A stretch of 64,000 nucleotides of DNA. Origin: a virus. Taxonomy: Duplodnaviria; Caudoviricetes. Shown in pieces: positions 1 through 64,000 of the stretch. The position numbers and the translations under genes were made by a program. Below the pieces are notes generated by a model. That model was given only the letters and a program-made list of their open reading frames with translations, ran no database searches and had not been told where the DNA came from. How positions within the stretch are numbered: position 1 is the first letter of the stretch; every line of letters begins with the position of its first letter. Where the stretch lies: IMG/VR virus record IMGVR_UViG_3300050821_001373, positions 1,472 to 65,471 of that record. The stretch is one strand, 5' to 3'.

Positions 1-1
1 T

Positions 2-235
2 TTTGTAGGCAGTGCCATTCACGGTGATCGTCAGGAACGCAGTCGGATTCGCCGGCAGCGTCGCGGCCCCAGCAGTAGCCGTGGCGGTGATCGAGCTCGA
101 TGCCTGCGGGAACAAGGTCTGCAACACCGTCACGAGCTGTGACAGCACCTGGTTGCGCAACTGGTCCGCCGTGGCCTGCGCGCCTGCGCTGCCGCCACCG
201 CCCAGACTGCCAATGAAGTCCTGATCGCCTGCCAT
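2..235 (-). CDS. virion-associated hypothetical protein (partial, runs off window start)
   Basis: ATG at 235 abuts the stop of the upstream tail gene; open frame MAGDQDFIGSLGGGGSAGAQ...ITVNGTAYK to the window edge; not in the ORF track. Confidence 0.65.
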   Translation of the reverse strand, partial: MAGDQDFIGSLGGGGSAGAQATADQLRNQVLSQLVTVLQTLFPQASSSITATATAGAATLPANPTAFLTITVNGTAYK

Positions 236-2257
236 TTACCGCCTTCCCATCTCTGCAACACGGATGCGCAAGTTCCCAAGTCTCCAGAAGGACCCTAGGT
301 CGGACGAGGTGATTGTGAGCGAAATCTGCCGCCCTCGCAGCCTTAGATTAATGTATTCGATGGCGCTTGTCATGTTGAATGGCCCGTAAGTCGTTGGAGA
401 TCCATTCGGATAGTCCACCGCGTTAATCGTTATCTGCACCGAGGCGGTCTGCGACCCGTTGAACAGGCCCCATTTCATGTCCGGCCAGAGCCAGTCTACG
501 AACGGGATTTTCTGCCCCTCGCTAAGCACGAAATACCCGGTCGTGAAGGTCGAAACCATCGGCTGCCCATCGGCGTCCGGCGAGGTCTCATGCTGGTAGA
601 CCAGCCCGGTCGGAGTGGTGCCGATCGAGGATCCGAGGATGGATTGGTCGATCCACGCCGAGCGCGGAAGTAGCCCGTAATCCCACTCCCCGCTCAGCAC
701 GTTGAGCTTGACATAGCTGTCGTTCTCACCAGTGCTTGCCAGAGAGGGGTAGAACCACGAAACCTCATCATATTCGGAGTTTGCTGCGGCGACGATCCTG
801 TTCTGAAATGCGGTGTTGAGGTTTTGAAACACCACATCCCAGACCGAGCACGGGATTTGCTGGACGCCATTGCCGGACAGCACGAAGAACTGCCCGAGGC
901 TCATCCAGAACACGTTGCCCTGCTGTGCCGTGAACGCGTGCGGACCGATCAGGCCACAGCCGGACGAAAGCTTGTTGAAGCCGAACACGAACGGCGGCCC
1001 GAGATACTGCATCGCGTAGATGTCGAGATCAGTCCAGAGCAATGCCTGCTGTGGGCCTTGCGTGCCACCCACAATCAACGATCCAGTGGGGATACGGAAC
1101 GAACCAGCCTGTGTCTGGTCTGTCACAGTCCAGTTGGTGAAGTCCTGACTGTCAGACCATCGGACCGTCAGCGGGTCTTGCTGTTGCCCGGTCGAGGTCG
1201 AGCCGTAGGCCACCAGGATTTGCTCCGGCATCGCAACGAAGATGCCGTTGTTGAATGCCGGCCCGGTCGAGATGAGCTGTGCGGTCTGCTGGCCGGAGTT
1301 GGGCTGCCAGTAATATATCGCGCCGCCGATCGGGTTGGCGAGCAGGTCCTGCCCCCAGTTGTCCAACTCCCAGTCGTCCGCCGTGATCGCGGTTCCGGTC
1401 TGAGAAGCCGGCACAACGCCCGTTCCGTAGCCGCCAAGTCCGTAACCACCCAGCCCATAGCCTACGCCAACGGCCGCAGGACCGAGCGAAATGTAATAGA
1501 CGAGTTGAGCCTGGCCGCCGTTCATCGCAACCGAGGTCCCGCTCGAGGCCGCCACATCGCCAGAGATATTGAACGTGTTCGCGCTCGGAACGGTGCTGAT
1601 CGAATAAATTCCATCGATCGTGATGCCGCCGACCGTCGTCGGAATTGGAAACTGAAAGGGGTCTCCCGGCGATTGACCGTGGTTGTTCAGCGTAACCAGA
1701 ACCGTCGAACTGCCTGCCGATGTGGTGAACGACGGCACAGCACCGCCGCTCACTACCGCTGATGTCGCACTGGATGTTGCCGTGATCTGGTAGCTGTTCA
1801 CGCCAGTCACTTGGACGATCGGGTACAGGCCCTGCAACAGCAACCCACCGACCGAGATCGGAGTGTTGAAAAACACCGCGTCAAACGTCGTGACGTTGCT
1901 GATGTTCGGGTCTACGATCGTAACCGTCGGGCTTCCATTCGTCGTCGAGAAGTTCGGCGAGAAATTCGAAGTCAGGGTCTGCGGCGTGATGTCCTGAAGA
2001 TTTCCGTTCGTGATGACGTTGAGCTGAGAGGTGGTTCCGATCGCGAGGTGACTGATAGCATTCAGGTCCGCCCAGCTATGCAGGCACCGCGGAATGCCGG
2101 ACAGCGCGAACGGATAGAACCGGCTCCAGCCTCCCAGCTTCTGCGGCAGCTTGTCCTTCCAGCGGATCAGATTGCATGACGAAATCCCCGACTGGTTCAG
2201 TGTCGGGGTGATCTCGGCCTGTACGCCGGGGACTAGCTTGAGCGATACCTCTGGCAT
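236..2257 (-). CDS. tail tubular/nozzle (stabilization, P22 gp10/T7 gp12-like) protein
   Basis: 673 aa, beta-rich with W/D propeller-like repeats (VRWSDSQDFTNW, GCGLIGPHA, C-terminal WRLGNLRI); position after adaptor and collar genes. Confidence 0.7.
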   Translation of the reverse strand: MPEVSLKLVPGVQAEITPTLNQSGISSCNLIRWKDKLPQKLGGWSRFYPFALSGIPRCLHSWADLNAISHLAIGTTSQLNVITNGNLQDITPQTLTSNFSPNFSTTNGSPTVTIVDPNISNVTTFDAVFFNTPISVGGLLLQGLYPIVQVTGVNSYQITATSSATSAVVSGGAVPSFTTSAGSSTVLVTLNNHGQSPGDPFQFPIPTTVGGITIDGIYSISTVPSANTFNISGDVAASSGTSVAMNGGQAQLVYYISLGPAAVGVGYGLGGYGLGGYGTGVVPASQTGTAITADDWELDNWGQDLLANPIGGAIYYWQPNSGQQTAQLISTGPAFNNGIFVAMPEQILVAYGSTSTGQQQDPLTVRWSDSQDFTNWTVTDQTQAGSFRIPTGSLIVGGTQGPQQALLWTDLDIYAMQYLGPPFVFGFNKLSSGCGLIGPHAFTAQQGNVFWMSLGQFFVLSGNGVQQIPCSVWDVVFQNLNTAFQNRIVAAANSEYDEVSWFYPSLASTGENDSYVKLNVLSGEWDYGLLPRSAWIDQSILGSSIGTTPTGLVYQHETSPDADGQPMVSTFTTGYFVLSEGQKIPFVDWLWPDMKWGLFNGSQTASVQITINAVDYPNGSPTTYGPFNMTSAIEYINLRLRGRQISLTITSSDLGSFWRLGNLRIRVAEMGRR

Positions 2258-3246
2258 CAGGACGCCTTGATCACCGCAATGCCGGTCACCTGCGAGGGCT
2301 GGACGTTCGGGTGTGACCCACCCCCGCCTTGCGATGCATTGTTGATGCTGACTCCAGTCACATTGTTCTGTGTCACGGACGTTCCGCTAGCGGCTAGACC
2401 GTTGCCGCCACCGCCAGATACACCGACAGTCTGCGTTGCAGCGGTTGGTGATATGACGTGCGCGTGTCCTGGGTCGTTAAGCGAGTTAGGATGCGAGTGA
2501 GAAGGTATCTGCGAAGTTGCCAACGTGACGCCCTGATTGTCTGCCGCAGCCCCAATCGTCTGTCCGTTGAGACCGCCGATCCCTGCCGTGATGCGCGTTC
2601 CCGTGCCATCATAGGGCAGCGCCACTCGACCTCGGTGATCAGGGACCGCGAACGTGGTGCTGCCGTTGCCGCCAAACGAACTGCCGAGCCGCGCGCCGAG
2701 ATACGGATAGTCCGAGAAATTATAAACCGTGCCGTCGCACAGCAAGAACGGCGGCTTCGTGCACAACAATACCCACGCTGGCATGGCCGATAGACCAGCC
2801 CACATCTCGATATGCCCAACGCGGCCCATGTTCACAAACCGGACGTTGGTGCCGTCGCTGTAGATGTGCTGCACGTCGCCCCGGTCGATGCATATCACCT
2901 CTCCAGAGCCCGCCGCGCGGAGGATGAGCACTTGACCGCTAGCCGTCGTCAGGTTCTCGACGATGTAGTATCCCGGAAGTGGGAGCGTGACCTGCACGTT
3001 TGTCGTCAATGTTCCGGTGAAACGGAGTACCGCGTTCTGCGCTTGGGTCGGGCCTCCGGATGGAGTCGGCGTGCCAGCGGGTGCAGTGAGCGTGATGTTG
3101 GAAGATGCCACCCCAATGCTCTGAACTCCACCGAGATAGCCGTCCATGGAATTGAAATCGCCGTTTACCGGGATATTCCACGTGCCAACGTTCGAGCCGA
3201 GCAGGGGCAGCGATAGCAAGATGTTCGTTGAGGTCGGGTCAGCCAT
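2257..3246 (-). CDS. tail fibre protein with phage tail-collar domain
   Basis: Collar motif FLLCDGTVYNFSDYPYLGARLGSSFGGNGSTTFAVPDHRGR and C-terminal HSH/HPNVQP. Confidence 0.8.
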   Translation of the reverse strand: MADPTSTNILLSLPLLGSNVGTWNIPVNGDFNSMDGYLGGVQSIGVASSNITLTAPAGTPTPSGGPTQAQNAVLRFTGTLTTNVQVTLPLPGYYIVENLTTASGQVLILRAAGSGEVICIDRGDVQHIYSDGTNVRFVNMGRVGHIEMWAGLSAMPAWVLLCTKPPFLLCDGTVYNFSDYPYLGARLGSSFGGNGSTTFAVPDHRGRVALPYDGTGTRITAGIGGLNGQTIGAAADNQGVTLATSQIPSHSHPNSLNDPGHAHVISPTAATQTVGVSGGGGNGLAASGTSVTQNNVTGVSINNASQGGGGSHPNVQPSQVTGIAVIKAS

Positions 3247-3252
3247 GTTTTA

Positions 3253-3966
3253 CTACCTGCTCGGTGTTGCTGCCGGGGTCGGCGACAGTGAGGCCCAAGC
3301 CCCGGCCGCGTAGCGCTTTCTGAACTCCTCCATAGAGATAGCAGATTTCAGCGCCTGATACTGCGATTCCCACGAAAGCGCCTGCTGTGGATTGTCGGAT
3401 TGCGCGCCCCAGTTCTGCTGATATCCAGACATGAAGATCATCGTCGCCGCGAACCAAAGCTGCGGCACAAACAGCGTCAGATAGGTCTGCGGGTTGAGCG
3501 CGCTCAACGGCGTTGGCCTTATGGTGCCGATCACCTCAAGCGTATACGCCCCGTCAGGCCATGCCGGGCCGACCACGATCGTCTGATCCGTAATCATGGC
3601 GAAGTTGGCCGGCGCGCCGGTGTAGCTCGGCGAGCCTCCCACCGCGTCGAGGAAGTCTCGCGAGATCGGCAAAAGCTGCATCCGCGTCCCGACGTCGGGA
3701 TTTGTGGTCCCGGCCGGAGTGATCAGGTTGATCCCGTTCGTCACCACAAACGTACCGTTGTTCTGCGGGAGCGTGAAGTTACGGTTTCCGATCGAGAGCG
3801 CAGCCGAGTCCCGCGTCACCGTCGCCAGCAGGTCGAGCTCGCTGTAGATCCGCTGCTCGGCATAGTCGATGCACGACGGCAGAATGCCAACGAAGTTCGG
3901 GTCCGTCGATTGGACCACGATCTCGTTGGCTAGGGCTTGGACCCATGAGGTGTAAGTGTAGCTCAC
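3253..3966 (-). CDS. head-tail adaptor-like virion protein
   Basis: 237 aa, IDYAEQRIYSELDL and VGPAWPDGAYTLE motifs typical of podovirus adaptor proteins; synteny. Confidence 0.6.
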   Translation of the reverse strand: MSYTYTSWVQALANEIVVQSTDPNFVGILPSCIDYAEQRIYSELDLLATVTRDSAALSIGNRNFTLPQNNGTFVVTNGINLITPAGTTNPDVGTRMQLLPISRDFLDAVGGSPSYTGAPANFAMITDQTIVVGPAWPDGAYTLEVIGTIRPTPLSALNPQTYLTLFVPQLWFAATMIFMSGYQQNWGAQSDNPQQALSWESQYQALKSAISMEEFRKRYAAGAWASLSPTPAATPSR

Positions 3967-4160
3967 CTCATATCACCACGGCAATCAGCGTGGATGGTGC
4001 GAGAAATGCGCAATCCCTGCTGGTTCGTGTCCATCTTTTCTGTGATCTTTTGCTGCCGCGCGGTCTCACACGCTTGCATCGTTGCATACTCGTGTTTTTC
4101 GGTGGTCGGTCCCACGTCCTGCTGGAGCCAGACAAACGTTAGGATGAAAAATGGTGTCAT
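3963..4160 (-). CDS. small hypothetical protein (hydrophobic N-terminus, 2 Cys)
   Basis: GGAGG RBS upstream; stop overlaps next start. Confidence 0.6.
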   Translation of the reverse strand: MTPFFILTFVWLQQDVGPTTEKHEYATMQACETARQQKITEKMDTNQQGLRISRTIHADCRGDMR

Positions 4161-4172
4161 TTAGTCCTCCGG

Positions 4173-7037
4173 TTAGCATAACGTAGTACAAACGATGCCA
4201 AAGTTTGAGTTCTGGACTACGCCGGGACCAGCAGGGGTAGTCCCGCCCGGGATAGTCGTTCCGCTGGTTAGAAGTCTTGCCCCACCAGTGGGCGTAGATG
4301 CCGCCGGTGTGTTTATTGGAGCCCCGGTATAAGACGCATTAGTGAGAATGTATCCACCATTCCTGATCGCGTAGGCCACGCCAAGTGTGACATTAGCCGA
4401 AAATGCAATGTTACCTGATATCTGGATCCCGTTGCACATCGAACTGCAGAAGAGGATGGTTTGTGCAGTCATTGCAGCACCTGTGCCCACCACCAAAGTG
4501 GTCAGCCCAAACGTAGCTCTTCCGTTCGCATCTGCAAAGAACAAGCAGTCGTTATTACCCTGCGGGTTCCACTGAGCAGACCCGAAGAAGTCATAGATAA
4601 CGACTTGGTGTCCGTAGAATTGACAAGTGGCGGCCGTATTTGCGCTGTTGCACGCTAGCACTGGAGCGAAACCAAGATTCCAGTTGTGAATGACGATGCT
4701 ACCATCACCGGCGTTCCAGCACGTTCCTGCGTTGGACCAAGTGATGGACCCGCGGTAATTGACCGTCAGGTAACATCCGACGCTGGATCCAGTTTGAGCT
4801 ATGGACTCAGAGATCGTATTTGTGCCGCCAGCATAAATCCCAATCGCGCAAGCATTGTAGCCACCGCCATCCCACTGGGTGCCAATCAGATTAACCGCCG
4901 TCTGGACGTTCTTCAGACAGTCTGCCGCAGCACTGCCGAAGCCTCCGTTGCTATCACTTCCATCCTGCCGAACGCAAAGCTCGGGAGAGTTTCCCCTGCC
5001 TGGAATGAGCCAACGGATCTGATCGCTGAGCTGCCAGACGTTGTTCTGCGAATAAACACTGCGGCTCGCGCCCGGCCACATGTAAATCTCAGGAGCGATC
5101 TGCCAGTCAGTGAACGTTCCAGACCCTCCAACCGTGTCAACAGTCAGGGTAAACGTCGTGCCCGAATAGGTCGCAAGACCTGCCATCCAATTCGCAGTGT
5201 TGGCGAGCGAATAGACCCGATAGCGCTGGGCGGTGTCGATCGTCAGGCCGGCTGCCGTGGTGAACGCCTTCGAGCCCGTACCTATCGTAAAGCTGGTGGT
5301 GCTGGACGCGAACTGAGGCAAGAGCATTTTGGTCTTGCCGAGATCATCGTTCTTCACCCGGAAAGCGCAGCCGGACGTATAGCCAGACGGTGCGTTGAAC
5401 GTAACAGCGTAAAAGGCCGCCCCGCTTAGAGCCAATGTCTGCTGGCAATCAGATGAGGTGCTCGTATAGGCAGCAGTCTTGGCGAGACGTGCGTTAGTCA
5501 GGACGCCAGCCACCGCCGCAACCGTACATGTTCCGCTGCTGGAGATGTTGCAGGTGCCGGAGGTGGTGATACCAGAGCCGGGCGAAATGGTGACATTGGT
5601 CACTGACCCGGCAGAGTTCCAAGCCGGCGTAGATGCGCCCATGGTCAGCACTTGGCCGTTGGTGCCCGCCGCCAGTGCCTGCCAGCCCGTGCCGCCGGCC
5701 GCGCGGTACAGGATCGAGCCCGTGCCGGAGCCAATCACGTCAAGAACCGAACTCGGAGTGTTCGCGCTCGGTGCCGCAGAGCCGCCGGAGACGTTCGCGA
5801 GCACATTGCCGGTAGCGATCGATGCGAGGCTGACCGTTCCTGTCGTGGTGATCGGGCCGCCAGTCAGGCCAGCGCCGGTCGCGACGTTGGTCACGGTACC
5901 GGTACCGGCAACCGTAACCCATGACGGGTTCGCCGCCGCGCCGTTGGTCTGCAGCACCTGCCCAGACGTGCCGGGAGTGAGCGGGACCCAGGTCGAGGCA
6001 TTGCGGTAGAGAATGCTGCCCTGCGTCGTCCCGAGCATATCGAAGACATTGGACGCGGACAACGCGGACGGAATTGCTGTGCCGCCGGAGTTATTGCCCA
6101 GCACCGAGTTATTGGAGATTGAGGGCAATTGCGCCAGCATGACATTGCCGGCGATATCGGCGAATGTCGGCTGGCTTGCGGTGAACGCGCCAGCGGTAGA
6201 AAGCGAGCGCAACCATTGGCTTGCCGTGGCATTGATCGCGTTGACGCAGCCCAATGCAGCCAATTGGCTCGCCGGGCATTGCGTCGGAGCAATTGAGCCG
6301 CTAATGTCCGCAAATGACGGTTGCGACAATTGGGGGATGCCGCTCGTGGAGATATTGCGGACCCAATTGCTCGCAACGGCGGTATTGGCCTGCACACCAC
6401 CCAATGTCGAGGTTGATGGATTGGGAAGATCAGCCCCCACCAGTGCCCGGAACGTCGGAGCCGACGCAGCGCCTGTGGTCGGTCCGGACCACAACGTGTT
6501 CGCGGCCTGCGTCGCCAGCGATCCGGTCAATGTGCCGTTGGACGTAACCGGGCTTCCCGTCACGTTGAAGATGCCCGGCAGCGCGAGGCCGACCGAAGTC
6601 ACCGTGCCAGTGCCGGACAGCGTCACCCAAGACAGGTGCCCTGATCCGTCCGTGGTCAGAACCTGGTTGTTCGCGCCGTTCGTTCCCGGAAGCTGGAACA
6701 GAACCGATCCGGCTGCTGATGGCACAGTGATCGCCGCAGCGCCCGAGGTAGCGCCGTTCAGCGTGAGAGAGCCGCCCGTTCCGCCGTTGAGGCCCAGCGT
6801 CGGCGCCACGGTCGCCACCCAGCCCGAAACGCCACGGTTGAGGATCGTGCCTTGACCCGAGCCGAACCCGCGATCAAGCAAAGTGGACTGCGAGTAGAAC
6901 CCCGGCAATCCGGTCGTTGCCTGCCCGTTGCCGCACACGAACCCGGTCGTGGGCTGGCCCGAGCATCCGCTCTGCGCCTGCGCCGAGGACGCCGCCATGA
7001 TCAGAGCAGCACCGAGCCAGAGAGCTTTCATTTTCAT
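4173..7037 (-). CDS. tail-fibre-like protein with N-terminal Sec signal peptide
   Basis: 954 aa Gly/Thr/Ser-rich with fibre repeats (GSILYR...GQVL...PSW); N-term MKMKALWLGAALIMAASSAQA|Q; 20 Cys. Confidence 0.8.
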   Translation of the reverse strand: MKMKALWLGAALIMAASSAQAQSGCSGQPTTGFVCGNGQATTGLPGFYSQSTLLDRGFGSGQGTILNRGVSGWVATVAPTLGLNGGTGGSLTLNGATSGAAAITVPSAAGSVLFQLPGTNGANNQVLTTDGSGHLSWVTLSGTGTVTSVGLALPGIFNVTGSPVTSNGTLTGSLATQAANTLWSGPTTGAASAPTFRALVGADLPNPSTSTLGGVQANTAVASNWVRNISTSGIPQLSQPSFADISGSIAPTQCPASQLAALGCVNAINATASQWLRSLSTAGAFTASQPTFADIAGNVMLAQLPSISNNSVLGNNSGGTAIPSALSASNVFDMLGTTQGSILYRNASTWVPLTPGTSGQVLQTNGAAANPSWVTVAGTGTVTNVATGAGLTGGPITTTGTVSLASIATGNVLANVSGGSAAPSANTPSSVLDVIGSGTGSILYRAAGGTGWQALAAGTNGQVLTMGASTPAWNSAGSVTNVTISPGSGITTSGTCNISSSGTCTVAAVAGVLTNARLAKTAAYTSTSSDCQQTLALSGAAFYAVTFNAPSGYTSGCAFRVKNDDLGKTKMLLPQFASSTTSFTIGTGSKAFTTAAGLTIDTAQRYRVYSLANTANWMAGLATYSGTTFTLTVDTVGGSGTFTDWQIAPEIYMWPGASRSVYSQNNVWQLSDQIRWLIPGRGNSPELCVRQDGSDSNGGFGSAAADCLKNVQTAVNLIGTQWDGGGYNACAIGIYAGGTNTISESIAQTGSSVGCYLTVNYRGSITWSNAGTCWNAGDGSIVIHNWNLGFAPVLACNSANTAATCQFYGHQVVIYDFFGSAQWNPQGNNDCLFFADANGRATFGLTTLVVGTGAAMTAQTILFCSSMCNGIQISGNIAFSANVTLGVAYAIRNGGYILTNASYTGAPINTPAASTPTGGARLLTSGTTIPGGTTPAGPGVVQNSNFGIVCTTLC

Positions 7038-7040
7038 TCG

Positions 7041-7499
7041 CTAACCCGCATCGCTGAGATAGAAGCCGCCACCCAGCGGGTACGGCGTGATCTGGACCCA
7101 AGCATAGTTCGTGGTGAGCACAAGCTGCGAGAGCCCGTCCACCAGTTCGCCACTCGTGAAGGTGATCGTGATGTTGTTCGTCCCGGCGTCGCCTTTGATG
7201 TCCTTGATCAGGATTGGCACGCCGCCGTAGCTAGATGCCAGATTCAACTTGATGCCGGTCGGGGCGCCGACGGCCTTGTTGACCAGCACCTTGCCGATTC
7301 CAGCGGGGACCAGATACGGCGAGCCAACCGTAGCGCCGGTCGTGATGATGACCGAGGCCCCTGTGCCGGCCGGGTTGATGAAGCTGGCGATCACGGACAG
7401 CGGCACCCGCTTGGTCGTGCCGCCCTGCACAATGACGAACTCGTCATCACCGGTCAGGCCGAGCGCGAGAGGCAAGCTGCTGATCGGTATGTTACTCAT
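7041..7499 (-). CDS. virion-associated hypothetical protein
   Basis: N-term IPISSLP...VIVQGGTTKRV fibre-anchor-like motif; IKDIKGDAGTNNITI gp34-like repeat. Confidence 0.65.
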   Translation of the reverse strand: MSNIPISSLPLALGLTGDDEFVIVQGGTTKRVPLSVIASFINPAGTGASVIITTGATVGSPYLVPAGIGKVLVNKAVGAPTGIKLNLASSYGGVPILIKDIKGDAGTNNITITFTSGELVDGLSQLVLTTNYAWVQITPYPLGGGFYLSDAG

Positions 7500-7921
7500 C
7501 AGGTCGAGCTCGCCGTGTCCGGGAAATATATCGTTGGTTCATTGGGATCGGGCAGCATCTCTACCCCAATTTCCCAGATGATGTTATCGCCGCCCTCCGT
7601 CGTTATGTCCGAGCCAGAGAACGTGCCGGATTCCGTAGCGACGAAACTCGGCACAGTCTCTGCATAGTTCTCCGGCCGCGGGTTGGCGATCGGGACCGGA
7701 TCAGGCGGGATGACGATGGTGCGAAGCTGGGGTTGCTCGACGTCGAGGCATGTACGGCACACAAGCAGGCGCAGGTTCTGCAGCTTCACGCCGGCCCACT
7801 GCGACTGCCAGGTCAAGTCGGAATGATTGTAAGTAAAATTGCACCGGTCACAGATGGCGAGCGCACGCGGCGACCGCATCGAGACGCGGCCTCTACCCGT
7901 TGGATGCCAAGGTCCGGTCAT
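7499..7921 (-). CDS. conserved phage protein with CxxC...CxxC zinc finger
   Basis: CDRC...CRTC, QPQL, DPVPIANPRP; coupled to neighbours. Confidence 0.7.
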   Translation of the reverse strand: MTGPWHPTGRGRVSMRSPRALAICDRCNFTYNHSDLTWQSQWAGVKLQNLRLLVCRTCLDVEQPQLRTIVIPPDPVPIANPRPENYAETVPSFVATESGTFSGSDITTEGGDNIIWEIGVEMLPDPNEPTIYFPDTASST

Positions 7922-8607
7922 TGGCGGAAATAGCTCCCGAGCTGCGGCGCAATGGTCATCCCTACGTCCTCAGTGTCCTCGGTTGCGGCCAGATTCCATG
8001 CCTCTTGCGCATCGGCCTTGCGCGATGCTTCAAGCTCGTTCTTCCAGATGCGGGCAAGACGATAGGCCAGTTCGGCGACCATGCAATCCAGCCAGCGGAA
8101 CGGCACTTCCGGAGTTTGGCCGCCCTGCAGGTTGGAGTCCTGGATCTGACGCGTTCGGTAATAGTTCAGTGTGTACTGGCTGGTTTGATCCGGCACCAAC
8201 CACAGCGTGATGTTCGGATTGATCAGCTTGTCATACCAGAACACACTCGGTGTGCCCTGCGCTCCTGGATTGGAATACGAGGCATATTCCGTGCGGCTGA
8301 TCGGGAAGATAAGCCGGTTGCTGAGCGGAGACCCGTTGAACGACAGATAAGCGTCGAGCACGTTCAGCGTCGACGGGTCTACACTGTACGTCGCCACGCC
8401 CGCGATAAGCGGGACACTGACCAGTTCAACAGTCCAGAGATTCACCGGGAGATTACTGAACTTGGAGAGCATGAGATTGCTCTCCGTCGCAGCGTCTTGC
8501 ATGTGCTCGGCCAACAGCGCGGAACGACGAATGCCGATGCGAGAGTATGCCGAAACGGCAAGGCTCGCGTTCGACAGAGAGAAGTTCGTCGTTCCGCTAG
8601 TTGCCAC
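7918..8607 (-). CDS. head-tail connector / tail tubular protein A-like
   Basis: MATSGTTNF start, NLWTVE, ISRTEY, EVPFRWLDC motifs of podovirus adaptor family. Confidence 0.7.
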   Translation of the reverse strand: MATSGTTNFSLSNASLAVSAYSRIGIRRSALLAEHMQDAATESNLMLSKFSNLPVNLWTVELVSVPLIAGVATYSVDPSTLNVLDAYLSFNGSPLSNRLIFPISRTEYASYSNPGAQGTPSVFWYDKLINPNITLWLVPDQTSQYTLNYYRTRQIQDSNLQGGQTPEVPFRWLDCMVAELAYRLARIWKNELEASRKADAQEAWNLAATEDTEDVGMTIAPQLGSYFRQ

Positions 8608-8612
8608 TCACC

Positions 8613-9137
8613 TTACTCCCGCGGAATCTCGATCGACCGATTGAACACGTTCTTGTTGACCGCAGTGTGGTGATCAGCCTCGAAGCCCGGCGCAAGGCCC
8701 TTGATGCCGCCGCCGCCCTTGATCATGTTCTCCTGCGCACGCATTGCGCCAATCCGAGCCCGGCTTTCCTCGATCTTGGCCTCCTCGGTGAGCTCCATCG
8801 GGCGCTCCATCAGGACCATTCCGCCGTAGGTGATCTCGCCCTTCTCGCCGCGCTTCATGTACATGCCATCGAGGAGGCCGCCGAACATATCCTGCGTCAC
8901 AGCCTCCCAGCCGTTGATCTCGAAGTCCTGGCGCATCGCTTGCTCGGACTTGCCAAGCACCTCGTATGTCACCCACTGGAGGTCGCGGCCGTAATCGCGG
9001 TTGACAACATTGAGCACGTCGTCAGGCAGATCGAGAATGGAGCGCTGCGATGCGTTCTTGCGGAGACGAACGCGGCCATGCGCCGGAGGAGCCTGATCCT
9101 CGTGCGGCGCGGTGTGTCGGGGTGAAATGCGGGGCAT
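8613..9137 (-). CDS. conserved hypothetical head-module protein
   Basis: GWEAV...GGMVLMERP motif; follows scaffold gene. Confidence 0.65.
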   Translation of the reverse strand: MPRISPRHTAPHEDQAPPAHGRVRLRKNASQRSILDLPDDVLNVVNRDYGRDLQWVTYEVLGKSEQAMRQDFEINGWEAVTQDMFGGLLDGMYMKRGEKGEITYGGMVLMERPMELTEEAKIEESRARIGAMRAQENMIKGGGGIKGLAPGFEADHHTAVNKNVFNRSIEIPRE

Positions 9138-9138
9138 G

Positions 9139-10086
9139 TTAGCTGGTCCTGTTGTATTTGGCCGGATCGTTCTTCATCTCGACGCCCATCCGGACCTTCT
9201 GCCGGGCGTATTCGATCTCGCTGATTCCCATGTTCTTGCACATCTCCCGCTCGTCCGGGGTCAGCGTAACACGGTTGCTCGGCGAACTGCCGTCAACGCT
9301 GCGCTCCGATCGGGACGGTGGGGCCTGCATCGAGATATTCCCTTCATCGCCGTTGGACTGCTTCAGCCCCGTGGCGCGTTCGATATGGTCGAAATACTCC
9401 GGGCTGCCACGAACGACGCCCTTCTGGACCGCCCCTTGATACGCGAAATCGATCTTGCGGGCAAAGTCCGGGTCCTTGAACGACGCCTCGTTCCGCAGCA
9501 TCCATTCCCGCTCAGACGACATGAGGGCCTGATTGGAACGAACGCTTTCCGCCCAGCTCTGCTGCCGCGGCTGCTCACGCGGCTCCGGCTTGGCTTCCCG
9601 CCGCTCGGCCACCTCAGCCGCGCCGGACTCAAACGCCAGAATCTTGGCTTCCGCCCGGCTGATCCGGCTCTGCGCATCGGCGATCGCTTTCCAGTCGCCC
9701 ATCTCGCCGGCCTGCTGGAGCGATTGCTTTGCCGCGTCCCGCTCGCCTTGCGCTGCCGAGAGGCCGCCCGTGATGATGTCACCCTCAAGCGCCGCACTGC
9801 GCTGTCTGGCCTCCTGTGCCTCGCGTGCCGCCAGCGACGCAATCCGACGCGTCTCAGTCACCTCAATCTCGGCTCGTTCCGCACGTTCACGGTCTGCGCG
9901 TTGAGCGGCCTGCAGCGCCTCAAGCTGCTCCTGGAGCGACTTGGCGTCCGGATCTGAGGGAGCGGTCTTCTTCTCTCCCGGCTTCTCGGTCTCGATCGAA
10001 ACTCCGTCCGGGAGCTCGATCATGATCTCCTGATCCAACGGAATGCCGGCGATTTCCTCGTCCGTCTTGAATGCTCTACTGGCCAT
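9139..10086 (-). CDS. putative capsid scaffolding protein
   Basis: Acidic coiled-coil; C-term VTLTPDEREMCKNMGISEIEYARQK typical of scaffold; start placed at ATG 10086. Confidence 0.65.
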   Translation of the reverse strand: MASRAFKTDEEIAGIPLDQEIMIELPDGVSIETEKPGEKKTAPSDPDAKSLQEQLEALQAAQRADRERAERAEIEVTETRRIASLAAREAQEARQRSAALEGDIITGGLSAAQGERDAAKQSLQQAGEMGDWKAIADAQSRISRAEAKILAFESGAAEVAERREAKPEPREQPRQQSWAESVRSNQALMSSEREWMLRNEASFKDPDFARKIDFAYQGAVQKGVVRGSPEYFDHIERATGLKQSNGDEGNISMQAPPSRSERSVDGSSPSNRVTLTPDEREMCKNMGISEIEYARQKVRMGVEMKNDPAKYNRTS

Positions 10087-10498
10087 CGTGGGTAACAACC
10101 TCCGGAGATTCGACGATCATGTCGATCAGCGCGTCCTCGATATATCGGCAGTCTACGCCATTGATCTGGACGCGCCGGGCATCGCCGGGACGGAACGCAA
10201 CCCAATCGCCGACGTTGGCGTCTTGTCCGTAGAAATAGATATTGACGCGCGGGTCATCCTCGAAGGCGGCCGGCCCCTTCTTCAGGACAAGACCGACTGA
10301 CCCCTGCCAAATATCTTCCTTCAGGGAGCCTGTCGTCCGAATGATGCCGCCCTTCGTCTTCTCGGGCGCAACATAGATGGCGACCAGCAGCCGGTTCGCC
10401 ATGAGGCTGACTCCGCTTAGATCGCCAACTTTGGCCATCAAGGCCTTCTTGGGATCAGCGGCATTTGCAAGTTCTTCCAATACGGCGACGCGCGCCAT
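10076..10498 (-). CDS. groES: co-chaperonin GroES-like protein
   Basis: NRLLV...EKTKGGII...GLVLKKGP...VGDWV mobile-loop pattern of Cpn10. Confidence 0.8.
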   Translation of the reverse strand: MARVAVLEELANAADPKKALMAKVGDLSGVSLMANRLLVAIYVAPEKTKGGIIRTTGSLKEDIWQGSVGLVLKKGPAAFEDDPRVNIYFYGQDANVGDWVAFRPGDARRVQINGVDCRYIEDALIDMIVESPEVVTHDGQ

Positions 10499-10501
10499 TC
10501 C

Positions 10502-10702
10502 TCACTCCTTCATGATGTCTTCAAGCGTCTGTGCAAGTAAATGTTTGGCATCGGCAAGCCCCTTGCGATAGCCGGCCGAGAAACGGTATTCCGGGAAGTC
10601 GAGAAGCAACCCGCTGGCCATCGTTTCCTTGGCCCGCTCGTCTTCGTGATCCAGCGCTTCACGGAGGCGCTGGGCCAGTTTGGTCTCGATGACTGCGGTC
10701 AC
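10502..10702 (-). CDS. hypothetical protein
   Basis: 66 aa; EYRFSAGYRKGL motif common upstream of phage GroES; coupled stops/starts. Confidence 0.6.
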   Translation of the reverse strand: MTAVIETKLAQRLREALDHEDERAKETMASGLLLDFPEYRFSAGYRKGLADAKHLLAQTLEDIMKE

Positions 10703-10881
10703 TTGGGCTTCGCATTCTTACCGTACTTGTCGATCTTTTCTAGGCGACCACTTCCCGAGGCCGCGCCGGCATCATACGCCTTCACCCGGCCGCCGCCAGC
10801 GAAGCCCTGCTTGTTGCCCATCTGACGCCGCATCTCTGCGGTGCGCTTCTCGCTCTCGCCGTTGTGCTTGATCGTAGCCAT
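10699..10881 (-). CDS. small basic protein with FAGGG motif
   Basis: ATG 10881 overlaps upstream TGA; GSGRLEK C-terminus. Confidence 0.6.
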   Translation of the reverse strand: MATIKHNGESEKRTAEMRRQMGNKQGFAGGGRVKAYDAGAASGSGRLEKIDKYGKNAKPK

Positions 10882-11069
10882 CACTTCGGTCCTTTCTTCG
10901 CCGGGTAATATGCATCGGGTTTCCGCATCGTGGTGCTCATCGGCACCGAGCCGCGCGGCTCGCCCCACTTGTACTGGTCGTAATCCGTCACCGAGGGATT
11001 GGTCTTCTCGACCTTGTCCTGGTGCCGGCTGATCTCGCCGTTGTCGCCGCTAGGCTTTTTTGCTGCCAC
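10881..11069 (-). CDS. hypothetical protein
   Basis: AAGGAG RBS then GTG at 11069, overlapping the portal 3' end. Confidence 0.55.
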   Translation of the reverse strand: MAAKKPSGDNGEISRHQDKVEKTNPSVTDYDQYKWGEPRGSVPMSTTMRKPDAYYPAKKGPK

Positions 11070-13668
11070 CGTTGGTCTCCTTTGACTTGTGCAGTTCCTT
11101 GGCTCGCTCATGCTGCTCTGCGGCGATCTCCCGCGCCCGATCGTGGGCAACGTCGCCTTGAGCGGCCTGATGTTCCTGATCTGTGGCTTTTGTATCACGC
11201 TGATGAGCGTGCCCATAGGCCAATTTTAGATGATCCGAGGCAAGCTTGATGTTCGCGGCCTTCTCTGCCGCCTCCATCTCCGAGGAGTGAATCGCCACGG
11301 TGCTCGCCAGCCGTAGCCGCTCGGTATTCTCGGCGTATTGAGCAAGCTGGAGCTTGTTCGCTCGGTCCGCCGCGTCGTTCTGGTGCTGCGCCTGCAGCTT
11401 CATCATGTCGAACTGGTTGTCCTGCTGCGCCTGCGCCTGATCGGCCTGCAGCTTGTTGTTCTTATGCTGAACGTCCGCCATCTTGGCCGGGTCCACCGGA
11501 GGCGCAGGGGGCTGCTGTGGCTGGCCTGCGTTCGGCAACATGGTGTCCTCGACCCCGGTAATCCCGAGCTCGTTGGTGTATTTCAGCACCGCCTTCTTCG
11601 GATCGAACATGGTCGGGGCCGACATGACAACCTGGCGGTATGCCTCGGCCTTGGCTTGGCGATGCAGCCGCGTCGGGTTGTTCGGGTCCGACACCGGAAC
11701 GAGATCGTGCGTGTCCAGTGCCTTGATGAACAGTTCCTTTTCCCATTGCATCGCGGGCCGACGGTTGAAACGCCAGAACGCCTCCGGATCATCACGGAAC
11801 CGCTCCACCAGCAACTGGAACTCTCGCTGCTGCGAATTGTGCAGCCGCTTGTTCACCGCGCCGATCGGCTTCGATGCCTGCTCGATCAGGGCCAGCGTTG
11901 TCCCGACTGGCGCGTCAGGCTTGATGTCCGCGGTGAGCGTGTTCGCGGTCCCGCCCAACCTTTGACCAAGCTCCTCGACATGCTGCACGAACGCGGTAAA
12001 CGCCGCATCCGGGCTCTTGTACGGCAGCGGCATCACTGCTTGGCGGATGTCCTGCACCGATGAATCCAGCCCAATGCCCGAGCCAGGAGCAACCCGGAAC
12101 TGGTTCGTCAGTTGTCGGCCGGCGCCCTTGAGATAGAGGAAGCCGGGGAAGTTGGCGAACATTCCGGCGTCGATGAACTCTCGCCAGAGGGCAGTGAGCG
12201 CCTTCGTCGTATTTCCCAGCAAATGCAGCAGGCCAATGCAATAAAAGCCAAACGCTCGCATATATGGAAAATCAACGAAGTACTCCTTCGCCAGGCATTC
12301 CTTGTCGTCTTCTTTCCAATTCCGACGCAACTCGAGGACCTTACGCGATTCCTTCTCGATCACGATCTTATACGGAAGCGGCAGGCCCTTGCCCTTGAAA
12401 TGCCGCGGCGCAAACTCATCCAGGTCGAGCTCGCAATAGCACTCGTAGACCTCGAAATCGATGTCACGGGGATCAGAACTCGGCTGCACGCCGGAGATAT
12501 CGGCCTTGATCTGATCGACCTGGTTCGACGTGTCCGACTGGATCGTCGGCTGGCCCAAGGCCACGTCACGATATGCACCAACGATCTGCATTCGCTTCAT
12601 CGTCGAGCGCGGCATCTTGATGCGGTGCGTGATACGGCCGGCGTCGCTCAGGTCCGATACGTCCTTCGAGACGATGAAGTCCTCGATGTTCACCGAGCGG
12701 GACAGCGGCATCCGCTTCAGCGGGCAGTTGTAGACCTTCTTGACGCCCAAGCCCTGAAATCCAACCTTGAACAGCATCTGGTCTGTATCGGCGACATACC
12801 CCTTGTCCACAGCGGTCAGGTAGTGGTTGAAATCCTTCTCCAACGCATCCGCGATCTCGTCGCGCTTGTCATCGTCGAGCGGCGGGCCGCCGTTGTTCCC
12901 AATCAACGGATTAATGGGTGGCGGAGCGCCGACGCCGCCGGGAGGTGGCGGCAGAGGCATGCCTCCCGGGGCGCCCGCTCCTTGCGGCGGCATTGGAGCC
13001 GCTTGGGGAACCGGATGCATCGGCGGTTGTTGTGGCTGCATCCCGGGCCCGGGAGGAGGAGCACCGGGCCCGGGAGCGCCAGCGCCGGGAGACGAGGCCG
13101 GCGGAGCTGGAGGAGCAGAGAATGGGCTTGGCACAGGAGCGGGCGGAGTAATCGGGTTCGGACGATCGTCCCGAACCTTCACCGGCCCCTCAGCCGGCAG
13201 CAACTCGCCCATCGCGCTGGCTTGGAATAGCTGGCACGCCTCAAGCAAAAGCGGGTGCCGAACCGACGACATGCCATCAAGCGGAGCCGAAGATGATGTG
13301 GATGAATTATTGCTCTCGATCACCAGCCCGAGCAGCTTCATGCCCTCGGCAATCATCTCGAGATGTTCCTGTCGAGAACTGTCGTCGCGCCCGATACCCT
13401 CCAGGATTTCCGTCGCGATATTGTTCAGATCCCTGTCGTCCATCTCCTCCGCGAGGTTCGCGTTGAACTTGTCCGATCGGGGCTTCGATGCCCCACCGCC
13501 CAGATCAATCTCGGCCGAGCCATCCGGTAGCTCCGTCAGCTTGGCACCGTCCTGAAACGAAACGGCCTCACCGGGATTGGCGAGGTCGATGTCGATCGGC
13601 GGCAGACGCGGATCATCGTCAGGCGGCTGTGCGACAGGGAGGATCGATGGCGCGAACGGTGATGCCAC
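11050..13668 (-). CDS. portal protein
   Basis: 872 aa; ANLAE, HPLLLEAC.FQA, ELLPAEGPVK, GFYCIGLLHL, APVGTTLALIE motifs; Gln-rich C-terminus; downstream of terL. Confidence 0.85.
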   Translation of the reverse strand: MASPFAPSILPVAQPPDDDPRLPPIDIDLANPGEAVSFQDGAKLTELPDGSAEIDLGGGASKPRSDKFNANLAEEMDDRDLNNIATEILEGIGRDDSSRQEHLEMIAEGMKLLGLVIESNNSSTSSSAPLDGMSSVRHPLLLEACQLFQASAMGELLPAEGPVKVRDDRPNPITPPAPVPSPFSAPPAPPASSPGAGAPGPGAPPPGPGMQPQQPPMHPVPQAAPMPPQGAGAPGGMPLPPPPGGVGAPPPINPLIGNNGGPPLDDDKRDEIADALEKDFNHYLTAVDKGYVADTDQMLFKVGFQGLGVKKVYNCPLKRMPLSRSVNIEDFIVSKDVSDLSDAGRITHRIKMPRSTMKRMQIVGAYRDVALGQPTIQSDTSNQVDQIKADISGVQPSSDPRDIDFEVYECYCELDLDEFAPRHFKGKGLPLPYKIVIEKESRKVLELRRNWKEDDKECLAKEYFVDFPYMRAFGFYCIGLLHLLGNTTKALTALWREFIDAGMFANFPGFLYLKGAGRQLTNQFRVAPGSGIGLDSSVQDIRQAVMPLPYKSPDAAFTAFVQHVEELGQRLGGTANTLTADIKPDAPVGTTLALIEQASKPIGAVNKRLHNSQQREFQLLVERFRDDPEAFWRFNRRPAMQWEKELFIKALDTHDLVPVSDPNNPTRLHRQAKAEAYRQVVMSAPTMFDPKKAVLKYTNELGITGVEDTMLPNAGQPQQPPAPPVDPAKMADVQHKNNKLQADQAQAQQDNQFDMMKLQAQHQNDAADRANKLQLAQYAENTERLRLASTVAIHSSEMEAAEKAANIKLASDHLKLAYGHAHQRDTKATDQEHQAAQGDVAHDRAREIAAEQHERAKELHKSKETNGGSKKA

Positions 13669-14034
13669 TTACTGCATTGCCTCCGCCGGGTTGTTCCGCT
13701 TCCGCGGTCCGCGAGGCTTGCCGGCCGGCCACCCACCGCGGCGCTTGGGTTGGGCTTCAGCCCCCGGTGCTGCGGCATCACTGCTTGGCAGACGCTCACC
13801 GGAATTGTGAGACGCGGCAAAGCCGAGGGCTGAACTCTGAATTTCATTGCGCACCGGATTCCCCGCCCGGTACCAAGCCGCAGCCATCAGCCTCGCCTCG
13901 TCCAGATACGCCACCAGCCGCTGGAAATCCTCAGCCGTCAGCATCTCCCGCTCGGACATGAACTGCGCCGTGACGTTGATGTTGTCCGCAAACAGCATCC
14001 GCCAGCGTCGGGGGTCGATCGATAGGCCAGTCAC
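13669..14034 (-). CDS. hypothetical protein (C-terminal RGGWPAGKPRGPRK AT-hook-like)
   Basis: Coupled ORF between GT and portal. Confidence 0.55.
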   Translation of the reverse strand: MTGLSIDPRRWRMLFADNINVTAQFMSEREMLTAEDFQRLVAYLDEARLMAAAWYRAGNPVRNEIQSSALGFAASHNSGERLPSSDAAAPGAEAQPKRRGGWPAGKPRGPRKRNNPAEAMQ

Positions 14035-14867
14035 TGTCTAAGCATCTCCTCTGCCGCTCGTTTCAGCCTATCATACCCCGGATCGTCTGCATACTCGGCA
14101 CCATAGTCCCGCTCGAATTGCGCACCATGCTCCACAAGCAAGCTATTGCGCTGCCGTAATGCCCCGCCCGTGCCATGCAACTCGCTGATCAATTGCGATC
14201 GTAGCCATTCCGGATAATCCAGGGAACACAGCATGTCCAGCGCTTTCGCCAGCCGCTGTGGTCGCGTCGCGTCAAAGAACCGAGCCCACCACGAAACCTC
14301 TCGCATTCGCGTCGTCTTGTGGCCGCCGACCTCGCTCGCTCCGTGCTTCTCCCATTTCACGTCAGCCCAGACAAACCGGCCGGTCATCCGCGCCAGCTCG
14401 TCAATCCATGTGTCGTGCCACCAAAACGGGAAATGCTCCGGGCAGAAATACCCGACTTTCTCGATCCACCCCCGTGTCACCGCGATGCCGTCCGGGAGAC
14501 AGAACGGGCCACGTCGCTCGCCCCAGTAGATTACGCCAACGCCGTCCTTGAACTGAGCCGCCGCATCGAGCAGCCGGCGATCCCAGCCTGGTGAGACAAG
14601 CGCTGCGTCATCAACACCGAGCACGAAGACGGTTGTGTCTAGCGTGGTGGTGCGCACTGCACGGTTGTATTTGGCCCCGAGCGAATCCTCGCGGGGCGCG
14701 GCCTCGCTAGGCGCGGCGATACCAGCGTAGCCAGAAAGATCGTCGTCATCGTCAAGCGCGAGAGAGAACCATGTGTACGGATCCACTGCCGACGCTTGCG
14801 CCTTCGCGATCGTCGCCCTCAATTCCTCCGGCCGCCCTCGGCTCGCTATGCAGACTGCGACTGTCAT
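14031..14867 (-). CDS. glycosyltransferase (GT-A fold, GT2-like)
   Basis: IASRGRP, LDDDD, GVDD, GWD, WWHDTW motifs. Confidence 0.7.
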   Translation of the reverse strand: MTVAVCIASRGRPEELRATIAKAQASAVDPYTWFSLALDDDDDLSGYAGIAAPSEAAPREDSLGAKYNRAVRTTTLDTTVFVLGVDDAALVSPGWDRRLLDAAAQFKDGVGVIYWGERRGPFCLPDGIAVTRGWIEKVGYFCPEHFPFWWHDTWIDELARMTGRFVWADVKWEKHGASEVGGHKTTRMREVSWWARFFDATRPQRLAKALDMLCSLDYPEWLRSQLISELHGTGGALRQRNSLLVEHGAQFERDYGAEYADDPGYDRLKRAAEEMLRQ

Positions 14868-15103
14868 TTCTTAGTCCTCCGACGATACCACGTCCGGCGC
14901 GACATGCCCTCTGCTTCCCATGGCCGCTGCCCGGTGATTTTGGGGCGACCACGCTTGATTGGATCTGACAGCCGAGACCGCTCCTCCTGGCCTAGCTCCG
15001 AGGAGCCGGCCTTGGAACTCTTGCCTTCGGTTTCTTTCGCTCGGGATTCGTTGCGGGCGATATTAGCCGCTTTCAATGCCCGTAACTGGTCAAGCTTGCT
15101 CAT
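14864..15103 (-). CDS. small DNA-binding protein with PWEAEGMSRRTWYRR HTH
   Basis: 79 aa from ATG 15103; KRGRPK plus Rep-type C-terminal HTH motif. Confidence 0.65.
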   Translation of the reverse strand: MSKLDQLRALKAANIARNESRAKETEGKSSKAGSSELGQEERSRLSDPIKRGRPKITGQRPWEAEGMSRRTWYRRRTKK

Positions 15104-15119
15104 AGCAGGAACTCGGCCC

Positions 15120-15353
15120 TTAGGCCGACCTCGCCGCTTCGAGGATAATTTCGTGATCAACCGTTGCGGCTTTCGCCTTGGCCCAGGCAGCAGATGCCCT
15201 GGCTTCGAGCCGACCGAGCAGTGCGTCAAAATCGTCACCGCGAGCAAAGCGGTCCATCATGCACGCAAGGTGCGCACGGTTACGCTGGAAATCTACTTTG
15301 CGAGCGGCGCGGAAGGCTTCGATGTAGAGGGCGACTTGCTGGGTGCGGGTCAT
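15120..15353 (-). CDS. hypothetical protein
   Basis: GGAG RBS before ATG 15353. Confidence 0.5.
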   Translation of the reverse strand: MTRTQQVALYIEAFRAARKVDFQRNRAHLACMMDRFARGDDFDALLGRLEARASAAWAKAKAATVDHEIILEAARSA

Positions 15354-15383
15354 TTGCTTGCTCCGTTTTGCTGACACCATTAA

Positions 15384-15446
15384 TGGCACAACAAATCAGA
15401 TGGCACAACAATTATTTTCTGTGCCAACGATTTTATTTTTGTGCCA
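15384..15446. promoter_or_regulatory. array of TGGCACA/TGTGCCA operator-like boxes
   Basis: TGGCACAACAA at 15384 and 15401, TGTGCCA at 15420 and 15440, AT-rich spacers, intergenic. Confidence 0.6.
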
Positions 15447-15463
15447 CATGAAGGCAAGTCCCC

Positions 15464-17104
15464 TCACACATCATAAAGCGCCTTCTGCTGAGGCCGGTGC
15501 ATCATCTGCTCCTTCAGCTCTGCCGCAACCTCGAAGTCGTGCGAGATCAGGCCTTGCCGGCGCATCCAGGTTAGCGCCTGGGTCATGCTGTCGTGAATAT
15601 CATCTCGCTTGCCCTTCGGGAACATTTCGCTCTGGCTGATCGCGTTCTCGGCCCAGATCGCATCAGGTGCGTAGACCATCCCGGCCGCGAACGTCGGTTC
15701 CACCGCGTGGGTGCGAGCAACCTTGTCTCCCACCGGGCTCACGAGCTCGACCAGCCAGCCATCCTCGCGATACAGTCGCTGCATTTCCTGCGATACCGTG
15801 ATGCCAGAGGCCTTGTTCTCGATCAGCAGCCGGTCAACGCGGAACCGTCGGCACGAATATGCTATCCACTCGACCACGCCCCACGCATCCATCCTCATGC
15901 AGCGCAGATCGTAGTCCTTCTTGGACTCGCCGGAGTTGCGCGGCGGCAATTTCCCGTGCAATTCCTTGTGCTTGGCCCATGCCCACATCATCATGACGCG
16001 AGGCTTGCCGTCCGCGTCCCGGAACAGGCCCCAGACCGAGAACCCGGTTGGATCGTTCTCATCCTTCTCGGTGTAGGCCGTATCAGCCGAGGCAACCACG
16101 AAGTCGAAATCTGGGTATTTCTCCTCCTCCCAGAGCTGCCAGTATTCCCGCTTGATGATCGAGCCGCCGCGGGGAACCGGGCTCTGCTGGTATTGCCCGG
16201 ACCACAGCGTCGGAACCCGCTTGAACGTCTGCAGCTCCTTCGCCGCGAACCGGCCTTCCCACGCCAGTTCACCGTCTTGGCCTCGGGGATCCGACCAGCC
16301 TATGCTCGTCTCACAGTGCCGGCCCTCCTCGTATTCCATCGGGATGCACAGATGCTCGTACTCCGGCATCCCATCGAGAATGGCACCGCTCACGTCAGCT
16401 TCATGCACCCTTTGCATGATGACAACGATCGCATCTCGCCTTAAGTCATTGAGGCGGCTCTGGATTGACTCGGTGAACCACCTCACCGTGCCCTCTCGGA
16501 TAGTCTCCGATTCCGCCTCTTTCACGTTGTGCGGATCGTCCACCAGCACCCGGTTTCCACGCTCACCAGTACCGACGCCGCCGACCGAGGTCGCCAGCTT
16601 CCAGCCCGTTTTGTCGTTTGAAACAAGCTCCTCGCCGACCTTGACCAGCTCGAACCGATCGCCGTACAGGTCCTGATATCTCCCGCTTTGCAGCAAAGCC
16701 AAGAACCGACGATTGTCCCTCATCGTCAGGGATGAAGCATAGCTGAACGCGACGTAACGCAGATGCGGGCGATTGATCGGCCCCCACTCCCAAGCAGGCC
16801 AAAATACATTTGTTAACAACGACTTCATGAAACCAGGCGGCACATTTTCGAGCAGCCGCGGCGGGTCAAGTTCCCCAAACGTGATCGCCTCAAGGTGCAG
16901 GCAAATCGCCTCCAGAGCCCAGCCGTCCACAAACGGCGTCTGCGGCTCCAGAATGTCCCAGAAATACCGGACGAACTTAATGAGGCCGCCGCGGCGTCCC
17001 TGCTCCTTCTTCGCCCTTCTTTTTGCGACCTCGGACGCCAGGCGCCGCTCCAGCGTTGGTAAGAGCGAGGGATCGAACGGCAGCGAGGAGTTCAACAAGC
17101 TCAT
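15464..17104 (-). CDS. terL: terminase large subunit
   Basis: Walker A-like NVPPGFMKS, Walker B VLVDDPH, MQRVHE, GQYQQSP, nuclease ADTAY and DDIHDS. Confidence 0.95.
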   Translation of the reverse strand: MSLLNSSLPFDPSLLPTLERRLASEVAKRRAKKEQGRRGGLIKFVRYFWDILEPQTPFVDGWALEAICLHLEAITFGELDPPRLLENVPPGFMKSLLTNVFWPAWEWGPINRPHLRYVAFSYASSLTMRDNRRFLALLQSGRYQDLYGDRFELVKVGEELVSNDKTGWKLATSVGGVGTGERGNRVLVDDPHNVKEAESETIREGTVRWFTESIQSRLNDLRRDAIVVIMQRVHEADVSGAILDGMPEYEHLCIPMEYEEGRHCETSIGWSDPRGQDGELAWEGRFAAKELQTFKRVPTLWSGQYQQSPVPRGGSIIKREYWQLWEEEKYPDFDFVVASADTAYTEKDENDPTGFSVWGLFRDADGKPRVMMMWAWAKHKELHGKLPPRNSGESKKDYDLRCMRMDAWGVVEWIAYSCRRFRVDRLLIENKASGITVSQEMQRLYREDGWLVELVSPVGDKVARTHAVEPTFAAGMVYAPDAIWAENAISQSEMFPKGKRDDIHDSMTQALTWMRRQGLISHDFEVAAELKEQMMHRPQQKALYDV

Positions 17105-17363
17105 TGTCGCTCATGTCGTCCAGTGTGGCATCTTTGACATGCAGTTCCTTCGGGATGATCGCCGCGATCACCTTCAGATATTGGTCCGGCTTCTCGGTTC
17201 GAACAGTCTCAATAACCCCTTTCCCGTGCGTCGCAAAATCGTCCGACATCGCCGCGATGAAGTCCTCGGACAGCTTGTTCCGTGAGCCCTTGGGCCGTCC
17301 GAGCGGGTTTCCGGACTGTCCGGGCTTGAATCCTGGGTTACTTGGTCCTGATTTGAAGGTCAT
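16977..17363 (-). CDS. terS: terminase small subunit (DUF5681-like N-terminus)
   Basis: FKPGQSGNPLGRPKGSRNK motif; immediately upstream of and overlapping terL. Confidence 0.75.
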   Translation of the reverse strand: MTFKSGPSNPGFKPGQSGNPLGRPKGSRNKLSEDFIAAMSDDFATHGKGVIETVRTEKPDQYLKVIAAIIPKELHVKDATLDDMSDNELVELLAAVRSLALTNAGAAPGVRGRKKKGEEGAGTPRRPH

Positions 17364-17754
17364 CGGCCCTTGAATACCTGTTGTATTTTCAACACACATT
17401 CTAATTATCGGAACACCAGAAAATGCCGGATATACCGATGTCGAGAGGAGGCAGCGCACCCACCAACAGATATGGGTCTTGCGCCGCATTGTACCACGGC
17501 TGGCGCTTGGGAGGAGCTGCAGCTCGGATGTTAGCAGTGCGTCAAACTTGCCGGCGGCCTCTGCCATTACTTGGTCAATGCTCACAGCACACTCCAAAGG
17601 ATCAAGGCGACGATCCCAGCCCAGGCAAGATAGCTGCACACGTTAATCGTGCTGTAAATCGATTCAACCCACCAATTTCGGCGAGCCAAGTAGGCCCGGT
17701 TATCCGCTTGGGTTCGCCAAGTTCCGTCATCGCATTCCACCAAGTCCTCGATGC

Positions 17755-18063
17755 TCATGACGTGGTTCCTTCCTTGATCTCGCGCTTGATGTCCGCCAGC
17801 TCCTTGCCCACCGCAACACAGCCGGCGATGCGGGTGAGGTCGGCAACTTGGGCGCGGAGGCGATCGATTTCGGCAGTCAGCCGCTTTTCCATGCCAAGTT
17901 TGGCTGAAAGATGATCGCGGTCGGCCTCCTTCAGTTCGTCGTTTTCGGCGCGCAGCAGCTCGATCTCGGCAATCGCCAGCCGCAGATCCTCCTTGAGCAT
18001 GTCCTGCGCGCTATCCTCGTAGACGCGGAGGCAGGTGTTCAGCCTGTCAATGATGTCGGTCAT
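17755..18063 (-). CDS. hypothetical coiled-coil protein
   Basis: MTDIIDRL...AIAEIELLR, common phage accessory pattern; RBS GAGGAG. Confidence 0.6.
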   Translation of the reverse strand: MTDIIDRLNTCLRVYEDSAQDMLKEDLRLAIAEIELLRAENDELKEADRDHLSAKLGMEKRLTAEIDRLRAQVADLTRIAGCVAVGKELADIKREIKEGTTS

Positions 18064-18609
18064 TCCGGTTGCTCCTCTTTCACTTGGTCTGGGTCTCGTA
18101 TCAGTGCCCGGTCGGCTGCCGCTCGTTCCCGTCGTCTTGCTCGGTAGGCCCGGCGCTGGGCTGTGATCTTGTTCTTGCGTCGCTTGCTGGCTGGCTTGTG
18201 GCGGCTCACCGTCCTGCCCTATGTGCCCGGAAAAGTGATCTTACGCAGCATTTAGCCAAGTTCCAACGGAGGTCGTCGGGCAGATACGAAAACCTCACCA
18301 TGTCATTTATCAGAGCATGGCGGAGTTTCTGCAATACCTTGGCTTCCCTCATCTCTTCCTCCGTGGGTATCAGCAGCGGCGATCCTGGCACCTGTGGGAA
18401 GGCTCGGGGGACGCCGAACCAGAATGCCGCTGCTGAACTGGTTAGAGCTTCCCTACTTTGCCTCATCCTCGATCGCTGAGGCAATCAGCGTCTTTCCAAG
18501 CTCTGCAAGATATGCCGCCCTCCGGGATCGCCTAGCCTCACGCTCCTCGCGCTCTCGCTTGATGTCGGCCGCGGCTGATTTCATATCGACAACTTCGCCC
18601 ATGGTTGCG

Positions 18610-18906
18610 TCAATCCTTCGCACGAAAATAGGTTATAAACCCCCGCCATAGAGCGCGATCACCGTATGTCTTTGTGTCGCCAACTGGCGTTGCCATCGTG
18701 CTCCAGAACCCGAACGGGGAGGTCACATCCATCTCGGCTGGGAAACGGCCAGCACTGACCCAACGCGTTTGGAATGAACCATCCTCCATCGTCCCACTGT
18801 AACCGGGGAAATCACACCGCTCCATGAACTCAGCCCGCATGATACCAAACCACCACGGTACGATGCGACAGTCTCCGGTGCGCACCCACTTCGCTTCCCT
18901 GCTCAT
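18610..18906 (-). CDS. hypothetical protein
   Basis: Coupled to upstream GT gene; GGAGG RBS. Confidence 0.5.
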   Translation of the reverse strand: MSREAKWVRTGDCRIVPWWFGIMRAEFMERCDFPGYSGTMEDGSFQTRWVSAGRFPAEMDVTSPFGFWSTMATPVGDTKTYGDRALWRGFITYFRAKD

Positions 18907-19619
18907 TTCCCCTCCTCCAGAGGCTTCACTGACGCGCTCCTCAAATCCTCGTTCTCCGTCGAGTACCGCCCGGTGTACTGCATCAGGCCAAGGTGGCAGA
19001 TCGTGTGGCCCAGCACGGCATAGACCTTACCGCCAGACGCCCGGTAACGGTAGCAAAACGAGAGGTCTTCCGATAGCCTGCGGTTGCCGTCCTTGATCCT
19101 GTCGAACAAGTGGAGTGCGCGGGTCCCGCCATGGGGCCGGATCAGGCCACCAATCACCCCCTGCGGATCGTCGTCGATCTCGACTTGGCCGGCTTCAATG
19201 ATCTGATCGACGCAGTCTTTCCGGATCAGCATCACGCCGCAACCGAGCCCTTCGAGCTCGAGCAAGTTGCCCTCTGGCTTTGCCGGCGGTGTCAGGGCCG
19301 AAGCAACCCACTCGATAGGCTGTCGCTTTTTGGGATAAATGCCGCCGATCAATGGCTTGTCTGCGGCCAGCATGTCCATCACCAGATCGGCCTCAAACTG
19401 CATGTCCGCGTCCACAAACAGGAGGTGCGTCGCGTCTAGGCAGTCATACCATACCGTCGCCATGCCATTGCGGAGATCCTCAATGCACGGGTTGGTTTGA
19501 GCTGTAAATCCGGCCGGGACGCCCCATTGGGTCAGCACCTGGGCGAGCGCGAACAGGCTCGCCGCAGTCTGCGCGTTCATCTGCATACCGAACGCCGGGC
19601 AAGCAATGAAAATCTTCAT
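18903..19619 (-). CDS. glycosyltransferase-like protein (GT-A fold)
   Basis: IFIACP, THLLFVDADM (DxD), GGIYPKK, GCGVMLI, SEDLSFC, HLG. Confidence 0.75.
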   Translation of the reverse strand: MKIFIACPAFGMQMNAQTAASLFALAQVLTQWGVPAGFTAQTNPCIEDLRNGMATVWYDCLDATHLLFVDADMQFEADLVMDMLAADKPLIGGIYPKKRQPIEWVASALTPPAKPEGNLLELEGLGCGVMLIRKDCVDQIIEAGQVEIDDDPQGVIGGLIRPHGGTRALHLFDRIKDGNRRLSEDLSFCYRYRASGGKVYAVLGHTICHLGLMQYTGRYSTENEDLRSASVKPLEEGK

Positions 19620-19673
19620 GGAACAATCCCTGTCACTATCGAATTATAGCCGTACATCGAAAGGCAAACCACC

Positions 19674-19880
19674 ATGATCAGTGCGCTCATCACTTTGATT
19701 ATCGTTCTGCTCATCGCCGGGATCTTGTGGTGGGCTATTACCGCTCTCTTGCCTCTCGTTCCTCTCCCGCCGCCGATCGCGCAAGTCATCCACGTCCTTC
19801 TGGTCGTGCTGATGGCACTCATCGTGATCTTCTACGGTCTGTTGCCTCTGCTCCACATCATCCCGAGGGCCGGGTTTTAG
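19674..19880 (+). CDS. small two-TM membrane protein on the opposite strand
   Basis: 68 aa almost entirely hydrophobic with PLPPP hinge; AAAGG RBS. Confidence 0.7.
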   Translation: MISALITLIIVLLIAGILWWAITALLPLVPLPPPIAQVIHVLLVVLMALIVIFYGLLPLLHIIPRAGF

Positions 19881-20134
19881 GCAGATCGTGCAGGCCAGAC
19901 AGTACATCCGGTCCTCCTGCTCTGCCATGCAGCTAAACAGCCAGCCGCAGCCGATGCAGCGCTGTGCCTGCGAGCGCCACGACCATTTCTCCACCATAAT
20001 CACAGGCCGATATCCATATCATCCGTGCAGAAATAAAACGTAGCGGTTCGCCGGGACGACTTAGTGAGCCAAACTTAGATTGGTGACTGCGGGTCCGGCG
20101 CAGTCGTGAGGCTCAACCGCATCTCGAAACTCAC

Positions 20135-20335
20135 TCAGGGTAGCGGCACGATCATGAAACCATTCGCCGCAAGCCGGCCGAGCAGGTAATCCGTCATTTT
20201 CGAAATCGACGAGGCCGAGGATTGTCCCAGCATCAGGTCATCGATCGCGCAGAACAGCGCCTCGCGGGCACAGGGTGATTCTGGGTCTTCCTGCACCTGG
20301 CGCTTGGTCGTAAACGGGATGATTTCTGCGGTCAT
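20135..20335 (-). CDS. hypothetical protein
   Basis: MTAEIIPF start; GGGAG RBS. Confidence 0.55.
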   Translation of the reverse strand: MTAEIIPFTTKRQVQEDPESPCAREALFCAIDDLMLGQSSASSISKMTDYLLGRLAANGFMIVPLP

Positions 20336-20525
20336 GGCTGTCTCCCGATCGAAGCACGGGGCTCGCCCTGCGATGGATACGACCGGCCGCCGTTGCGATC
20401 CTGAGCCGCCCTGCCGCCCTCTCGCGAGAGCTTGGCTGGCTCACATTTCGAACAGCGCCATGGCGATTCGCCCGACGCCCGGTAAGGCTGGCCCGTCTTC
20501 AGCGAGCCGCATGCGCATTTGAAAA

Positions 20526-20780
20526 TCATCGTATCCCCCTCAATGTCTCGTGTGCGGAATCGATTTGCCGCCGAAGCGACCGAACGCGTGAAATAAACTG
20601 GCCGGCGGAAACTGCCAGATCGGCCACCTCGCCTCGTGCGGCCGCGCCAAGGTCGAGCGGTAGCGTCCGGCGACGTGGCCTGCGGGGCCTCAGCGCCTGC
20701 CACATGCCCGCAGTGCAGATGCACCCGAACACAAAGCCGGCGAGAAAGCCCCAGTCGATCATCGCTCGCTTATCCTCCAC
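20526..20780 (-). CDS. hypothetical membrane-anchored protein
   Basis: N-terminal TM FLAGFVFGCICTAGMW. Confidence 0.45.
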   Translation of the reverse strand: MEDKRAMIDWGFLAGFVFGCICTAGMWQALRPRRPRRRTLPLDLGAAARGEVADLAVSAGQFISRVRSLRRQIDSAHETLRGIR

Positions 20781-20916
20781 ACGCCGGCCGAGATCAACGC
20801 CAACAAGCCATTCTGGACAATCTGCAGATCCTTGTCGAAAATCCCCTTAAGTATCCACAGGGCTCCCATGATGGTGAGAGTGCTCGACGTCAGATCCTGC
20901 ATCAGTTTCCCAAACT

Positions 20917-21153
20917 TCATCGCCACGGGCCGATCGGTTTCTTGACGGCTTTGCCGTCGTCGAAGTCATTGATCATTCTACGCAGAAATTCATGCATATC
21001 ATCAATGCACTTGAGGTTGGTATCGGCAACGACTCGCCCGTCTTTTCCGATTGTGATCAGGATGAACGAACGCACGGTCGGCACCGACTGGTGCGCCGCT
21101 CGAACCATATCACCCAGCTTTCGATGGTCCTTCGTGTGCTTTGGAGTGGTCAT
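20917..21153 (-). CDS. hypothetical protein
   Basis: GAAGGG RBS before ATG 21153. Confidence 0.5.
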   Translation of the reverse strand: MTTPKHTKDHRKLGDMVRAAHQSVPTVRSFILITIGKDGRVVADTNLKCIDDMHEFLRRMINDFDDGKAVKKPIGPWR

Positions 21154-21429
21154 GATCGTCCCTTCATGATGTGGCTGGTCGCGGGGCATTCGCGCCCCGC
21201 CGTTGACTATTTCGACATGTTCTGGGCTTGCACCAGATCGCACATCGCCTTCGCCGCATTAAGGGCGGCTTGCGAGTATTGCATGGCCTCAATGCCGTTT
21301 GTGGCTTCGGCCGCCTTCTTGATCAGTGCCTCGATATGAGGTTTCAGTTTGTCCATCGGGTTCTAGCTCCGAGTGATTGGCGCTTGATCTGTGACCCAGC
21401 GGTGCGCCAGAGACCGCTGAATTGGTGTC

Positions 21430-21885
21430 TCAGTTCTCCGAGCCGTTTCCCAGCGTCTGCGCCTCGAACTTCAGATCGTCGTGAACCGCGTCAACCTGCG
21501 CCTTCACGTCCGCCACGCTCGACCGCAGCGCGGTGATGGATTCGCCCAGCGCCGGCAGCTCGCTGCGGAGCCCGCTGATCTGGTCGCGCACGCCCTGCAC
21601 TAGGTTGCCAAGCCCTGCGATCTTGATCACGCCAGTCGGCTTGGGCGGCTCGACGGGCTTCAGAACCTGGACTTCCGTATCATTGACTGGATCTTGCATC
21701 GAGTTGTCCCCGTGAATGTCTCGGCCATCGCCGATCGGTCGGAAATTGCCTACGTTGAATTCTGTATCCCCGAACTCCTGCAGGGTAATCATCGACCCCC
21801 GCAGCGAGTTTATCGTGTATATTCCGCCCTCAACAAGGCCGTCGGTTACGGTCGAGCATAGCACCTTTTGGGTCGGTCTGAGCAT
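21430..21885 (-). CDS. hypothetical protein with C-terminal coiled coil
   Basis: ORF in operon; start uncertain. Confidence 0.5.
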   Translation of the reverse strand: MLRPTQKVLCSTVTDGLVEGGIYTINSLRGSMITLQEFGDTEFNVGNFRPIGDGRDIHGDNSMQDPVNDTEVQVLKPVEPPKPTGVIKIAGLGNLVQGVRDQISGLRSELPALGESITALRSSVADVKAQVDAVHDDLKFEAQTLGNGSEN

Positions 21886-21887
21886 GG

Positions 21888-22091
21888 CTAGGTGAAGAAG
21901 TGGACAACGCCGGCCACGATCCCGGCACCCGAAACGAATGTGCAGGCCAACACCCACACAATGAACCCCGGGCTGTTGTCCGCAGGTCCGAGGTCGATCC
22001 CGGTGGGCCGGTATGCCACTTCGTAATCCGCGCCACAGTCACACAACTCTGGCCGTCCGCAGTCGCCGCGGCAGTTGTCGTTATTGCTCAT
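21888..22091 (-). CDS. small Cys-rich membrane protein
   Basis: CRGDC...CDC plus C-terminal TM; GGAG RBS. Confidence 0.45.
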   Translation of the reverse strand: MSNNDNCRGDCGRPELCDCGADYEVAYRPTGIDLGPADNSPGFIVWVLACTFVSGAGIVAGVVHFFT

Positions 22092-22393
22092 CAGACCGGC
22101 TCCTTGCTCTTGGTGGTGTCGAGCAGTTCTGCGAAAACACTGATATCGGTCTTGCGCTCGACGACGGGGCGGAAGCCCACTGTCTCGAACCACGGTTCGA
22201 TCAGCCTTCCATGTTCCATGACATCGTGATTACGAATCTCATCAAGACGCAACCACTCGCTGTCATCGTAAACCTCAAGATCGCGCACCGTGTAGATGAT
22301 GCCGAACTCAGGAAGAACGATGCCCTCAGGTCGTTCGAACCAGGGAGGAATCGGACGGCTCATGGTGATCTTCTGTCCAACGTAGAAAGTCAT
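22091..22393 (-). CDS. hypothetical protein
   Basis: MTFYVGQK...FRPVVERKTDIS family common in alphaproteobacterial phages; AAGGAG RBS. Confidence 0.6.
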   Translation of the reverse strand: MTFYVGQKITMSRPIPPWFERPEGIVLPEFGIIYTVRDLEVYDDSEWLRLDEIRNHDVMEHGRLIEPWFETVGFRPVVERKTDISVFAELLDTTKSKEPV

Positions 22394-22565
22394 CGCATCA
22401 TCTCCTTGCGTGTCACCGCGACACAATAAGATCCATCTCCCGAACTCGCCACGATCCGCTGGTTGATCCGCTCCTGCGCCTCGATCTCGGTCAGATGCGC
22501 CGCACGCCGTGGGTCCTTGCGCGTGTAGAAGTCGCGGTCCGATCGCCAGTAGGGAACGGGTTGCA

Positions 22566-22832
22566 TTACTGGCCTCGCGCCTTGAGCATCACGTCAGCGG
22601 CGACATAGGCTTTGTCGGCCATATCTTCCCACTCGACCAGACGGCCGTCATGCTTGATCATCTCGGCATTGTGCCGCATCGCGTCGGCGACGATCGCCGG
22701 AAGCGCCTGCCCTGCAAAGTAGTCCCGCAGCGTCATGCCATTCCTGGTCGACGGCATTACTGTGTTTTGGCAATTCGGGTATGGGTCATGCGCCTTCGGA
22801 AACGCTGGTCCGCCGTCCTTGATCTCGCTCAT
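22566..22832 (-). CDS. conserved phage protein (GGPAFP...GMTLRDYFA family)
   Basis: Characteristic motifs present. Confidence 0.75.
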   Translation of the reverse strand: MSEIKDGGPAFPKAHDPYPNCQNTVMPSTRNGMTLRDYFAGQALPAIVADAMRHNAEMIKHDGRLVEWEDMADKAYVAADVMLKARGQ

Positions 22833-23041
22833 TGTCCCCTCACGAAGGTAAAGCCATTCCGGCTGGTGATGCTGAACCGCTCAAGCCGGGACGAGCTCTT
22901 GTACCCGCCAGGAAATGCCGTCCCGTCCTCGTTCACGCGCACAAGTCGAACGAACTCGGTGCCGACGCCCGTCACGCGCACGAACCTGGCACCGCGCGGG
23001 TCGTTGTCCTTCCAGATCTCGCCGGCGGATGGTTGCTTCAT
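22829..23041 (-). CDS. hypothetical protein
   Basis: GEIWKDNDPR motif; overlapping start/stop. Confidence 0.6.
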   Translation of the reverse strand: MKQPSAGEIWKDNDPRGARFVRVTGVGTEFVRLVRVNEDGTAFPGGYKSSSRLERFSITSRNGFTFVRGQ

Positions 23042-23325
23042 CGCCGGTCAACCTCGTAGCAGTTTCCATCAGATCGAGGAGGCCAAAACCACTGCGTCTT
23101 GCCGTCATCCGACCAGCACTTATCCCCCGTGAGCGCTGCTCCGTTGGGCAGGACTATCACAGAACTTCGGTCCGCGCTGAAAACAGGCGCCCGCTGTGCG
23201 GTCACGTCATTGCGGAGATGCGAAGACGCCAACCAAGCGCCGAGCATCGCTCCGACCACGACGCCGATCCCGTAACCAACTATGAACCCGCGCATCGCAG
23301 GATAGATCATCGCCGATGCCTCCAC
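23038..23325 (-). CDS. hypothetical membrane-anchored protein
   Basis: N-terminal TM, two Cys in C-terminal part. Confidence 0.5.
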   Translation of the reverse strand: MEASAMIYPAMRGFIVGYGIGVVVGAMLGAWLASSHLRNDVTAQRAPVFSADRSSVIVLPNGAALTGDKCWSDDGKTQWFWPPRSDGNCYEVDRR

Positions 23326-23533
23326 CGGCAGGTCAGCCTCACCTTCGGGCTCGATTGCGTCACCGTCCGAAGCTTCAGCCGATCATATGCCACGTTCGCC
23401 TTGTAGAAATGGAGATGGCTGCGAACCATCGTGTCGACCTCAGTCACCGCCTTGATCACGATGTCGATGCCCTTCGATAGCATCCAGATGCCGATCGCGA
23501 GGTACACAAATGGGAGGAACTGCGCCAGTTCGG

Positions 23534-23686
23534 TCATGATTTCCGCTCCTCTGCCTTGCGGCGGTACCACGTCCTCTCCGACATCCCGAGACGGAGCCAC
23601 GGCTTGTCGCGCACCTCCCCGATACGGGGCCGGCCGCGCTTGACCGGCTCGGCAGGCTTGGGCTTCGGGGATGATTTACGAGGCAT
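23534..23686 (-). CDS. small DNA-binding protein with PWLRLGMSERTWYRR HTH
   Basis: 50 aa from ATG 23686 with GGAGG RBS; KRGRPR plus the same motif as 14864 and the Rep fusion. Confidence 0.65.
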   Translation of the reverse strand: MPRKSSPKPKPAEPVKRGRPRIGEVRDKPWLRLGMSERTWYRRKAEERKS

Positions 23687-23999
23687 TGACGGCCTCCGGC
23701 GGTGCCGGAATGGGAGCCCAATGCGTCGGCTTCGCATACCCGTTCTCGCTTGTATCGACGCCTCGCGGGTAAGCCGTAAATGCCATCCAGCCAAACTGGC
23801 CTTGGAAACCAACAAGGATACGGTCATGCTGTGTTTTGCCAATCGGATCCGTCTCAATCGGCCGCCACTGACGTTCCGCCAACTTGGCTTCCAAGTGCTC
23901 GATGCGATCGAGGGCGCCTCTGTTGAGAGCGCCGCCGAATATCCGTATACTGTTTTTCAGCCGATCCTTCAGGTCGTCAATCATCGCCGCGCCTCCCAT
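23676..23999 (-). CDS. DUF551-like protein
   Basis: WRPIET...PTHWAPIPAPP. Confidence 0.65.
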   Translation of the reverse strand: MGGAAMIDDLKDRLKNSIRIFGGALNRGALDRIEHLEAKLAERQWRPIETDPIGKTQHDRILVGFQGQFGWMAFTAYPRGVDTSENGYAKPTHWAPIPAPPEAVNAS

Positions 24000-24563
24000 T
24001 CAGCCAAGCACCGATTCGCATCACTCGTGAAGCAGCTCGCCGGCAAATGATCACCTCGTCCTGCCAGCGTGTAGCCCCCAATCCAGCACAGCGCCAGGAG
24101 CGCGATCGATGCTGTAATCCGAAGGTGATTGCGTGTCATCTGAAGCATGTTAAATCCTCCCCATATGGCGCAATTCTGTCATGCTTCTGGCTGGATTTCA
24201 ATGCCTTTCTTTCGGCCAAACACGGTAAAAAATGCTGGGAGCCCATTTGCGGCGCTCCCAGCAAGGTTCGGGTCGGCATGAAATGAGACCGCCCGGTTTG
24301 TGTTCGGTCATTTCGCGCGGAGCGTCAGCGTGCCGCCGTTTCATATGCTTATAGTCGCTGATCAAAATCCAAGTTCGACCGACCGCGACGACGAGCAGAA
24401 ACGACACAAGCATGTATTAGCAATGGCATCAATGTCTATCCTCCGTGCAGAATGGAATTAAAGCCGGCGCAGATAGCCAAGTCCGTTTAGGATGAGAACG
24501 GTAAGTCCGCAGCCAGCTATCATTCCAGCAATAAAAAACCCGAAGTTGTTCATTTTTCTTTCC

Positions 24564-24776
24564 TCAGGGTGACGGGCGGGCAGTGACCACGCCTTGCGCG
24601 ATCATGTCGCCTTCTAGGGCCTTGCAGATCTTCTCAGCTTCGGTCCATTGCTGCGCATTGCTTGTGTAGCGGTAGTCGTAAGGCAGAATCGCGCGGACGA
24701 AATCAAATTGCCTGTCCACGATTTCCAGCGTGCCGAAGATGTTGCGGCGAGGATAATGCCTGAGTTCGTCTGTCAT
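24564..24776 (-). CDS. hypothetical protein
   Basis: ORF in minus-strand operon. Confidence 0.45.
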   Translation of the reverse strand: MTDELRHYPRRNIFGTLEIVDRQFDFVRAILPYDYRYTSNAQQWTEAEKICKALEGDMIAQGVVTARPSP

Positions 24777-24779
24777 GGC

Positions 24780-24989
24780 TTAGGACAGTCCGTGAGCGTC
24801 TTTATAGCGCTTCGGTGCGTCATCCGGGCTCTGCCTGGCCGCGATCTTGGCGGCTGCCATAGAGCGGAACGGGCCATATCTCGGTGTCTGATCGGCCGGG
24901 TAGAACCACCAACCATCACGCTCACGTAAGACCGCGCCACGATCGCTCGTGTACCAGCCTCGCTCCTGGAGCTCCCAGTTAATCGCCAT
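24780..24989 (-). CDS. hypothetical protein
   Basis: GGGAG RBS; GWWF...YGPFRS motif. Confidence 0.55.
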   Translation of the reverse strand: MAINWELQERGWYTSDRGAVLRERDGWWFYPADQTPRYGPFRSMAAAKIAARQSPDDAPKRYKDAHGLS

Positions 24990-25539
24990 CGTTATTCTCC
25001 CTGCTCAGGTGTGGCGATCTGGATTGGGTGGCAAGGGCAATCGGGCTCGATCCTGCCCTTGCGCCTATGTCCGCAAGATCCACACAGCCAGAAATAGCCC
25101 TTTCGCTTATCCTTGAAGGGCATCGCGGTCCATTCGCATTGTGGGCGATCGATGACTGTCATCGGTCAGCAGCGCCGCGCTATCGCGGCATTCGAAATAG
25201 CGTCCACCAATAGAGCCCGACCAATTTCGGGTCTGGCTCGCCATACCAAGTCGCGCCACATTCGCATTCGCGTAGGCATGGTACAAGAATCGTGTACGGG
25301 CCGACCATGGGCCATTTGCTCATCTATCCTCTCCCATGATAGCCCGGCAGCGATTGCTGCATCCGCAGTTGCCGGCCTGAATGCAGGCGGCGGCTCTCCA
25401 GTCGTCGATGACAGGGTAGGGGCAGAAATAGGCGAACCAGATCGGTGCCCATAGCTTGCTGATGATATCGCCTCGCCAGCAGAGGCGGTATCCTGCGGTC
25501 CTCAACCATCGCTTCACGGCAGGTCCTCCCCCTTGACTG

Positions 25540-25953
25540 TCAGCCGATCACGATCACGCCGCTGCGCGGCCCGAACGTGACGTTTTTACGCTGGCTCATG
25601 TCCGGCCAACTGGCGCCGCGGCCCCATGAGAATGTCTTGCAGGAGCCATCGGCGAATGCGTAGGTGTAGTCTGTGGTGGCACTATCGTTCCACGGCCACG
25701 GCCAGCCCTGCTCAGGCAAGGTGGCATCGTCATTGATGGCAAGCAGGGTCGCCACCGCTTCTCGAAATTCGTTTTCGGACTTCGCTGTCTTGATCTGCCA
25801 GCACGCAAGGTTGTCGCCGCCCTTGGCGTGCTTCTCTTCCATCTCGTCGATCCGGTAGCCATCGAAGGCCAAAGATCCGAGCCATTCGGCATCCGCTCCA
25901 GTCCCGACGTAGAAATCAGCTCGCGTTCCCATGTTCTGTTCCTTTGCGTTCAC
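25540..25953 (-). CDS. conserved hypothetical phage protein
   Basis: MGTRADFYVG...GWPWPW..S.TTDY motif. Confidence 0.65.
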   Translation of the reverse strand: MNAKEQNMGTRADFYVGTGADAEWLGSLAFDGYRIDEMEEKHAKGGDNLACWQIKTAKSENEFREAVATLLAINDDATLPEQGWPWPWNDSATTDYTYAFADGSCKTFSWGRGASWPDMSQRKNVTFGPRSGVIVIG

Positions 25954-26552
25954 GATGACGGTGCGCCGAGCTCGGCCTTGGCTTCGCCGTAGGCCACGTT
26001 GAGCTCAGCCATGAGGGTGTCGCTGCCGCCGGCGTCCGGGTGCCGACTGCGGGCCTTTTCCCGATACAGCGCGGTGATGTCGCCGGACCAGCCATTCTTG
26101 ATCCCGAACACCTCGCGCCATGGCTTTTTCCAGCCGGGCGGCGCGATCGCGGTGAAGCCGGTAAAGGCCCGCTCCATCATCACAGCACCGCCGTGACGCT
26201 CCATCTGGCGCAGGCCCTCGATAGCCATGGTCAGCGACCGCATGTTGCCCAGCACCGTCCAGAAACGATCCTGAGCCATCACCATCGCCTTTCCTTTGCG
26301 GGTGAAGTAGACGGCCACCCCGGTATCAGAGATGTTGCGCTGCTGGGCATAGGGAAGCCCGTCATTGCGGACCGGCTGGTTCGTCGAGATCACCACGTTC
26401 TTGGCACCGATGCGGGCGAGCTCGTCCTGCAAGCCGCGCACGACGCGATCCCAACGATAGGTCGGTCCTTTGAAACGGCTGTCGCTATCCTGGGTGCCCT
26501 TGTGGCGCGGCCAGCCCTCAGGCCATTGCAGCGGGTATGCTTCTGCGCTCAT
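25950..26552 (-). CDS. J-domain (DnaJ-like) protein
   Basis: AYPLQWPEGWPR N-terminal domain; C-terminal YREKARSRHPDAGG..MAELN with HPD motif. Confidence 0.8.
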   Translation of the reverse strand: MSAEAYPLQWPEGWPRHKGTQDSDSRFKGPTYRWDRVVRGLQDELARIGAKNVVISTNQPVRNDGLPYAQQRNISDTGVAVYFTRKGKAMVMAQDRFWTVLGNMRSLTMAIEGLRQMERHGGAVMMERAFTGFTAIAPPGWKKPWREVFGIKNGWSGDITALYREKARSRHPDAGGSDTLMAELNVAYGEAKAELGAPSS

Positions 26553-26718
26553 CGCCCGCCCTCCATGATCTCGAGCTGCCGGGCGATCATCACCGCCGGC
26601 ACGGCGTTCGCGAGCTGGGCGGCCAGCAGCTCGGCTTGCTGCTTCTCGGTGCCCTCGGGGAGGCGGCGCACGCGGCCGCGGAGGGCGGTCAGGGCAGATG
26701 CGGTGGATTCAGTGTCTG

Positions 26719-27033
26719 TCATGGTTCTTTTCCTTCATGTGAAGCAAGCTGCATCAAGCGTCCAAACTTTTCTTTGACCGCCTCGGCGCGCTCAATCTTG
26801 TGTGCCCAGCCGTCCATGAACGCCCTACGCATCACCTCAGTGTCTTCAAGGTCAAGGGCATCGCGAACGGCGGTCAACTCACCCATCTCTTTTGCAAGAG
26901 CTTGAGCATTGTTTCCGTAGCCCGTGCCGTGATCGACATCGAACCCGAAGCGCAAGCACTTCGTTGCCGCCTGGATTACCTCGCCGCATTCCTCGATCAG
27001 CAGCACGAGCAATTCGTCTTTTGTCAGGCTCAT
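26719..27033 (-). CDS. MazG-like NTP pyrophosphohydrolase
   Basis: LIEECGEVIQAATKCLRFG...KEMGEL. Confidence 0.65.
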   Translation of the reverse strand: MSLTKDELLVLLIEECGEVIQAATKCLRFGFDVDHGTGYGNNAQALAKEMGELTAVRDALDLEDTEVMRRAFMDGWAHKIERAEAVKEKFGRLMQLASHEGKEP

Positions 27034-27055
27034 TTGCTTTCCTCGTGAAGGATGG

Positions 27056-27862
27056 TCATTCAGCAGCCTCCGCAAGCCGCGGCTTGAACGTCGCTGCGAT
27101 GTGCTGACTCAGCGGAAGCGGGATCTTGGCAATCATCGCGCTGGCGTATTTACGGGCTTTCGATCCCGAGCTTGTATTTCGAGTCCCTTGACCTGGGCCA
27201 TATTCGTGAAACCACGTTCCGCCGCCGCCTTTGCGCCCATCTGGATTGCGTCCCTTGCCGCTCGTCGTGTTGTGCGCGACGTTGAACCATGAGCCACCGG
27301 TGTTTTTGACGGCAGCGCTCTGAAAACTGCCGCCGCTCCCGTCAAAGCGAAAGCCAGCAACCTTCGTGGCCTTGTAGACCGGCGGCATCAACGCCGGGAC
27401 GTCGCCCCACAGATAGAACGACCCGAACGACCAGCGAGCTCGCCCGACCCATGGCTGGGCGCCCTTGACGTTCTCGACCACCATCGGGATGTGGCGTCCG
27501 GCCGCCTCGCATGCCTCGCGCTGGATGCGGAAGCAGGCATCGAACAGCCGCGTCAGATCAGCGAGCGCCTGACCGGTGCCGTCGGCCCTAATCGCGGCGG
27601 CCTTTGCCTTCGCCCGGCTCCACGGCATCGCCATGTAGCTGTATTCCTGGCACGGCGGAGATGCGACGATCAGGTCGGCATTCCGAAACTGCGAGCCGTG
27701 CAGCGTCAACACGTCTTGCACCACGATCTGCGCCGGATAGCGATGCTCGCCGTAAACATGCTGCTCAATGTCGAAGCCGATCACGTCGTATCCTTCCGCG
27801 AGAAGACCTTCGGTCCAGCCGCCGAGTCCGCAAAACAGGTCAATCGCGAGTGGGCGGTTCAT
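27056..27862 (-). CDS. DNA (cytosine-5) methyltransferase-like protein
   Basis: Motif I DLFCGLGG, motif IV ASPPCQEYS, motif VI ENV. Confidence 0.8.
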   Translation of the reverse strand: MNRPLAIDLFCGLGGWTEGLLAEGYDVIGFDIEQHVYGEHRYPAQIVVQDVLTLHGSQFRNADLIVASPPCQEYSYMAMPWSRAKAKAAAIRADGTGQALADLTRLFDACFRIQREACEAAGRHIPMVVENVKGAQPWVGRARWSFGSFYLWGDVPALMPPVYKATKVAGFRFDGSGGSFQSAAVKNTGGSWFNVAHNTTSGKGRNPDGRKGGGGTWFHEYGPGQGTRNTSSGSKARKYASAMIAKIPLPLSQHIAATFKPRLAEAAE

Positions 27863-27896
27863 TCCGGCTTTGCCTCGCGATCATGCGGAGAGAGAT

Positions 27897-28718
27897 TCAT
27901 TCTGCGGCCTCGGAAAACATGTCCTGTTGAACCGGAGCGCGCCGCTGTCTCGCCTCGATAAAATCGCAGGTAATGACCTCAGTTCGTATCGAGACGCCGT
28001 GCCAATCGCGGTCGTAGGTCGTCGTGTCGATACCGCAAGACGGCTCTAGGACAATTCCTGACATAGCCAAGAGCTTTTCGTGAACGTCCGTCTTGCATTC
28101 GGCAAAGCCGCTGCCGTAGCCATTCTTGATGGTTTCAGGCCAGCCGCCGCCAGGACAGCCGGAGTATTTAAATCCGGCGGTCATCTGCGGAACGATGAAA
28201 GCACCGAAATCAGCCAGACCGCTCGCGATGTCAATGACGTGCAGTTCAAACTCTTTGCCGGTGTAGCGCGGCCCCCTTTTCGTCTCGTGCGGCGTTGATC
28301 CGAACGGCGGATTCCCGATCGCAAAATCGAAATGGCCGATATCTGCCGGCAGATCGAAGACGCTACCGACGATCCATCGCGCCTCCGGCACGATCTTGCG
28401 GCCGACCTCGGCATATTCCGGGTTGAGTTCGACGCATACGACATCTGACTGCTTCCACGGGCCGGAACAAAAGAACGCCAGCGCGCCGATGCCGGCGCAT
28501 AGATCTATGATGCGGCTTCCTGGGTTGACCTCGATCGCAAGATCTCGAGCTAGCCCTACGGGCGTAAAAAAGGCGCCAGCGATTGTGTTGATGTGCTTCG
28601 CGGACTCCTGCCAATTCTGCAAGACGAACATCTTATCGTCCTCGGTCAGAATCTCTTTCGCGAGGAGATCGCATGCTGCCTTGTGCGCCTTGGCTTGTGC
28701 CTTTGATAGTTTAGCCAT
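27897..28718 (-). CDS. DNA amino-methyltransferase (N6-adenine type)
   Basis: GAFFTP, IDLCAGIG (SAM binding), GNPPF catalytic motif. Confidence 0.8.
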   Translation of the reverse strand: MAKLSKAQAKAHKAACDLLAKEILTEDDKMFVLQNWQESAKHINTIAGAFFTPVGLARDLAIEVNPGSRIIDLCAGIGALAFFCSGPWKQSDVVCVELNPEYAEVGRKIVPEARWIVGSVFDLPADIGHFDFAIGNPPFGSTPHETKRGPRYTGKEFELHVIDIASGLADFGAFIVPQMTAGFKYSGCPGGGWPETIKNGYGSGFAECKTDVHEKLLAMSGIVLEPSCGIDTTTYDRDWHGVSIRTEVITCDFIEARQRRAPVQQDMFSEAAE

Positions 28719-29631
28719 CGTCGCGCACCGTCGATGTGAGCTTCGCGATGCACTCGTGCAGCATGAAGTCCTCTTCCTGGATGGCCTTCTTGGTACCGAT
28801 CGAGAGGCACTCCCAGATACTGGCGAGGCGCGCTAGCTCGGCGTGCGAGGCAGCCAAGAACCGGAGCGCGTAGGTCGCGCGCAGGCATTTGGTCTTCTCT
28901 TCTTTGTCGCCGATCGCCCCGTGAGCCTTTGCTGCGCTGAAGAACTCATCGGCAAGGGCGAGCATTTCTGCTTCCGCCTCCGCGGCGATCACAGGCTGAG
29001 AGCGCCTATCAAGTTCCTGCAAGGTCAGCGCATGCTTCGCCTGCTCCTCGGCTAGCTCGCGCTGAAGGTTGCGATTGTCCTCGACCATCTTTGTCAGCGT
29101 GATTGCGGTCTGATCTTCGCTCGCTGCCGGTGACTGACGGGCAAGCGCATCAAGCCCGTCTGCGATCTGATGGAGCGTGCCGCGGTCGAATGCGTCAAGC
29201 TTCGTGCGCTCGATCATGTCGCGCAGATATCCCGGCCAGTTGTAACTGGCGTAAGCGCCGTACCCCGGCGATCGCTCTGCAAGTGCGGCATCGAGCACCG
29301 CGCGCACTCGATCCGCCCAGATGCTGGGCTGCAGCATATTCTCCGGCAGTTTCAGATCGATATCCAGGTCGATCAAAGACTGCTCCAGATAATCCAGATA
29401 CTCCGGGAGTCCACGCAGCCTGCCCGTCGCCCCTTGGGCAGGACCGCCAGCTGCGGCCGCCTCGCTCCTTGGCTTGCCGTATACGTATTCCCCCGGCGTC
29501 ATGCCTTCCTCGTAAATGAAGTCGGACTCGCTGACGTCGCCGAGGTAGCCCACGAACATTTGGACACCGGCTTCCCGATCGTTCGGATAAGCTGCGAGAG
29601 CCGCATGCTTGGCATCAAATTGGCGGCTCAT
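28711..29631 (-). CDS. hypothetical mosaic accessory protein
   Basis: 306 aa ORF coupled to neighbours. Confidence 0.55.
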   Translation of the reverse strand: MSRQFDAKHAALAAYPNDREAGVQMFVGYLGDVSESDFIYEEGMTPGEYVYGKPRSEAAAAGGPAQGATGRLRGLPEYLDYLEQSLIDLDIDLKLPENMLQPSIWADRVRAVLDAALAERSPGYGAYASYNWPGYLRDMIERTKLDAFDRGTLHQIADGLDALARQSPAASEDQTAITLTKMVEDNRNLQRELAEEQAKHALTLQELDRRSQPVIAAEAEAEMLALADEFFSAAKAHGAIGDKEEKTKCLRATYALRFLAASHAELARLASIWECLSIGTKKAIQEEDFMLHECIAKLTSTVRDDG

Positions 29632-30233
29632 GTCTTGCTCCTTGGCTTGGTCAGGGCGAGGATGGCGTCGGCAACTTCCAGCGCGTTGACCTGAGGCATC
29701 GGACAGTTGAGTACGTATATATTTTTGAGGATTGTCAGCGCGATCTCCTCCCGCGTCGGCTCTGGCGCTGCCTGCGGGGCGGTGAAAAGGGCATCAACGA
29801 TCATAGAGTTAACAGCGATGGAAGTGCGGTAGTGATAGTCCGCTTCATGATTTTTCAATTCCAAATACGCTGCCTGCAAAGCCTTTCGCAACTCGCCCTC
29901 GCCAGATGGGCGCAGCGTCGGCTCTGGCGGGGCGGCGGCGTAGAGCGGAATCGTGGTGGCGTATCCGGCGCAGGCAACGATGCTCCCGTGGCCTTCTGCG
30001 TGAAGCTGCAACGCCTTCAGCGTGATAGGAGAAACGTATCCGATCGGCGCCACCGGCTCCGCGCTGGCGGTGGAACGTAGCGCGGCAGCAGCCGCGTCCC
30101 AACCGGCATAGAAATTGGTGATGCTGTCAATCGGCTTAGGCCCATTGCCATAGATGCGCAGAGAATGCTTGATGTAAGCGTTTTCGCGCAGCTTTAGCCT
30201 CTCGTTCTCTGTCATGACCTCACCTCCATGCAA
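29628..30233 (-). CDS. hypothetical accessory protein (EPVA...PLYAA motif)
   Basis: Motif typical of Ea22/nin-region-like mosaic genes. Confidence 0.55.
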   Translation of the reverse strand: MHGGEVMTENERLKLRENAYIKHSLRIYGNGPKPIDSITNFYAGWDAAAAALRSTASAEPVAPIGYVSPITLKALQLHAEGHGSIVACAGYATTIPLYAAAPPEPTLRPSGEGELRKALQAAYLELKNHEADYHYRTSIAVNSMIVDALFTAPQAAPEPTREEIALTILKNIYVLNCPMPQVNALEVADAILALTKPRSKT

Positions 30234-30360
30234 TATGTCCTGCCGTGCAGCGAGGTCGAAAAATAGGTTTCACGACCTTTCTGACAATCCGCCATGGAGT
30301 CGTACTCATGCACTGGGCTCCATGCCGAGGCACTGATCGAAATAATAAGGATGAACCTGA

Positions 30361-31017
30361 TCATGATCCTGATCCCGTTGATGGGTCCTTGGGGAGGGCG
30401 GCGGCTGCGCGGAAGAAGTCTTCTGACGACAGCACAAGTTCGCGCCGACTATCAGCGTGGACGTAGGCAATCACTGTGAGCCCGTCGTGCTCCGCTGCGG
30501 AAGGCATCCAACCCGTTTGCGCGAACGGCTCCAGCGCCTTCCGGGCCTCCGCCAACTGCGCTTGAGCAGTCAGTGCGAGTTCGAACATATCGCACTTCTC
30601 GCGATGCAGACGCACGTTGTCCGGCTCGCTATCTGGATCGGGATGCATCAGCATGTCACGCAGCTCTTCGTTTTCGGCCTGACATGTCGACAACTGCGTT
30701 TCCAGTTTCCCAACCTGCGCGCCAAGCGTAATGATGTCTTCTGCTCGAAGGCGGTTCCAACGATCCTTCTCCGCCAACTGCGCTTCCAGCGCTTCGATGC
30801 GGGCGTCAGGAGCGCGAGTGTTCCAGCCAGATATAGCTGCGCCGTGGTTGATGCAGGAAATTCTGGCATGCCACGTGGGGCACTCGATGATTAGATCTTG
30901 CATTCCGTCATCGTTCATTTTCCCAAGCTTCTTGTGTGGATTTCGGCCGCAGAACGGGCAGGGCAGCAGCCGCTCCTTCAGGTCGTCGCTCGGCAGCGTA
31001 TGCTTGGGAGCGGTCAT
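30361..31017 (-). CDS. Lar-family (restriction alleviation-like) Zn-finger protein with coiled coil
   Basis: LLPCPFCG...AISGWNTRA. Confidence 0.65.
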   Translation of the reverse strand: MTAPKHTLPSDDLKERLLPCPFCGRNPHKKLGKMNDDGMQDLIIECPTWHARISCINHGAAISGWNTRAPDARIEALEAQLAEKDRWNRLRAEDIITLGAQVGKLETQLSTCQAENEELRDMLMHPDPDSEPDNVRLHREKCDMFELALTAQAQLAEARKALEPFAQTGWMPSAAEHDGLTVIAYVHADSRRELVLSSEDFFRAAAALPKDPSTGSGS

Positions 31018-31226
31018 GATGCGTTCCTCTCGCGCCACCAGGGCCATAGATCATCCGGGTTTAGACCCTCTTTGATGGCCTGAGTCCGAAGGCTCTCCAT
31101 GCGAATAGGAAAGGGCACGCCGAGTGCTTCGGCAGCCGCGTCGCCAGCGTTGCTATGCCCGCCCTGACAATGCGCGGCGCACATAAATAGTGCCGTCCTC
31201 AGCTTGTTGCGTTCTTCGTCGCTCAT
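31014..31226 (-). CDS. hypothetical protein
   Basis: GAGG RBS before ATG 31226. Confidence 0.5.
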   Translation of the reverse strand: MSDEERNKLRTALFMCAAHCQGGHSNAGDAAAEALGVPFPIRMESLRTQAIKEGLNPDDLWPWWRERNAS

Positions 31227-31722
31227 CGTCCTACCTCTTTCCTTCGCTGTACGAGCGCTTGCCGCTTCAGACGGAACTACGAACCTTGATATCGCAGCGC
31301 TGGCATGTGTAGCCAGATCGTCGCCACCACCGCCAATCATGTTGGTGGAGCGGATCTGCGTCATCCATAAAGGCTGCGATCGAGGATAAACGCCGAAGGC
31401 GAGCAGATTGCAGAAATGCAGTCCCGCGCCCATCGACGACACACCAATAGGTATGGAATTTGCGTGACCAATTCGAATTCATGACTTTCCTCGTGCGTGG
31501 GAGCGCTTGCCGAGCGCGGTGGCGACGACGTAGCCGCGATCCAATGCAGACTTGCTTATCAAACCCTTTTCGCTCATTGCTGAGGCGACTGGACGGCTTG
31601 TGTGCCGCAGGTTGCGATATGGAATCTTGCCGCCAGCAGTCTGCGCCATGACATTCAGCAGCCTGTATTCCGCAGCAGTGAGCCTCACGTGGCGTCTCCC
31701 GGTTGGTCTGCTTCAATGATCG

Positions 31723-32319
31723 TCAGGCAGCAGCTTCGGCCGGCTGCCACATGGGCCAATGCAGATCCGAGAATTTTTCCCGCTGAGAGTTGTGGACGAG
31801 CGCGCCGTTCCTGGCGGTGTAGAAATTTTCCGGATCATCCCACAGACCGCAGTACGAACATGTCTGCCGCCTGCGCGGGAAGAGCTTGCACAGGAGATCG
31901 ATGCTGTGCTTCGCATCGCGCTCTACTTCAGCCCTGCCTTGCCAATAGCCGCTGTCACGATCCCAGGAATGGGCGTAGTCGCAGCCGACCTTGATATGCT
32001 CGTACTCTTTGCCGTCGCGGCCGAGGTAGGTATCCATCTCCCCGAAAGTCCATCCGCCATGCGGATCAAGATCGGGAAATTGTCCGTAGTCGAAATGCCG
32101 ATACCACGAGCTGTTGAATTTCTTGTCTTCACGCGCCAAGCGAAGAGCAACCCAGTCAGCAGGGTAAAACTGCTCTTGGTTCAGGTGTAGGTAATAGCAC
32201 CATGTTCCTTCCGGGCTGTAATCTGACATGCCATGCCAGCTCAGTTCGTACCGAACTGCTTCGTGCGTCCCTGTCCACTTCGCACAGGATGAAAGGAAGT
32301 CGTCGATCATTGGTTTCAT
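31723..32319 (-). CDS. hypothetical protein
   Basis: HGGWTF...VGCDYAH motif seen in phage proteins; AAGGA RBS. Confidence 0.6.
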   Translation of the reverse strand: MKPMIDDFLSSCAKWTGTHEAVRYELSWHGMSDYSPEGTWCYYLHLNQEQFYPADWVALRLAREDKKFNSSWYRHFDYGQFPDLDPHGGWTFGEMDTYLGRDGKEYEHIKVGCDYAHSWDRDSGYWQGRAEVERDAKHSIDLLCKLFPRRRQTCSYCGLWDDPENFYTARNGALVHNSQREKFSDLHWPMWQPAEAAA

Positions 32320-32359
32320 TGCTAGAGTCCTTTGTTGCGGTTGCCTCGCGAGAACGCCA

Positions 32360-32563
32360 TCAAGCCGGCGCGCGCATCGGCCGGAACCGCGTCAGCACAG
32401 CCGGCCGCTCCGGCGCCAGAGCAAATGCCTGCATGTCCTCGCGCACATCGATCGCCGAGGCCATTGGATCCGGATGGCCCAGCATCCGCGCCGCCGCCAG
32501 CTCCTTTATGAGCAGCCTGTCGCCCATCCAGCGCACGAAAAAATCGTATGTCATGGTCACCAT
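32360..32563 (-). CDS. hypothetical protein
   Basis: Overlaps upstream gene end; GAGGGG RBS. Confidence 0.45.
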   Translation of the reverse strand: MVTMTYDFFVRWMGDRLLIKELAAARMLGHPDPMASAIDVREDMQAFALAPERPAVLTRFRPMRAPA

Positions 32564-32751
32564 CCCCTCAGCCACATGAACTTCGGCGTCTCCGCCTGCG
32601 CCGCGATGATCGCCACGTTGCGCGCCGTCAGCAGATCGTTGTAAACCCGCCGAAGGCCGAACTTCAGCGCCTCCGCGTAGCTGATCCGCTTGGAGGCCAC
32701 GATTTCCCGGGCCTCCGCGTGCGCCGCCTTCATGATCTCGCTTTTGGTCAT
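32557..32751 (-). CDS. hypothetical protein (MTKSEIMKAAH family)
   Basis: GGAGG RBS directly downstream of a sigma70-like promoter. Confidence 0.65.
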   Translation of the reverse strand: MTKSEIMKAAHAEAREIVASKRISYAEALKFGLRRVYNDLLTARNVAIIAAQAETPKFMWLRGW

Positions 32752-32775
32752 GTGCACCTCCGTCTCTGCAAACAA

Positions 32776-32804
32776 ACCATATGGGCACGCGCGGAGAATG
32801 TCAA
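32776..32804 (-). promoter_or_regulatory. sigma70-like promoter
   Basis: TTGACA-17 nt-TATGGT on the minus strand. Confidence 0.65.
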
Positions 32805-32828
32805 CGATCCAATTTGACGATATTGGAT

Positions 32829-33050
32829 TTATTTTTTCCCCGCATCATCCCCCGTAACCAGCCCTACCGTCGTCGCGTCCAGCCAGTCCAGGCCGCCCAT
32901 TTCCTTGAGCCACATCACCGCGAGCTCTGGCGTGATCATGTCTGCCTTCAGTGCCACGCCGATCCGGTTCAATTCCGATTTCCACATCTCAGCTCGAAGG
33001 CTTGCCACCCGCAAGGCTCCGAGCATGAACTCCTTGCTCGCCTCGCTCAT
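32829..33050 (-). CDS. hypothetical protein
   Basis: ATGA overlap with helicase stop. Confidence 0.55.
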   Translation of the reverse strand: MSEASKEFMLGALRVASLRAEMWKSELNRIGVALKADMITPELAVMWLKEMGGLDWLDATTVGLVTGDDAGKK

Positions 33051-35197
33051 TCGGCGGCCTGCGATGCGCGGCCTTTCGCCCATGCAATATTGCGAGAACG
33101 GATAAAATTCAGCGTCCCCGGCGACATCACCGATGCCGGATCTATGCTGTCCATTGTCCGCTCCGGCCACGCGCCGAACTTGTCTTTGTACTTCATTGCC
33201 GCCCAGCCAGGCTTATAGCCCTTGTCCAAGGCGTACCCCTTCAGCTCGGCTAAAAATACCTTCTTCTCCTCGTAGCTCCAGTTTTTCTTGGTGCCGACCT
33301 TTTTCAATCCACCCGGGATCAACTCGTGCAATTCTCCATCCTGCTCGAACACTGTGCATTCCGGTCGCGCCGGATTTCCGCAATTCGGGCATTCCCTCGA
33401 TCGCGGCGGCATGAGATACGAGCATCCTTGGCACTCTTTCGGAAGAGGTTCTTTCTTCTCTTTGTCGATCGCCGCCTTTTCACGAGGCTTCCCATCGTCG
33501 AGCTCGTCATGGTCGATGTCCGTCACGAACCCCAATCGAGACGTGGTGTCGCTGTGGTCCAAGATCAGTGCCACCTTATCTGGATTTTCCGGATCGATCC
33601 GAAGAGCCCGGCCGATAATCTGCACGAACAACATCTCGCTCTTGGTCGGCCGCGCTAGGATCAGGCAATCGACCTTCCAATCGACCCCGGTCGTCAACGT
33701 CTGGATGTTGCAGACCACCTGGTATTCGCCGCTGTGGAACTTGCGCTTGATGTCCCTGCGCTCGTCGCTGGTGGTCTCAGCGTCTTGGTACCCTGCCGAG
33801 ATGCCAGCGGCCTCGAATCGCTCCTGCAAGTGTCGCGCATGGGCCTTATCGACCGCAAAGCACAGCGTCCGGCCCTTCCCCCATTTGGCTTGATAGGTCT
33901 TGACGATGTCTGCCGTGAGAGCGCCGTCCTGCATTGCGGTGGAAAGCTGGCCTTCGTGGTAATCTCCGGCAACCAGCTTCACTCCGCTCAGGTCCGGATG
34001 CCCTGTGGCAAAGACCCGGAAAGGGGCCAAAAACTTGCGATCGATCAGAGTCGCGGTATCCGTGACCTTGAGCAACGTGGTAAAATACTTGCCGATACCC
34101 TTCGCCCATGGTGTCGCCGAAAGACCGATAAACGGGACATGCTGCCAATCGGGATGCGTCAGCCATTTTTTGTGAGCCTCGAACAGCCGATGGGCTTCAT
34201 CGAAAATAACCGTATTCGCCTCCGGGAACGCGCCTCGCGATTGCAAGGTCTGCACAGATGCCACCTGAACGGGTTGGCTCCAATCGGTCATTGAGTGATT
34301 CGCTTGGATCACCCCAATTCCCCTAATTCCCTCCGAATAGAAGCTCTCAACGGTCTGATCGATAAGCGAGATAGCAGGAACCACGAAAGCCACCTTGTTG
34401 CCCTTGCCTAGGCTCCTATCCACGATTTCAGCAGCTAATCTGGTCTTTCCGCTTCCGGTGGGGCTTTGCACCATGATGCGCCTAGCGCCTTGTCGGATGG
34501 TTGCCCGGATATTGTCGATCGCTTCCTGCTGGTAATCGTGTAGTGGCCTCATGGCTGGTTCCTGGTTGCTCGGAGGGAAGTGGAACGCGACTGGTTCGGT
34601 GGTCGGACTGGCACCTTCCGCAAAGCCCCTTTCGTGGTCTTGGGCAGACCCGATTGTGGCATGCGGACAGTTATCCGCCACAGGTCCTTCAAGAGAAGGG
34701 GGTGGCGGCTGGTTGTCCGCCTCGGTTTTTCGGCGCTTGTACCATGTTGTTCTGGAGATGCCCTCAGCCTCCCAAGGGCGGGTTCTGGAGAGGGATTCCG
34801 TGATGGGCCGGACGCCAGCAGCGCGCCGGGCAGCGGTGTCCCTTTCCCTCTTCCTCCGGTTCCGCTCAGCCTTCATCCGGCGCCGGCACTCGCGCCAAGG
34901 GATATCAAACGGGCGGATTGAGGTGATGCCGAGGTTTACCCGTTCCTCAAACGTCAGCTCGACATCCTCGCCTATGGACGAACTGGAGCCGCGATCGATG
35001 GTGAATGGGAGACGGAGGTAAAGTTCAATGACCGAATCCCGGCCGCGGTGGGACAGGAGAAGCTTGAGGTCATTTACGATCCGGCGGTGCTGCATACCGA
35101 TGGCTCGCGGCAGATTGATTTTCTCAATCCTGCGCTTGTAGAGCCATGCGGCCTCGGAAACTTGATTTAGAATGAGCAAGTATAGGTCCCTTTTCAC
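33047..35197 (-). CDS. SF2 DExH helicase with N-terminal Rep-like/HTH region and C-terminal Zn finger
   Basis: SPTGSGKT, DEAH, LSATP, LTTGVD, QIIGRALR, CxxC..CxxC; N-terminal 215 aa contain PWEAEGISRTTWYKRR. Confidence 0.85.
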   Translation of the reverse strand: MKRDLYLLILNQVSEAAWLYKRRIEKINLPRAIGMQHRRIVNDLKLLLSHRGRDSVIELYLRLPFTIDRGSSSSIGEDVELTFEERVNLGITSIRPFDIPWRECRRRMKAERNRRKRERDTAARRAAGVRPITESLSRTRPWEAEGISRTTWYKRRKTEADNQPPPPSLEGPVADNCPHATIGSAQDHERGFAEGASPTTEPVAFHFPPSNQEPAMRPLHDYQQEAIDNIRATIRQGARRIMVQSPTGSGKTRLAAEIVDRSLGKGNKVAFVVPAISLIDQTVESFYSEGIRGIGVIQANHSMTDWSQPVQVASVQTLQSRGAFPEANTVIFDEAHRLFEAHKKWLTHPDWQHVPFIGLSATPWAKGIGKYFTTLLKVTDTATLIDRKFLAPFRVFATGHPDLSGVKLVAGDYHEGQLSTAMQDGALTADIVKTYQAKWGKGRTLCFAVDKAHARHLQERFEAAGISAGYQDAETTSDERRDIKRKFHSGEYQVVCNIQTLTTGVDWKVDCLILARPTKSEMLFVQIIGRALRIDPENPDKVALILDHSDTTSRLGFVTDIDHDELDDGKPREKAAIDKEKKEPLPKECQGCSYLMPPRSRECPNCGNPARPECTVFEQDGELHELIPGGLKKVGTKKNWSYEEKKVFLAELKGYALDKGYKPGWAAMKYKDKFGAWPERTMDSIDPASVMSPGTLNFIRSRNIAWAKGRASQAAE

Positions 35198-35238
35198 CGG
35201 AACCGATATCGCTTGCTGGGATTAACGAGGACATGGAG

Positions 35239-35267
35239 TTGACGAAAGCACGTAAATTGCCTATGTC
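35239..35267 (+). promoter_or_regulatory. sigma70-like promoter pointing antisense into the rep leader
   Basis: TTGACG-17 nt-TATGTC. Confidence 0.55.
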
Positions 35268-35273
35268 AATCCT

Positions 35274-35356
35274 TGTCCCGACCAGCCTGGCAGCGTCATC
35301 GGGGTAGCTTTAGTTCCGGACGGCCCCAGCTTAATGCTTGGGGCCGTTTCCGTTTC
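35274..35356 (+). ncRNA. candidate counter-transcribed antisense RNA (~80 nt)
   Basis: Bounded by the promoter above and the GC hairpin + T-rich tail; no ORF. Confidence 0.45.
35321..35356 (+). terminator. intrinsic terminator
   Basis: CGGCCCCA...TGGGGCCG stem followed by TTTCCGTTT. Confidence 0.55.
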
Positions 35357-35874
35357 TAGTCTTCTCGAATTTCGATTGCAATAGATTCCCGCAGCCGCTG
35401 AATTTCTGCGGAGAACTCGGGAGAGCTCGAAATCATAGCTTGAATTTTGCGAACAGCGTTGATCGCAGTGGTGTGGTCTCTGTCCCCGAACAAACGCCCG
35501 ATCTGCGGAAAGCTCAGCGCAGTCTCGGTTTTACCGAGATACATGGCGATATGGCGTGGCATGACGAGGCCGGATAGCCTGCGAGGCGAGTCCATGTCCT
35601 TGAGAGTGATTCGATATTCCTTCGCCACGACCTTCTTGATGTGATGCAGTCGAGGCTGTCCGTTTGAATGCGAGGTCGGAAGGGCGGGCCAGACGATCGA
35701 GGGATCGAACCGCGGCAACGGCATGGGAGCGGGCTCCTGCTCCACCGGAGAACCTTTCACGCCGGCCGGTTTGGCGGCTTCCTGGGGCTTCGGAACTGCT
35801 CGAGCTGCGATAGCTGCCCGGAATGACTTCTGCCGCTCCATGGCTGCTCTCTGGCTCGGGGTGGGTGGCATCAT
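35356..35874 (-). CDS. DnaA C-terminal HTH domain protein
   Basis: PRHIAMYL...SFPQIGRLFGDRDHTTAINAVRKI = Bac_DnaA_C signature; no AAA+ domain. Confidence 0.8.
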   Translation of the reverse strand: MMPPTPSQRAAMERQKSFRAAIAARAVPKPQEAAKPAGVKGSPVEQEPAPMPLPRFDPSIVWPALPTSHSNGQPRLHHIKKVVAKEYRITLKDMDSPRRLSGLVMPRHIAMYLGKTETALSFPQIGRLFGDRDHTTAINAVRKIQAMISSSPEFSAEIQRLRESIAIEIRED

Positions 35875-36425
35875 GTATTGATCTCCGGGGTTGAGGTTGG
35901 AGGGAATGTGGACCTGCCGTAAAATCTCGGGCCTTCGGTATAGCGGGGCTCGAAAAGATACCAGCAACAATTATCCTTGCCGACATGCAAGGATCCGGGG
36001 ATCCACTTGACGCGTCCTATAGCAACGATCTTGGAGCAGCGCTTGATTAGCTCGGCGGACTGTCGAGTATGGGGCCAGTCGGCATCGAACAGCAGCCAAG
36101 TCGGCAGCATGCTGGACAAGTGTTCAATCATGGGATGCAGGATCTTGCGATCCCATGGCGGGTTGGTGATGATGCAGTCGGCTGCTATAGATGGAATCAG
36201 TAGTGCATCGATCGGTACGATACCGTCCTGTTTTGGTTCGATGTCGGAAGCCCAGACGCAGGCATGACCGAGTGAATCCAGTATTCGAATGAGTGCTCCG
36301 TCCCCGGCACACGGCTCAGCAAACGCTGTTGCTGGCGAAAGATGCGGCAGGAGCGGAAAAACAGCCTCGCGTGGTGTAGGGTAGAAATCACGCTCGACCC
36401 GCTCAAAATTGCTGCGCTTGCCCAT
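35871..36425 (-). CDS. small DNA amino-methyltransferase
   Basis: DFYPTP, EPCAGDG, IITNPPW. Confidence 0.75.
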   Translation of the reverse strand: MGKRSNFERVERDFYPTPREAVFPLLPHLSPATAFAEPCAGDGALIRILDSLGHACVWASDIEPKQDGIVPIDALLIPSIAADCIITNPPWDRKILHPMIEHLSSMLPTWLLFDADWPHTRQSAELIKRCSKIVAIGRVKWIPGSLHVGKDNCCWYLFEPRYTEGPRFYGRSTFPPTSTPEINT

Positions 36426-36526
36426 CAGTACCGTCCCCCACGCCGCATGCGCTCCCACATCAGATATCTGTGCCACCCCCACCACCAATGATTTGCGGGA
36501 GACCAGTAGACGATCGGCAGGTTCAT
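36425..36526 (-). CDS. 33-aa Trp-rich peptide
   Basis: MNLPIVYWSPANHWWWGWHRYLMWERMRRGGRY; overlaps both neighbours (ATGA, TGATG). Confidence 0.45.
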   Translation of the reverse strand: MNLPIVYWSPANHWWWGWHRYLMWERMRRGGRY

Positions 36527-37014
36527 TGCAGGCTCTGAATCGTCATTCGAATGCCTTCGATCGGTGCCCATCGCAACGTGATTTCCCTCACGAACCTCTG
36601 ATCGTCACCCTCAATGATCCGGTGAGAGACCAGCAAGTCAACGGCCGCCTTCTCCCGGTTCGCCACGTCCATCCGCCGCGCTGTCTTCGGCTCCCCCACC
36701 TCGATCAGAAGGGAGACCTTTCCGGGCACTCCGCGAGGCCGCTGGATGGCTAGCAGCGTGCCGGCCTCCCGTATCCAATCCTGATATTCCGGCGTCTTGA
36801 TGCGGCCTTTGCCGGCCTTACCGTTGAAGAACAAATTGTTCACAGAAGGTGGCGTAGGTAAATTGATAACCGTTGCAGCCGGTGCCACAAATGGCGGATC
36901 GCTTACGTTTGCGGTATTCGGTGCTCCCTCGATGCCAAGGCGCCTGAGGTGCGCGGATATTAACCCGGCCCTACCCATATTTCCCTCGTAGATCGTGCAT
37001 GGTGATCCGTTCAA
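36523..37014 (-). CDS. rusA: RusA-family Holliday junction resolvase
   Basis: PTPPSVNN, MDVANREKAAVDLL, IEGDD. Confidence 0.8.
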   Translation of the reverse strand: MNGSPCTIYEGNMGRAGLISAHLRRLGIEGAPNTANVSDPPFVAPAATVINLPTPPSVNNLFFNGKAGKGRIKTPEYQDWIREAGTLLAIQRPRGVPGKVSLLIEVGEPKTARRMDVANREKAAVDLLVSHRIIEGDDQRFVREITLRWAPIEGIRMTIQSLQ

Positions 37015-37318
37015 TCAGGTCCTTCGAGCGGCCCTTGCATAGTGCCGTCCAGTCTTCGGTGGTCGCCTCAAACAGCATGGTTTCGGGCCTTACCTCAATC
37101 TTCTTGAGCCCGGTGAGCTTTGCTACCCGGTCAACGTAGGATGGCAGGATGCCTGCCCTTTTTCCCCAATTAGCGAGGGTTTGCCGTGTGACACCGATTT
37201 CCGATGCGAACCATTGCATGGCGCCGAAATCGGTACCATGCTTTTCTTTGTAGACGGATTTTGCCCGCAATATGACGCGGTCATAGGCCTGCAGGGCAGG
37301 TGTTTTTGCATTTGCCAT
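36971..37318 (-). CDS. Cro/CI-type HTH transcriptional regulator
   Basis: FASEIGVTRQTLANW HTH; first gene of the leftward arm; start at ATG 37318. Confidence 0.7.
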   Translation of the reverse strand: MANAKTPALQAYDRVILRAKSVYKEKHGTDFGAMQWFASEIGVTRQTLANWGKRAGILPSYVDRVAKLTGLKKIEVRPETMLFEATTEDWTALCKGRSKDLIERITMHDLRGKYG

Positions 37319-37361
37319 GGGCAATCGAGTAACAGAATATTTTGGCAATTGCAAATTATTA

Positions 37362-37390
37362 TTGACACCGGACCGTTCACGAGATAAATT
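37362..37390 (+). promoter_or_regulatory. sigma70-like early promoter in divergent control region
   Basis: TTGACA-17 nt-TAAATT; AT-rich; flanked by GGCAAT/ATTGCC half-sites. Confidence 0.7.
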
Positions 37391-37426
37391 GCCGATTGTT
37401 GGATTTGATATTTCAGGAGAACGACC

Positions 37427-37765
37427 ATGACCCAGACCACCAACCAGATGATCGCCACCTTCGACCGCGTCATCCGCAACGGCCAATCCTGCGCCGACCA
37501 GCACCTGCGCTACCCCGCCAGCATCGCCCGCAACAAGGCGCTGATCGACAGCGTCGCCGGCATCTCCCCTGCTGAGACCAAGGGCTTCGAAGAGATCGAG
37601 AGCTTCGCGCCGTATCACGAGATGCCGGCGTTCTGCGTCGGCTTCAGTGATCGCTATCGCGATCGCGAGCATTCCGGCGCCGACTACACATTCAGCGGCG
37701 TCGATATGCAAGCCTACGACCGCGGTCTGATGGCCGCCTCGCTCTGCCTGCGCCTCGGGCTCTGA
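37427..37765 (+). CDS. hypothetical early protein
   Basis: AGGAG RBS; QAYDRG motif. Confidence 0.7.
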   Translation: MTQTTNQMIATFDRVIRNGQSCADQHLRYPASIARNKALIDSVAGISPAETKGFEEIESFAPYHEMPAFCVGFSDRYRDREHSGADYTFSGVDMQAYDRGLMAASLCLRLGL

Positions 37766-37786
37766 TCCAACTACACACTCTATCAC

Positions 37787-38006
37787 GCCGGGCGGTCGAA
37801 AGACCTACCCGGCTCGGAGACGTAGAGGGGCGTCGCCTCTCTACTGAGGTCATCCCAACTAATGGAGGCTCACATGAAGCTCGCGACCGCTCTGTAATCA
37901 TACCACGTCGGCGATCAAATCAGCGGCGTTTGTGGGTATCGCCTGAAAAACCCTCGCCCGGCTCCGAATGGATACCGGGCTTGAGGACGTAGAGGGATAG
38001 ACCCTC
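37787..38006 (+). ncRNA. tandem structured RNA motif (2 covarying copies)
   Basis: Stem with C/TA internal loop and tetraloop, 6 nt, ACGTAGAGGG, second hairpin; copies at 37787 and 37956. Confidence 0.55.
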
Positions 38007-38019
38007 GGGAGGAATTGAG

Positions 38020-38229
38020 ATGACGTATTATTCATATGGTTTCGTACTATCGAAGATCGAGTATATGCGTCGAACTGGATTGATCACCAAGAAAGACGGC
38101 GGATACGGCCGCAATGGTGGGGCTTGCCCGGATTGGCTGGTGACTGAGCAAAAGGAGGAAGCCAAGCGCCAAGCTAATCGCGTGGTTCGTCGCATGGTAA
38201 CGTCCAACATCCCGCATATTGCGGGCTGA
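38020..38229 (+). CDS. hypothetical protein
   Basis: GGAGG RBS. Confidence 0.55.
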   Translation: MTYYSYGFVLSKIEYMRRTGLITKKDGGYGRNGGACPDWLVTEQKEEAKRQANRVVRRMVTSNIPHIAG

Positions 38230-38296
38230 GCCATGGCCGGGTGACAAAAGCCCGGCCACCTCACGGTGTAGAGAGACAACTAATCGGGGGAATGCA

Positions 38297-38527
38297 ATGA
38301 CCTGCAGATGCTCCAAGACCAACGACATCTCCAGCCCGGTCGAGATTTTCGAAACGCTTGACCAGATGCTTCGGGACGACAACCGCCGCCCGGTCGCGGA
38401 GATGCTTCCGGTCGAGCAGCATGCGGCGATTGCGTTCGCCATGGGTGCGCTGATCGTCGCGTTCCCTGCGGCCCTTGCTCACAAGCGAGCTGCCGAGCTG
38501 GGCCTGATCCATGAGGATGTGGCGTGA
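38297..38527 (+). CDS. hypothetical protein
   Basis: GGGGG RBS; overlaps next start. Confidence 0.5.
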   Translation: MTCRCSKTNDISSPVEIFETLDQMLRDDNRRPVAEMLPVEQHAAIAFAMGALIVAFPAALAHKRAAELGLIHEDVA

Positions 38528-38913
38528 GACCCAGGCTCCACGATGACAAGTATCTTGCCTTCCTGCGCACCAAGCCGTGCTGCGTTTGCCAGAACGGGCG
38601 GGTGGAAGGCATCGAGGCTGCCCACATCAGGATCGGGTTCGGCGCGCTCGGCAAGAAGCCGGATGACCGATTTGCAACGCCGCTGTGCAGCTACCATCAC
38701 CGGCTGCAGCACAGCATGAACGAGGCGCGGTTCTGGCAGGATTACGGGCTGGATCCGTGCGAGATCGCAGATCGCCTTTACGCCGAATACGGCGGCACCG
38801 GCGGCAAGCCGCGCCAGAAGCGCAAGGCGGTGAAGCCGCGCAAGCCGAAGCATTTGAGGCAGAAGATCCGCAGCCGCGGATTTCCGAAGAAGGAGCAACT
38901 ATGCAGGCAGTGA
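38524..38913 (+). CDS. DUF968-like Zn-binding (HNH-related) protein
   Basis: YLAFLRTKPCCVC, AAHIR, KPDD...PLCSYHH. Confidence 0.7.
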   Translation: MRPRLHDDKYLAFLRTKPCCVCQNGRVEGIEAAHIRIGFGALGKKPDDRFATPLCSYHHRLQHSMNEARFWQDYGLDPCEIADRLYAEYGGTGGKPRQKRKAVKPRKPKHLRQKIRSRGFPKKEQLCRQ

Positions 38914-39113
38914 AGCGCAGCAGCAATATTTCCCACGTCGGCTATGAGGGGACGACGCTGACGATCCAATTTAAGAACGGATCGAAGTGGTCATATGCCG
39001 ACGTTCCGGAGCACATTCATCGGGACCTGATGGCCTCCGACTCGGTCGGCGGGTACTTCGGCTCGCACGTCAAGAACAAGTTCAAGGGGACGAAGCATGA
39101 GGAGGGAAGGTGA
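38901..39113 (+). CDS. KTSC domain protein
   Basis: SSNISHVGY...LTIQFKNG...Y.DVP...SVGGYF; AAGGAG RBS. Confidence 0.8.
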   Translation: MQAVKRSSNISHVGYEGTTLTIQFKNGSKWSYADVPEHIHRDLMASDSVGGYFGSHVKNKFKGTKHEEGR

Positions 39114-39565
39114 CCGCGAAAGACTGGCTTGATCATGTGGCTGCTGCATGGGATCGCGACGAATGCCTCGCGTTCCCCTACAGCATCGGAAGCCATGGGT
39201 ATGGCCAGTTTTCGGCTAAACGCCTTTCAAAGCAGCCTTTGTTGGCTCACCGCTATATTTGCAAAAAAGCGCATGGAAGCCCGCCAGAAGGTGAGTTCAT
39301 GGCTGCCGCGCATTCGTGCGGAAATAGGATTTGCGTCAATCCGCGACATCTCCGATGGGCCACTTACGCCGAAAACGAAGATGATAAGCGCGAACACGGC
39401 AGAATGCAGATAGGCGAGCGCCACGCCATGGCGAAGTTGTCGAGATCAGATGTGATCTCGATCAGAGGAACGACGGGCCTCAACAAGGATATTGCCACGC
39501 AATTCGGCGTGACGAAGTCAACGATCGGGGACATCAAAAGGAGACGATCATGGAAGCACATTTGA
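39110..39565 (+). CDS. HNH homing endonuclease
   Basis: AHR...AAHSCGNRICVNPRHLRWAT..EN plus C-terminal HTH. Confidence 0.85.
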   Translation: MTAKDWLDHVAAAWDRDECLAFPYSIGSHGYGQFSAKRLSKQPLLAHRYICKKAHGSPPEGEFMAAAHSCGNRICVNPRHLRWATYAENEDDKREHGRMQIGERHAMAKLSRSDVISIRGTTGLNKDIATQFGVTKSTIGDIKRRRSWKHI

Positions 39566-40605
39566 CACCGAGCTATGACCGATGGCGTCAACGTCTGGCG
39601 GGAGAGAAGGTGGTCACCTACACCGAGCCCGACGCTCAAGACCTGGGCTTCTACCGCCTCCCGATCAAGGAGCGGAAGAAGAACGCGGCCGGCGAGAACA
39701 ATGGCCAGTGGAAGACGATCGGGTTCAAGCCGGTGGCACTGTATATTGCGGGCGAGAATTTGGCTTGCCAGATCGGCAATCTTGGCATCGACGACGATCA
39801 ACGCAACGATGCCTGGACGTCGTTCGTTCGGCACCCGATTACGGAGGAGGTCTGGCGGGCGGTCGCCGAGCGCGGCGAACCTTGGCCGGACTTCGCCGCG
39901 CCTGACGCTGCTGCTGCAAAGGCGATTGTTGAGGGGCGGTTCACAGAGATGGAGCCGCTGGGAGATTCCAAGTCTCCAGCCCCGCCGCATCTCGACATCA
40001 AGGCACGGCTGGTCGCGCTCAAGGCCAGTGTCTCGGCGTTCGCCAAGATCGAGAGCGACGAGCAGTCCTCGGCGGCGCGCGGGCTGCAGGCGCAGTTCCT
40101 AGAGCTGAAGGGCGAGGCGGCCGGACACTACGAGCAGGCAAGCCGGCCCTTGCTCGAGCAGCAGAAGAAGCTGCGCGAGATCTGGTTCCCGCTCCGGGAT
40201 GAGGCGGACGAGGCCAAGACCGCGCTCGGCACCGCCATGGGGCTGTGGGAGGATGAGAAGCGGGCAGCGGCCAAGCGCGCATCGGACGAAGCCGCCAAGA
40301 GGGCGATCGAGCACGAGGCCGCAAAAGTGGCTGCAGAGGCAGCCAACAAGCCGCCGCCGCCTCCGCCAGAGGTGGAGAGGCCGAACATGCCAATGCCGTC
40401 GTCCCAGATCAAGGCACCTGGTGCGCGAGCGGCGAAGGTGAAGCTGCAGCGGATCGTCACCGAGATCGACGTCGAGAAGGCGTTCGCCCAGTTCAAGGCG
40501 GCGCCGGAGGTCCGCGAGGTGCTGATGGCCCTGGCGCAGCGGGCGATCACCGCTGGCCTTCCGGTCGATGGGGCGACCATTCAGGAGAGGAGCAAGGTGT
40601 CGTGA
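39550..40605 (+). CDS. hypothetical protein (coiled-coil, recombination module)
   Basis: 351 aa ORF with phage-like codon usage upstream of recT. Confidence 0.65.
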   Translation: MEAHLTPSYDRWRQRLAGEKVVTYTEPDAQDLGFYRLPIKERKKNAAGENNGQWKTIGFKPVALYIAGENLACQIGNLGIDDDQRNDAWTSFVRHPITEEVWRAVAERGEPWPDFAAPDAAAAKAIVEGRFTEMEPLGDSKSPAPPHLDIKARLVALKASVSAFAKIESDEQSSAARGLQAQFLELKGEAAGHYEQASRPLLEQQKKLREIWFPLRDEADEAKTALGTAMGLWEDEKRAAAKRASDEAAKRAIEHEAAKVAAEAANKPPPPPPEVERPNMPMPSSQIKAPGARAAKVKLQRIVTEIDVEKAFAQFKAAPEVREVLMALAQRAITAGLPVDGATIQERSKVS

Positions 40606-40808
40606 TTACCGAAAGCGAAGCAAAAATGAAAGTTTGCCCAAAAATGACGTATTGCGTCAATGAGGCCAACGTCACGCAAGACGGTCACAGCGCGATTTAT
40701 TATCAAGCTAATTGCCACGGATCTGCCTGCATGGCGTGGCGCTGGGCCAATGCACTGAGCCGTTCTAATGGCGGCTACTGCGGAGCATTTGGTGAGCCGT
40801 CAAATTGA
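40602..40808 (+). CDS. small Cys-rich protein
   Basis: TESEAKMKVCP...CHGSACMAWRW...GYCG family. Confidence 0.65.
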   Translation: MITESEAKMKVCPKMTYCVNEANVTQDGHSAIYYQANCHGSACMAWRWANALSRSNGGYCGAFGEPSN

Positions 40809-40869
40809 TCCGTTGACACAAGCCCCGCCGGTCGCCGATAGTGGCGGCCGGACATTGGAGGGACGACCA

Positions 40870-41991
40870 GTGAACCAGATTGTGGCCCGACCGTCGAAGG
40901 TCGAGGAATATCGTATTCAGGTGCTGCCACCTGAGAAGGCTGCCGACCTTTGGCGGTCAATGCCGAAGCACATCACGCCGGCGCTGTTCGAGCGCAACCT
41001 GATGAACGCGTTGATGGCGAATCCGACGCTGATGGATTTCGATCCTCGGCTGGTCTACCGCGAGGTGGTGAAGGCGGCGGCCCTCGGTATGCTGCTCGAC
41101 CCGCTCCTCGGTGAGGCCTATATCGTCACGGCCTACAATTATAAGACCCGTAAGACCGAGCCGCAATTGCGAATCGGCTACAAGGGCATGAACAAGCTGG
41201 CGCGGCAGACCGGCCATGTTGCCAGCATCTACGCACACGAGGTGCATGCGCTTGATGATGTCGAGTGCGATCTCGGCTTCCCGAAGGTGTTCCACCACAA
41301 GCCGAAGCTGTTCGTCGATCGCGGACCGGTCGTTGGGTATGTAGCGCTGATCACCTTCAAGGATGGCACGTTCGATTTCGAGCCGATGTCGGTGGAACAG
41401 TGCCAATCAATCCGCGACCGATCCGACGCATGGAAGGCCTTCAAGGAAGGCAAGATTAAGTCCACGCCATGGTCGACCGACGAGGTCGAAATGTCGAAAA
41501 AGACCGCTCTCCGCCGGCTCATGAAGCGTCAGGAGCAGTCGCCAGAACTGGCGCGCGCCAACCGGATCGAGGACGAGGCTGAAGGGTTTGAGGATCGCGT
41601 CGATCCGATGGCTGCACCGTTGCGCGTCCCGTCGCCCTCTGAGGTCGAGCAGATCGAAGATCACGGCTCCGACAAATACCGCCCGGGCGACGAGGTCCAG
41701 GTGCAGGGCACGGTGCCGTCGGCGCCGCAGGACGATCCGATCACCTCGGGGCCGATCCAGACCGCGGCCGGTCCGAAGCGCGAAGGCCCCTCGATGGAGG
41801 GCAAGGGCTACGATGACCGCTTCACCTGGGCGCTCGACAAGATCAAGCACGGCGATGACGGCGGCTGGCTGGAGACGTTCTGGAACACCCAGATCGAGCC
41901 GGACGTCAAGGAATGGATGCCGCCAGACTATCAGGAGCTTGCCAAGGCCTACGGCGCTCGGCTGGAAGAACTCAACTCGGACGGGAGCTGA
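40870..41991 (+). CDS. recT: RecT-family ssDNA annealing protein
   Basis: AAALG...GEAYIV...QLRIGYKG...PW...EMSKKTALRRL; GGAGG RBS before GTG 40870. Confidence 0.9.
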   Translation: MNQIVARPSKVEEYRIQVLPPEKAADLWRSMPKHITPALFERNLMNALMANPTLMDFDPRLVYREVVKAAALGMLLDPLLGEAYIVTAYNYKTRKTEPQLRIGYKGMNKLARQTGHVASIYAHEVHALDDVECDLGFPKVFHHKPKLFVDRGPVVGYVALITFKDGTFDFEPMSVEQCQSIRDRSDAWKAFKEGKIKSTPWSTDEVEMSKKTALRRLMKRQEQSPELARANRIEDEAEGFEDRVDPMAAPLRVPSPSEVEQIEDHGSDKYRPGDEVQVQGTVPSAPQDDPITSGPIQTAAGPKREGPSMEGKGYDDRFTWALDKIKHGDDGGWLETFWNTQIEPDVKEWMPPDYQELAKAYGARLEELNSDGS

Positions 41992-42091
41992 ACCATGCTC
42001 CGAGTTGCCTGCGTCGTGGTGGTGTCTGCGGTTCTTGCCGCAAGCATCACCTAGTTGGCCGCCCCGCTCGTCGTGCATCTGATGGAGGTCT

Positions 42092-42415
42092 ATGGTGGTT
42101 GAGAGGTATAATCCCAAACGGCTTCGTTCTGAAGCGCAGCATATGATATCGTGCTTGCGCGAAAGGCAGGACGATAAGCTATGCTTGGATGCGGCAGAAG
42201 AAATGGACCGCATGCGGACCGAACTCTTCAACCTCAGCAATCGCATTCGGAATCAGCGAGCAAGCCTGCGCGAGAACTGGCAGATTATCGAGATGCGTGC
42301 GCAATATCGCCGGGCATGGTACCCCTCGCCATTGCTTACCTCGATTCTCAATAAAAGCCGACATGAGCGCAGAACGTCGTTCTGGCGACGTATCTTCGGG
42401 TCGGTCGGATGGTAG
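42092..42415 (+). CDS. hypothetical protein
   Basis: GGAGG RBS. Confidence 0.55.
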   Translation: MVVERYNPKRLRSEAQHMISCLRERQDDKLCLDAAEEMDRMRTELFNLSNRIRNQRASLRENWQIIEMRAQYRRAWYPSPLLTSILNKSRHERRTSFWRRIFGSVGW

Positions 42416-42879
42416 AAATCATACTCAAAAAGCGCAAGGCGCTGGCTGGCGAGGTCGGCCTGTTCCTCGACGCGGCCGGGATTTTCGATGAGGAATGGAG
42501 CAGCCTGCCCCATGACGTGGATATCAAGGCGGAGTGCACGGTCCCAGGAAATCTCCGGTTCCTCAAGTTCTTCTGGGCTCTCGTCGGTAAAGTGGTTGAG
42601 AATACGCCGGAAAACCGTTTCCTCGACAAGGAAGACATGAAGCGCGAACTTCTATTGCGCGCGAGGCACTTCAAGATCATGGAGACTGGCGAGTTGCGTG
42701 CCATGTCGATCGCCGGGCTATCTGCCGACACATGGATTCGCCTGCTGCGCCGCTGTACCCACGTCGTGATCACGCATTACCTGCCGGGGATGGAAGAAGG
42801 CGTGCTCAAAGCCGAAATTTGCACTATGCTGGGGATGGACGTGTTCGCGCCGCAACCGAAATCGAAGGCAACCCAATGA
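42409..42879 (+). CDS. DUF1367/NinB-like protein
   Basis: NLRFLKFFWAL...SIA pattern; position after recT. Confidence 0.45.
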   Translation: MVEIILKKRKALAGEVGLFLDAAGIFDEEWSSLPHDVDIKAECTVPGNLRFLKFFWALVGKVVENTPENRFLDKEDMKRELLLRARHFKIMETGELRAMSIAGLSADTWIRLLRRCTHVVITHYLPGMEEGVLKAEICTMLGMDVFAPQPKSKATQ

Positions 42880-42982
42880 CCACCGTGCTCGTGCTCCTCG
42901 CGATCTCAGCATTTTGTCTCGTGGCCTACGTGCTTGCAGAGAGCAGGGTGGGGAGTGGCGGGGGATACAAGGGAGGGAAGAG

Positions 42983-43252
42983 ATGAGCGAACAGATATTT
43001 TACGGTTGGTATGATGACGCGTCACAGCAGCTTGACAAGCCGACTTATGATCCACCGCATGATGCGCCTTGTCCGTTCTGCGGTATCAAGATCAAGCCGG
43101 GTGACGTACGCACGCACAGCCTGATGTATGCAGAGGGATACGCTAAGCGCAGCTATTTCTATCGAACACACCGCACTTGCGCAGAAGCTGATCAGACCGG
43201 TGTCGGCATGGACGATTTCATTTTCGGAATGATCAGGCACAACGGAGATTGA
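42983..43252 (+). CDS. hypothetical protein with CPFC motif
   Basis: GGAGGG RBS. Confidence 0.5.
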   Translation: MSEQIFYGWYDDASQQLDKPTYDPPHDAPCPFCGIKIKPGDVRTHSLMYAEGYAKRSYFYRTHRTCAEADQTGVGMDDFIFGMIRHNGD

Positions 43253-43255
43253 ACC

Positions 43256-43471
43256 ATGATCGACCTCCCCACCCTCATCACCAAGCTCCGCCAGCGAAGG
43301 TGCCTACATTGGTTCGATGCGCCCTACACGACAACGTATGACATCAGCTACGGTGCGATCATTTGTTGCGAGCAAAAGCAGATGGAAGTCACAAATGAGC
43401 ATCGTATTTGTTCGAAGTGTCAATATCACGACACGCGGCGAGTGAGCAGCGTCGATAAGGGATGGTCATGA
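43256..43471 (+). CDS. hypothetical Cys-rich protein
   Basis: GGAG RBS; CLH...CSKC. Confidence 0.5.
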   Translation: MIDLPTLITKLRQRRCLHWFDAPYTTTYDISYGAIICCEQKQMEVTNEHRICSKCQYHDTRRVSSVDKGWS

Positions 43472-43520
43472 TCAACATCGCAGAACTCATCACCAAGCTC
43501 CGCACAGAGGAATAAACGAG

Positions 43521-43880
43521 ATGAGCGAAGAAGTGACACTAGCGAATTGTCCGATCGGACTATTCCTTTCTGAGGGCGGAGAGCTCTGCCTCAAGACCGA
43601 GTACGGCAACAACGATGGCCGTATCGACGCCTATATCGTCTCGTCTGGCGAGTTTTTCTGGGGCGCTGCGCCTCAGACGATAGTAAGCCAGCGCGCGCAG
43701 ATGGTCACACCGGTTGAGAATGTGGCGCTACGGAAGCGGCCGGTCGCATTTCGGTTTCCTGATTTCGCAGATCGGTGGGTTATTCTGCAGGATGAGGAGG
43801 CCGCTCAAATAGAGGCTGACCGGCGCGGTGTTAACTATGAGGGGCTGTACGTCCGTGATTTGCCGGGAGCAGGTGCATGA
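43521..43880 (+). CDS. hypothetical protein
   Basis: CPIGLF...LKTEY...YIVSSGEFFWG motif; GAGG RBS. Confidence 0.6.
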   Translation: MSEEVTLANCPIGLFLSEGGELCLKTEYGNNDGRIDAYIVSSGEFFWGAAPQTIVSQRAQMVTPVENVALRKRPVAFRFPDFADRWVILQDEEAAQIEADRRGVNYEGLYVRDLPGAGA

Positions 43881-44395
43881 CCTTGGATATATCAGCACTG
43901 CTTCATAAGCTCCGCACAGCCCCACAGCGCCAAGGCACGTTCGGCCGCGGCGATCCCAAGCCTCTCGACGAATACCGGGTGGTGCTGACCGCGGAGGAGC
44001 GGGACTGGCTGGCGGGCGTTGCCGAGGAGCATTGCACGTCGGCGGCAATCCGATCCAAGGCCGACGTGGTGGTCAATCTGGGGCGATCAGTAGAGGATTA
44101 TCCCGTCAGGAGACAAATCATGAGAGATACCAAACTTCCACCGGTGCCGTGGATTCGTGGCGAAGACAATAAAGTTGAGTTCCTGATCTGCGCGAATGGC
44201 AAAGGCAATCAAGAGGCGCATGCTCGCGCTAATTCTGCAGAGGTGGCGAACTTCATCGTAGACGCCTGTAACGCCTATGACAGGCTCGTAGCAGAGCTCG
44301 AGGAGTGGAAACAGGCCGCCTCCGTAGAGGCTGGACTGCGCCGTGAAGCTCATGCCGAGATCGACCGTCTCAAGCGAACATCGGGAGAGGGATGA
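43877..44395 (+). CDS. hypothetical (Ead/Ea22-like) protein
   Basis: PW...ANFIVDACN...AEIDRL. Confidence 0.55.
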   Translation: MTLDISALLHKLRTAPQRQGTFGRGDPKPLDEYRVVLTAEERDWLAGVAEEHCTSAAIRSKADVVVNLGRSVEDYPVRRQIMRDTKLPPVPWIRGEDNKVEFLICANGKGNQEAHARANSAEVANFIVDACNAYDRLVAELEEWKQAASVEAGLRREAHAEIDRLKRTSGEG

Positions 44396-44540
44396 TGATG
44401 AGGGGTCTCCGATGGTATCTCACACTGCGGCCGGCCAGCGCGATTTTTATATCGAAGCTCATGACGATGCATAGCTACGAAAAGCAATTCGGTGCTGAGG
44501 AAATGCGTAGGGCGCGGGCATGGTGCAAGGAAGTATATCG

Positions 44541-44957
44541 ATGATGGACGAGATGAAAGAGAAGATCGCGCGGGCGATCACCGGGCCCACCCAGTACGAT
44601 GATCTAAAGCGGATGGGAAAGCACGCCAGTTGTCTGTTATCAGCCCAAGCCGCCCTCACCGCGATAGAGGCCGCTGGCTATGTCGTGGTGCCGAAAGAGC
44701 CGACAGAAGCGATGGTTGACGCTGGGCTGTCAGAAGATGGCGGCGGCCACGATGATCCATGCAATAGGTCAATCCAAGCCTCTGCTTACAAAGCCATGAT
44801 CGAAGCAGCAAAGGCCCAGCCCGTTGGCTCACGCCAGATCGAACCTCATCTTGTCGGTGGCGGCATCAACCTCGACCACTACGCCACCCTCGCCGACTCT
44901 GCCGCCTCCTTCGATCCTGAGAAGCAGTTCGAGAAGGACAGGGAGGAGGGAAAATGA
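44541..44957 (+). CDS. hypothetical protein
   Basis: GYVVVPKEPTEAM...YKAMIEAA common phage motif. Confidence 0.6.
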   Translation: MMDEMKEKIARAITGPTQYDDLKRMGKHASCLLSAQAALTAIEAAGYVVVPKEPTEAMVDAGLSEDGGGHDDPCNRSIQASAYKAMIEAAKAQPVGSRQIEPHLVGGGINLDHYATLADSAASFDPEKQFEKDREEGK

Positions 44958-44972
44958 GCGCTACCATGCCGC

Positions 44973-47033
44973 TTAAGGATGCGTCGGCTCCGCCGGTTGC
45001 GTCGTGATGTAGGCCGAGAATGCATTCTGCGTCGTCGAGATCTGCATGTTGGTCTGACGCAGTATGGTGGTGCCGGGATTGGACCACGGGAAACCCTGAT
45101 ATAGCCCCGCCTTCAGATAGGCCCCGGTGTCGTTGTCCCAGAGAGCAGAGGGGCCTTTCGAGCAGATCAACGGCAGCGTCGAGCCGCGTGGCCCTGCGTT
45201 GATGGTGATCGTGTCGGTGGTGTGGTTCGTCGACCAGAACCCCTCGATTTCCACCGCATAGGTCGTGCCGACCGTCAGGGTAAACGGAGAGCCGCAATTG
45301 GTCGTGACCGGATTGCCCCCGCTCTCGCAACATTGCGTCTGGAACTGAATCTGCCCATTCAGGCACGAGAACGTGACAAGGTCGGGCGTGCCCGGACTGC
45401 CGGCGCCGTCGTTGTAGTGGACCTGGCCGCCGTAGCACCAGTCTCCGTTATGTGTCTGATATTGCTCGAAATTGAACGTGTAATAGATCGAAAAATGCTG
45501 GCCGGGCGTAAACACCAGAGCATTATCGATCTCGGACCGCTCCTGGATCGTGATATTTGCGTCGCTGTCGCCGGGCTGGACGATGAATCGCCACATCGTG
45601 GCGGTGTTATTGATGTTGGTCGCGCGCGCTATCGAGGGCCAGACATAGCCGCCTGATTGCGGGTGCCACGACTGCCCGAGCACGTCCGGGCCATAAGTGT
45701 TCTGGCCATAGGCATTGTTCGGCCCAGTGTAGGCATTCGGCACGTAGCTGCCAGCCATCGTGAAGCCGTCCGACGTGTTCGGTGCGAACGGGAACGTGTT
45801 GCCACCCTGACCCTGCAGGAAGGTCGCCATCGCCACGCGGCTGGCCTGCGTCGACGGATAGAGCACCATCGTCTCAAAGCACGAATTGCTGGCGCTCTCC
45901 GAGCCCGAGGCGTTCGCGAACAGCGTCATGCCCACGTTGGTCGAATAGGTGATGTTGCCACCGGTCGCGATGGTACCCAGGCTCACCGCGTCATAGTTCA
46001 ACTGGGTGGTCGAGGTGTCGTAATCCCAGACAGCCATCTGGCTGCGCATGCCGTTGTCAATCCGGAACTGTCCGAAGACCGGGGACCCGTTGCGCGCCGC
46101 GTTGAAATCGCTGGCCTGGTTCGAGCTCGCCGATGCCGCGCCGACGCCCCAATAGGCCACGCTGTCGAACTGCGCGCCGGCCGGGCCGTTCATGATCCAG
46201 ACGCCGCCGCCGACCGAATTGGTGATGGTTAGGGTGTCGCCGGTCTGCGTGCCGGTCGGCCCGATATTGCCGGGCGCGAACGCCATCGTGCCCGTGGTGC
46301 CGGTCGGCAGCGTGTTCAGGTAGGACTGACCGGTGCCCGAGGTGGCCGAGGCGTGCGGGATGAAACCAGCACTGTCATAGATGCCGGGGCTGGTGCCGAG
46401 TTGCGTCTGGTTGTTCGCCGTCGAGAGACCGACCTGCGAGGCCATGGAGGCGATATTGGCCGAACCGTTCGTGATGTTGCCGGTCGTGACCCATGTCGGC
46501 AGGTTCGCCTGGCTCCATTTATAATCCAGCGTGTGCAGGTTCGCGACCATGAACAGGTGCTGCTGCGCGGTGTTGACGGTCGAGCTAAACGTCGTCGTCA
46601 TCTTCGAACCCGGCTGCGGACAAACCGCGAGCAGGGAGTTCTCGTCGACAATCACCCGCGCCTTATGCCCAGCCGTAGAGGCATCCGATGCGTTGATGCC
46701 GTTGACCTGATCGACCCAGGTGTTCAGGTAGCAATAGGTGCTGGCACAGAACGTGTTGAAGCTGGCGACGTCGACCTTGCCGTTCGAGAGGAAGCCGATC
46801 GCCTGCGTCGCGCTGTCGCTCTGCCGCTGGACCGTCCCCCAACTGCCGGCATAACTGGAATTGAGCTTGTAGGCCGAAACGCCCCACGTCGCCCCGGTGT
46901 AGGTGTTGAGCAGCCCGGAGAATGACCCACCACCCCCGCCTCCGCCGTTTACCGCAGCCTGAAAGAACGCGGCATTGACCGGCAAAGCAGCGATGATCGC
47001 TGTCAGGAGGCCGGCGAAAAGGATACGCTTCAT
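44973..47033 (-). CDS. signal-peptide protein with ConA/LamG-like domain and C-terminal polysaccharide-lyase-like domain
   Basis: MKRILFAGLLTAIIAALPVNA|; SAYKLNSSYAG...QRQSDSATQAIGF; ERSEI...GQVH...YLKAGLY; 10 Cys. Confidence 0.75.
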   Translation of the reverse strand: MKRILFAGLLTAIIAALPVNAAFFQAAVNGGGGGGGSFSGLLNTYTGATWGVSAYKLNSSYAGSWGTVQRQSDSATQAIGFLSNGKVDVASFNTFCASTYCYLNTWVDQVNGINASDASTAGHKARVIVDENSLLAVCPQPGSKMTTTFSSTVNTAQQHLFMVANLHTLDYKWSQANLPTWVTTGNITNGSANIASMASQVGLSTANNQTQLGTSPGIYDSAGFIPHASATSGTGQSYLNTLPTGTTGTMAFAPGNIGPTGTQTGDTLTITNSVGGGVWIMNGPAGAQFDSVAYWGVGAASASSNQASDFNAARNGSPVFGQFRIDNGMRSQMAVWDYDTSTTQLNYDAVSLGTIATGGNITYSTNVGMTLFANASGSESASNSCFETMVLYPSTQASRVAMATFLQGQGGNTFPFAPNTSDGFTMAGSYVPNAYTGPNNAYGQNTYGPDVLGQSWHPQSGGYVWPSIARATNINNTATMWRFIVQPGDSDANITIQERSEIDNALVFTPGQHFSIYYTFNFEQYQTHNGDWCYGGQVHYNDGAGSPGTPDLVTFSCLNGQIQFQTQCCESGGNPVTTNCGSPFTLTVGTTYAVEIEGFWSTNHTTDTITINAGPRGSTLPLICSKGPSALWDNDTGAYLKAGLYQGFPWSNPGTTILRQTNMQISTTQNAFSAYITTQPAEPTHP

Positions 47034-48145
47034 GGGAACACCGTCGGATTTACCGTATGAACGAATGCGTAGATTCGGTTGAACACGCGAAGCTGGCCAG
47101 CAGAGCCCAACGAACCGCCGACAGCCACGGCGAACACCGGTTCAAGGTATGTCGATCCGGAGCCAGCGCACTGCCAGCCTTGAGCCGTGGTGTTGTTCGG
47201 CGCTGAGGGAGTTCCGGTGGCCGAGCCATTGGTTGCACCGTTATAATAATTGGTAAGGGTGGTGCCACTGAGATCACCCGCAAATAGGCCGGAAGCCGTG
47301 CCGGCGGTGCCGGTAGCGAAGCCAACGCCGTTAATCGCACCGCCCATGCCGCCGCCGAACGAAAACACCTGCATGTTGATATCAAACGAAGGCGCCGCCT
47401 CGCCGATCGGGCAGTTGTTATCGGCCGTTGCACCACCCAGCGTGCCGGCCATCAGCATGGCGCTCGACGTCTTGTAATTGGTCGCCGTCGAGTAATTCAG
47501 GCCGGTGTTGAGCGTGGCGTTACCGGTGGGGGTATAGCTCGTGTTGGTCGTGAACGTCGCGGTGCCGGTGATCGTGGCGCTGGTGGCCGTGATGATGTCC
47601 TTGAGCGCCGCGGCCGTGCTGTCGGTGGCGTGGATATACAGCCGGTCCAGCTTGGCGAAGTCGCCATCAGTGACCATACCGCAGATCATCGTCTGATAGG
47701 CAGTGGTGTAGGCCGTGGTAATACCAGACAGGAACGCGGCAGACTCCGTACAACCGCTGCCACTCGCCGCGATCGTCAGCGTGAACGCCGATCCGCAGTT
47801 AGCCACTGTGGTTGTACTGTCAGTGACCTTGACTTGAATGCTGGGGAACGTTCCGGAGACGGATGGGGTGCCTGAAATGATGCCGGTCGAGGAGCTGATT
47901 GAAAGCCCGGTCGGTAGCGACCCGGTCTCCGAGAACGTGTAAGCTGGCGTTCCGCCCGAGGCGCTGGGCGTCGCGCCGGTGTAGAGAGTGCCCTGCGTTC
48001 CCGAGGTGACTGGCGTATAGGAACAGGACAGCGCTCCGCTTGAGATCTTGGTCGGGTTGCTCCAGCCATCAAGAGAGCCGTTCCAGCCAGCGTGCGCACC
48101 GATGCAGGTGAACGATAGCAGGCCAGCGATTAGCAGTTTTTTCAT
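47030..48145 (-). CDS. signal-peptide protein with He_PIG (putative Ig) domain
   Basis: MKKLLIAGLLSFTCIGAHA|; ASGGTPAYTFS..GSLPTGLSISSSTGIISGTP; 6 mature Cys. Confidence 0.75.
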   Translation of the reverse strand: MKKLLIAGLLSFTCIGAHAGWNGSLDGWSNPTKISSGALSCSYTPVTSGTQGTLYTGATPSASGGTPAYTFSETGSLPTGLSISSSTGIISGTPSVSGTFPSIQVKVTDSTTTVANCGSAFTLTIAASGSGCTESAAFLSGITTAYTTAYQTMICGMVTDGDFAKLDRLYIHATDSTAAALKDIITATSATITGTATFTTNTSYTPTGNATLNTGLNYSTATNYKTSSAMLMAGTLGGATADNNCPIGEAAPSFDINMQVFSFGGGMGGAINGVGFATGTAGTASGLFAGDLSGTTLTNYYNGATNGSATGTPSAPNNTTAQGWQCAGSGSTYLEPVFAVAVGGSLGSAGQLRVFNRIYAFVHTVNPTVFP

Positions 48146-48729
48146 TGAGTCTGTACCAGCGCGGTCCCGTTCCAGAAATATTCGCTCTTTGCACCTGACA
48201 GAATAGGCAAGTTGATGCCTGTTCCAGTGACAGTGAGTAGGATAGTGCCAAGAAGCGACGGCGGCCCGATAACCTTGAGTTGATATCCGGGGTAGAGATT
48301 CGTTGTAGACACCGACATCGTCAACGTGTTCCCGATGAGGACAGTGCCGGTTAGTTGCCAGATCGGCGCACTCACCAGCGGTGTCACGTTGATAGTGCCG
48401 GACGTGGCCGAGCTAGTGGTAGGGACACCCAACGAGAAGTGCTGCCAAGCGTTGGCGATGCACTTGGCATTATTGGCCCCGCCGCCCAGGTCGGTGACAT
48501 AGGCTACCGAGCCGTAGGGAGTGGTAGTACCGTTGCATGTCGGAAGGGTGGCAACGGTGAATGAACCGACGAAATTTCCTGGAGTAACGCTGCATGTGGT
48601 CGTGCAGCCGTTGACCGAGCTAACACCACCCCCGCCTCCACCCCAATCGGCCTTGGCTACAATGAAGGGAGTACCAAAAACAGCGCCAGATAGAACTGCT
48701 ATCAGCGGCCAGTTGTGCGGCTTTACCAC
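48142..48729 (-). CDS. signal-peptide fibre/decoration-like protein
   Basis: Hydrophobic leader ending AKA|DW then poly-Gly; FTVATLPT...AYVTD motif; 4 Cys. Confidence 0.65.
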   Translation of the reverse strand: MVKPHNWPLIAVLSGAVFGTPFIVAKADWGGGGGGVSSVNGCTTTCSVTPGNFVGSFTVATLPTCNGTTTPYGSVAYVTDLGGGANNAKCIANAWQHFSLGVPTTSSATSGTINVTPLVSAPIWQLTGTVLIGNTLTMSVSTTNLYPGYQLKVIGPPSLLGTILLTVTGTGINLPILSGAKSEYFWNGTALVQTQ

Positions 48730-48755
48730 GATAACCCCCGTTGTTCAGGGTGCTA

Positions 48756-50696
48756 CTAAAACCAGGTACATGACCACTTATGTCCAGTTGTAGCAGCAAC
48801 CACAGATAGTGCCGTGTTCATACCAAATCCTTGAGGAGTGGTAAAGGAACCCGGTGAAGCAAAGGTTGTGGCAGTCGCAGCTTGCAGGGGATACGATGCC
48901 GCAGTGTTGGCGGCAGCGGTGGTGGTGAACGAAATCCACAGCGGCTCCGTCGTATCAATGTTGACGATTGTAAAGCCGTGCAGCGTGGTCTGGGCGGTAA
49001 AGGCGTTCTGCGCCGTGCCGCCCGTGGTGATCGTACCGGAGCAGTTGGTCGGGGTGACGTTGGATGGGCCCGCCTGCTGCACAACAATCTGACGTCCGGA
49101 CGTGTCCGTCGAGATCGAGCGCGCGTTGGTACCATCCGAGCCGGCTGTCAGGACGGGATTCCCCGATACCGCCGAGCCGGATGCAGCGTTGCCCTTGACG
49201 GCAACAGCAGCCTGATCCGATGCGATCACCACCGGGGATGAGTTGGCTGAGGTCGCCGAACCGTTCGCATTGGTGTTCTTGACGTTGACGAACAGAGAAC
49301 CGGTGTTGTCGCACTGCAAGACGCCGGCCTTGCCAGTGGTCAGCACCGCATAGCTGCTGATGAACAGACAGCCGGTCGGCGTGATGCTGGTGGTGCCCTG
49401 GGTGAACGCGGCTTGGTCGGCAAGCGCCGTACCGCCCGATCCAGCGCCAGCTTTGATGTTCACCAACAGGTTGCCGTTGGCGTCCATCTGGAGCGGCGAG
49501 ACGTTGCCCGAGGTGATCGTTGTCGGGGTCGTGTTGAATTGACCCAACGACAATTGGCCGTTGGTCGGGGTAGCGCCATTCTGGGTCGATGCGACAAGGC
49601 CCCATGCCGCAAGCGCAGACGGGACCACGGTTGCGTTGAGATTCGCCGCAGTGGCCTGTGCAGCCGTAACCGTTCCGGACACCGGCTGTGTCACGGCAGA
49701 CCCGTCAGTACGGAGTGCACCGGCCGTGGTCAGGCTGAGCGAGTTGGTCTGCGCCGTGGTATAGGTCGGGGCCGCGGTCGTGACGGCACCGAGCGCGAGA
49801 TTTCCGGTTTGCCCGGACGTGGTCGAGCCCAATGCCGCATTGGTTGGCTGGTTCGCCGAGGTCGCTGCGCCGGTCGGGAGCGGGAGGGCCGCAGCGGAAA
49901 TCGGGAAGGTCTGGCTGGTGCCGGGGCCGACAAACAGCGGGCTCGCCGCAGAGCCGATTTCCGTCCCGGCATTGTTGCGCAAATTGACGTGGCCTCCTCG
50001 CGCGCTCGTCATGCGCTGCATGGCCTGCGTGCCCGAGGTCAGCGTGGTAAGGCCGTCGTTGAACACACCGCCATAGGGTGCGAATACCGAGGCGCCCGCA
50101 GTGAATGCAGCCTGGTCCGTGCCGCTGGCGCCAGATCCACTGCAATTGGCGCAGTTGATGTATGCGAGGCCTCCCAAGACCTTCAGCATCGAGATCGTGC
50201 CGGCCGCCGTTCCGTCTACGGTGCCACCCACCAGAACAGGCGGGTTTGCCGCGGCGCTTCCGACCGCAGTCGGCCCGAATACTGCACCGCCGCCACCGCC
50301 ACCGCCTCCGCCACTTCCGGACCATGCAACCGGGCCATGACCCGATGCAAACGTGATACGGAGCGTCGTGGTGCCAGTCGCAGTAATCGCAGCGAGGTAG
50401 TTGCCGGGATTGAGCTGCAACGTGGTGCAGAACCCGCCGGAGAACGACATGCCATTGGTCGTTGCCGTCACAGTTGACGGGCCGATCGCAACGAAGGCTT
50501 CCACCGTGCCGATGTTGCAAACCAGAGCCTGAAGCGCGTTGTTCGCGTTCGTCGGGGCCGAGCTCGATGACGTCGCGCTGATCGTCGCCGTAGACGTCGC
50601 GGTGATCGGTCGGAAGCCGCCCGGGGTATCGGCATAGCTCGATACCGGGAAGAGGATGGAGATCGCCAGGGCGAGCGCGATACGGTGCTTGAGCAT
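48756..50696 (-). CDS. signal-peptide fibre/decoration-like protein
   Basis: MLKHRIALALAISILFPVSSYA|D; Thr/Ala-rich fibre repeats (DQAAFT x2, NPVL.AG.DGT x2); 8 Cys. Confidence 0.75.
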   Translation of the reverse strand: MLKHRIALALAISILFPVSSYADTPGGFRPITATSTATISATSSSSAPTNANNALQALVCNIGTVEAFVAIGPSTVTATTNGMSFSGGFCTTLQLNPGNYLAAITATGTTTLRITFASGHGPVAWSGSGGGGGGGGGAVFGPTAVGSAAANPPVLVGGTVDGTAAGTISMLKVLGGLAYINCANCSGSGASGTDQAAFTAGASVFAPYGGVFNDGLTTLTSGTQAMQRMTSARGGHVNLRNNAGTEIGSAASPLFVGPGTSQTFPISAAALPLPTGAATSANQPTNAALGSTTSGQTGNLALGAVTTAAPTYTTAQTNSLSLTTAGALRTDGSAVTQPVSGTVTAAQATAANLNATVVPSALAAWGLVASTQNGATPTNGQLSLGQFNTTPTTITSGNVSPLQMDANGNLLVNIKAGAGSGGTALADQAAFTQGTTSITPTGCLFISSYAVLTTGKAGVLQCDNTGSLFVNVKNTNANGSATSANSSPVVIASDQAAVAVKGNAASGSAVSGNPVLTAGSDGTNARSISTDTSGRQIVVQQAGPSNVTPTNCSGTITTGGTAQNAFTAQTTLHGFTIVNIDTTEPLWISFTTTAAANTAASYPLQAATATTFASPGSFTTPQGFGMNTALSVVAATTGHKWSCTWF

Positions 50697-50707
50697 GGAG
50701 CCTCTCT

Positions 50708-50732
50708 AAAAAGAAAGGCGCCCGGAGGCGCC
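50708..50732 (-). terminator. intrinsic terminator after capsid genes
   Basis: GGCGCC-TCCG-GGCGCC followed by TTTCTTTTT on the minus strand. Confidence 0.7.
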
Positions 50733-50745
50733 AATTTCTCCGGAC

Positions 50746-50943
50746 CTAGTCTTTGCCAAGATCCGGGTATTTTTCACGGACCTTGGCCCGGACTTTGGCC
50801 TTGAGTTCCGAGGTGCCGAACTCGCTCACTCTTCCCAGAGCGGCCTTCGCGTGAGATCGATCGTATACCGGATAAGACCTATCCGGTCCGGCGAAATCAC
50901 TGTCTGGCAGATCGTTCCGGGTTTCGGCGGTCAGCTTCGCCAT
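50746..50943 (-). CDS. conserved small phage protein
   Basis: MAKLT..RNDLPDSDFAGP.RSYP..DRSHA.AAL.R family. Confidence 0.7.
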   Translation of the reverse strand: MAKLTAETRNDLPDSDFAGPDRSYPVYDRSHAKAALGRVSEFGTSELKAKVRAKVREKYPDLGKD

Positions 50944-50944
50944 G

Positions 50945-51214
50945 TTACGGCTTTGCGGCTTCCGTGTTCTGGCCCGGCGACGCGGCCGAGCTGAACGGGG
51001 ACTTGTCCGAGCCTACACGTCCACCGCTGGCCCGGCGCGGCTTCTTGTCCATCCGAGCCTTGGGCTTGCCGCCCTCCGGCATCGCGACTTCCTTCTTGAC
51101 CGAGCCGCCCCGCTTCTTTTCCATGGCCTCTTTGACCACGTTCGAACCGGCACCGGAGTAGACTTCTCCACCCTTGGCCTTGCAGGACTTCATATGGCGC
51201 GCGCGTGACATCAA
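50945..51214 (-). CDS. small basic protein with repeated xxGGxV motifs
   Basis: KAKGGEV, KKRGGSV, RASGGRV. Confidence 0.65.
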   Translation of the reverse strand: MMSRARHMKSCKAKGGEVYSGAGSNVVKEAMEKKRGGSVKKEVAMPEGGKPKARMDKKPRRASGGRVGSDKSPFSSAASPGQNTEAAKP

Positions 51215-51227
51215 ATGACCTTTCAGG

Positions 51228-51944
51228 TTACATCGCGCTGGCGGCGCGGAGCGTGGAGGCGAGGATATAATCCGTGGTCATGGCGTTGATCGCAGCCGTG
51301 CCATTGCTGACAGCCATGGTGACGTTCAAAGCTGCGGTCGGAACGTTCGTGACTGGGAGCGAACCGACCAAGCTGTTGTTGAAGTATACAGCAACTGTGC
51401 CGCCAGTGTAGTGCATGCCAGCATTGACAAAGGTCGTATTCGCCAGCGTTCCGATATTGATCGTCGAGGTAGCAGACGCTTTTGTCACCTTCGCAGTAAG
51501 CGTGGTGCTCGCCGCCGACTTCTGTATGTAGAAGCCATTCGTGATAGCACTGAACGGCGTCGCATCTGCGATCAGGCCGATTACAAACGCGGCATTCGTA
51601 GCGTTCGTAAGCTGGAAGCGAGTCTTGATCCAGCAGTCCTGGTTCGGCGTGATAATAAACGACGTTGCCCTGAGCTGCAGAATGTTCGAGTCGTTATTTG
51701 CCGCGGTCGTGTTCTGGATTAACTGACCGCCGTCGCCACCGGCAACGAGCGCGGAGGTTCCGCCGCCCGTTCCAGTCGCAACCCAAGTGGCAGCACCAGC
51801 CGCACCAACGATGTACGAATCGAAGTCATCGAAGAATGTGTGCATCAGCGACGGGTCAGGCGCTACATACTGCGACGTAACCGTGCCGACGCTGGCGTTG
51901 TTCACCCCATTGGGGTAGCTTGTAGCCGAGTAACCGTTGGGCAT
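51228..51944 (-). CDS. capsid-associated/decoration protein
   Basis: Directly after MCP; HTFFDDFD, beta-rich ConA-like; AGGAG RBS. Confidence 0.6.
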   Translation of the reverse strand: MPNGYSATSYPNGVNNASVGTVTSQYVAPDPSLMHTFFDDFDSYIVGAAGAATWVATGTGGGTSALVAGGDGGQLIQNTTAANNDSNILQLRATSFIITPNQDCWIKTRFQLTNATNAAFVIGLIADATPFSAITNGFYIQKSAASTTLTAKVTKASATSTINIGTLANTTFVNAGMHYTGGTVAVYFNNSLVGSLPVTNVPTAALNVTMAVSNGTAAINAMTTDYILASTLRAASAM

Positions 51945-51956
51945 GTACGGCTCCTA

Positions 51957-52871
51957 TTACGAGGTCGGGTTGGAGCCGTACAGCGCGCGGGGCTCATTAT
52001 ACGAGTAGCTATTACGCTCGTAGCCCTTGACGAGAAGGTTGTCGGTCGAGAACTCGACCGAGAGGTCCGACTCATACGGTACGCGGTTCATATAGACCAG
52101 ACCGTCCTGATTGGTCTGGAGGAACCACGAGAACTGCGACGTGAGATAGTTCCAGACGAGATAGCCGTCCGGGACGCCGCCCTGAGTGGACAGGATCGCG
52201 TTGACATCGTTGTTGCCGGTGCCGGGCCGCAGCTCGGTCTTGAGCAGGCGGATGGCAGTGGGCTCGAGTTGCGGCGGAATGATGAGCCGGCGCGGCTTGG
52301 CGTTCATGCGCTGGTTGGCGTTGTCGCGGAAGTTCGCGTTGATCGCCACCTGGGCATTGAGCAGCGAGGTCTCGTTCAGGGACGCCGCAGGAGATGCGAG
52401 GTTCGAGAACGTGCCGCTGTCCACCGGATGTGCCGTGGAAAGGAGTGCCTGACCGTCGCCGCCGATCGCGTTGTTGTAGACCGTGGCGCTGTTGAACACG
52501 TCGGCCGCAAACGCCTCATTGGTACGATAGAAGGCCTCGTTGAGGCCCATCACGGCCGGGCCAAACTCGGTCTTGTAGAGGTTGTCGTCGATGGCCTTCC
52601 GTGTAATCGCGAACAGGACAGCCAGCTCGTTGTGAGTCTGGTTGTACGTGTAGCGCTGACCGGAGGCGTTGTCCGCCTGGGTAGGCGCGCCTTCCTGCTT
52701 CACATAGGCCTGCGCCAGGTAGCGCATGCTGGTCGACTGTTCGAGCGCCATGTTCGACTTGCGCTCTTTGAAGATCTGCTTGCGGACGGCCGGGAGCTGA
52801 TCGTACTTTCCCGTAACGGACCAGAGGCCGGGGAGAAGCAGATTGCGGATTGAACTGAGAGCAATAGGCAT
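51957..52871 (-). CDS. major capsid protein
   Basis: LLLPGL, FAITRKAIDDNLY, GGDGQALLSTAHP, LNETSL, LIIPPQL, ERNSY..EPR motifs. Confidence 0.85.
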   Translation of the reverse strand: MPIALSSIRNLLLPGLWSVTGKYDQLPAVRKQIFKERKSNMALEQSTSMRYLAQAYVKQEGAPTQADNASGQRYTYNQTHNELAVLFAITRKAIDDNLYKTEFGPAVMGLNEAFYRTNEAFAADVFNSATVYNNAIGGDGQALLSTAHPVDSGTFSNLASPAASLNETSLLNAQVAINANFRDNANQRMNAKPRRLIIPPQLEPTAIRLLKTELRPGTGNNDVNAILSTQGGVPDGYLVWNYLTSQFSWFLQTNQDGLVYMNRVPYESDLSVEFSTDNLLVKGYERNSYSYNEPRALYGSNPTS

Positions 52872-52884
52872 TGATCAAATCCCC

Positions 52885-53478
52885 TTAGACGATGCCGGTG
52901 AGGGACTTGCGATCCCAGTTGTTCGCAGTCACGATCACCCGGTTGTTCGCCGAGGTGTTGTCCGTGCCGTCGGTGCCCGGAGGCGCGAAGTCGGAGTAAA
53001 GCCCGACGATGCGGAAGGGCAACGTGTTGGTGGTGCTGATCGTGGTCTGGCTGACCGAGGAAGTGGCAAAGCCGGTCGTGGCGTTCGGCGTGCCGGCGAG
53101 GAAGTTGATGTTCGCCTGGATATCCGAGAACACGATGGCCGAATTGTCCGACTGGACGACGAACATGCTCTGCGGGTCATCGCAGATGTACGCCTTCACC
53201 GGGCCACTGGCGCCGGAGCCGGGATAATTGGGGGCCCAGACACGGCGGCCGATCGCGGTCGACAGATATTCGCATCCGTAAAAGATGCCGTCGATCTGCG
53301 TGGTGCCGGGAGCTGAAGCAGAGACGAAGCCAGATCCCTGCGACGTGATCGGGTCGCCGTAGCCGACGGCCGCGGTGTCGGTGCTGGCGATGAGGCGGGT
53401 GGTGAGGCCTGCGGTGGGCGAACCACCTTCAAGGCGACCGAAATACTGGAAGCCGTTGGGAGATAACGTATTAGCCAC
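52885..53478 (-). CDS. capsid decoration/minor capsid protein
   Basis: MAN..SPNGF, GIFYGCEY, AYICDDP, LPFRIVG; directly upstream of MCP. Confidence 0.7.
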   Translation of the reverse strand: MANTLSPNGFQYFGRLEGGSPTAGLTTRLIASTDTAAVGYGDPITSQGSGFVSASAPGTTQIDGIFYGCEYLSTAIGRRVWAPNYPGSGASGPVKAYICDDPQSMFVVQSDNSAIVFSDIQANINFLAGTPNATTGFATSSVSQTTISTTNTLPFRIVGLYSDFAPPGTDGTDNTSANNRVIVTANNWDRKSLTGIV

Positions 53479-53569
53479 GCTAATAGCATCCTTTTGCGGA
53501 CCCTATTCCCGCGAGCCTCGCGGTTAGGGCGAAAAGGACGGCAGCGCGCCACCCAATGAATTTAGATGA

Positions 53570-53599
53570 TCGCTATCACACGGAATATGGTATTGTCAA
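53570..53599 (-). promoter_or_regulatory. candidate promoter of the capsid operon
   Basis: TTGACA-18 nt-(TG)n TAGCGA, intergenic. Confidence 0.45.
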
Positions 53600-53796
53600 A
53601 TGGCTCCAAACGAGGAGGACGGAATGACGAAACAACCGAAATCTGCACCGAAGCCACCCGCTGGCTGGGGCGCTGCTGCGTGCTGCCCGATGGTGGATCA
53701 CAGCGGCCGCGTCACGAACGTCGAGAAGCGCCGCTATCGGATCGTCTATCAGCGGCGCATCACGCTCGACGAGGCCATTGAGCAGGGGTTGTTCCC

Positions 53797-54075
53797 ATGA
53801 CGACGCGCCGTGGCTTCATCACCGGCCTGATCTCGTTCGTGGCCGCGCCGGCCATCGTGCGCGCGGAAAGCTTGATGAAGCTTCCACGTCCCCGCGTCGA
53901 ACTGCTGGAGCCCTATGGCCGCAGTCCAGTGCTGGCCGCCTTGCAGAACTTGAGGGACGCGGAGGAAGCCCTGTACATCAGCACCGCGATCCCGATGGCG
54001 GAATGGCGGTTGATGAACCAGGCACGCCCAGAGTTTGACGGTTTCATTGATATACCATTCAGGACCATCTCATGA
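53797..54075 (+). CDS. small protein with twin-arginine (Tat)-like leader
   Basis: MTTRRGFITGLISFVAAPAIVRA. Confidence 0.6.
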   Translation: MTTRRGFITGLISFVAAPAIVRAESLMKLPRPRVELLEPYGRSPVLAALQNLRDAEEALYISTAIPMAEWRLMNQARPEFDGFIDIPFRTIS

Positions 54076-54225
54076 CGCCGCCACTCTGTGACGATTGCGC
54101 GCCGGCGGACCTCAAATCCGCCGGCGGCCCCAAATGCTATGCGTTCTGCACGGGCTGCGGGATCAAGCGCGCGTGCTTCGGGGATGATCCGGATCCTCTG
54201 CCGGCTCGGGTGCCTCGCCCTCGCC

Positions 54226-54537
54226 TCAGCGCTTCGCAGGCCTGAAGCCTAGCATAAGTTCTGACGGTGCCCGAACCTCATCCAGGAATGTCTTGAACCC
54301 GTAGATGGCGTCGACCGGATCTACCGCCACCTTCGGTGCAAACTCGATCTTCAAATCGAAACCAAGCCCCTCAGCCAAGGCTCGTGCGGTTTCTATGCTC
54401 GTGTTCGCGCCGCTCTCGATCTTGACTATGGCGGCACGACTAACGCCAGATCGATTGCACAACCCTTCTTGTGTCACCCCCTGTGCACGACGAGCGGCGA
54501 GCAGGATATCCCCAAATACCGGCTGCTTGGGCATCAT
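54226..54537 (-). CDS. XRE-family HTH regulator
   Basis: ARRAQGVTQEGLCNRSGVSRAAIVKIESG. Confidence 0.8.
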   Translation of the reverse strand: MMPKQPVFGDILLAARRAQGVTQEGLCNRSGVSRAAIVKIESGANTSIETARALAEGLGFDLKIEFAPKVAVDPVDAIYGFKTFLDEVRAPSELMLGFRPAKR

Positions 54538-54779
54538 GCGACCACCTTCTGCGAGCCAAACACGCGGAAAGTGACGTGCATCATCGTCTTGAGTCCGGTC
54601 TTGCGGTAGATCTCCATGCGGTAATCTTCGACCGTCCGATGGCTGATCCCGAGCGACATCGCGACTTCCTTGGTGCTCATGCCCTGCACCGTCAGGGCAC
54701 ACACCTTGCGCTCCCGCAGCGTCAGCTCAGGAAACACATCTCCCACGCTGATCGGCGCGATCTCAATAACGTCTTCCAT
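54534..54779 (-). CDS. stand-alone LuxR-type HTH regulator
   Basis: LTLRERKV...GMSTKEVAMSLGISHRTVEDYRMEIYRKTG. Confidence 0.85.
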   Translation of the reverse strand: MEDVIEIAPISVGDVFPELTLRERKVCALTVQGMSTKEVAMSLGISHRTVEDYRMEIYRKTGLKTMMHVTFRVFGSQKVVA

Positions 54780-54980
54780 TCTGGATTCCCCCTATGTGCG
54801 TGCGAAATTCATGAAGAGAACAATCAACAGCAAAACGCCGCTAAGAAATGCGATCAACAGTCCCACCTTGCTGCGTCGGACGTATTTTGCGCAAATCTCA
54901 TCGTCCAAATGGCGAAGATCCCGGCTGAATTGCATGTGACGCACCCCACAAATCACAGTGATAGTACGGCGGGGTGATGC

Positions 54981-55013
54981 AAAAATAAAGGCCCTTCTGG
55001 GGGAGAAGGGCCT
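54981..55013 (-). terminator. intrinsic terminator after lysis cassette
   Basis: AGGCCCTTCT-5 nt-AGAAGGGCCT 10-bp stem followed by TTATTTTT on the minus strand. Confidence 0.75.
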
Positions 55014-55109
55014 AAAGTCAAGGGGAGGAAGTTAACACCAGAGACGCGGCGAAACGCAGAACGTCGCCACGCAGCGTCTATACCCGCAATCGAAGCCTAG
55101 CGCAACAAG

Positions 55110-55307
55110 CTATATCTTGCACTCCCGCTGGATCAGATAGATCTGGCGCAAGGTGATTCCATGCTCCATGGCCCACACGATCGAGGCGGCTCGGCCATGC
55201 TCAGCGACGAAACGCCGGATATCCTCGCAAGAATAGCCCGGAGGCAGCGACGTTGGCGCCACCAAGGCGAGCAGCACGACACCGGCCAGCATTAGGATAT
55301 CGCCCAT
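55110..55307 (-). CDS. small putatively exported protein
   Basis: Hydrophobic leader then SCEDIRRFV...REC; start uncertain. Confidence 0.5.
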   Translation of the reverse strand: MGDILMLAGVVLLALVAPTSLPPGYSCEDIRRFVAEHGRAASIVWAMEHGITLRQIYLIQRECKI

Positions 55308-55669
55308 ACGATATAGGCCACATCGACGCCGACAAGAGCAAGCCAAAGCCAATTGCCAAACCGGCTATACGACAGCACTGCGACGATCATAATGTGAGCG
55401 ATAGCAATAACTTGCTGCCCGATCGTCTTTCCGACAACAACCGCGTTGAACAGCCAAATCACGTAGCCGATAATCAGTCCGCCCGTGTCATGCAGCCACA
55501 TGCTGATCAGAAGTCCAAACACGAACCTCCGAACGTCTCCAGGAGCAATCGCGCTCGGGACTGGAAACCAGATCGCATACGCCCAATAGAAGAGGAGAAC
55601 AAACCATGTAGCCTGCTGATTGATAGTGCGAACGCTGTTCGAAAGCTCGAAAATGAAGTTAGCCATCAA
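55292..55669 (-). CDS. multi-pass membrane protein
   Basis: About four hydrophobic segments. Confidence 0.6.
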   Translation of the reverse strand: MMANFIFELSNSVRTINQQATWFVLLFYWAYAIWFPVPSAIAPGDVRRFVFGLLISMWLHDTGGLIIGYVIWLFNAVVVGKTIGQQVIAIAHIMIVAVLSYSRFGNWLWLALVGVDVAYIVWAIS

Positions 55670-55905
55670 TCACCATCCATCGCTCGGTAATTATTAAACA
55701 ATTCGAAAAATGCCGTGATCGGGTCCGGCGCGGATGTGTAGGGTTTCAGCACTCGATGAAGGTCGTCAGTGCTGCGGCTGACCTTGTCGGCCGTACCGCT
55801 CAGGCGGCGCGTTGCCTGCTCGAGACGAAGATTGGCTTGACGCACCTGGTGCATCGCTATCGCAGCGTTCATATCCCGAGCCTTTCGCCAGAGATACCGG
55901 AGCAT
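55666..55905 (-). CDS. hypothetical protein
   Basis: Coupled ORF in lysis region. Confidence 0.5.
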   Translation of the reverse strand: MLRYLWRKARDMNAAIAMHQVRQANLRLEQATRRLSGTADKVSRSTDDLHRVLKPYTSAPDPITAFFELFNNYRAMDGD

Positions 55906-55908
55906 TGG

Positions 55909-56202
55909 TCACTTCCGGGATGCGTGCGACGCGAACACGCTTTGGATCGCAACAACGAGGGCTTCAACTCTGCTGATCGACTTGTCGATCGCCACCACTG
56001 CATTCGTGACGTTGGCAAGGCCGCCGACCGATTCGCGTGTAAGGTCGACGATGGTTTTGTACTGAGCCTCAATTATTCGGTCCTTTTCCTTGCCATCCTG
56101 ACGTTGGAAAAACCACATCAGCAAGGCAAGAGCGGCTATACCTAGCGGGCTGCCCGTCAAGATAACATTGACGAGCTTATCGATCGGGAACCCATCCACC
56201 AT
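55909..56202 (-). CDS. single-TM coiled-coil protein (holin or inner-membrane spanin candidate)
   Basis: TM LGIAALALLMWFF followed by coiled coil. Confidence 0.55.
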   Translation of the reverse strand: MVDGFPIDKLVNVILTGSPLGIAALALLMWFFQRQDGKEKDRIIEAQYKTIVDLTRESVGGLANVTNAVVAIDKSISRVEALVVAIQSVFASHASRK

Positions 56203-56242
56203 CGTCTATTGTTCCCGTCAAGTCCACTGCTTCACATTTGGA

Positions 56243-56530
56243 TTACGACGCAGCGTCCTGTGCCTTCGCCGCCGCCAGCGCTGCCGTGAACTCGGCATCG
56301 TATTGGGCCGACATGGCGTCGAGAGCGTCCCATTGAGAATCTGTGATGTCGTCACTTTCCTGCAAGGCGCTGATGATGTTTTGAACGATTGGCAAAAGGT
56401 CACGATATTCAGCAATCAGGACAGGCACGAGTGCCGTCAGGATCGAGATGACCTGACCGATGATCTGCGTCGTGGCACCCGGCGCAAGCTGCTGCAGCAG
56501 CGCGAGAAGCGGAGTGATGATGGCCTGCAT
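56243..56530 (-). CDS. hypothetical amphipathic protein
   Basis: Abuts the lipoprotein gene. Confidence 0.6.
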   Translation of the reverse strand: MQAIITPLLALLQQLAPGATTQIIGQVISILTALVPVLIAEYRDLLPIVQNIISALQESDDITDSQWDALDAMSAQYDAEFTAALAAAKAQDAAS

Positions 56531-56938
56531 TTACTTGCTCCCGATTCCATAGATGTTCATGATGTTCTGCAGCGATTCCGTTGCGGCGACGAGGGTGTTG
56601 TAGAGCCCGGCATCGGCGAGCGTGCCCGGATTCGCCTTCATGAAGCCTCGGAGATCGTTACGAGCCTTGATGCCGGCATTGAACGGTGCATCCAGAGCCT
56701 CGGCTGCGCCCTTGACGCGGCAGAGATTGCCGACTCCAGTGCACATCGGCAGCTTGAGATAGTTCGTTGCAGACCGCTCCGCGGCATTGAACACGTTGAT
56801 GGCGATATAGGCCGTCTTGCTCTTGACCTTGACGTCGCCAGCGACCTCGATCGCCTGACCGATTTTCTGGAAGGTGGTGCACGCTGGCAGCGAGGCAAGA
56901 CTGGCCGCGAGCGCGATAGAAAGGATGATTTTCCGCAC
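56531..56938 (-). CDS. lipoprotein (outer-membrane spanin candidate)
   Basis: MRKIILSIALAASLASLPA|C lipobox-like; AAGGAG RBS. Confidence 0.65.
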   Translation of the reverse strand: MRKIILSIALAASLASLPACTTFQKIGQAIEVAGDVKVKSKTAYIAINVFNAAERSATNYLKLPMCTGVGNLCRVKGAAEALDAPFNAGIKARNDLRGFMKANPGTLADAGLYNTLVAATESLQNIMNIYGIGSK

Positions 56939-56949
56939 GAACTTGCTCC

Positions 56950-57309
56950 TTATGATGCCGTTTTCTGAGCTTCAAGTGCCGCCTGCGCCATGGCGGGATC
57001 GTTGATGGTGACAGTCGCCCTGCCCCCGGAAATGGCGTTCACGGTGGTTGACGGGCTCGCGCCGATCGCCGCAGCCTGGCTCGTCTTGCTAGACGACATG
57101 ATGCCGCGGATAGCGAGATAGAGCGGAGCAGCAGCGCCGACCAGAATCGAGATGTCGTTGATGACAGTGCCGCAAGCCGCGATCACAGCCTTGACCTGAT
57201 CGAGGGAGATGCCTTTGGCCTGAAGACCAAAGATAGAAATCGCGGTGCCGGCAATCGCGCCAGCATATCGGCCGGCGGTATTGATTTCGGCTTGGGTCGG
57301 AAGGCGCAT
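56950..57309 (-). CDS. holin-like membrane protein
   Basis: Two hydrophobic segments; downstream of endolysin; AGGA RBS before ATG 57309. Confidence 0.55.
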   Translation of the reverse strand: MRLPTQAEINTAGRYAGAIAGTAISIFGLQAKGISLDQVKAVIAACGTVINDISILVGAAAPLYLAIRGIMSSSKTSQAAAIGASPSTTVNAISGGRATVTINDPAMAQAALEAQKTAS

Positions 57310-57478
57310 TGACTTTGTTCCTATCGGTGAGCTTTGGATACCCGGATTATAGTCGATTTGATCATACCGGCGACGATGAGCACACACGCAACAGCAAGAG
57401 CCAACACCGACGTCCAGAACATGCAGATGAGAAGGGCCATGCAGGCTAGACAGGCGCCTGCCGCTATGCCGACGCCGA

Positions 57479-58117
57479 TCATGACGCCACCGGTACGGCC
57501 ACATTAGCCGCCTTCCAGCGCTTGAGCCATTCCTTGCGCTCGGGCAAACCGGTCAATCCACCATTGAGGGCCCTCGTAACCCCGCTGATGTCATCCTTCC
57601 TCGCATAAGGTAGACACCCACAGTTGACGAAATCGGACACTGCGCAGAGCAGGAAGGTTTCGGGGCGAATCAGGATGTCTGGATCCTTGATGACGTCGAG
57701 GCCGGTCTGTTTGGCAACGCGCTCATACCCCTCCCTGCCCGTCGTCTGCGAGCCGCCGCGGCCCCGGAAATTCCATCCGTCGTCCGAGCCCGTCTTGTTA
57801 CCCATGCGGCCGTTGTAGACCTTGTTCGCCAGCGCCTTGGGATTGTTGACGAAAGGCTGTGCACTGGCGACCGTCGGGAAGCGGCTCGGCCATACTGCGC
57901 GCAATCTTGCGTTCGAGTAATTCAAGTTCTCAATCATGTCATGGCCGGCTCCGCATTCGTGGCTGATCTGCGCCATGACGTGCGCGAGCACTAGCGGGCT
58001 GTCGATACCGTATTTTGCGAACACCGACGGCGCGCTGGCGGCGATACCGTCGCGGAGCCCCGGAACGCGTTCATCGCCGTTCGGCCAGAGATTATAAAGC
58101 GTGTTGATGAATGCCAT
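57479..58117 (-). CDS. endolysin, glycoside hydrolase family 19
   Basis: AQISHEC, ENLNYS, ANKVYNGRMGN, FRGRGGSQTTGR, TRALNGG. Confidence 0.9.
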   Translation of the reverse strand: MAFINTLYNLWPNGDERVPGLRDGIAASAPSVFAKYGIDSPLVLAHVMAQISHECGAGHDMIENLNYSNARLRAVWPSRFPTVASAQPFVNNPKALANKVYNGRMGNKTGSDDGWNFRGRGGSQTTGREGYERVAKQTGLDVIKDPDILIRPETFLLCAVSDFVNCGCLPYARKDDISGVTRALNGGLTGLPERKEWLKRWKAANVAVPVAS

Positions 58118-58146
58118 TCCTCGTCGTCCCTCGATGAATTGTGGCG

Positions 58147-58175
58147 AACCTACTTTTATTTGCCATCCGCGTCAA
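58147..58175 (-). promoter_or_regulatory. sigma70-like promoter upstream of endolysin
   Basis: TTGACG-17 nt-TAGGTT. Confidence 0.55.
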
Positions 58176-58257
58176 ATTCTCGTGCTATACGAACTAGATG
58201 GCTAGATTTATGACCCTGCTGTATCTGGTTTCCGTCTGGCTTCTGGTTCCGTTTCCA

Positions 58258-60570
58258 CTAGGGTTTTGGCTTTTCGTCTTGGGCGCCTGCTGCCATCGGA
58301 CCCTGCGGAACATTGATCATAAGCCGGCCGGTATTCGCCCCGCTTGGGGCGCTCCCGGACAGCGAGAGCGTATTAGCGATTCGTCGCAGCCCTTCCGAGA
58401 TCTTCTCGTTCTTGGTCGCCATACGTAGGCCCTGCGCCAAATCACCGGGATTGTTTGACGTCAGTAATCTGGCAACGTTACGAGCCGTCGTGGCATCGAC
58501 CTTACCCACCAGTTTTTTGGCACCTGCAGAGACCTCCGACGCCAAGAACTTGCCTGCGCCGAATCTGGCCGTAGCTGCTGCTCCAGCGCCCTCCAATGCT
58601 TTTACCGGGTCCCAGCCGCTGGCATACCCGCTCAACGCACCACCCGCGAGTCCCGCTTCGATCAATTGCCGGGCCGTGGTTGACCCGCCCATGGCTTGTC
58701 TGGCACGATCCATAATCGTCTCAAGCGTCATCCGGGCCTGGATCTTGGCCATTCCCGCCGGTCCGAAAACGGCTTCTGCTCTGGCTCGCTCGTTTGGCGA
58801 GTTGAACATGGCCTTGGTAATGTCGCGGGTATCACGGATATTGCTGATCACGCGATCGGCCCAGTCGGAGGCATATCCTTCCCTGAACAGGTTTTGTTCG
58901 TCAGGCTTCATCTTTCCGATGGCCTGCTTGATGACTTGGGGATCAGCGTTCTTGCCGGCCAGCGTTCGCCCCGCCTGCAACGCGTCCTTTTCGCCAAAGA
59001 AGTTGGCTGCGAAGCCCCTGGCATCAGCGTAAGACGGAACCTGCTTGTCGAGCTCGTCCCGCAGGGTTTTGGCAAGCTTTCCCGCAACAGATGTGGTGTC
59101 ACCCTGACGCTGGGCCACGCTGGCCATGCCGTCGAGCTCTTTCTTGACCGCATCCCAATATTGCAGGTTCGGATACTGAGGAACTCCGTTCGGCTTCGTC
59201 TTGGAGAACTTGATCAGACCATTTTCGACCGTGACGCCGGGGTTAAATGCTCCGTACCCTTCCGAGATCGCACGGTCCTTTCCCGAGGTGACCGCATTTT
59301 TCATCGCCTGCTCAAAAACAGGCGCTCCCATCAGCCTCTCCATTTCCGGGGAGATGATTTCCTTGTCGCCTTCCGTGTAAGATCGCTTATAGAGCGGGCC
59401 CCGCCCCTTGTTGTACGCTTCGACCAATTCATCCGCAGTCTTTCCGGCATTGGCGCCGCCAGCCACCAGGTTGCGGACATCTCCCGCGACACGCTCGCTC
59501 TGGTTCAAAAACCGGTCCTCAATTACCTTTTCAAGGAGCGCGCGCCCTTCGGGAGAGGTGTTGGCCGCAGACCGAAGCAGAGACTGCGTGTTACCAGCTC
59601 CGAGGTCAGCCAGGGTCACAGGCTCACCAGCCTGACGAGCAGCAATCCAGTCTTGCGGCGACATGCCCTTTGCGGTGCCGGCATCGATCATCTTCTGGTC
59701 TGCACGGAGAGCAGTAGCCACGCGCCGGCCTGCTTCGGCCTCCGGATCAATCCAGCCCCTTACCGTCTGAACGATCGGCTTGGCGAATCGATTGGCTGCT
59801 GCACCGAGCGCAGAACCGGCCGCAGCGCCTAATGCGCCGCCTGCCCCGCCCCCGATCGCGCCAGTACCGGCACCTTCCAGCCGGCTGGATGCATCCGTTC
59901 CTTGGCCGAGCCCGGATAGCCCGCCATAGCCTGCGCCCGCCGCGGCACCGCTTCCGACCAGCCGAGATAGATTGGTTAGCGTGCCGGCACCCTCAATCGG
60001 TCCCATCACCTCCGGAGCCGCCAACATGGGAGCAATTGCCCCTGCAGCCTCGCTGGCTCCGTATGCAAGCGGATGATGCTCCTGCGCTGATTTTTGCGCT
60101 GCACGCTCAGCGTCTCGGGCCTCTTCGTACTGCTTGGTGGCCCCAACGTCACTGCCTGTCAGGTATTCATACCCGAGCTTGGCCGCACCAGCCACCGGAC
60201 GCGCCGCAGCCCCAACCAAAGGCACCTTATCGACCCATGAAGGACCGGCAGCGTTGAGCCCGCTCAGCTCATCGCTGAAGCCGGCCGTCACACCGGAAAA
60301 CGCGCCATGACCGATGGCGTGTAGCGTCCCGTTGTCTGGGGTGGCAGGAGCGGCATCAAACGGTTTCGACGGGTCAAACGCCGGCTTTTGATCCGAAGCC
60401 TCGAACGGCTTGGATGGATCGAACGCGGGCTTATCCACGTCGCCGCCCTCGGCCTTCTTGACCTTGCCGCGATCCCACGGCCCGCGCTTGTGCGTATCCA
60501 GCGAGCCGCGCTTTGCCTTATCGTTGTCCTTGATCTTAGCGACGATGAGCGCCTTTTTGATCTGGCTCAT
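58258..60570 (-). CDS. DNA ejection / internal virion protein
   Basis: 770 aa Ala/Gly-rich; AFDPSKPF x2; GVTAGFSDEL; GGSTTARQL. Confidence 0.7.
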   Translation of the reverse strand: MSQIKKALIVAKIKDNDKAKRGSLDTHKRGPWDRGKVKKAEGGDVDKPAFDPSKPFEASDQKPAFDPSKPFDAAPATPDNGTLHAIGHGAFSGVTAGFSDELSGLNAAGPSWVDKVPLVGAAARPVAGAAKLGYEYLTGSDVGATKQYEEARDAERAAQKSAQEHHPLAYGASEAAGAIAPMLAAPEVMGPIEGAGTLTNLSRLVGSGAAAGAGYGGLSGLGQGTDASSRLEGAGTGAIGGGAGGALGAAAGSALGAAANRFAKPIVQTVRGWIDPEAEAGRRVATALRADQKMIDAGTAKGMSPQDWIAARQAGEPVTLADLGAGNTQSLLRSAANTSPEGRALLEKVIEDRFLNQSERVAGDVRNLVAGGANAGKTADELVEAYNKGRGPLYKRSYTEGDKEIISPEMERLMGAPVFEQAMKNAVTSGKDRAISEGYGAFNPGVTVENGLIKFSKTKPNGVPQYPNLQYWDAVKKELDGMASVAQRQGDTTSVAGKLAKTLRDELDKQVPSYADARGFAANFFGEKDALQAGRTLAGKNADPQVIKQAIGKMKPDEQNLFREGYASDWADRVISNIRDTRDITKAMFNSPNERARAEAVFGPAGMAKIQARMTLETIMDRARQAMGGSTTARQLIEAGLAGGALSGYASGWDPVKALEGAGAAATARFGAGKFLASEVSAGAKKLVGKVDATTARNVARLLTSNNPGDLAQGLRMATKNEKISEGLRRIANTLSLSGSAPSGANTGRLMINVPQGPMAAGAQDEKPKP

Positions 60571-63500
60571 TTGTAGCTACCGTCAGGCTGCAGCGTGTAG
60601 GTGTGGCCGTTCTGGATCACAGTGGCTGGTTTGCTGGCGGCCGGCGCAGGAGCGGAATGCCCGGCGGCCGCTGTTGCGTCATTACCCTTGCGCAATTCAT
60701 CCTTCACGGCGCCAGGTGCGGACAGGGCGGCTTTCATCTCCTGTTGCATGGTCGAGACCACGGCCTTATACGCGTCGGGACCCTGAGCCGAGTTAAGCAT
60801 GTCGTACGCGTGCTGACGCATCGAATCGGTCGGGACGCCAGATGGCGACACCGCGCGGACGTAGGCATTGACGAGAGAGTTCGTCGCCGCCACGAAGCTG
60901 GCGAGCTCCGGACTGCTGCGACCCTTCTGCACACGCTGGACCAACTCGTTCCATGGCATCCAGTCGCCTCGTGCGACCTTATCCGATGCAGCCAGTGCGA
61001 TCGGGATCATGTTGTTTGCTTCGTTCGCCGCAAGCGAGATGTTCGCTGCACGGACGCCGACGGCACGTTGACCGGCAATCGCGCCAGCCTGTTCGTTGAA
61101 TGCGTTGACGATGCCCTTCGGGTCGAGCCCAGCCTCGCGCGCCTGCTTGGCGATTGCCTGACGCAGCTTGACGATGTTCTCCGAGCCCTGAGCGCCGCGG
61201 CCGAGGTTTTGCATCACCGTTCGATCGCCGGCAAGATACTGGTCCGCCATGTCGTGGATTGTGTCGTCATCCAGAACAGAGGCGGCAACTCGCTTGGCCT
61301 CGGCTTGAGCCTTGACAATAGCAGGATCGGTCGGGCCGCCGGGAATGGGCTCAAGTCCGCCGCTCGCGCTCAGGCGATATCCGTTCGGCGGCTCTCCTTT
61401 TGCTTTGGTAACGCGCGCCAATACATTCGGGTCTGCTGGGCCACCTGGGATAGCCTCATAGCCGTTTTTCGTTTCGCGATATCCGGTGGGAATATCCAGA
61501 TCCTTGAGCGCTTTCTTGGAGTCAACGTAAGCAGGGTTGACCATCATTCCGCCTTTCCCGTCAGGGATTAGCGGACTACTGGCTAACTCTCGCTTCTGAT
61601 TCTCGATGTTCGAAGCGATCTGCTTTGCCTGCAGGTCGATCCGCTGCTGCTCTTGCCCGCGCGTCGCGGCCTTGTCCGCAGCCTCCTGCTCTGCCTGGGT
61701 CGAGGCGGAATACTGCTTCATGCCAGACAGGCCGCCTTCACCGATCGCAGAGAGCGCAAACGGTGACCGACTCGCCGCCACGCCGAGCGCGCCCGTGATG
61801 ATGGCCTCACGAGCCTTGTCGGACAGGCCAAACGGGTTGAAGCCACCCCATCGGCTTTCCGGCGCCGCGGGTTCGGTCGGTCGTGCCGTCATCGGAGATG
61901 CACCGCTATACGCCAGCGCCGTGGTCGGTTCGGTCGGCGTGTCGTCCGGGTTGGTGATTTGCTTGGGAAGCGGCGCACGCATCGGGCTTGCTGCCGGGAC
62001 AGCGGCCGGATTGACCTCAGGTGCAGGGCTCGTTTTATCCACGCCCTGTCGCCATGCATCAACGGCTGGCTGATCAGGCATCCGGATTGGATCGCCGGGG
62101 TTCACCACGTCGTCGTCTTTTGCAAGGATCGGAGGCGGCGGAACGTCACGCTGCGGGAACGCCGCGCCGAACCTATCATCCATGGCCCATCCGCCATCGG
62201 CATAGGACTGGAACGGGGTATTTCCAACCGCACCGCCGCTGGCTCGCTTTACCGCTCGATGGATTTGATGGATCGCGTCAACGAAACCGCCCGAGCTGTA
62301 TCCCGGGCCATAGTCCGAGGCATCCAGTCCGGGAAGGGGATTGCTAGAGCTCCCACCGTATTCCCCGGTGAGAGCGTTGCCGCCACCATAAGCCGGATCA
62401 GAAAACAGGCCGCTCTTGCCGGCCGTACCGATGAACTTTCCGAGCGACGCATCCATGCCACCGCCGCTGTCCTGAGGCTTCGCGAACGAGAGCGATGGAG
62501 CATGCAGTTGAGCGTTCGACGCTCCGCCGCCCGGAATGAACGATACGCCACCGAACGGCAACGCCGCGCCACCTGAGGCAAATTTACCACGGCCAGCCGC
62601 GTCCTCGGTCGCCTTGCCGTAATCGACGGTCTTGATGCCGCCAGACTCGCCAACCGCGTCGGGATGCGAATGCTCGACGTTCTGCGCCATCAGCCCGATT
62701 TGCGTCATCGGGCTGCCGATGTAGTTGAACCGATAGATCGGCTGGCCGTCATAGGTCTTTCCGATCTCCTCCTTGTTCTCCTTCACCCGCTCATCGCTGA
62801 ACGCAGTCAGGGCGGCCGTGCCCAGCCCCAGCGCCTGCGTGAAAGGATTCGGGCCCGGCGAGGTCTGCGTTCCGCTCGACGTGGTTCCCTGCGCGAGAGC
62901 TGTGGGAAGTCCGTACTGCTGCAGGAACGCGGCCTGCGCATAAGGAATGCCCTGCGCCTGAAGGTACTGCTGATACGCTGCGGTATCGGCGCCCTGCTGC
63001 GTCTGCTGCTGCAGCGTGCCGGCGGCGATCTGGGCTTGTCCACCTTGCAATGCGGCGGTCTGGCCTGCCGTCCCAATGCCCGCCAAGCTGCTCGCAGCAG
63101 CCAACGGGTTCTGCTGGTACTGCTGGGCTGCGGTCTGCAAGCCGCTGTTGTACGAGTTGGAATACAGGTTGGCGATCGTTGGCGCCTGGGCAATCTGCTG
63201 GTTCTTCGCAAGCGTGGTCTGTGCCACGGCCTGCCGATCACCACCCAACGCTCCCTGCGACGCCGCGTTGCCCTTCAGCGCGTTCTGTGCCTGACCGTTC
63301 TGGTCATTGAACTGTGCCTGTGTGGCGTCGACCACGTTCTGGATATATGGGTTCTGGTACTGCTGGATCTGCGCCGAGGTCAGCGGGTTAGCCGCACCCT
63401 GAGCCAAAGCGCCCGCCGACTGGATGTAGGGCGAGGCGAAATTCGACGCTCCGTTAATCGTGTTGATGCCGGCGGTTTGCTGCGCGTTGATCCCAGCATT

Positions 63501-63632
63501 GAGCTCTCCGCTGTACGGCGTGTATGGCGTGGATGCTGCACCGGCCACCGTGTTATAGATGTTCTGCAACGCGGCCTGATTGACGGGCGTCGAGGTCTGC
63601 TGCGAGGTGCTGGTGTTCGTTTTGCCGCCCAT
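60567..63632 (-). CDS. DNA ejection/pilot protein with internal peptidase S74 (intramolecular chaperone) domain
   Basis: MGGK..T start, YQNPY..NVV, SDERVKEN...IYRFNY...IGLMAQNVE...VDY. Confidence 0.75.
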   Translation of the reverse strand: MGGKTNTSTSQQTSTPVNQAALQNIYNTVAGAASTPYTPYSGELNAGINAQQTAGINTINGASNFASPYIQSAGALAQGAANPLTSAQIQQYQNPYIQNVVDATQAQFNDQNGQAQNALKGNAASQGALGGDRQAVAQTTLAKNQQIAQAPTIANLYSNSYNSGLQTAAQQYQQNPLAAASSLAGIGTAGQTAALQGGQAQIAAGTLQQQTQQGADTAAYQQYLQAQGIPYAQAAFLQQYGLPTALAQGTTSSGTQTSPGPNPFTQALGLGTAALTAFSDERVKENKEEIGKTYDGQPIYRFNYIGSPMTQIGLMAQNVEHSHPDAVGESGGIKTVDYGKATEDAAGRGKFASGGAALPFGGVSFIPGGGASNAQLHAPSLSFAKPQDSGGGMDASLGKFIGTAGKSGLFSDPAYGGGNALTGEYGGSSSNPLPGLDASDYGPGYSSGGFVDAIHQIHRAVKRASGGAVGNTPFQSYADGGWAMDDRFGAAFPQRDVPPPPILAKDDDVVNPGDPIRMPDQPAVDAWRQGVDKTSPAPEVNPAAVPAASPMRAPLPKQITNPDDTPTEPTTALAYSGASPMTARPTEPAAPESRWGGFNPFGLSDKAREAIITGALGVAASRSPFALSAIGEGGLSGMKQYSASTQAEQEAADKAATRGQEQQRIDLQAKQIASNIENQKRELASSPLIPDGKGGMMVNPAYVDSKKALKDLDIPTGYRETKNGYEAIPGGPADPNVLARVTKAKGEPPNGYRLSASGGLEPIPGGPTDPAIVKAQAEAKRVAASVLDDDTIHDMADQYLAGDRTVMQNLGRGAQGSENIVKLRQAIAKQAREAGLDPKGIVNAFNEQAGAIAGQRAVGVRAANISLAANEANNMIPIALAASDKVARGDWMPWNELVQRVQKGRSSPELASFVAATNSLVNAYVRAVSPSGVPTDSMRQHAYDMLNSAQGPDAYKAVVSTMQQEMKAALSAPGAVKDELRKGNDATAAAGHSAPAPAASKPATVIQNGHTYTLQPDGSYK

Positions 63633-64000
63633 TATCGTGTCCTGTACAGATGCCGCGGCGGCTCGATGTTGTCGGGCGCGGGATAAACGAAGAATGCGCC
63701 AGCGGCGGTAAGCTGGCGCTCGTATAGCCGAACCTTTGCGGCAGCTCGTTTGGTCGAGAGCACGCCGATGATGAGCTTCAGGTCTTGGTGGGTCGCCCTG
63801 ATCTGATCTACCATGTGCTTGGCGTATCCGATTAAGGTTTGAGCGTGGTTCGAAGCACGGTGCTCCGGGTCCACAAAATTGAGATATTCGTCCAGAGTGA
63901 TATCATCAGAATACCACGTCGAGCCGAATCCGAGCATGATCGCGCCTTCGAGCTTCTTCTCGCCAATCACCCCAATTATCCCGCGCGGACCGGCATCAGT
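63632..64000 (-). CDS. GNAT-like conserved phage protein (partial, start outside window)
   Basis: Frame open to window edge; WYS...FVDPEHR...AKVRLYER. Confidence 0.55.
   Translation of the reverse strand, partial: TDAGPRGIIGVIGEKKLEGAIMLGFGSTWYSDDITLDEYLNFVDPEHRASNHAQTLIGYAKHMVDQIRATHQDLKLIIGVLSTKRAAAKVRLYERQLTAAGAFFVYPAPDNIEPPRHLYRTR

Follow-up and report, generated by a model that had tools for sequence, protein, structure and literature searches.

A tail fibre gene with a predicted export leader and paired cysteines, and its putative adaptor, in a podovirus-like phage

Gene order of the tail module and architecture of the fibre

We have analyzed a stretch of 64,000 nucleotides (the window) from a podovirus-like genome of 65,471 bp, in which terminase, portal and capsid genes are all present together with g954, a gene located in the tail module. 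The phage is uncultured and of soil-metagenome origin. The stretch was present in one soil-metagenome DNA run, which may be its source, and a second run contained a 0.05 share of it; no RNA run appeared among the listed sequencing-run matches. The features discussed here are the following:

7918 to 8607, minus strand: adaptor paralogue A, PF24175 SU10_adaptor (E 1.6e-08; synteny in L002 and L005)
7041 to 7499, minus strand: g152, 152-aa ORF, predicted leaderless Cys-free adaptor
4173 to 7037, minus strand: g954, ORF of 954 aa with 20 Cys, leader-bearing tail fibre / receptor-binding protein
6975 to 7037, minus strand: predicted Sec/SPase I signal peptide of g954, residues 1-21 (MKMK / ALWLGAALIMAA / SSAQA), from a sequence rule and the homologue alignment
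6897 to 6974, minus strand: mature N-terminus of g954, residues 22-47, with the C25-x9-C35 loop and GLPGF; predicted docking element, from C25/C35 invariance and the complex model
5526 to 6896, minus strand: shaft of diverged repeats, residues 48-504, with Cys pairs 254/264 and 496/504, from segment alignments
5007 to 5525, minus strand: intermediate beta domains, residues 505-677 (AF2 pLDDT >90)
4176 to 5006, minus strand: predicted right-handed parallel beta-helix, residues 678-954, with 6 Cys pairs (tailspike / polysaccharide-lyase fold), from the AF2 model and VIA-align
3963 to 4160, minus strand: g65, 65-aa ORF, two-Cys small protein, candidate assembly factor
3253 to 3966, minus strand: adaptor paralogue B, PF24175 SU10_adaptor (E 3.9e-13; synteny in L002, L004 and L005)
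44973 to 50696, minus strand: second locus with four leader-bearing fibre-like ORFs (686, 371, 195 and 646 aa), 3' of the capsid genes

The first-pass annotation had placed g954 between two adaptor genes, and the two flanking PF24175 paralogues agree with this. It had also described the neighbouring tail proteins as leaderless, which holds for the collar fibre, the nozzle-like protein and g152 (3, 4 and 0 Cys respectively). The ATG of g954 is found 3 nt past the TAG stop of the g152 ORF. Lysis genes are represented elsewhere in the genome by an endolysin (phrog_181, E 1e-48) and a lipoprotein-type ORF (56531-56938). Neither g954 nor g152 nor g65 matched Pfam (E 0.01) or PHROGs, and only three records of cultured phages matched g954, each over 14% of the query or less. 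Among 8000 scored candidates we identified 617 homologues of g954. A scan of viral contigs with the single g954 protein retrieved only L001; a wide alignment of the C-domain (A3) was too diverse for this kind of scan, and a narrower one (A4) retrieved 8 loci.

The fibre repeats noticed before were confirmed at the protein level, residues 300-395 against 396-490 giving z=14, residues 200-253 against 254-305 z=18 and residues 22-150 against 300-395 z=7.2 (200 shuffles in each case). They were not detected by BLASTP self-comparison or by Tandem Repeats Finder on the DNA. The intermediate region includes a widespread module of about 72 aa (about residues 576-648) that is present in up to 10 repeats in other proteins (phmmer, query-C 72-144). 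For the C-domain the AF2 model (pLDDT 92.9, pTM 0.91) was compared by VIA-align, and more than 40 beta-helix entries were found above Z 12. Closest to residues 678-953 were the receptor-binding domain of the Pam1 tailspike (7eea_A; Z 16.6, rmsd 3.6, 219 aligned), the Staphylococcus phage Andhra protein (8egr; Z 16.3) and PL6/pectate lyases (Z about 15), while Foldseek gave no match for this domain at E 0.001 or better, the best being 2.2e-3. Unlike the known tailspike and depolymerase beta-helices, the version in g954 has six disulfide-type Cys pairs and belongs to no Pfam family at E 0.01.

Most of the best 120 homologues match only about residues 1-500 of g954, and its C-domain was found behind three other N-terminal modules. 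C-termini are thus exchanged between homologues, as in receptor-binding proteins, and g954 combines the characters expected for a tail fibre i.e., location in the tail module, a conserved proximal part and an exchangeable distal domain. What it does not have is an N-terminal particle-binding domain of its own: the leader is found there instead, and the anchor peptide of its fused relatives is located on g152.

The small gene g65 had been proposed as a partner or chaperone of the fibre, a suggestion that is consistent with its distribution. In the four loci with downstream DNA (the window, L001, L156 and L157) a g65 homologue comes directly after a C-domain of the g954 type, and in these loci the C-domain is preceded by N-terminal modules of three kinds. 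All four sequences keep C31 and C60. Small, directly 3' of the fibre gene and co-varying with the distal domain, g65 has the position of a fibre chaperone and may act as one.

Leader and cysteine pairs among homologues

The N-terminus of g954 reads MKMKALWLGAALIMAASSAQA|QSGC, with K2 and K4, an h-region of 12 residues and A19-Q-A21 ahead of Q22. Leaders were called with our own hydropathy and charge rule, not with SignalP, and a Sec/SPase I leader was taken to have a positive n-region, an h-region of 7-15 residues and small uncharged residues at -3 and -1. The sequence of g954 shows this pattern, and so do 46 of 46 aligned homologues. No other 12-residue window of the protein is as hydrophobic as its h-region (KD 2.12); a transmembrane helix was not found, every 19-residue window being at or below KD 1.4. 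At the cleavage site the columns are conserved (-3: A in 45/46 and S in 1/46; -1: A in 38, S in 5 and G in 3; +1: Q in 43/46), while the sequence of the h-region drifts. By the same rule, a diverged leader is present in 106 of the best 120 among the 617 homologues. Because it recurs so widely, with the site columns kept while the h-region changes, the leader is more than a chance resemblance, and judging from these alignments it is real.

The leader noticed in the first-pass annotation thus recurs across homologues as an AxA|Q site followed by a C-x9-C-G-N loop. A true start downstream of it, considered then as an objection, is not what we found: the later in-frame candidates (codons 14, 34 and 44 onwards) fall within conserved sequence and would cut into it. 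Tat signal peptides carry a twin-arginine motif in the n-region, and the n-region of g954, MKMK, has no RR.

All 20 cysteines are located in the mature part and form ten consecutive pairs (25/35, 254/264, 496/504, 531/557, 688/707, 730/755, 773/796, 805/831, 864/868 and 950/954). They had been described as largely local pairs, and the spacings x9, x9, x7, x3 and x3 are indeed there. C25 and C35 are invariant in the 46 aligned homologues, where the pair 254/264 is complete in 33, represented by one Cys in none and missing in 13. The C-domain alignment gave a similar picture for its 25 leader-bearing rows (both, one or neither Cys: 24/0/1 for 688/707, 25/0/0 for 773/796 and 23/0/2 for 864/868), and none of the 8 leaderless rows had both Cys of any pair. 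Among the best 120 homologues, the leader-bearing ones contain a median of 9 Cys (range 4-25), and the leaderless ones of the anchor type (n=9) between 0 and 2. In these sequences the Cys pairs track the leader, with only three phylogenetically independent leader/anchor contrasts on supported branches, all three with Cys loss (p 0.25).

We have examined as well the other leader-bearing ORFs of the genome. g954 had been counted as the fifth of an exported set, at a separate locus, and the other four leader-bearing fibre-like ORFs are those found together at the second locus, with 10, 6, 4 and 8 mature Cys; the one of 371 aa contains a He_PIG Ig domain. All five have even mature Cys counts, amounting to 1.3-2.4% of residues, versus 0-0.9% in the large leaderless virion proteins (portal, nozzle-like protein, collar fibre, MCP, ejection proteins and terminase). 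This composition is in line with the earlier proposal that export may be a design feature of the whole genome. Within the genome the HMM of g152 matched only g152 itself, i.e., it found no second adaptor for the other four.

The putative adaptor and the leaderless fused relatives

The product of g152 consists of an anchor peptide (residues 1-43, 7371-7499) and an XD1-like C-domain (residues 46-152, 7044-7364). We found 33 homologues, and a search for longer proteins gave two only, one of them with the XD1-like domain at its C-terminus. In the AF2 model (pLDDT 85.1), residues 40-152 superimposed on residues 74-178 (XD1) of CBA120 TSP4-N (7rej_A) with Z 12.8 and rmsd 2.5 over 101 aligned residues, the next unrelated entries being below Z 6. 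Residues 1-43 correspond to the N-terminus of leaderless fused fibres. In five of five loci (the window, L001, L002, L003 and L157) a leaderless ORF with the C-domain of g152 is located directly upstream of a leader-bearing receptor-binding protein.

The fused fibres are nine of the best 120 homologues of g954 (P0097 among them), all of them leaderless and opening with the N-terminus of the g152 type. In the case of P0097, at locus L005, a single leaderless fibre of 815 aa with 2 Cys fills exactly the slot of g152 plus g954, between flanking genes that are 66-72% identical to those of the g954 genome. Its shaft is 46% identical to that of g954 and its N-terminus 47% identical to g152; it matches the g152 HMM at positions 1-41 only. 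Like g152/g954, these fibres combine an adaptor-flanked slot, the anchor peptide and a related shaft, but they are one polypeptide with no leader, no XD1 domain and 0-2 Cys. A quick tree built on the shaft shows three or more exchanges between leader and anchor heads, and this suggests a common job for the shaft in the two forms. We regard g954 as a probable virion fibre because the leaderless fibre of L005 fills the slot, the C-termini are swapped and the beta-helix is of the tailspike type.

We have modelled the complex of three g152 and three fibre chains. The ipSAE was 0.90 (0.90, 0.88 and 0.90 in the three runs), versus 0.00 for the best of three controls; the mark used was attained by 116 of 157 solved complexes and by 2 of 215 mismatched pairs, counts that apply only roughly here (own alignments, six chains). 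The runs shared at least 92% of contacts, with partner pLDDT of 90 or higher. On the fibre side the modelled interface comprises residues 22-29, 42-44 and 46-47, the first of these segments coming directly after the predicted cleavage site, and on the g152 side residues 100, 103, 112, 121, 123, 126-135, 148 and 151-152. Conservation at the interface was not higher than in its surroundings, either in g152 (0.62 vs. 0.64, permutation p 0.65) or in the fibre (0.64 vs. 0.72, permutation p 0.85). The first-pass annotation had suggested that the 152-aa protein could be the docking adaptor on the virion side, to be tried by predicting the trimer together with it. The fused-fibre N-terminus, the XD1 fold and a complex model that passes its controls all point that way, and g152 seems to be the adaptor that carries g954.

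A possible assembly route in two compartments

Tailed-phage particles are taught as cytoplasmic self-assemblies. In the openly accessible literature that we searched, we came across no account of a tailed phage exporting its tail fibre by Sec, nor a documented case in these phages in which a protein from the periplasm is added to a particle made in the cytoplasm. Our reading of the locus is that the fibre is probably exported, folded with disulfides and attached to the particle at lysis. The order of events that we infer (export, cleavage, disulfides, docking, timing at lysis and presence of g954 in the virion, with docking taken from the model only) would be as follows. Leaderless and Cys-free, g152 would stay in the cytoplasm and bind the tail by its N-terminal anchor peptide, leaving the XD1-like domain exposed. 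g954, translated from the next and closely coupled ORF, would be exported by Sec and cut by SPase I after A21; oxidation of its ten local Cys pairs would follow in the periplasm, where the protein would presumably trimerise, possibly helped by g65. Once the envelope is opened by holin, endolysin and spanins, the periplasmic fibres would mix with the particles, and the g152 trimer would receive the new N-terminus (Q22-P29 and the GLPGF turn) at its distal face. The distal beta-helix would then bind, and perhaps cut, the surface polysaccharide of the next host.

It is also conceivable, although we consider it unlikely, that g954 is exported and never joins the particle, acting instead as an enzyme or binder that is free in the periplasm or released, with g152 as a separate short fibre stub. 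Its use could lie, for example, in cleaving or covering the polysaccharide that serves as receptor on the infected cell, which would keep the progeny from sticking to debris and prevent superinfection. Leader and Cys pairs by themselves indicate only exit from the cytoplasm, but the same shaft is found in the same slot of the sibling phage as a leaderless fused fibre, and the exchange of heads on the shaft tree suggests one job for both forms. Similarly, polysaccharide lyases have the beta-helix fold too, the periplasmic depolymerase VexL among them (6fi2, Z 14.5 by VIA-align), and the four other leader-bearing proteins are without an obvious adaptor by the g152 HMM; yet the coupling of an XD1-domain gene to a leader-bearing gene in all five loci and the behaviour of the complex model against controls argue for a particle-bound fibre.

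Much less probable is an uncleaved leader that would hold g954 at the inner membrane, either by serving as a signal anchor or by making it a lipoprotein via C25; g954 would then be a membrane-bound protein of the infected cell. A Cys is indeed found within four residues past the leader (QSG-C), but C25 is always paired with C35. The h-region of a lipoprotein leader ends in a lipobox, [LVI][ASTVI][GAS]C, and here the query reads Q-S-G-C and homologues A-Q-C, Q-G-C or Q-N-C, so that the spacing from Q22 to C25 varies, Q often precedes the Cys and no lipobox is conserved, which speaks against processing by signal peptidase II. As a membrane anchor the h-region, of only 12 residues, is short (no 19-residue window exceeds KD 1.4), the small residues at -3 and -1 are kept in all 46 aligned homologues, and the modelled interface uses a free end at residue 22. 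Least probable of all is a leader that is never used, the fibre being made and assembled in the cytoplasm and any disulfides formed by air oxidation after release; virion proteins are known to have disulfides without being exported, and for a Cys-cross-linked siphovirus tail tube spontaneous oxidation is one of the routes given by the authors (PMC13576161), and the ribosome-binding site ahead of the g954 ATG is weak, but the charge, hydrophobicity and AxA|Q site persist in 106 of the best 120 homologues despite sequence drift, later starts lie inside conserved sequence and the leaderless relatives are without Cys pairs.

More tentatively, at somewhat short of even chances, many tailed phages of soil diderm bacteria might build their particles in two compartments, with head, tail and adaptor made in the cytoplasm and recognition proteins exported by Sec, stapled by disulfides in the periplasm and clipped on at lysis; they would dock by the new N-terminus left by signal peptidase, so that leader cleavage would be an assembly checkpoint, and the switch between a one-piece cytoplasmic form and a two-piece exported form would have occurred several times in this fibre family. 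Crossing of the inner membrane by a tail fibre would add a maturation step after lysis and would explain disulfide-hardened receptor-binding proteins in soil phages. It would tie infectivity to the Sec, signal peptidase and Dsb functions of the host, possible determinants of resistance or host range, and such fibres would misfold when expressed without export. They would also be missed by annotation pipelines that take a signal peptide to exclude a virion protein. The fused leaderless sibling at L005 is a natural control for experimental work.

Separately encoded tailspikes carried by a short anchor plus a beta domain of the gp9/gp10 type, as proposed for g152/g954, are found in the branched or adaptor-borne receptor-binding complexes CBA120 TSP1-4, G7C gp66/gp63.1 and T4 gp9/gp10. 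None of their parts has a leader, and assembly is assumed to be cytoplasmic, with docking via XD2/XD3, whereas g954 has a Sec leader and ten Cys pairs. In the description of CBA120 TSP4-N, the domains are AD-XD1-XD2-XD3, with XD1 as a spacer and XD2/XD3 as docking modules (PMC8825819). In g152, by contrast, the XD1-like domain ends the polypeptide and the modelled docking takes place on it. Use of Sec before lysis is described for exported endolysins such as Lys44 of the Oenococcus phage fOg44, which has a signal peptide, and P1 Lyz, which has a SAR domain (PMC6116005). They are late proteins using Sec, as proposed for g954, but lysis enzymes and not parts of the particle.

The MAT (mosaic adhesive trimer) fibres of Bdellovibrio bacteriovorus are trimers resembling phage fibres; they have a signal peptide, and their N-terminal part is constant while the tips can be swapped (PMC10769870). 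The shaft repeats of g954 match Bdellovibrio and Peredibacter ORFs (for example L137, 48% over residues 76-473). We considered whether g954 was one of them and rejected it: the leader is shared, but the 65-kb genome that harbours the gene is that of a phage, with terminase, portal and capsid. The genes for MAT fibres are bacterial, and the fibres stand on the surface of the bacterium itself and have an N-domain of about 130 aa, whereas g954 is in a phage tail module next to an adaptor of the virion type. A scan of genome contigs gave mostly distant shaft repeats, in Acidobacteriota, Bdellovibrionota and others. The only named host clue is P0004, from Bradyrhizobium oligotrophicum, with 69% identity over 58% of g954, which makes this bacterium a candidate only.

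The tail module and the leader of g954

We have analyzed the tail module of a genome recovered as one single contig of 65,471 bp, of which the window covers bases 1472-65471. Its genes include a large terminase (phrog_38, E 1.4e-69), a portal (phrog_1216) and a major capsid protein with matches to PF25209 and phrog_371, as well as an endolysin (57479-58117, minus strand; phrog_181, E 1e-48) and ejection-type proteins; the genome is, by its sequence, that of a podovirus-like phage. A soil metagenome run containing the stretch may be its source.

Genes of the tail module, in order along the minus strand
7918-8607, minus: adaptor paralogue A (PF24175, E 1.6e-08)
7499-7921, minus: 140-aa ORF
7041-7499, minus: g152, 152-aa ORF
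4173-7037, minus: g954, 954-aa fibre ORF
3963-4160, minus: g65, 65-aa ORF
3253-3966, minus: adaptor paralogue B (PF24175, E 3.9e-13)
2257-3246, minus: Collar-domain fibre (PF07484, E 1.5e-13)
236-2257, minus: nozzle-like protein, 673 aa (phrog_3287, E 1.5e-70)

The first-pass annotation had described g954 as a repeat-containing fibre with a signal peptide and 20 cysteines, located between two adaptor genes in the tail module, where the neighbouring collar, nozzle and 7041 ORF products have no leader. All these observations were confirmed. PF24175 paralogues lie on both sides, the protein-level repeats are significant against shuffles (z = 14, 18 and 7.2), and the neighbouring tail proteins lack a leader and also have few Cys. 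No family match in Pfam or PHROG was found for g954, g152 or g65. The start of g954 is located 3 nt past the stop of g152, and its residues 1-21 contain K2 and K4, a hydrophobic core of 12 residues and, ahead of Q22, A-Q-A. No other 12-residue window of the protein is as hydrophobic as this core (KD 2.12), and over 19 residues the value never rises above 1.4, indicating the absence of a membrane-spanning helix. The GC1/2/3 values are 0.52/0.60/0.69. On the opposite, plus strand (5479-6855), two long shadow ORFs (176 and 280 aa) have a high GC3 and misled crude GC3-based gene calling.

The 140-aa ORF has two CxxC pairs with the look of a zinc ribbon and no family match. In the related loci L002, L003 and L005 it is likewise located after adaptor A and ahead of the fibre genes (35-72% identity).

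Searched against 5.8 billion protein clusters, g954 gave 617 homologues among 8000 scored candidates, and we examined the best 120. Two were full-length matches (P0001, 93%, and P0002, 76%), while for most of the others the common part was only the first ~500 residues. One homologue, P0004, is the product of a Bradyrhizobium oligotrophicum prophage. Classified by our own hydropathy and charge rule, 106 of these best 120 were leader-bearing, nine started with the N-terminal peptide of g152 (the anchor type, leaderless), three were leaderless of other kinds and two were partial. We chose 46 of the 106 leader-bearing homologues for alignment. Position -3 was A in 45 and S in one, position -1 was A in 38, S in five and G in three, and Q followed at +1 in 43, with a hydrophobic core of freely variable sequence; no lipobox or twin-arginine motif was conserved among them. 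Cleavage-site columns that are kept over a drifting core indicate evolution as of a working signal peptide. A start downstream of the leader was ruled out because the later in-frame candidates sit within conserved sequence.

Cysteines and leaderless siblings

The 20 Cys of g954 are all located past residue 21, as ten consecutive pairs. Among the best 120 of the 617 homologues, the leader-bearing ones had a median of 9 Cys (range 4-25), the anchor type 0-2 and the other leaderless ones 3-5. C25 and C35 were found in 46/46 aligned leader-bearing homologues, and the pair 254/264 was complete in 33, absent in 13 and never halved. The C-terminal 450 residues could be analyzed separately, since an exhaustive phmmer search gave 1439 proteins at E <= 0.001. 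We aligned 41 of them, 25 leader-bearing, 8 leaderless and 8 with partial or unclear N-termini that were kept apart; these classes were read by eye from the N-termini, overriding the rule twice (P0164 as leader, P0179 as none).

Cysteine pairs of the C-terminal domain among the 25 leader-bearing rows (both/one/neither)
531/557: 21/0/4
688/707: 24/0/1
730/755: 15/1/9
773/796: 25/0/0
805/831: 4/0/21
864/868: 23/0/2
950/954: 17/5/3

Both Cys of any pair were found in none of the 8 leaderless rows. Strict gain and loss by pairs is a hallmark of disulfides. That the pairs are confined to leader-bearing forms speaks for an oxidising compartment. The first-pass annotation had also suggested that export may be a genome-wide design feature, with g954 as the fifth exported ORF, a view that the composition of the predicted proteins supports: the mature parts of the five leader-bearing ORFs in the window have even Cys counts (20, 10, 6, 4 and 8; 1.3-2.4%) versus 0-0.9% Cys in the large leaderless virion proteins of the same genome.

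A sibling was found in L005, a 67-kb viral contig with flanking genes 66-72% identical to those of the window. Exactly in the slot of g152 and g954 it has a single leaderless ORF of 815 aa, with an N-terminus that is the one of g152 (47% identical across the initial ~70 residues), followed directly by a shaft 46% identical to that of g954, and only 2 Cys. In L002 and L003 the fibre is split as in the window, and the genes have the same order. In a FastTree of the shaft columns with 118 rows, which excluded the three other leaderless rows and gave the two partial ones no score, 6 changes are needed between leader and anchor heads, at least 3 being forced by the starred branches, on what is a quick tree of a repeat-rich and probably recombining region. 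The head changes indicate that the same shaft has come under both heads more than once. The supported independent contrasts were only three, and Cys loss accompanied 3/3 (p 0.25).

The putative adaptor, the docking model and the distal region

For g152 we found 33 homologues of similar length; it has no Cys and its model reached a pLDDT of 85.1. Residues 46-152 matched residues 74-178 of CBA120 TSP4-N (Z 12.8, rmsd 2.5, 101 aligned; unrelated rows < Z 6), the T4 gp9/gp10-type domain XD1 (PMC8825819). In the TSP4 work, as far as its passages on these domains go, docking is assigned to XD2/XD3 and XD1 is a spacer, whereas in g152 we propose that the XD1-like domain docks. Here and in the relatives of g152 this domain is the end of the chain, leaving its distal face free. 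With the g152-family profile, a leaderless XD1-domain ORF appeared immediately upstream of a receptor-binding gene with a leader in 5/5 loci (window, L001, L002, L003 and L157), lying behind N-terminal modules of three different kinds. The fused fibre of L005 matched this profile at anchor positions 1-41 only.

Structure prediction with three copies of g152 and three of g954 residues 22-150 gave an ipSAE of 0.90 (runs 0.90, 0.88 and 0.90) versus 0.00 for the best of three controls. The ipSAE mark was reached by 116/157 solved complexes and 2/215 mismatched pairs, a calibration from which this job differs in having six chains and alignments of our own. Contact agreement between runs was >= 92% and partner pLDDT >= 90. 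The modelled interface involves g954 residues 22-29, 42-44 and 46-47, and g152 residues 100, 103, 112, 121, 123, 126-135, 148 and 151-152. By including residues 22-29 it would use an N-terminus that only leader cleavage creates. Compared with their surroundings, the interface residues were not more conserved (permutation p 0.65 and 0.85). Fold, gene coupling and complex model together support the earlier suggestion of g152 as a putative virion-side docking adaptor.

At the other end, the C-terminal 450 residues were modelled with 41 sequences (pLDDT 92.9, pTM 0.91). Foldseek returned only weak depolymerase and tailspike rows (best E 2.2e-3), and VIA-align placed residues 678-953 on right-handed beta-helices, with Z 16.6 (rmsd 3.6, 219 aligned) for the receptor-binding domain of the cyanophage Pam1 tailspike, Z 16.3 for Staphylococcus phage Andhra and a Z of about 15 for alginate and pectate lyases. 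A g65 homologue follows the beta-helix domain in 4/4 loci with downstream DNA (window, L001, L156 and L157), and in the four aligned sequences C31 and C60 are conserved, as is a short hydrophobic N-terminus that has no basic residues. This is the conduct of a fibre assembly factor, making g65 a candidate for the partner or chaperone role already suggested for it, a role that the linkage supports.

Residues ~576-648 (window ~5094-5312) form a beta module of ~72 aa that is shared by hundreds of long unrelated proteins, the maximum being 10 stretches, in the 5124-aa protein P0188, and may be a common fibre spacer or binding domain.

Proposed assembly and comparison with known systems

We rate g152 and g954 as an adaptor-borne tail fibre or tailspike, with a distal subunit predicted to pass through the periplasm. 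The first-pass interpretation is supported, export and incorporation being predicted. With moderate confidence we favour assembly in two compartments: g152 would be mounted on the tail in the cytoplasm, g954 would be exported, cleaved and oxidised, lysis would bring both together, and the new N-terminus of g954 would dock on the XD1-like face of g152. A likely lysis cassette (55909-58117, minus strand) contains the endolysin, a lipoprotein-type ORF (56531-56938, leader end LASLPAC) and small membrane ORFs (55909-56530), the latter two types being spanin and holin candidates.

That g954 is exported yet remains free, as an enzyme or receptor mask, appears unlikely in view of the fused leaderless sibling of L005, the coupling of the adaptor gene and the modelled complex. 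Retention of the leader as a membrane tether is very improbable given that the h-region is short and the cleavage site conserved. An unused leader is hardly credible with its conservation and the Cys contrast between leader-bearing and leaderless forms.

Endolysins are known as exported late proteins of tailed phages (review PMC6116005), phage-like fibres with a signal peptide are known on Bdellovibrio cells (PMC10769870), and disulfides in virion parts are known without export (PMC13576161). A full-text literature search, with subscription journals outside it, yielded no paper describing a tailed phage with a Sec-exported tail fibre. The window adds a matched sibling without leader that fills the same slot, the covariation of Cys pair by pair in two modules independent of each other, the finding that an XD1-type adaptor gene is coupled to a leader-bearing gene in 5/5 loci and a docking model that would use the post-cleavage N-terminus.

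Other regions of the genome deserve mention. A second locus (44973-50696, minus strand), directly downstream of the capsid genes, has four consecutive leader-bearing ORFs of 646, 195, 371 and 686 aa, rich in Ser/Thr/Gly/Ala and with 8, 4, 6 and 10 mature Cys respectively; the 371-aa one contains a He_PIG Ig domain (E 1e-08), and the genome yielded no g152-like adaptor for the four. Between the portal and a scaffold-like gene there is a GroES-like ORF (10076-10498, minus strand), which matches the co-chaperonin phrog_3188 at E 2e-06 and Cpn10 at E 0.0037, short of the Pfam cut-off. A glycosyltransferase-like ORF (14031-14867, minus strand; phrog_14945, E 1.5e-08) is located two genes upstream of the portal gene, separated from it by a 121-aa ORF (13669-14034). 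Finally, a 1021-aa ejection-type protein (60567-63632, minus strand; phrog_4287, E 4.3e-23) has at residues 279-327 a borderline match to the Peptidase_S74 chaperone (E 2.2e-04, 21.9 bits versus a cut-off of 22).

Follow-up and report, generated by a model that had tools for sequence, protein, structure and literature searches.

Within 490 nt of its predicted rightward early operon, the phage genome analysed here carries three copies of a module that consists of a GC-rich hairpin followed by a short leader with a Shine-Dalgarno sequence, and the structure and repetition of these modules are beyond chance. Stem pairs differ between copies with pairing retained, the non-coding elements are better conserved than the coding DNA that they flank, and the modules lie at the edges of a mosaic block. 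Tentatively, we read them as intercistronic RNA punctuation that would act on mRNA stability, processing or attenuation and would carry the translation leader of the next gene. They appear to be a local variant of the hairpin-leader cassettes known from phage intergenic regions and not a new kind of regulatory RNA, and they belong to no named family.

Setting and anatomy of the modules

The window, i.e. the whole 64,000-nt stretch of DNA that was analysed, comprises bases 1472-65471 of a 65,471-bp virus record that has direct terminal repeats and is rated 100% complete. Its GC fraction is ~0.59, and no tRNA genes were found in it. At both ends of the window, PHROGs assigned minus-strand genes to a terminase, a portal, a head protein, tail and ejection proteins and an endolysin; in a scan of 28 large ORFs it recognised no phage RNA polymerase. 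The phage is not T4-like and represents an uncultured soil lineage. The modules sit within a divergent early region, whose leftward genes encode a Cro/YdaS-like HTH protein, RusA, a methyltransferase, a DnaA_C-HTH protein and a helicase, and whose rightward genes are, in order, orf112, orf69, orf76, DUF968, KTSC, HNH, an exonuclease-like gene and RecT. From orf76 onward the genes are tightly packed and devoid of hairpin modules. Neither Pfam, PHROGs nor Atlas gave an RNA-binding or antiterminator lead for the flanking proteins, and no antiterminator protein was recognised by Pfam/PHROGs among 18 early-region proteins scanned. The features of the region are as follows (G001 being a related phage described below).

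36971-37318, minus strand: Cro/YdaS-like HTH gene, a leftward early gene
37362-37390, plus strand: predicted rightward early promoter (TTGACA, 17 nt, TAAATT), 10/12 sigma-70-like consensus matches, pointing away from the Cro-like gene
37427-37765, plus strand: orf112, first gene of the rightward operon, without family match; 6 relatives at 57-76% identity
37763-37786, plus strand: post-stop linker TGATCCAACTACACACTCTATCAC, with two similar copies in G001
37787-37813, plus strand: hairpin A1, 6 bp + C bulge + 4 bp, GAAA loop, UA bulge
37820-37844, plus strand: box ACGTAGAGGG opening hairpin B1 (GUAGAGGGG/CCUCUCUAC), 9 bp including one G-U pair
37856-37897, plus strand: CAACTAATGGAGG leader with Shine-Dalgarno, then a 7-codon ORF (ATG 37874, TAA 37895); repeat with 38277-89
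37956-37980, plus strand: hairpin A2, 6 bp + C bulge + 3 bp, GAAU loop, UA bulge
37987-38019, plus strand: box, hairpin B2, Shine-Dalgarno GGGAGG (38007-12) and spacer to the ATG, from the sequence and its identity in G001
38020-38229, plus strand: orf69, a predicted ORF between A2 and A3, with a counterpart in G001
38234-38258, plus strand: hairpin A3, 9 bp with a 7-9-nt loop, 5 nt past the orf69 stop
38266-38296, plus strand: GTGTAGAGAG, then the CAACTAATCGGGGG leader of orf76, from sequence and repeat comparison
38297-38527, plus strand: orf76, a predicted ORF with its ATG at 38297

The modules would be transcribed from the predicted promoter at 37362. A preliminary description of this DNA had assigned the motif to the early rightward leader, a placement that we revise: the modules are intercistronic and lie ~390-870 nt downstream of that promoter, past the first gene of the operon, copy 1 following orf112, copy 2 preceding orf69 and copy 3 following orf69.

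We designate the three window copies W1, W2 and W3, and the G001 orthologues of copies 2 and 3 as G2 and G3. The A1 stem pairs GCCGGG with CCCGGC and, across a C/TA internal loop, GGTC with GACC, while the A2 stem pairs GCCCGG with CCGGGC around an inner TCC/GGA stem; the spacing between the arms of hairpin A varies from 10 to 13 nt. The box ACGTAGAGGG begins exactly 6 nt past both A1 and A2 (37820-29 and 37987-96), and these are its only exact copies in the whole 65.5-kb genome. Hairpin B, separated from A by 8-9 unpaired nt, folds at 37822-44 in copy 1 and as GAGGG/CCCUC (5 bp, 37992-38006) in copy 2; copy 3 has GTAGAG at 38268 and is without hairpin B. Downstream of every copy comes a Shine-Dalgarno sequence, namely GGAGG at 37864, GGGAGG at 38007 and GGGGG at 38285. 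On re-reading, the letters and coordinates given in the preliminary description for A1, A2, the 6-nt spacing to ACGTAGAGGG and a looser third copy were all correct, as were the GAG run that opens a second hairpin in copies 1 and 2, the upstream CTCTA (37778) and CCCTC (37951), and the ribosome-binding site after each copy.

The copies are related by more than their stems. A direct repeat of 24 nt (37806-29 versus 37973-96) is 83% identical, and a second repeat, CAACTAAT(G/C)G(A/G)GG, occurs at 37856 and 38277. When the leaders were aligned, W1 corresponded to a W3-type leader (GTAGAG..CAACTAAT..SD) enlarged by an insertion of 25 nt, from which hairpin B1 arises, and W2 and G2 had GGGATAG(A/G)CCCTC-GGGAGG in common; by this alignment the leaders of the copies are paralogous. 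Between copies 1 and 2 lie the 7-codon ORF and ~55 nt of unassigned DNA. Words resembling the linker TGATCCAACTACACACTCTATCAC occur in G001 (24/27 and 21/24 identical), where they stand behind unrelated genes and run directly into a Shine-Dalgarno sequence. This small shared set of leaders, together with the TGATCCAACTACACACTCTATCAC junction word, suggests that the early operons of both phages use reusable intergenic joints.

Structure against chance and conservation in related phages

Hairpin A has predicted energies of -13 to -18 kcal/mol (A1 and A3 each -18.0), and shuffled cores rarely folded as well (0/1000 for A1, 4/1000 for A2 and 0/1000 for A3). The fold of the copy 1 region has a z-score of -4.0, with 0/200 shuffles as stable. 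Hairpin A appears in the minimum free energy (MFE) fold of every copy, hairpin B in those of the first two. Strand z-scores were mixed, the plus strand folding better for copies 1 and 3 and the minus strand for copy 2. A hairpin of at least 6 bp with GTAGAG 5-15 nt further on occurs at 4 loci of the 64-kb window, compared with 0.54 expected from the 331 GC-rich 6-bp hairpin ends on both strands; three of the four loci fall within the 490-nt stretch, the fourth being at 29929. An outer 4-bp helix present in all five MFE folds was rejected as evidence: shuffled flanks matched it in 875-1904 of 2000 trials (44-95%), and random genomic flanks gave at least 4 outer pairs in 1357-1483/2000.

Pairing was examined in an alignment of W1, W2 and G2. 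Four of the nine pairs of helix A are changed on both sides and 100% of the cells remain paired, bearing out the earlier observation that the stems differ with pairing kept; the inner stems GGUC/GACC, UCC/GGA and GC/GC are capped by the loops GAAA, GAAU and UUCG, respectively. Helix B comprises 5 pairs, four of them invariant and one unpaired in W1. Pairing in slid-partner controls was 31-68%, and 18/500 column shuffles attained the observed values. In these three sequences, the pattern is suggestive of selection on stem pairing. The G-U pair of B1 is valid in the plus strand RNA only and is a mismatch on the other strand.

The second genome, G001 (a 64,792-bp record with terminal repeats, locus L045), was reached via orf69 and holds orthologues of copies 2 and 3 around its own orf69, whose product is 87% identical to that of the window. 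The arms of A2 (13/13 bases), the stretch from TAGAGGG to the ATG (32/33) and the A3 hairpin (23/23) are identical or nearly so, amounting to 68/69 non-coding bases versus 176/210 in the coding DNA of the flanked gene, where 23 of the 34 differences are at third codon positions. That hairpins and leader are more conserved than orf69 coding DNA argues for purifying selection. Identity is lower in the 20 nt upstream of A2 (7/20), in the spacer after A2 (5/9), and in the first 14 nt past A3 (10/14) and the next 26 nt (9/26). The tip of A2 is swapped in G001 for a GC/GC inner stem with a UUCG loop, and the element remains a capped helix. The decamer ACGTAGAGGG is exact in copies 1 and 2; only its TAGAGGG is kept in G001, the ACGT part not being conserved. 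For the 100% conserved loop of A3 and the near-invariant leader, contact with a sequence-specific protein or with the ribosome could equally be the cause. The BLAST block shared with G001 runs from 37975 to 38271 (13 nt past A3), the 5' arm of A2 being identical too, and the sequences that flank the shared block are unrelated between the two phages. Judged from these boundaries, A2 and A3 lie at the inner borders of a gene cassette (mosaic block) that has been exchanged.

Further copies and relatives were sought by several routes. Rfam gave 0 matches at gathering score over the whole window and, at E<=10 in 37000-39000, two chance eukaryotic matches, neither on the modules; no ribozyme family of Rfam matched the modules either, in line with the earlier statement that no known family fits. 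Blastn found no match for the modules in cultured phages and plasmids, and no module copies were found elsewhere in either genome. The exact A3 hairpin occurs among viral contigs in G001 only, and in 5 related records the hairpin pattern yielded as early-operon copies only the two of G001. The pattern GGCTNNNNGACGTAGAGGG gave 38 matches in viral contigs, which we regard as chance because none has hairpin context. A covariance model built from W1, W2 and G2 misses copy 3 at E<=10; on both strands it returned no credible match in the leftward operon, other window matches having E = 0.13-7.5, and its best non-member matches had E = 0.13-0.3.

The protein neighbours led further. An alignment of DUF968 gave 16 viral loci, and starting from DUF968 and the Cro-like protein, further phages that share this operon frame were reached. 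Blastn at word size 7 and the covariance model found no modules in 16 further relative loci (L042-44, L046, L048 and L058-69, L046 being a second locus on the L042 record); in L042 the equivalent slot is occupied by tightly packed, unrelated small genes without hairpins. An alignment search with the Cro-like protein gave 3 viral loci (1 on a further record) and one metagenome locus, which is the G001 contig, and none in bacterial genomes, while tblastn with orf69 and the Cro-like protein found no match in cultured phages. The loci of the six orf112 relatives were not found in metagenome, viral or genome contig collections. Among sequencing runs, no RNA run with the sequence was listed; the only run with a full match may be the source sample, and a second one contained fragments only, including a 246-nt contig on 37955-37993. 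As relatives exist without modules, the modules are dispensable for this phage type; and as they occur in two phages only, they are a local feature with thin comparative evidence, namely one second genome and 3-5 sequences.

Candidate functions

Our tentative preference is intercistronic punctuation. It draws on the exceptional stability of the hairpins, the retained pairing, the purifying selection, the coincidence with cassette edges, the paralogy of the leaders and the position of the modules, all copies lying between plus strand ORFs, downstream of a 10/12 promoter and before a Shine-Dalgarno sequence. Each module consists of a GC-rich stem-loop behind the upstream cistron, a short single-stranded spacer and a conserved UAGAG... 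leader with its Shine-Dalgarno and, in two copies, a small second hairpin. Hairpin A might end or protect the upstream message, by blocking exonucleases at its 3' side and/or by stopping a fraction of the RNA polymerases. Cleavage would probably fall in the spacer, and the next message would begin with the leader, which would supply its ribosome site and, through hairpin B, a protected 5' end. The outcome would be that the first small early genes are expressed at individually set levels. Since the modules resemble one another, they might double as joints for cassette exchange between related phages. All these steps are inferred from sequence. Counted against punctuation are the lack of a T-run behind any hairpin and the relatives that do without modules. 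The hairpins are GC-rich as in intrinsic terminators, but no T-run directly follows the stem (the tails read TCGGAGACGT, TTGAGGACGT and CCTCACGGTG), so that they are not canonical intrinsic terminators; a terminator scan flagged none of the modules. A promoter cassette is excluded because the modules hold no promoter-like site: between 36800 and 39200 only 37312 and 37362 were promoter-like.

We consider it rather unlikely that the modules instead form a translational switch, in which the CU-rich CUCUA or CCCUC 5' of A and the 3' arm of B would compete for the GUAGAGGG box, or, in a variant, the CU-rich flank or the 3' arm of B would pair with the downstream Shine-Dalgarno and a ribosome terminating upstream would open the next site. 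A 5-mer complementary to GTAGAGGG does lie upstream of hairpin A, at most 15 nt away for A1 and A2 and at most 25 nt away in G001, against a background of 2.2% per 15-nt and 4.0% per 25-nt segment, and the CU-rich partners recur in G001 despite unrelated flanks. In the MFE fold of copy 1, CUCUAU is bound to AUGGAG of the Shine-Dalgarno, the W2/G2 consensus fold closes the junction by C(C/U)C:GGG of the Shine-Dalgarno, and the leader conservation of 32/33 would also fit. However, the complementarity was picked post hoc in a region full of CUC/GAG words, where many pairings are possible, copy 3 is without hairpin B, and in W2 some ~55 nt separate the pairing partner from the stop of the upstream cistron. 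Modelling of a ribosome footprint on the upstream stop was inconsistent, with Shine-Dalgarno exposure up in 2/5 modules: it rose from 0.09 to 0.74 in G2 and from 0.19 to 0.72 in G3, but W1 (0.14 to 0.18), W2 (0.62 to 0.55) and W3 (0.44 to 0.47, the Shine-Dalgarno window being a few bases off) showed no gain. An element acting purely as DNA, i.e. protein-binding sites or recombination hot spots whose RNA fold has no role, seems distinctly improbable. Sequence conservation of the A3 loop and the leader goes beyond pairing, the modules coincide with mosaic-block edges, and for the ESAS inverted repeats of Cluster K mycobacteriophages, which lie upstream of start-associated sequences, the authors favoured DNA-binding proteins (PMC3203893). 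Yet DNA-level action would not account for the 4/9 stem pairs in which both partners changed and still pair, where the ESAS authors saw the opposite (PMC3203893), nor for the exchange of the A2 tip for another self-paired sequence with a UUCG tetraloop, the G-U pair of B1 that is valid solely in plus strand RNA, or the variable arm spacing of 10-13 nt.

Two further explanations are very unlikely in our estimation. If the modules were inert remnants of a recent local duplication, or selfish palindromic repeats without phage function, one would understand why the copies all lie within 490 nt and why relatives live without them, and the 7-codon ORF and the unassigned ~55 nt that separate copy 1 from copy 2 suggest decay. 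Against this stand the 68/69 identical non-coding bases beside a gene that differs at 34/210, as well as the compensatory stem changes, and the modules are not a spreading repeat, as no copies occur elsewhere in either genome or in the plasmid or phage collections. The other is a cis antitermination RNA that would let polymerase pass downstream stops, either put-like (RNA alone acting on polymerase) or nut-like (protein-bound). Two sense-strand hairpins a few hundred nt behind an early promoter and their strong conservation would suit such a role, and as the scan of 18 early-region proteins recognised no antiterminator, the device might conceivably work through RNA alone. But A and B are 8-9 unpaired nt apart, all three copies are in the rightward operon with none found leftward by the covariance model, the elements are missing from close relatives that share the operon frame, the terminator scan identified no downstream terminators, and the modules have no Rfam match. 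We also give little credence to the broader proposal that A, the UAGAGGG box and B form an undescribed protein-independent cis RNA, put-like or gating the next ribosome site through alternative pairing, that would move with the gene it controls.

Known systems and significance

The put RNA of phage HK022, with which the preliminary description had compared the motif, resembles it in being a two-hairpin sense-strand RNA behind an early phage promoter with no dedicated protein evident. According to PMC9378689, put is ~70 nt long and forms two long adjoining stems with 21 Watson-Crick and 5 non-canonical pairs in a V shape, one element lying behind each early promoter (putL and putR; putR ~270 nt from the start site), and it suppresses termination in cis via the beta' zinc-binding domain of RNA polymerase. 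In the modules, hairpin A has 9-10 pairs and hairpin B 9 (copy 1), 5 (copy 2 and G001) or none (copy 3), and there are three rightward copies instead of one per early promoter. The put analogy is thus not upheld, as stem sizes, junction and placement differ; what stands of the original interpretation is a structured, conserved element in sense orientation within a predicted early operon.

Intercistronic stem-loops also set segmental mRNA stability or serve as RNase III sites, as in T7 early mRNAs and the Rhodobacter puf operon, and the modules are akin to them in placing a hairpin with a small internal loop between cistrons of an early transcript, before the next ribosome site. RNase III sites, however, are interrupted helices of ~20 bp, whereas the helix here has 9-10 bp, or 13-14 bp if the chance-level outer helix is counted.

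In Cluster K mycobacteriophages, the start-associated sequence (SAS) has a 13-bp consensus, GGGATAGGAGCCC (with up to 2 deviations), contains the Shine-Dalgarno, lies 3-7 bp before the start and occurs 11-19 times per genome; the extended SAS (ESAS) have arms of 17 bp without compensatory changes (PMC3203893). The likeness is that a conserved asymmetric sequence lies upstream of the starts of non-structural genes of different families, with an inverted repeat of variable spacer length ahead of some of them. The consensus GGGATAGGAGCCC itself resembles GGGATAGACCC (window 37994-38004) and GGGATAGGCCC (G001), a word match that may be coincidence. GGGATAG occurs at 3 places in the window, only one of them intergenic. 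By comparison with SAS, the 11-nt look-alike here is 15 nt before the ATG, separate from the Shine-Dalgarno and present in copy 2 only, and by comparison with ESAS the arms are 6-9 bp with compensatory changes.

The closest known system in logic is the PeSL (promoter-early stem-loop) cassettes of T4-type phages. These consist of a stop codon, stem-loop, Shine-Dalgarno and start codon at indel boundaries (PMC2839356), their stem-loop lowered reporter expression like a strong terminator (PMC2839356), and they hold a strong sigma-70 promoter inside and number ~50 per genome, spread over hyperplastic regions (PMC2839356, PMC4122927). Both systems consist of intergenic cassettes that recur among small early ORFs without known function, share the order of stop, stem-loop, Shine-Dalgarno and start, and lie at replacement boundaries between related phages, a precedent that was counted for punctuation. 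They differ in that PeSL have a promoter and the present modules are without a promoter-like site, in that ~50 per genome compare with 3 here in one operon and 2 in G001, and in that PeSL belong to T4-type phages and the modules to a 65-kb phage of ~59% GC that is not T4-like.

The modules would be far more important if they acted on polymerase or on translation initiation, and the evidence does not favour either. As a unit, the hairpin, leader, orf69 and hairpin offer a clean test case for non-coding joints that travel with a gene. If the punctuation reading is true, the modules would be a compact equivalent of the T4 PeSL that does without a promoter, in an unrelated lineage of uncultured soil phages, and hairpin-plus-leader joints would be suggested as a general means by which phages set the expression of individual small early genes and swap them.

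Hairpins outside the three modules

The covariance model built from module copies 1 and 2 and the orthologue of copy 2 in the related phage G001 returned a weak fourth match (15.8 bits, E ~0.13), which lies antisense within the Cro-like gene, 5' of the rightward promoter, and is accompanied on the same strand by two further hairpins:

37216-37267 (+): fourth covariance-model match
37143 (+): terminator-like hairpin with a T-run
37287 (+): terminator-like hairpin with a T-run

The matched segment has a layout like that of hairpins A1 (37787-37813) and A2 (37956-37980): a bulged 6-bp stem, then 3 bp of inner stem, a 4-nt loop and a UA bulge. It is followed on its 3' side by TTTTCTTT and then by GTAGA. 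Together, these three hairpins may act in the termination of an antisense RNA, or may have arisen by chance. In the leftward operon, a strong 10-bp hairpin of a sequence unrelated to the modules (35320-35347) separates the DnaA_C-HTH gene from the helicase gene. In the unrelated viral contigs L006, L011, L022, L037 and L041, chance matches to the module search pattern were recorded within a stretch of ~100 nt that all five share in conserved form; this stretch could represent a structured RNA or the core of an intron.

Hairpin A2 and the slot upstream of it

In a second, unrelated metagenome run (X2), a contig of 246 nt matches window positions 37955-37993, i.e. hairpin A2, with 5 differences, hinting at a third carrier. 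In G001, the gene immediately 5' of hairpin A2 (locus L045, 2768-2917) encodes a 49-aa protein that is very rich in arginine and lysine. The counterpart of this slot in the window holds only a 7-codon ORF, preceded by a good Shine-Dalgarno sequence, and past its TAA the same frame stays open until a TGA within hairpin A2 (37874-37983 in all). This could be what is left of a small gene that has decayed, or it could encode a leader peptide.

Gene junctions and the first rightward gene

A conserved junction word, TGATCC.AC.ACA..., starts at the stop codon and follows three unrelated genes across the window phage and G001 (window 37763-37786; L045 2496-2520 and 2726-2752); in G001, the next Shine-Dalgarno sequence directly abuts it. 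Among the seven proteins of the family of orf112, the first rightward gene (37427-37765, +), the C-terminal half is conserved and the N-terminal half is of two alternative types. Homology between the two phages (window 37264-37456 versus L045 1862-2055) spans the promoter region and within the first rightward gene is limited to the first 10 codons (MTQT.NQMIA), beyond which the products, of 112 aa in the window phage versus 78 aa in G001, are unrelated. The first rightward gene carries an intragenic mosaic joint.

What the first reader, a model, noticed from the sequence alone, without database searches (positions are those of the whole stretch)
44973..50696. Cluster of four Sec-exported, even-cysteine fibre/decoration proteins in the capsid operon
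Seen: four consecutive genes right after the capsid genes encode Thr/Ser/Gly-rich, beta-type fibre/Ig/ConA-like proteins. Each starts with an n-h-c signal peptide (MLKHRIALALAISILFPVSSYA|D, ...PFIVAKA|DW, MKKLLIAGLLSFTCIGAHA|GW, MKRILFAGLLTAIIAALPVNA|AF). Counted mature Cys are 8, 4, 6 and 10, all even and mostly in nearby pairs; the MCP has none. Established: tailed-phage virions assemble in the reducing cytoplasm and their fibres normally lack signal peptides, while even-Cys bias marks DsbA-oxidised exported proteins. Inference: this phage exports appendage proteins to the periplasm for disulfide folding and adds them to virions at or after lysis. Alternatively it displays or secretes them from the infected cell as adhesins or decoys. 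Either would be an unusual assembly route.
Basis: partly seen in the sequence, partly recalled or inferred. Interest (0 to 1): 0.92.

Follow-up and report, generated by a model that had tools for sequence, protein, structure and literature searches.

The report
Phage fibres and enzymes carrying export signals
A soil phage puts ordinary bacterial secretion signals and paired cysteines on four fibre-, adhesin- and sugar-cutting proteins and on its long tail fibre, so its host-recognition gear probably folds in the periplasm and meets the cytoplasm-built particle only at lysis.

Summary
Four consecutive minus-strand genes (44973-50696) of a complete 65.5-kb short-tailed phage start with Sec-type leaders ending in small-x-small sites. 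Mature Cys counts are 8, 4, 6 and 10; the capsid protein has none.

A fifth protein outside the coordinates, a 954-aa tail fibre (4173-7037), has the same leader and 20 Cys.

The leaders look functional. Relatives keep a leader although its sequence drifts (P4 family 24 of 28, P3 family 4 of 4). In the mosaic fibre families, leader-bearing relatives have 5-6 times the Cys density of leaderless ones. Their Cys number is even in 63 of 66 and 93 of 99.

P4 is not a fibre. It is a two-domain enzyme, GH54-like plus a PL7/PL20-like lyase fold.

Joining of exported parts to virions is supported only for the fifth protein. A sister phage has one leaderless, Cys-free fibre where this phage has a 152-aa stub gene plus the exported fibre. 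The stub-fibre gene pair recurs in 12 of 12 loci. A complex model docks the fibre's first mature residues into the stub (0.84, best control 0.00).

For the four genes themselves, docking versus free action is open. A terminator-like hairpin separates them from the capsid genes. This scan noted the same phenomenon in at least 30 other genomes. I found no paper describing it.

The parts
48756..50696 (-). P1: 646-aa fibre-like protein. It has a Sec-type leader (predicted cut after residue 22), a small N-terminal beta domain, a Gly run, mosaic fibre repeats and a C-terminal knob. 8 mature Cys.
   Evidence: ORF; Cys. C-terminal match to phrog_22789. 1599 relatives, of which 66 of the 119 counted carry a leader. 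Atlas features are all viral.
48142..48729 (-). P2: 195-aa small protein with a leader (cut after residue 27). 4 mature Cys.
   Evidence: The Atlas lists only viral clusters of about 200 aa, some T4 gp9/10-N-like or Mtd_N-like; these are leads only. No relatives were found in viral contigs or in the loci held.
47030..48145 (-). P3: 371-aa protein with a leader, a He_PIG Ig domain and a C-terminal module of unknown fold. 6 mature Cys. Its start overlaps the stop of P2.
   Evidence: Pfam PF05345, E 1e-08, 35.9 bits against a cut-off of 24. 4 of 4 full-length or partial relatives carry leaders and even Cys numbers. The C-terminal module aligns with the C-terminus of the 1858-aa protein of L009. 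The AF2 model is poor.
44973..47033 (-). P4: 686-aa exported two-domain enzyme-like protein. The N-terminal domain has a GH54-like jelly roll and the C-terminal domain a PL7/PL20-like lyase jelly roll. 10 mature Cys. Its start overlaps the stop of P3.
   Evidence: AF2 pLDDT 80.1. Foldseek hits to GH54 arabinofuranosidase and to glucuronan and alginate lyases. Invariant R499, E501, Q537, H539, K641 and Y645, and 6 invariant Cys, in 24 sequences. Precomputed PF09206 and PF14099 on relatives.
50717..50732 (-). Terminator-like hairpin between the 65-aa gene and P1.
   Evidence: six G-C pairs, a loop of 4, then a T-rich tail. This is a pattern match only.
51957..52871 (-). Major capsid protein (context). 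0 Cys.
   Evidence: PF25209 and phrog_371. tblastn finds annotated capsid proteins in 26 phage records. Cys.
50746..51944 (-). Three leaderless genes between MCP and P1: 238 aa (conserved behind the MCP in relatives), 89 aa and 65 aa (phrog_16160).
4173..7037 (-). F954: 954-aa long tail fibre with a Sec-type leader (cut after residue 21). It has 20 Cys in ten neighbouring pairs. Its shaft is homologous to leaderless fibres.
   Evidence: The syntenic place in L023 and G002 is shown.
7041..7499 (-). g152: 152-aa leaderless stub. Its first 45 residues are like the N-terminal anchor of one-piece fibres. Its C-terminal domain is the predicted socket for the mature N-terminus of F954.
   Evidence: 45% identity, E 5e-12. 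Family alignment A3. Gene pair in 12 of 12 loci. Complex model 0.84 against 0.00.
55110..58117 (-). Lysis region (context): endolysin 57479-58117, a 135-aa lipoprotein 56531-56938, and small membrane proteins. This fits a host with two membranes.
   Evidence: phrog_181, E 1e-48. Lipobox and hydrophobic stretches read by eye.

Best explanation
The four genes are a late-expressed cargo cassette of Sec-exported, disulfide-bonded proteins that work on the host's surface sugars. P1 is a fibre-like adhesin. P2 is a small protein of the receptor-binding type. P3 is an Ig-domain protein. P4 is a glycan-cutting enzyme with a GH54-like and a PL7/PL20-like domain.

Proposed route:
1. Each protein is made with a cleavable leader and threaded through SecYEG. 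It is then cut by signal peptidase I, oxidised by the host Dsb system and folded in the periplasm. Meanwhile capsid and tail are built in the cytoplasm.
2. When holin, endolysin and the envelope-disrupting proteins open the cell, the two pools mix.
3. At least part of the exported set then plugs onto leaderless stubs already on the particle. This is modelled here for the long tail fibre F954 and its stub g152. The rest, most likely P3 and P4, leaves as free enzyme.

What is shown and what is inferred:
- Shown by sequence and comparison: the leaders, the Cys parity, the enzyme folds, the stub-fibre gene pair, and the synteny with a one-piece fibre.
- Inferred: actual export, cleavage, oxidation, and docking of any of the four genes.

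My odds: export of the four 0.85-0.9; F954 docking on g152 about 0.6; at least one of P1-P4 joining the particle about 0.35-0.4. The confidence given for this explanation as a whole (exported set, of which at least part, F954 included, joins the particle) is 0.5.
For: (1) Leaders. The heuristic puts all four, and F954, among the 13 of 379 ORFs that score 4.8 or more.

(2) Leaders are kept in relatives without sequence conservation. P4 family: 24 of 28. The four misses are two N-truncated fragments, one lipoprotein-like leader and one protein with a long N-terminal extension. P3 family: 4 of 4.

(3) Cys statistics.
- P1 relatives: 66 with a leader have a median of 1.16 Cys per 100 aa, and 63 of 66 have an even number. 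53 without a leader have 0.18, and 32 of 53 are even, 13 of them with none. One-sided Mann-Whitney p 2e-17.
- F954 relatives: 99 with a leader have 1.27, and 93 of 99 are even. 19 without have 0.25, and 9 of 19 are even. p 3e-8.
- 78 IMG/VR loci: 43 leader-bearing against 20 other proteins after filtering, 1.16 against 0.32, p 1.4e-7.
- P4 family: 23 of 24 even.

(4) F954 is a real tail fibre. Its shaft is 49% identical over 480 columns to a leaderless fibre whose first 45 residues match g152. In sister phage L023 (same order of MCP, 238-aa gene, adaptor, Zn-finger gene, then g237-, g329- and g673-like genes), a single 673-aa leaderless fibre with 0 Cys sits where g152 plus F954 sit here.

(5) Stub and exported fibre are a conserved pair. 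A g152-like gene ends at the start of the fibre gene in 12 of 12 leader-bearing loci that had any g152-like hit. These include all 11 fibres of this N-terminal type whose 5' end is present. Three of the loci are near-identical.

(6) Complex model of 3 x g152 with 3 x F954 residues 22-170. Score 0.84, best of 3 controls 0.00. That mark was reached by 58 of 80 solved complexes and 2 of 110 mismatched pairs. The runs agree in at least 89% of contacts and the partner's pLDDT is at least 89. The contacts are F954 residues 22-29 and 42-47, the first residues after the predicted cut, with g152 residues 100-135 and 148-150. No solved sequence relative of either chain exists, so a pass from memory is unlikely.

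(7) Position. In related phage G002 (MCP 53% identical), the slot behind the 65-aa gene holds two other, non-homologous leader-bearing proteins directly before the adaptor gene. L023, with its leaderless fibre, has none there.

(8) P4 fold and invariant residues.
Against: - No experiment and no SignalP run. The leader calls rest on my own heuristic.
- The Cys comparisons do not control for relatedness of the sequences.
- The complex job used my own alignments and 3+3 copies, unlike its calibration. A model score is not binding.
- No docking partner was found for P1-P4. P1 is the only gene shared with the three other phage loci that carry its modules.
- P4 has no anchor domain after its leader.
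- The P3 C-terminal and P4 modules are fused in a secreted protein with a wall-binding-like and FN3-like architecture in L009. This shows they can work without a virion.
- A terminator-like hairpin precedes P1.
- Phage Milano has extensive virion disulfides, and in the passages I searched nothing is said about export ('periplasm' and 'cytoplasm' each occur 0 times). Cys-rich virion parts therefore do not by themselves need a leader.
- P2 has no known relatives, so its leader could not be tested by comparison.
Confidence: 0.5

Rival explanations
1. None of the four joins the particle. They are exported helper proteins that act on their own. P4, perhaps held by P3, would cut the host's uronic-acid-containing capsule or exopolysaccharide. 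It would do so either in the periplasm on polymer in transit, or outside the cell after the burst. This would free progeny, destroy receptors on debris and open the matrix around neighbouring cells. P1 and P2 would bind the same glycans as free lectin-like proteins.
For: - P4 has enzyme folds and no anchor domain.
- Every P4 relative with an intact N-terminus is extracytoplasmic by its N-terminus.
- The P3 C-terminal and P4 modules are fused in a large secreted protein in L009.
- No partner was found, and P1 modules occur in phages that share no other gene with this one.
- A terminator-like hairpin lies upstream.
- The slot behind the 65-aa gene holds unrelated cargo in G002 and none in L023, as accessory genes do.
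- A periplasmic lyase can reach capsule polymer in transit (PMC6003464, abstract read).
Against: - A 646-aa fibre makes little sense unless it is tethered to something, and free receptor-binding proteins would compete with progeny.
- P1 shares repeats with leaderless fibres that have ordinary virion-type N-termini.
- The same phage uses the same leader-plus-Cys design on what is positionally its long tail fibre.
- The cassette sits where head or neck appendage genes sit in G002.
Confidence: 0.33
2. The N-terminal hydrophobic stretches are not working export signals. The proteins stay in the cytoplasm and assemble in the ordinary way. The Cys would oxidise in air after lysis, and the 'leaders' would be mis-called starts, membrane tethers or assembly handles.
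For: - No experimental evidence of export exists.
- Phage Milano shows virion disulfides on proteins for which the passages I read say nothing about export.
- P3 and P4 have weak ribosome-binding sequences, although their starts overlap the upstream stops.
Against: - All five leaders have a charged n-region, an uncharged hydrophobic core and a small-x-small site.
- The leader is kept across relatives at 46-76% identity while its own sequence is not conserved.
- Leader presence goes with a 5- to 6-fold higher Cys density and an even Cys number in 94-95% of cases.
- Leaderless relatives begin with other, non-hydrophobic N-termini instead.
- In the complex model the contact starts exactly at the predicted mature residue 22.
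Confidence: 0.07
3. The cassette is a moron. In this reading the genes are surface adhesins or enzymes carried for the benefit of a lysogen (lysogenic conversion), expressed apart from the late genes.
For: - A terminator-like hairpin lies upstream.
- The content of the slot varies between relatives.
- He_PIG Ig domains are typical of giant bacterial adhesins.
- Lambda lom and bor are known exported proteins encoded among late genes (own knowledge).
Against: - No integrase family turned up among the 29 different ORFs scanned against Pfam. Not every ORF was scanned.
- The record has direct terminal repeats and is rated complete.
- No promoter-like site was found on the minus strand between the hairpin and P1.
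- The genes are co-oriented and tightly packed, and P2/P3 and P3/P4 overlap.
- A Sec leader alone gives no route to the surface of a cell with two membranes.
Confidence: 0.05

Closest known systems
Leaderless one-piece tail fibres of related short-tailed phages (the 673-aa fibre of locus L023; protein P0254)
   Same: The shaft repeats are the same: 49% identity over 480 columns. The place in the tail module is the same. The N-terminal anchor motif is the same, but here it sits on g152.
   Different: Those fibres are a single polypeptide with no leader and 0-3 Cys. Here the fibre is split into a leaderless 152-aa stub and a leader-bearing distal part with 20 Cys.
T4 long tail fibre (gp34-gp37), built from several proteins joined end to end and attached to finished particles (own knowledge; review PMC3004832 seen only in a search listing)
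   Same: A fibre made of separate proteins joined head to tail, which can be added after the rest of the particle is complete.
   Different: All T4 parts are cytoplasmic and use cytoplasmic chaperones. No T4 part carries a secretion signal.
Filamentous phage coat proteins pIII and pVIII (own knowledge; review PMC4823517 seen only in a search listing)
   Same: Virion proteins made with Sec leaders. pIII is disulfide-bonded in the periplasm.
   Different: Those phages assemble at the membrane and are extruded without lysis. Here the particle is a tailed, HK97-fold capsid phage with terminase, portal and a lysis cassette.
Virion-borne and soluble phage depolymerases (reviews PMC6966330 and PMC5380687, seen only in a search listing), and the periplasmic capsule lyase VexL (PMC6003464, abstract read)
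   Same: P4 has lyase-type and glycosidase-type folds and would act on host surface polysaccharide. VexL shows that a periplasmic lyase can reach capsule polymer in transit.
   Different: As far as I know, phage depolymerases are beta-helix tailspikes or leaderless soluble forms. P4 is a jelly-roll pair with a Sec leader. VexL is a host enzyme.
Exported proteins encoded among late genes: lambda Lom and Bor, T5 Llp (own knowledge; T5 paper PMC9586334 seen only in a search listing)
   Same: Leader-bearing proteins encoded inside or beside virion gene clusters.
   Different: Those are small outer-membrane proteins or lipoproteins for exclusion or lysogen fitness. They are not 200-950-aa fibre- or enzyme-like proteins homologous to virion fibres.
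Leader-bearing sortase substrates and outer-membrane proteins of huge phages (bioRxiv 10.64898/2026.10.24.761521, passages read)
   Same: Phage-encoded proteins with signal peptides proposed to reach the cell envelope.
   Different: Those are proposed to be displayed on the host cell. They are not homologues of tail fibres, and no virion docking is proposed.
Disulfide network of Agrobacterium phage Milano (PMC10811340, passages read)
   Same: A phage of a soil alphaproteobacterium whose outer virion parts, including receptor-binding proteins, are disulfide-linked.
   Different: The passages I read say nothing about export. How those disulfides form is not addressed there.

Membership tests
Sec-type (signal peptidase I) signal peptide | Basic n-region, uncharged hydrophobic core of about 8-18 residues, and small residues at -3 and -1 | tested here: met
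   My own heuristic. P1, P2, P3, P4 and F954 score 5.49, 6.63, 6.08, 7.02 and 5.57. Only 13 of 379 ORFs reach 4.8 or more. SignalP was not available.
Sec-type (signal peptidase I) signal peptide | No lipobox Cys at +1 and no twin-arginine motif | tested here: met
   Read. The residues after the predicted cuts are D, D, G, A and Q. None of the five has RR in its n-region. By contrast, ORF 56531-56938 has a Cys at +1 and ORF 53797-54075 has an RR motif.
Sec-type (signal peptidase I) signal peptide | Leader kept in homologues | tested here: met
   P4 family 24 of 28; P3 family 4 of 4. P1 relatives 66 of 119; F954 relatives 99 of 118 counted. P2 could not be tested because no relatives were found.
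Sec-type (signal peptidase I) signal peptide | Actual translocation and cleavage | not testable with these tools
   This needs reporter fusions, fractionation or N-terminal mass spectrometry.
Disulfide-bonded extracytoplasmic protein | Even number of Cys in the mature chain, and enrichment over cytoplasmic relatives | tested here: met
   This phage: 8, 4, 6, 10 and 20. Relatives: 63 of 66, 93 of 99 and 23 of 24 even. Density is 5-6 times that of leaderless relatives.
Polysaccharide lyase of the PL7/PL20 jelly-roll type (P4 C-terminal domain) | Beta-jelly-roll fold like solved lyases | tested here: met
   Foldseek: 2zzj (glucuronan lyase) E 2.1e-7, TM by target 0.61; 2z42 (PL7 alginate lyase) E 1e-6, TM 0.54. 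The model has pLDDT 80.1.
Polysaccharide lyase of the PL7/PL20 jelly-roll type (P4 C-terminal domain) | Catalytic Arg, Gln-x-His and Tyr signature (recalled from memory) | tested here: inconclusive
   R499, Q537, H539 and Y645 are invariant in 24 sequences. I did not superpose them on a solved active site.
Polysaccharide lyase of the PL7/PL20 jelly-roll type (P4 C-terminal domain) | Match to the curated family profile | tested here: not met
   P4 itself has no Pfam family at E up to 0.1. PF14099 is on record for one fragmentary relative only.
GH54 alpha-L-arabinofuranosidase catalytic domain (P4 N-terminal domain) | Fold likeness and profile match | tested here: inconclusive
   Foldseek 6sxt_A: E 7e-10, but TM by target only 0.35. 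PF09206 is on record for 3 of 28 relatives, not for P4. Catalytic residues were not examined.
He_PIG Ig-like domain (P3, residues 44-115) | Pfam PF05345 above the gathering score | tested here: met
   E 1e-08, 35.9 bits against a cut-off of 24. The library search is dominated by this domain in giant repeat proteins.
Conventional phage tail fibre | Shaft homologous to known fibres, and the gene placed in the tail module | tested here: met
   Met for F954 only. P1 shares repeats with fibre-like proteins but lies outside the tail module.
Conventional phage tail fibre | N-terminal virion-anchor domain on the same polypeptide | tested here: not met
   In P1-P4 and F954 the N-terminus is a leader. 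The anchor motif is on the separate g152.
Conventional phage tail fibre | Presence in purified particles | not testable with these tools
   This is an uncultured phage. No RNA or proteome data exist (no RNA holder listed).
Moron or lysogenic-conversion gene | Temperate phage, own promoter and terminator | tested here: not met
   No integrase family among the 29 different ORFs scanned against Pfam. No minus-strand promoter-like site before P1. The record has direct terminal repeats. Not all ORFs were scanned.

The most novel reading that the evidence does not exclude
A large group of soil tailed phages builds its particles in two compartments. Capsid, tail and short leaderless stubs are made in the cytoplasm. 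The distal fibres and glycan enzymes are sent through Sec (some relatives use Tat), oxidised by the host Dsb system in the periplasm, and snapped onto the stubs by a plug-and-socket joint only when lysis merges the compartments. The newly cut N-terminus of the fibre would be the plug. The four genes of this finding would be further cargo of that route, as head or neck appendages.
Probability: 0.4. Interest if true: 0.9.

Novelty: new variant of a known kind. Interest (0 to 1): 0.8.

Why it matters
Textbook assembly of tailed phages is wholly cytoplasmic. If host-recognition parts are routinely matured in the periplasm, several things follow.
- Host Sec, signal peptidase and Dsb functions become infection factors for these phages.
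- Fibres of such phages cannot be produced or engineered in the usual cytoplasmic way.
- Gene callers and structural-protein predictors that discard leader-bearing proteins as 'not virion' will miss the receptor-binding proteins of many soil phages.
- The stub-and-plug joint would be a natural, swappable connector for host-range modules.

Even on the lesser reading (free exported enzymes), a lytic phage that sends a glycan lyase and adhesins through Sec before lysis is an unusual way to prepare the envelope or matrix for release.

The data also give a simple test for other genomes: leader plus even Cys against leaderless and Cys-poor within one fibre family.

Tried and rejected
- P3 structure: the AF2 model from a 5-row alignment has pLDDT 41.7. 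It is too poor for a fold search, and none was made.
- The library search with P3 was swamped by the Ig repeat. Only four full-length or partial relatives were usable.
- P4 and its family alignment found nothing in viral contigs. P2 found nothing there either.
- Both genome-contig scans (P1, F954) confirmed no relative, so no host could be read from prophages.
- megablast of 44000-54000 against GenBank phages: no match.
- tblastn against the same collection: P1 hit only a 13% stretch of one uncultured record. F954 hit short stretches of two jumbo phages (three records). I read the N-terminus of the Achromobacter phage Motura fibre, and it has no leader.
- Stop-codon read-through joining g152 to F954: the two are in frame, separated by TAG and one codon. 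In L016 the same pair overlaps out of frame, so I dropped this idea.
- A shared N-terminal domain between P1 and leaderless relatives such as P0117: only the repeats align.
- Sequence search of solved structures for MCP, the scaffold-like protein, P1, P2, F954 and the g152 family: nothing, apart from one chance-level hit.
- RNA evidence: no RNA holder listed.
- Earlier notes on this same genome, and by likeness to F954: none.
- Eight literature searches found no paper describing Sec-exported tail fibres of tailed phages. The library lacks most subscription journals, and supplements were closed, so virion proteome tables that might show processed N-termini could not be seen.
- Disulfide geometry in the P4 model could not be checked because no coordinates were in reach.

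Full report
WHAT THE WINDOW IS

The window is bases 1472-65471 of a 65,471-bp virus record with direct terminal repeats, rated 100% complete. A 97-base exact repeat is seen. It is a short-tailed phage. The main genes:
- large terminase 15464-17104 and portal 11050-13668;
- a coiled-coil scaffold-like protein 9139-10098;
- two SU10-type adaptor-fold proteins and a tail-collar fibre;
- ejection proteins and an endolysin;
- RecT, a helicase and methylases in the early regions.

The HK97-fold capsid protein is 51957-52871. By tblastn it matches annotated capsid proteins of 26 phage records. These include an uncultured freshwater phage (55%) and phages of Pelagibacter, Roseobacter and Caulobacter (31-39%).

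In relatives the capsid genes follow portal and scaffold directly. Here they form a separate block behind the lysis and regulator region.

THE OBSERVATION

My n-h-c/AXA heuristic ranks them 1st, 2nd, 4th and 10th among 379 mechanical ORFs. Only 13 ORFs reach the threshold I used later.

Two qualifications:
- Three leaderless genes and a terminator-like hairpin (50732-50717) lie between the capsid gene and P1.
- P2/P3 and P3/P4 overlap by four bases, so these genes look translationally coupled.

One extension: the 954-aa protein in the tail module (4173-7037, 'F954') has the same kind of leader. Its 20 Cys lie as ten neighbouring pairs.

ARE THE LEADERS REAL EXPORT SIGNALS?

No signal-peptide predictor was on hand, so I used comparison.

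P4 family: 28 proteins at 45-100% identity, several on contigs of 38-65 kb. 24 pass the heuristic. The other four are two N-truncated fragments, one protein with a lipoprotein-like leader and one with a long N-terminal extension. The leaders themselves are not conserved in sequence. This is how signal peptides behave.

P3 family: 4 of 4 relatives have leaders.

P1 and F954 belong to large mosaic fibre families: 1599 and 1249 hits among the 8000 candidates scored in each search, with the best 120 of each listed. These families contain both leader-bearing and leaderless members, which gives a natural control.

| Family | Group | n | Median Cys per 100 aa | Even Cys number |
|---|---|---|---|---|
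| P1 relatives | with leader | 66 | 1.16 | 63 of 66 |
| P1 relatives | without leader | 53 | 0.18 | 32 of 53 (13 with none) |
| F954 relatives | with leader | 99 | 1.27 | 93 of 99 |
| F954 relatives | without leader | 19 | 0.25 | 9 of 19 |

One fragment in the P1 set and two in the F954 set, which did not start with M and had no leader, were left out.

An independent sample of 78 IMG/VR loci gave 48 leader-bearing proteins, 2 anchor-type and 28 other. I then dropped three ORFs open at the 5' end, duplicates and proteins under 300 aa. That left 43 against 20, with 1.16 against 0.32 Cys per 100 aa and p 1.4e-7.

These tests do not correct for shared ancestry. The link between leader, high Cys density and even Cys number is nevertheless what export into an oxidising periplasm predicts. 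A decorative hydrophobic N-terminus would not predict it.

The lysis region has an endolysin, a lipoprotein and small membrane proteins. This fits a host with two membranes, so a Sec leader means the periplasm. One F954 relative is named from Bradyrhizobium oligotrophicum, a weak host hint. The only public run that holds the stretch is labelled soil metagenome and may be the source.

WHAT THE FOUR PROTEINS ARE

- P4. The model is good (pLDDT 80.1) and shows two jelly rolls. The first resembles the GH54 arabinofuranosidase catalytic domain. The second resembles PL20 and PL7 glucuronan and alginate lyases and heparinase I. An Arg, a Gln-x-His and a Tyr are invariant in the family, as are six Cys. 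Their match to the PL7 catalytic signature is recalled, not superposed. P4 itself reaches no Pfam threshold.
- P3. It has a He_PIG Ig domain and a C-terminal module of unknown fold (poor model).
- P3 and P4 together. On a 75.6-kb metagenome contig (L009), one 1858-aa protein carries a hydrophobic leader-like start, a peptidoglycan-binding-like stretch and FN3-like repeats (these three read by eye). It also carries the whole P4 module (57% identity) and ends in the P3 C-terminal module. P3 and P4 therefore probably work together, and they can do so without a virion.
- P1. It is fibre-like, with a small N-terminal beta domain, a Gly run, repeats shared with many phage fibres and a C-terminal knob.
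- P2. It resembles only small viral proteins (leads only).

DO EXPORTED PARTS JOIN THE PARTICLE?

(a) Its shaft is 49% identical to that of leaderless fibres. The first 45 residues of those fibres match instead the 152-aa leaderless protein g152, encoded directly upstream.

(b) Sister phage L023 has the same order of capsid gene, 238-aa gene, adaptor, Zn-finger gene, and then g237-, g329- and g673-like genes. At the place of g152 plus F954 it has a single 673-aa fibre with the anchor fused on, no leader and no Cys. Related phage G002 (capsid protein 53% identical) has the split, leader-bearing form, as here.

(c) A g152-like gene abuts the fibre gene in 12 of 12 leader-bearing loci that show any g152-like hit. 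This includes all 11 fibres of this N-terminal type whose 5' end is present. Three of the loci are near-identical. The other 36 leader-bearing loci, with other N-termini, have no such gene. In the two leaderless fibres that match, the hit is the fibre's own N-terminus.

(d) A model of three g152 chains with three F954 chains (residues 22-170) scored 0.84, 0.84 and 0.87.
- The best of 3 controls scored 0.00.
- The mark was reached by 58 of 80 solved complexes and 2 of 110 mismatched pairs.
- The runs agree in at least 89% of their contacts, and the partner's pLDDT is at least 89.
- The job differs from the calibration because it used my own alignments and 3+3 copies.
- The contact is between F954 residues 22-29 and 42-47, which begin at the predicted mature N-terminus, and the C-terminal domain of g152.
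- Neither chain has a solved sequence relative.

Together these results say that F954 is the distal part of the phage's long tail fibre and that g152 is its stub on the particle. Since g152 has no leader, the two can meet only when the inner membrane is breached. This is inference. The model supports binding but does not show it.

THE FOUR GENES THEMSELVES

The evidence is weaker here.

In favour of docking:
- They use the same leader-plus-Cys design as F954.
- In G002 the slot behind the 65-aa gene, directly before the adaptor gene, also holds leader-bearing proteins, though unrelated ones. L023, with its leaderless fibre, has none there.
- P1 is a fibre, which makes sense only if it is tethered.

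Against docking:
- No partner was found.
- P1 is the only gene shared with the three other phage loci that carry its modules.
- P4 has no anchor domain.
- The L009 fusion shows a virion-free use of the P3 and P4 modules.
- A terminator-like hairpin precedes the cassette.

I therefore give about 0.35-0.4 that at least one of the four ends up on the particle. I rate 'free exported helpers' nearly as high. A periplasmic lyase can reach capsule polymer in transit (PMC6003464, abstract).

COMPARISON WITH WHAT IS KNOWN

The closest things known:
- leaderless fibres of related phages;
- multi-protein fibres added after particle assembly, as in T4;
- Sec-dependent coat proteins of filamentous phages;
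- soluble or virion-borne depolymerases;
- small exported proteins encoded among late genes;
- leader-bearing envelope proteins of huge phages (preprint passages);
- the disulfide-linked virion of phage Milano (passages).

None of these combines a tailed-phage fibre with a cleavable Sec leader. Eight full-text searches found no such description. The library misses most subscription journals, and supplements were closed.

Within this scan the phenomenon is not new. One search lists 31 earlier notes in at least 30 other genomes, mostly soil phages of Bradyrhizobium-type or Acidobacteria-type hosts. They read it the same way and all leave virion joining untested. One of them (e1-5344288) also describes a short leaderless fibre stub.

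This report adds four things:
- the within-family Cys-parity contrast;
- the one-piece against split fibre synteny;
- the conserved stub-fibre pair with a controlled docking model;
- the enzyme reading of P4.

VERDICT

- Observation: confirmed.
- Export and oxidative folding: very probable.
- Virion joining: probable for the tail fibre, open for the four genes.
- Class: a new variant of a known kind, namely phage fibres and glycan enzymes with a secretion route.
- Interest: high, because the route is directly testable and would change how the assembly of many soil phages is understood.

Noticed in passing
window 53797-54075 (+): A 92-aa ORF with a twin-arginine-type leader: an RR motif, a hydrophobic core and a small-x-small site. 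It lies between the capsid block and the regulator genes and scored 3rd of 379 ORFs in the leader heuristic. Whether it is a real gene is unknown. In locus L006 a 674-aa protein next to the P1 relative also starts with a Tat-like motif.
   Followed up: no
window 56531-56938 (-): A 135-aa lipoprotein (lipobox with Cys at +1) lies in the lysis region. As far as I recall it is much longer than usual outer-membrane spanins. It could be an exclusion lipoprotein instead.
   Followed up: no
window 7037-7043 (-): g152 and F954 are in the same frame, separated only by TAG and one codon. Read-through seems unlikely, because the homologous pair in L016 overlaps out of frame.
   Followed up: partly
window 44973-53478 compared with 236-17104: The capsid block (197-aa gene, MCP, 238-aa gene and so on) lies some 40 kb away from portal and scaffold, behind the lysis cassette and regulators. 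In G002, L023 and GenBank relatives the capsid genes are contiguous with the portal and scaffold or with the adaptor and tail genes.
   Followed up: partly
L009 7943-13519 (+): A 1858-aa secreted protein on a 75.6-kb metagenome contig fuses several parts: a peptidoglycan-binding-like stretch and FN3-like repeats (read by eye), the whole P4 module, and the P3 C-terminal module. A partial P4 relative is named from a Paceibacterota MAG.
   Followed up: partly
L039 and L040 (fibre ORFs starting at 4436 and 5626): In two viral loci a Sec-type leader is followed directly by an anchor-like motif of the kind that starts leaderless fibres. In some phages, therefore, even the anchor part appears to be exported.
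   Followed up: no
L005 6008-12564 and L006 6778-11664: Two unrelated phage types carry runs of three or four leader-bearing fibre- or enzyme-like genes just behind their head genes, including P1 relatives.
   Followed up: partly
window 10076-10498 (-): A GroES-like (Cpn10) 140-aa protein is encoded between portal and scaffold (phrog_3188 E 2e-06; Pfam below cut-off). A 'co-chaperonin groeS' gene is annotated in MW202675.1, two genes after a 2697-base gene labelled 'type I restriction enzyme'.
   Followed up: no
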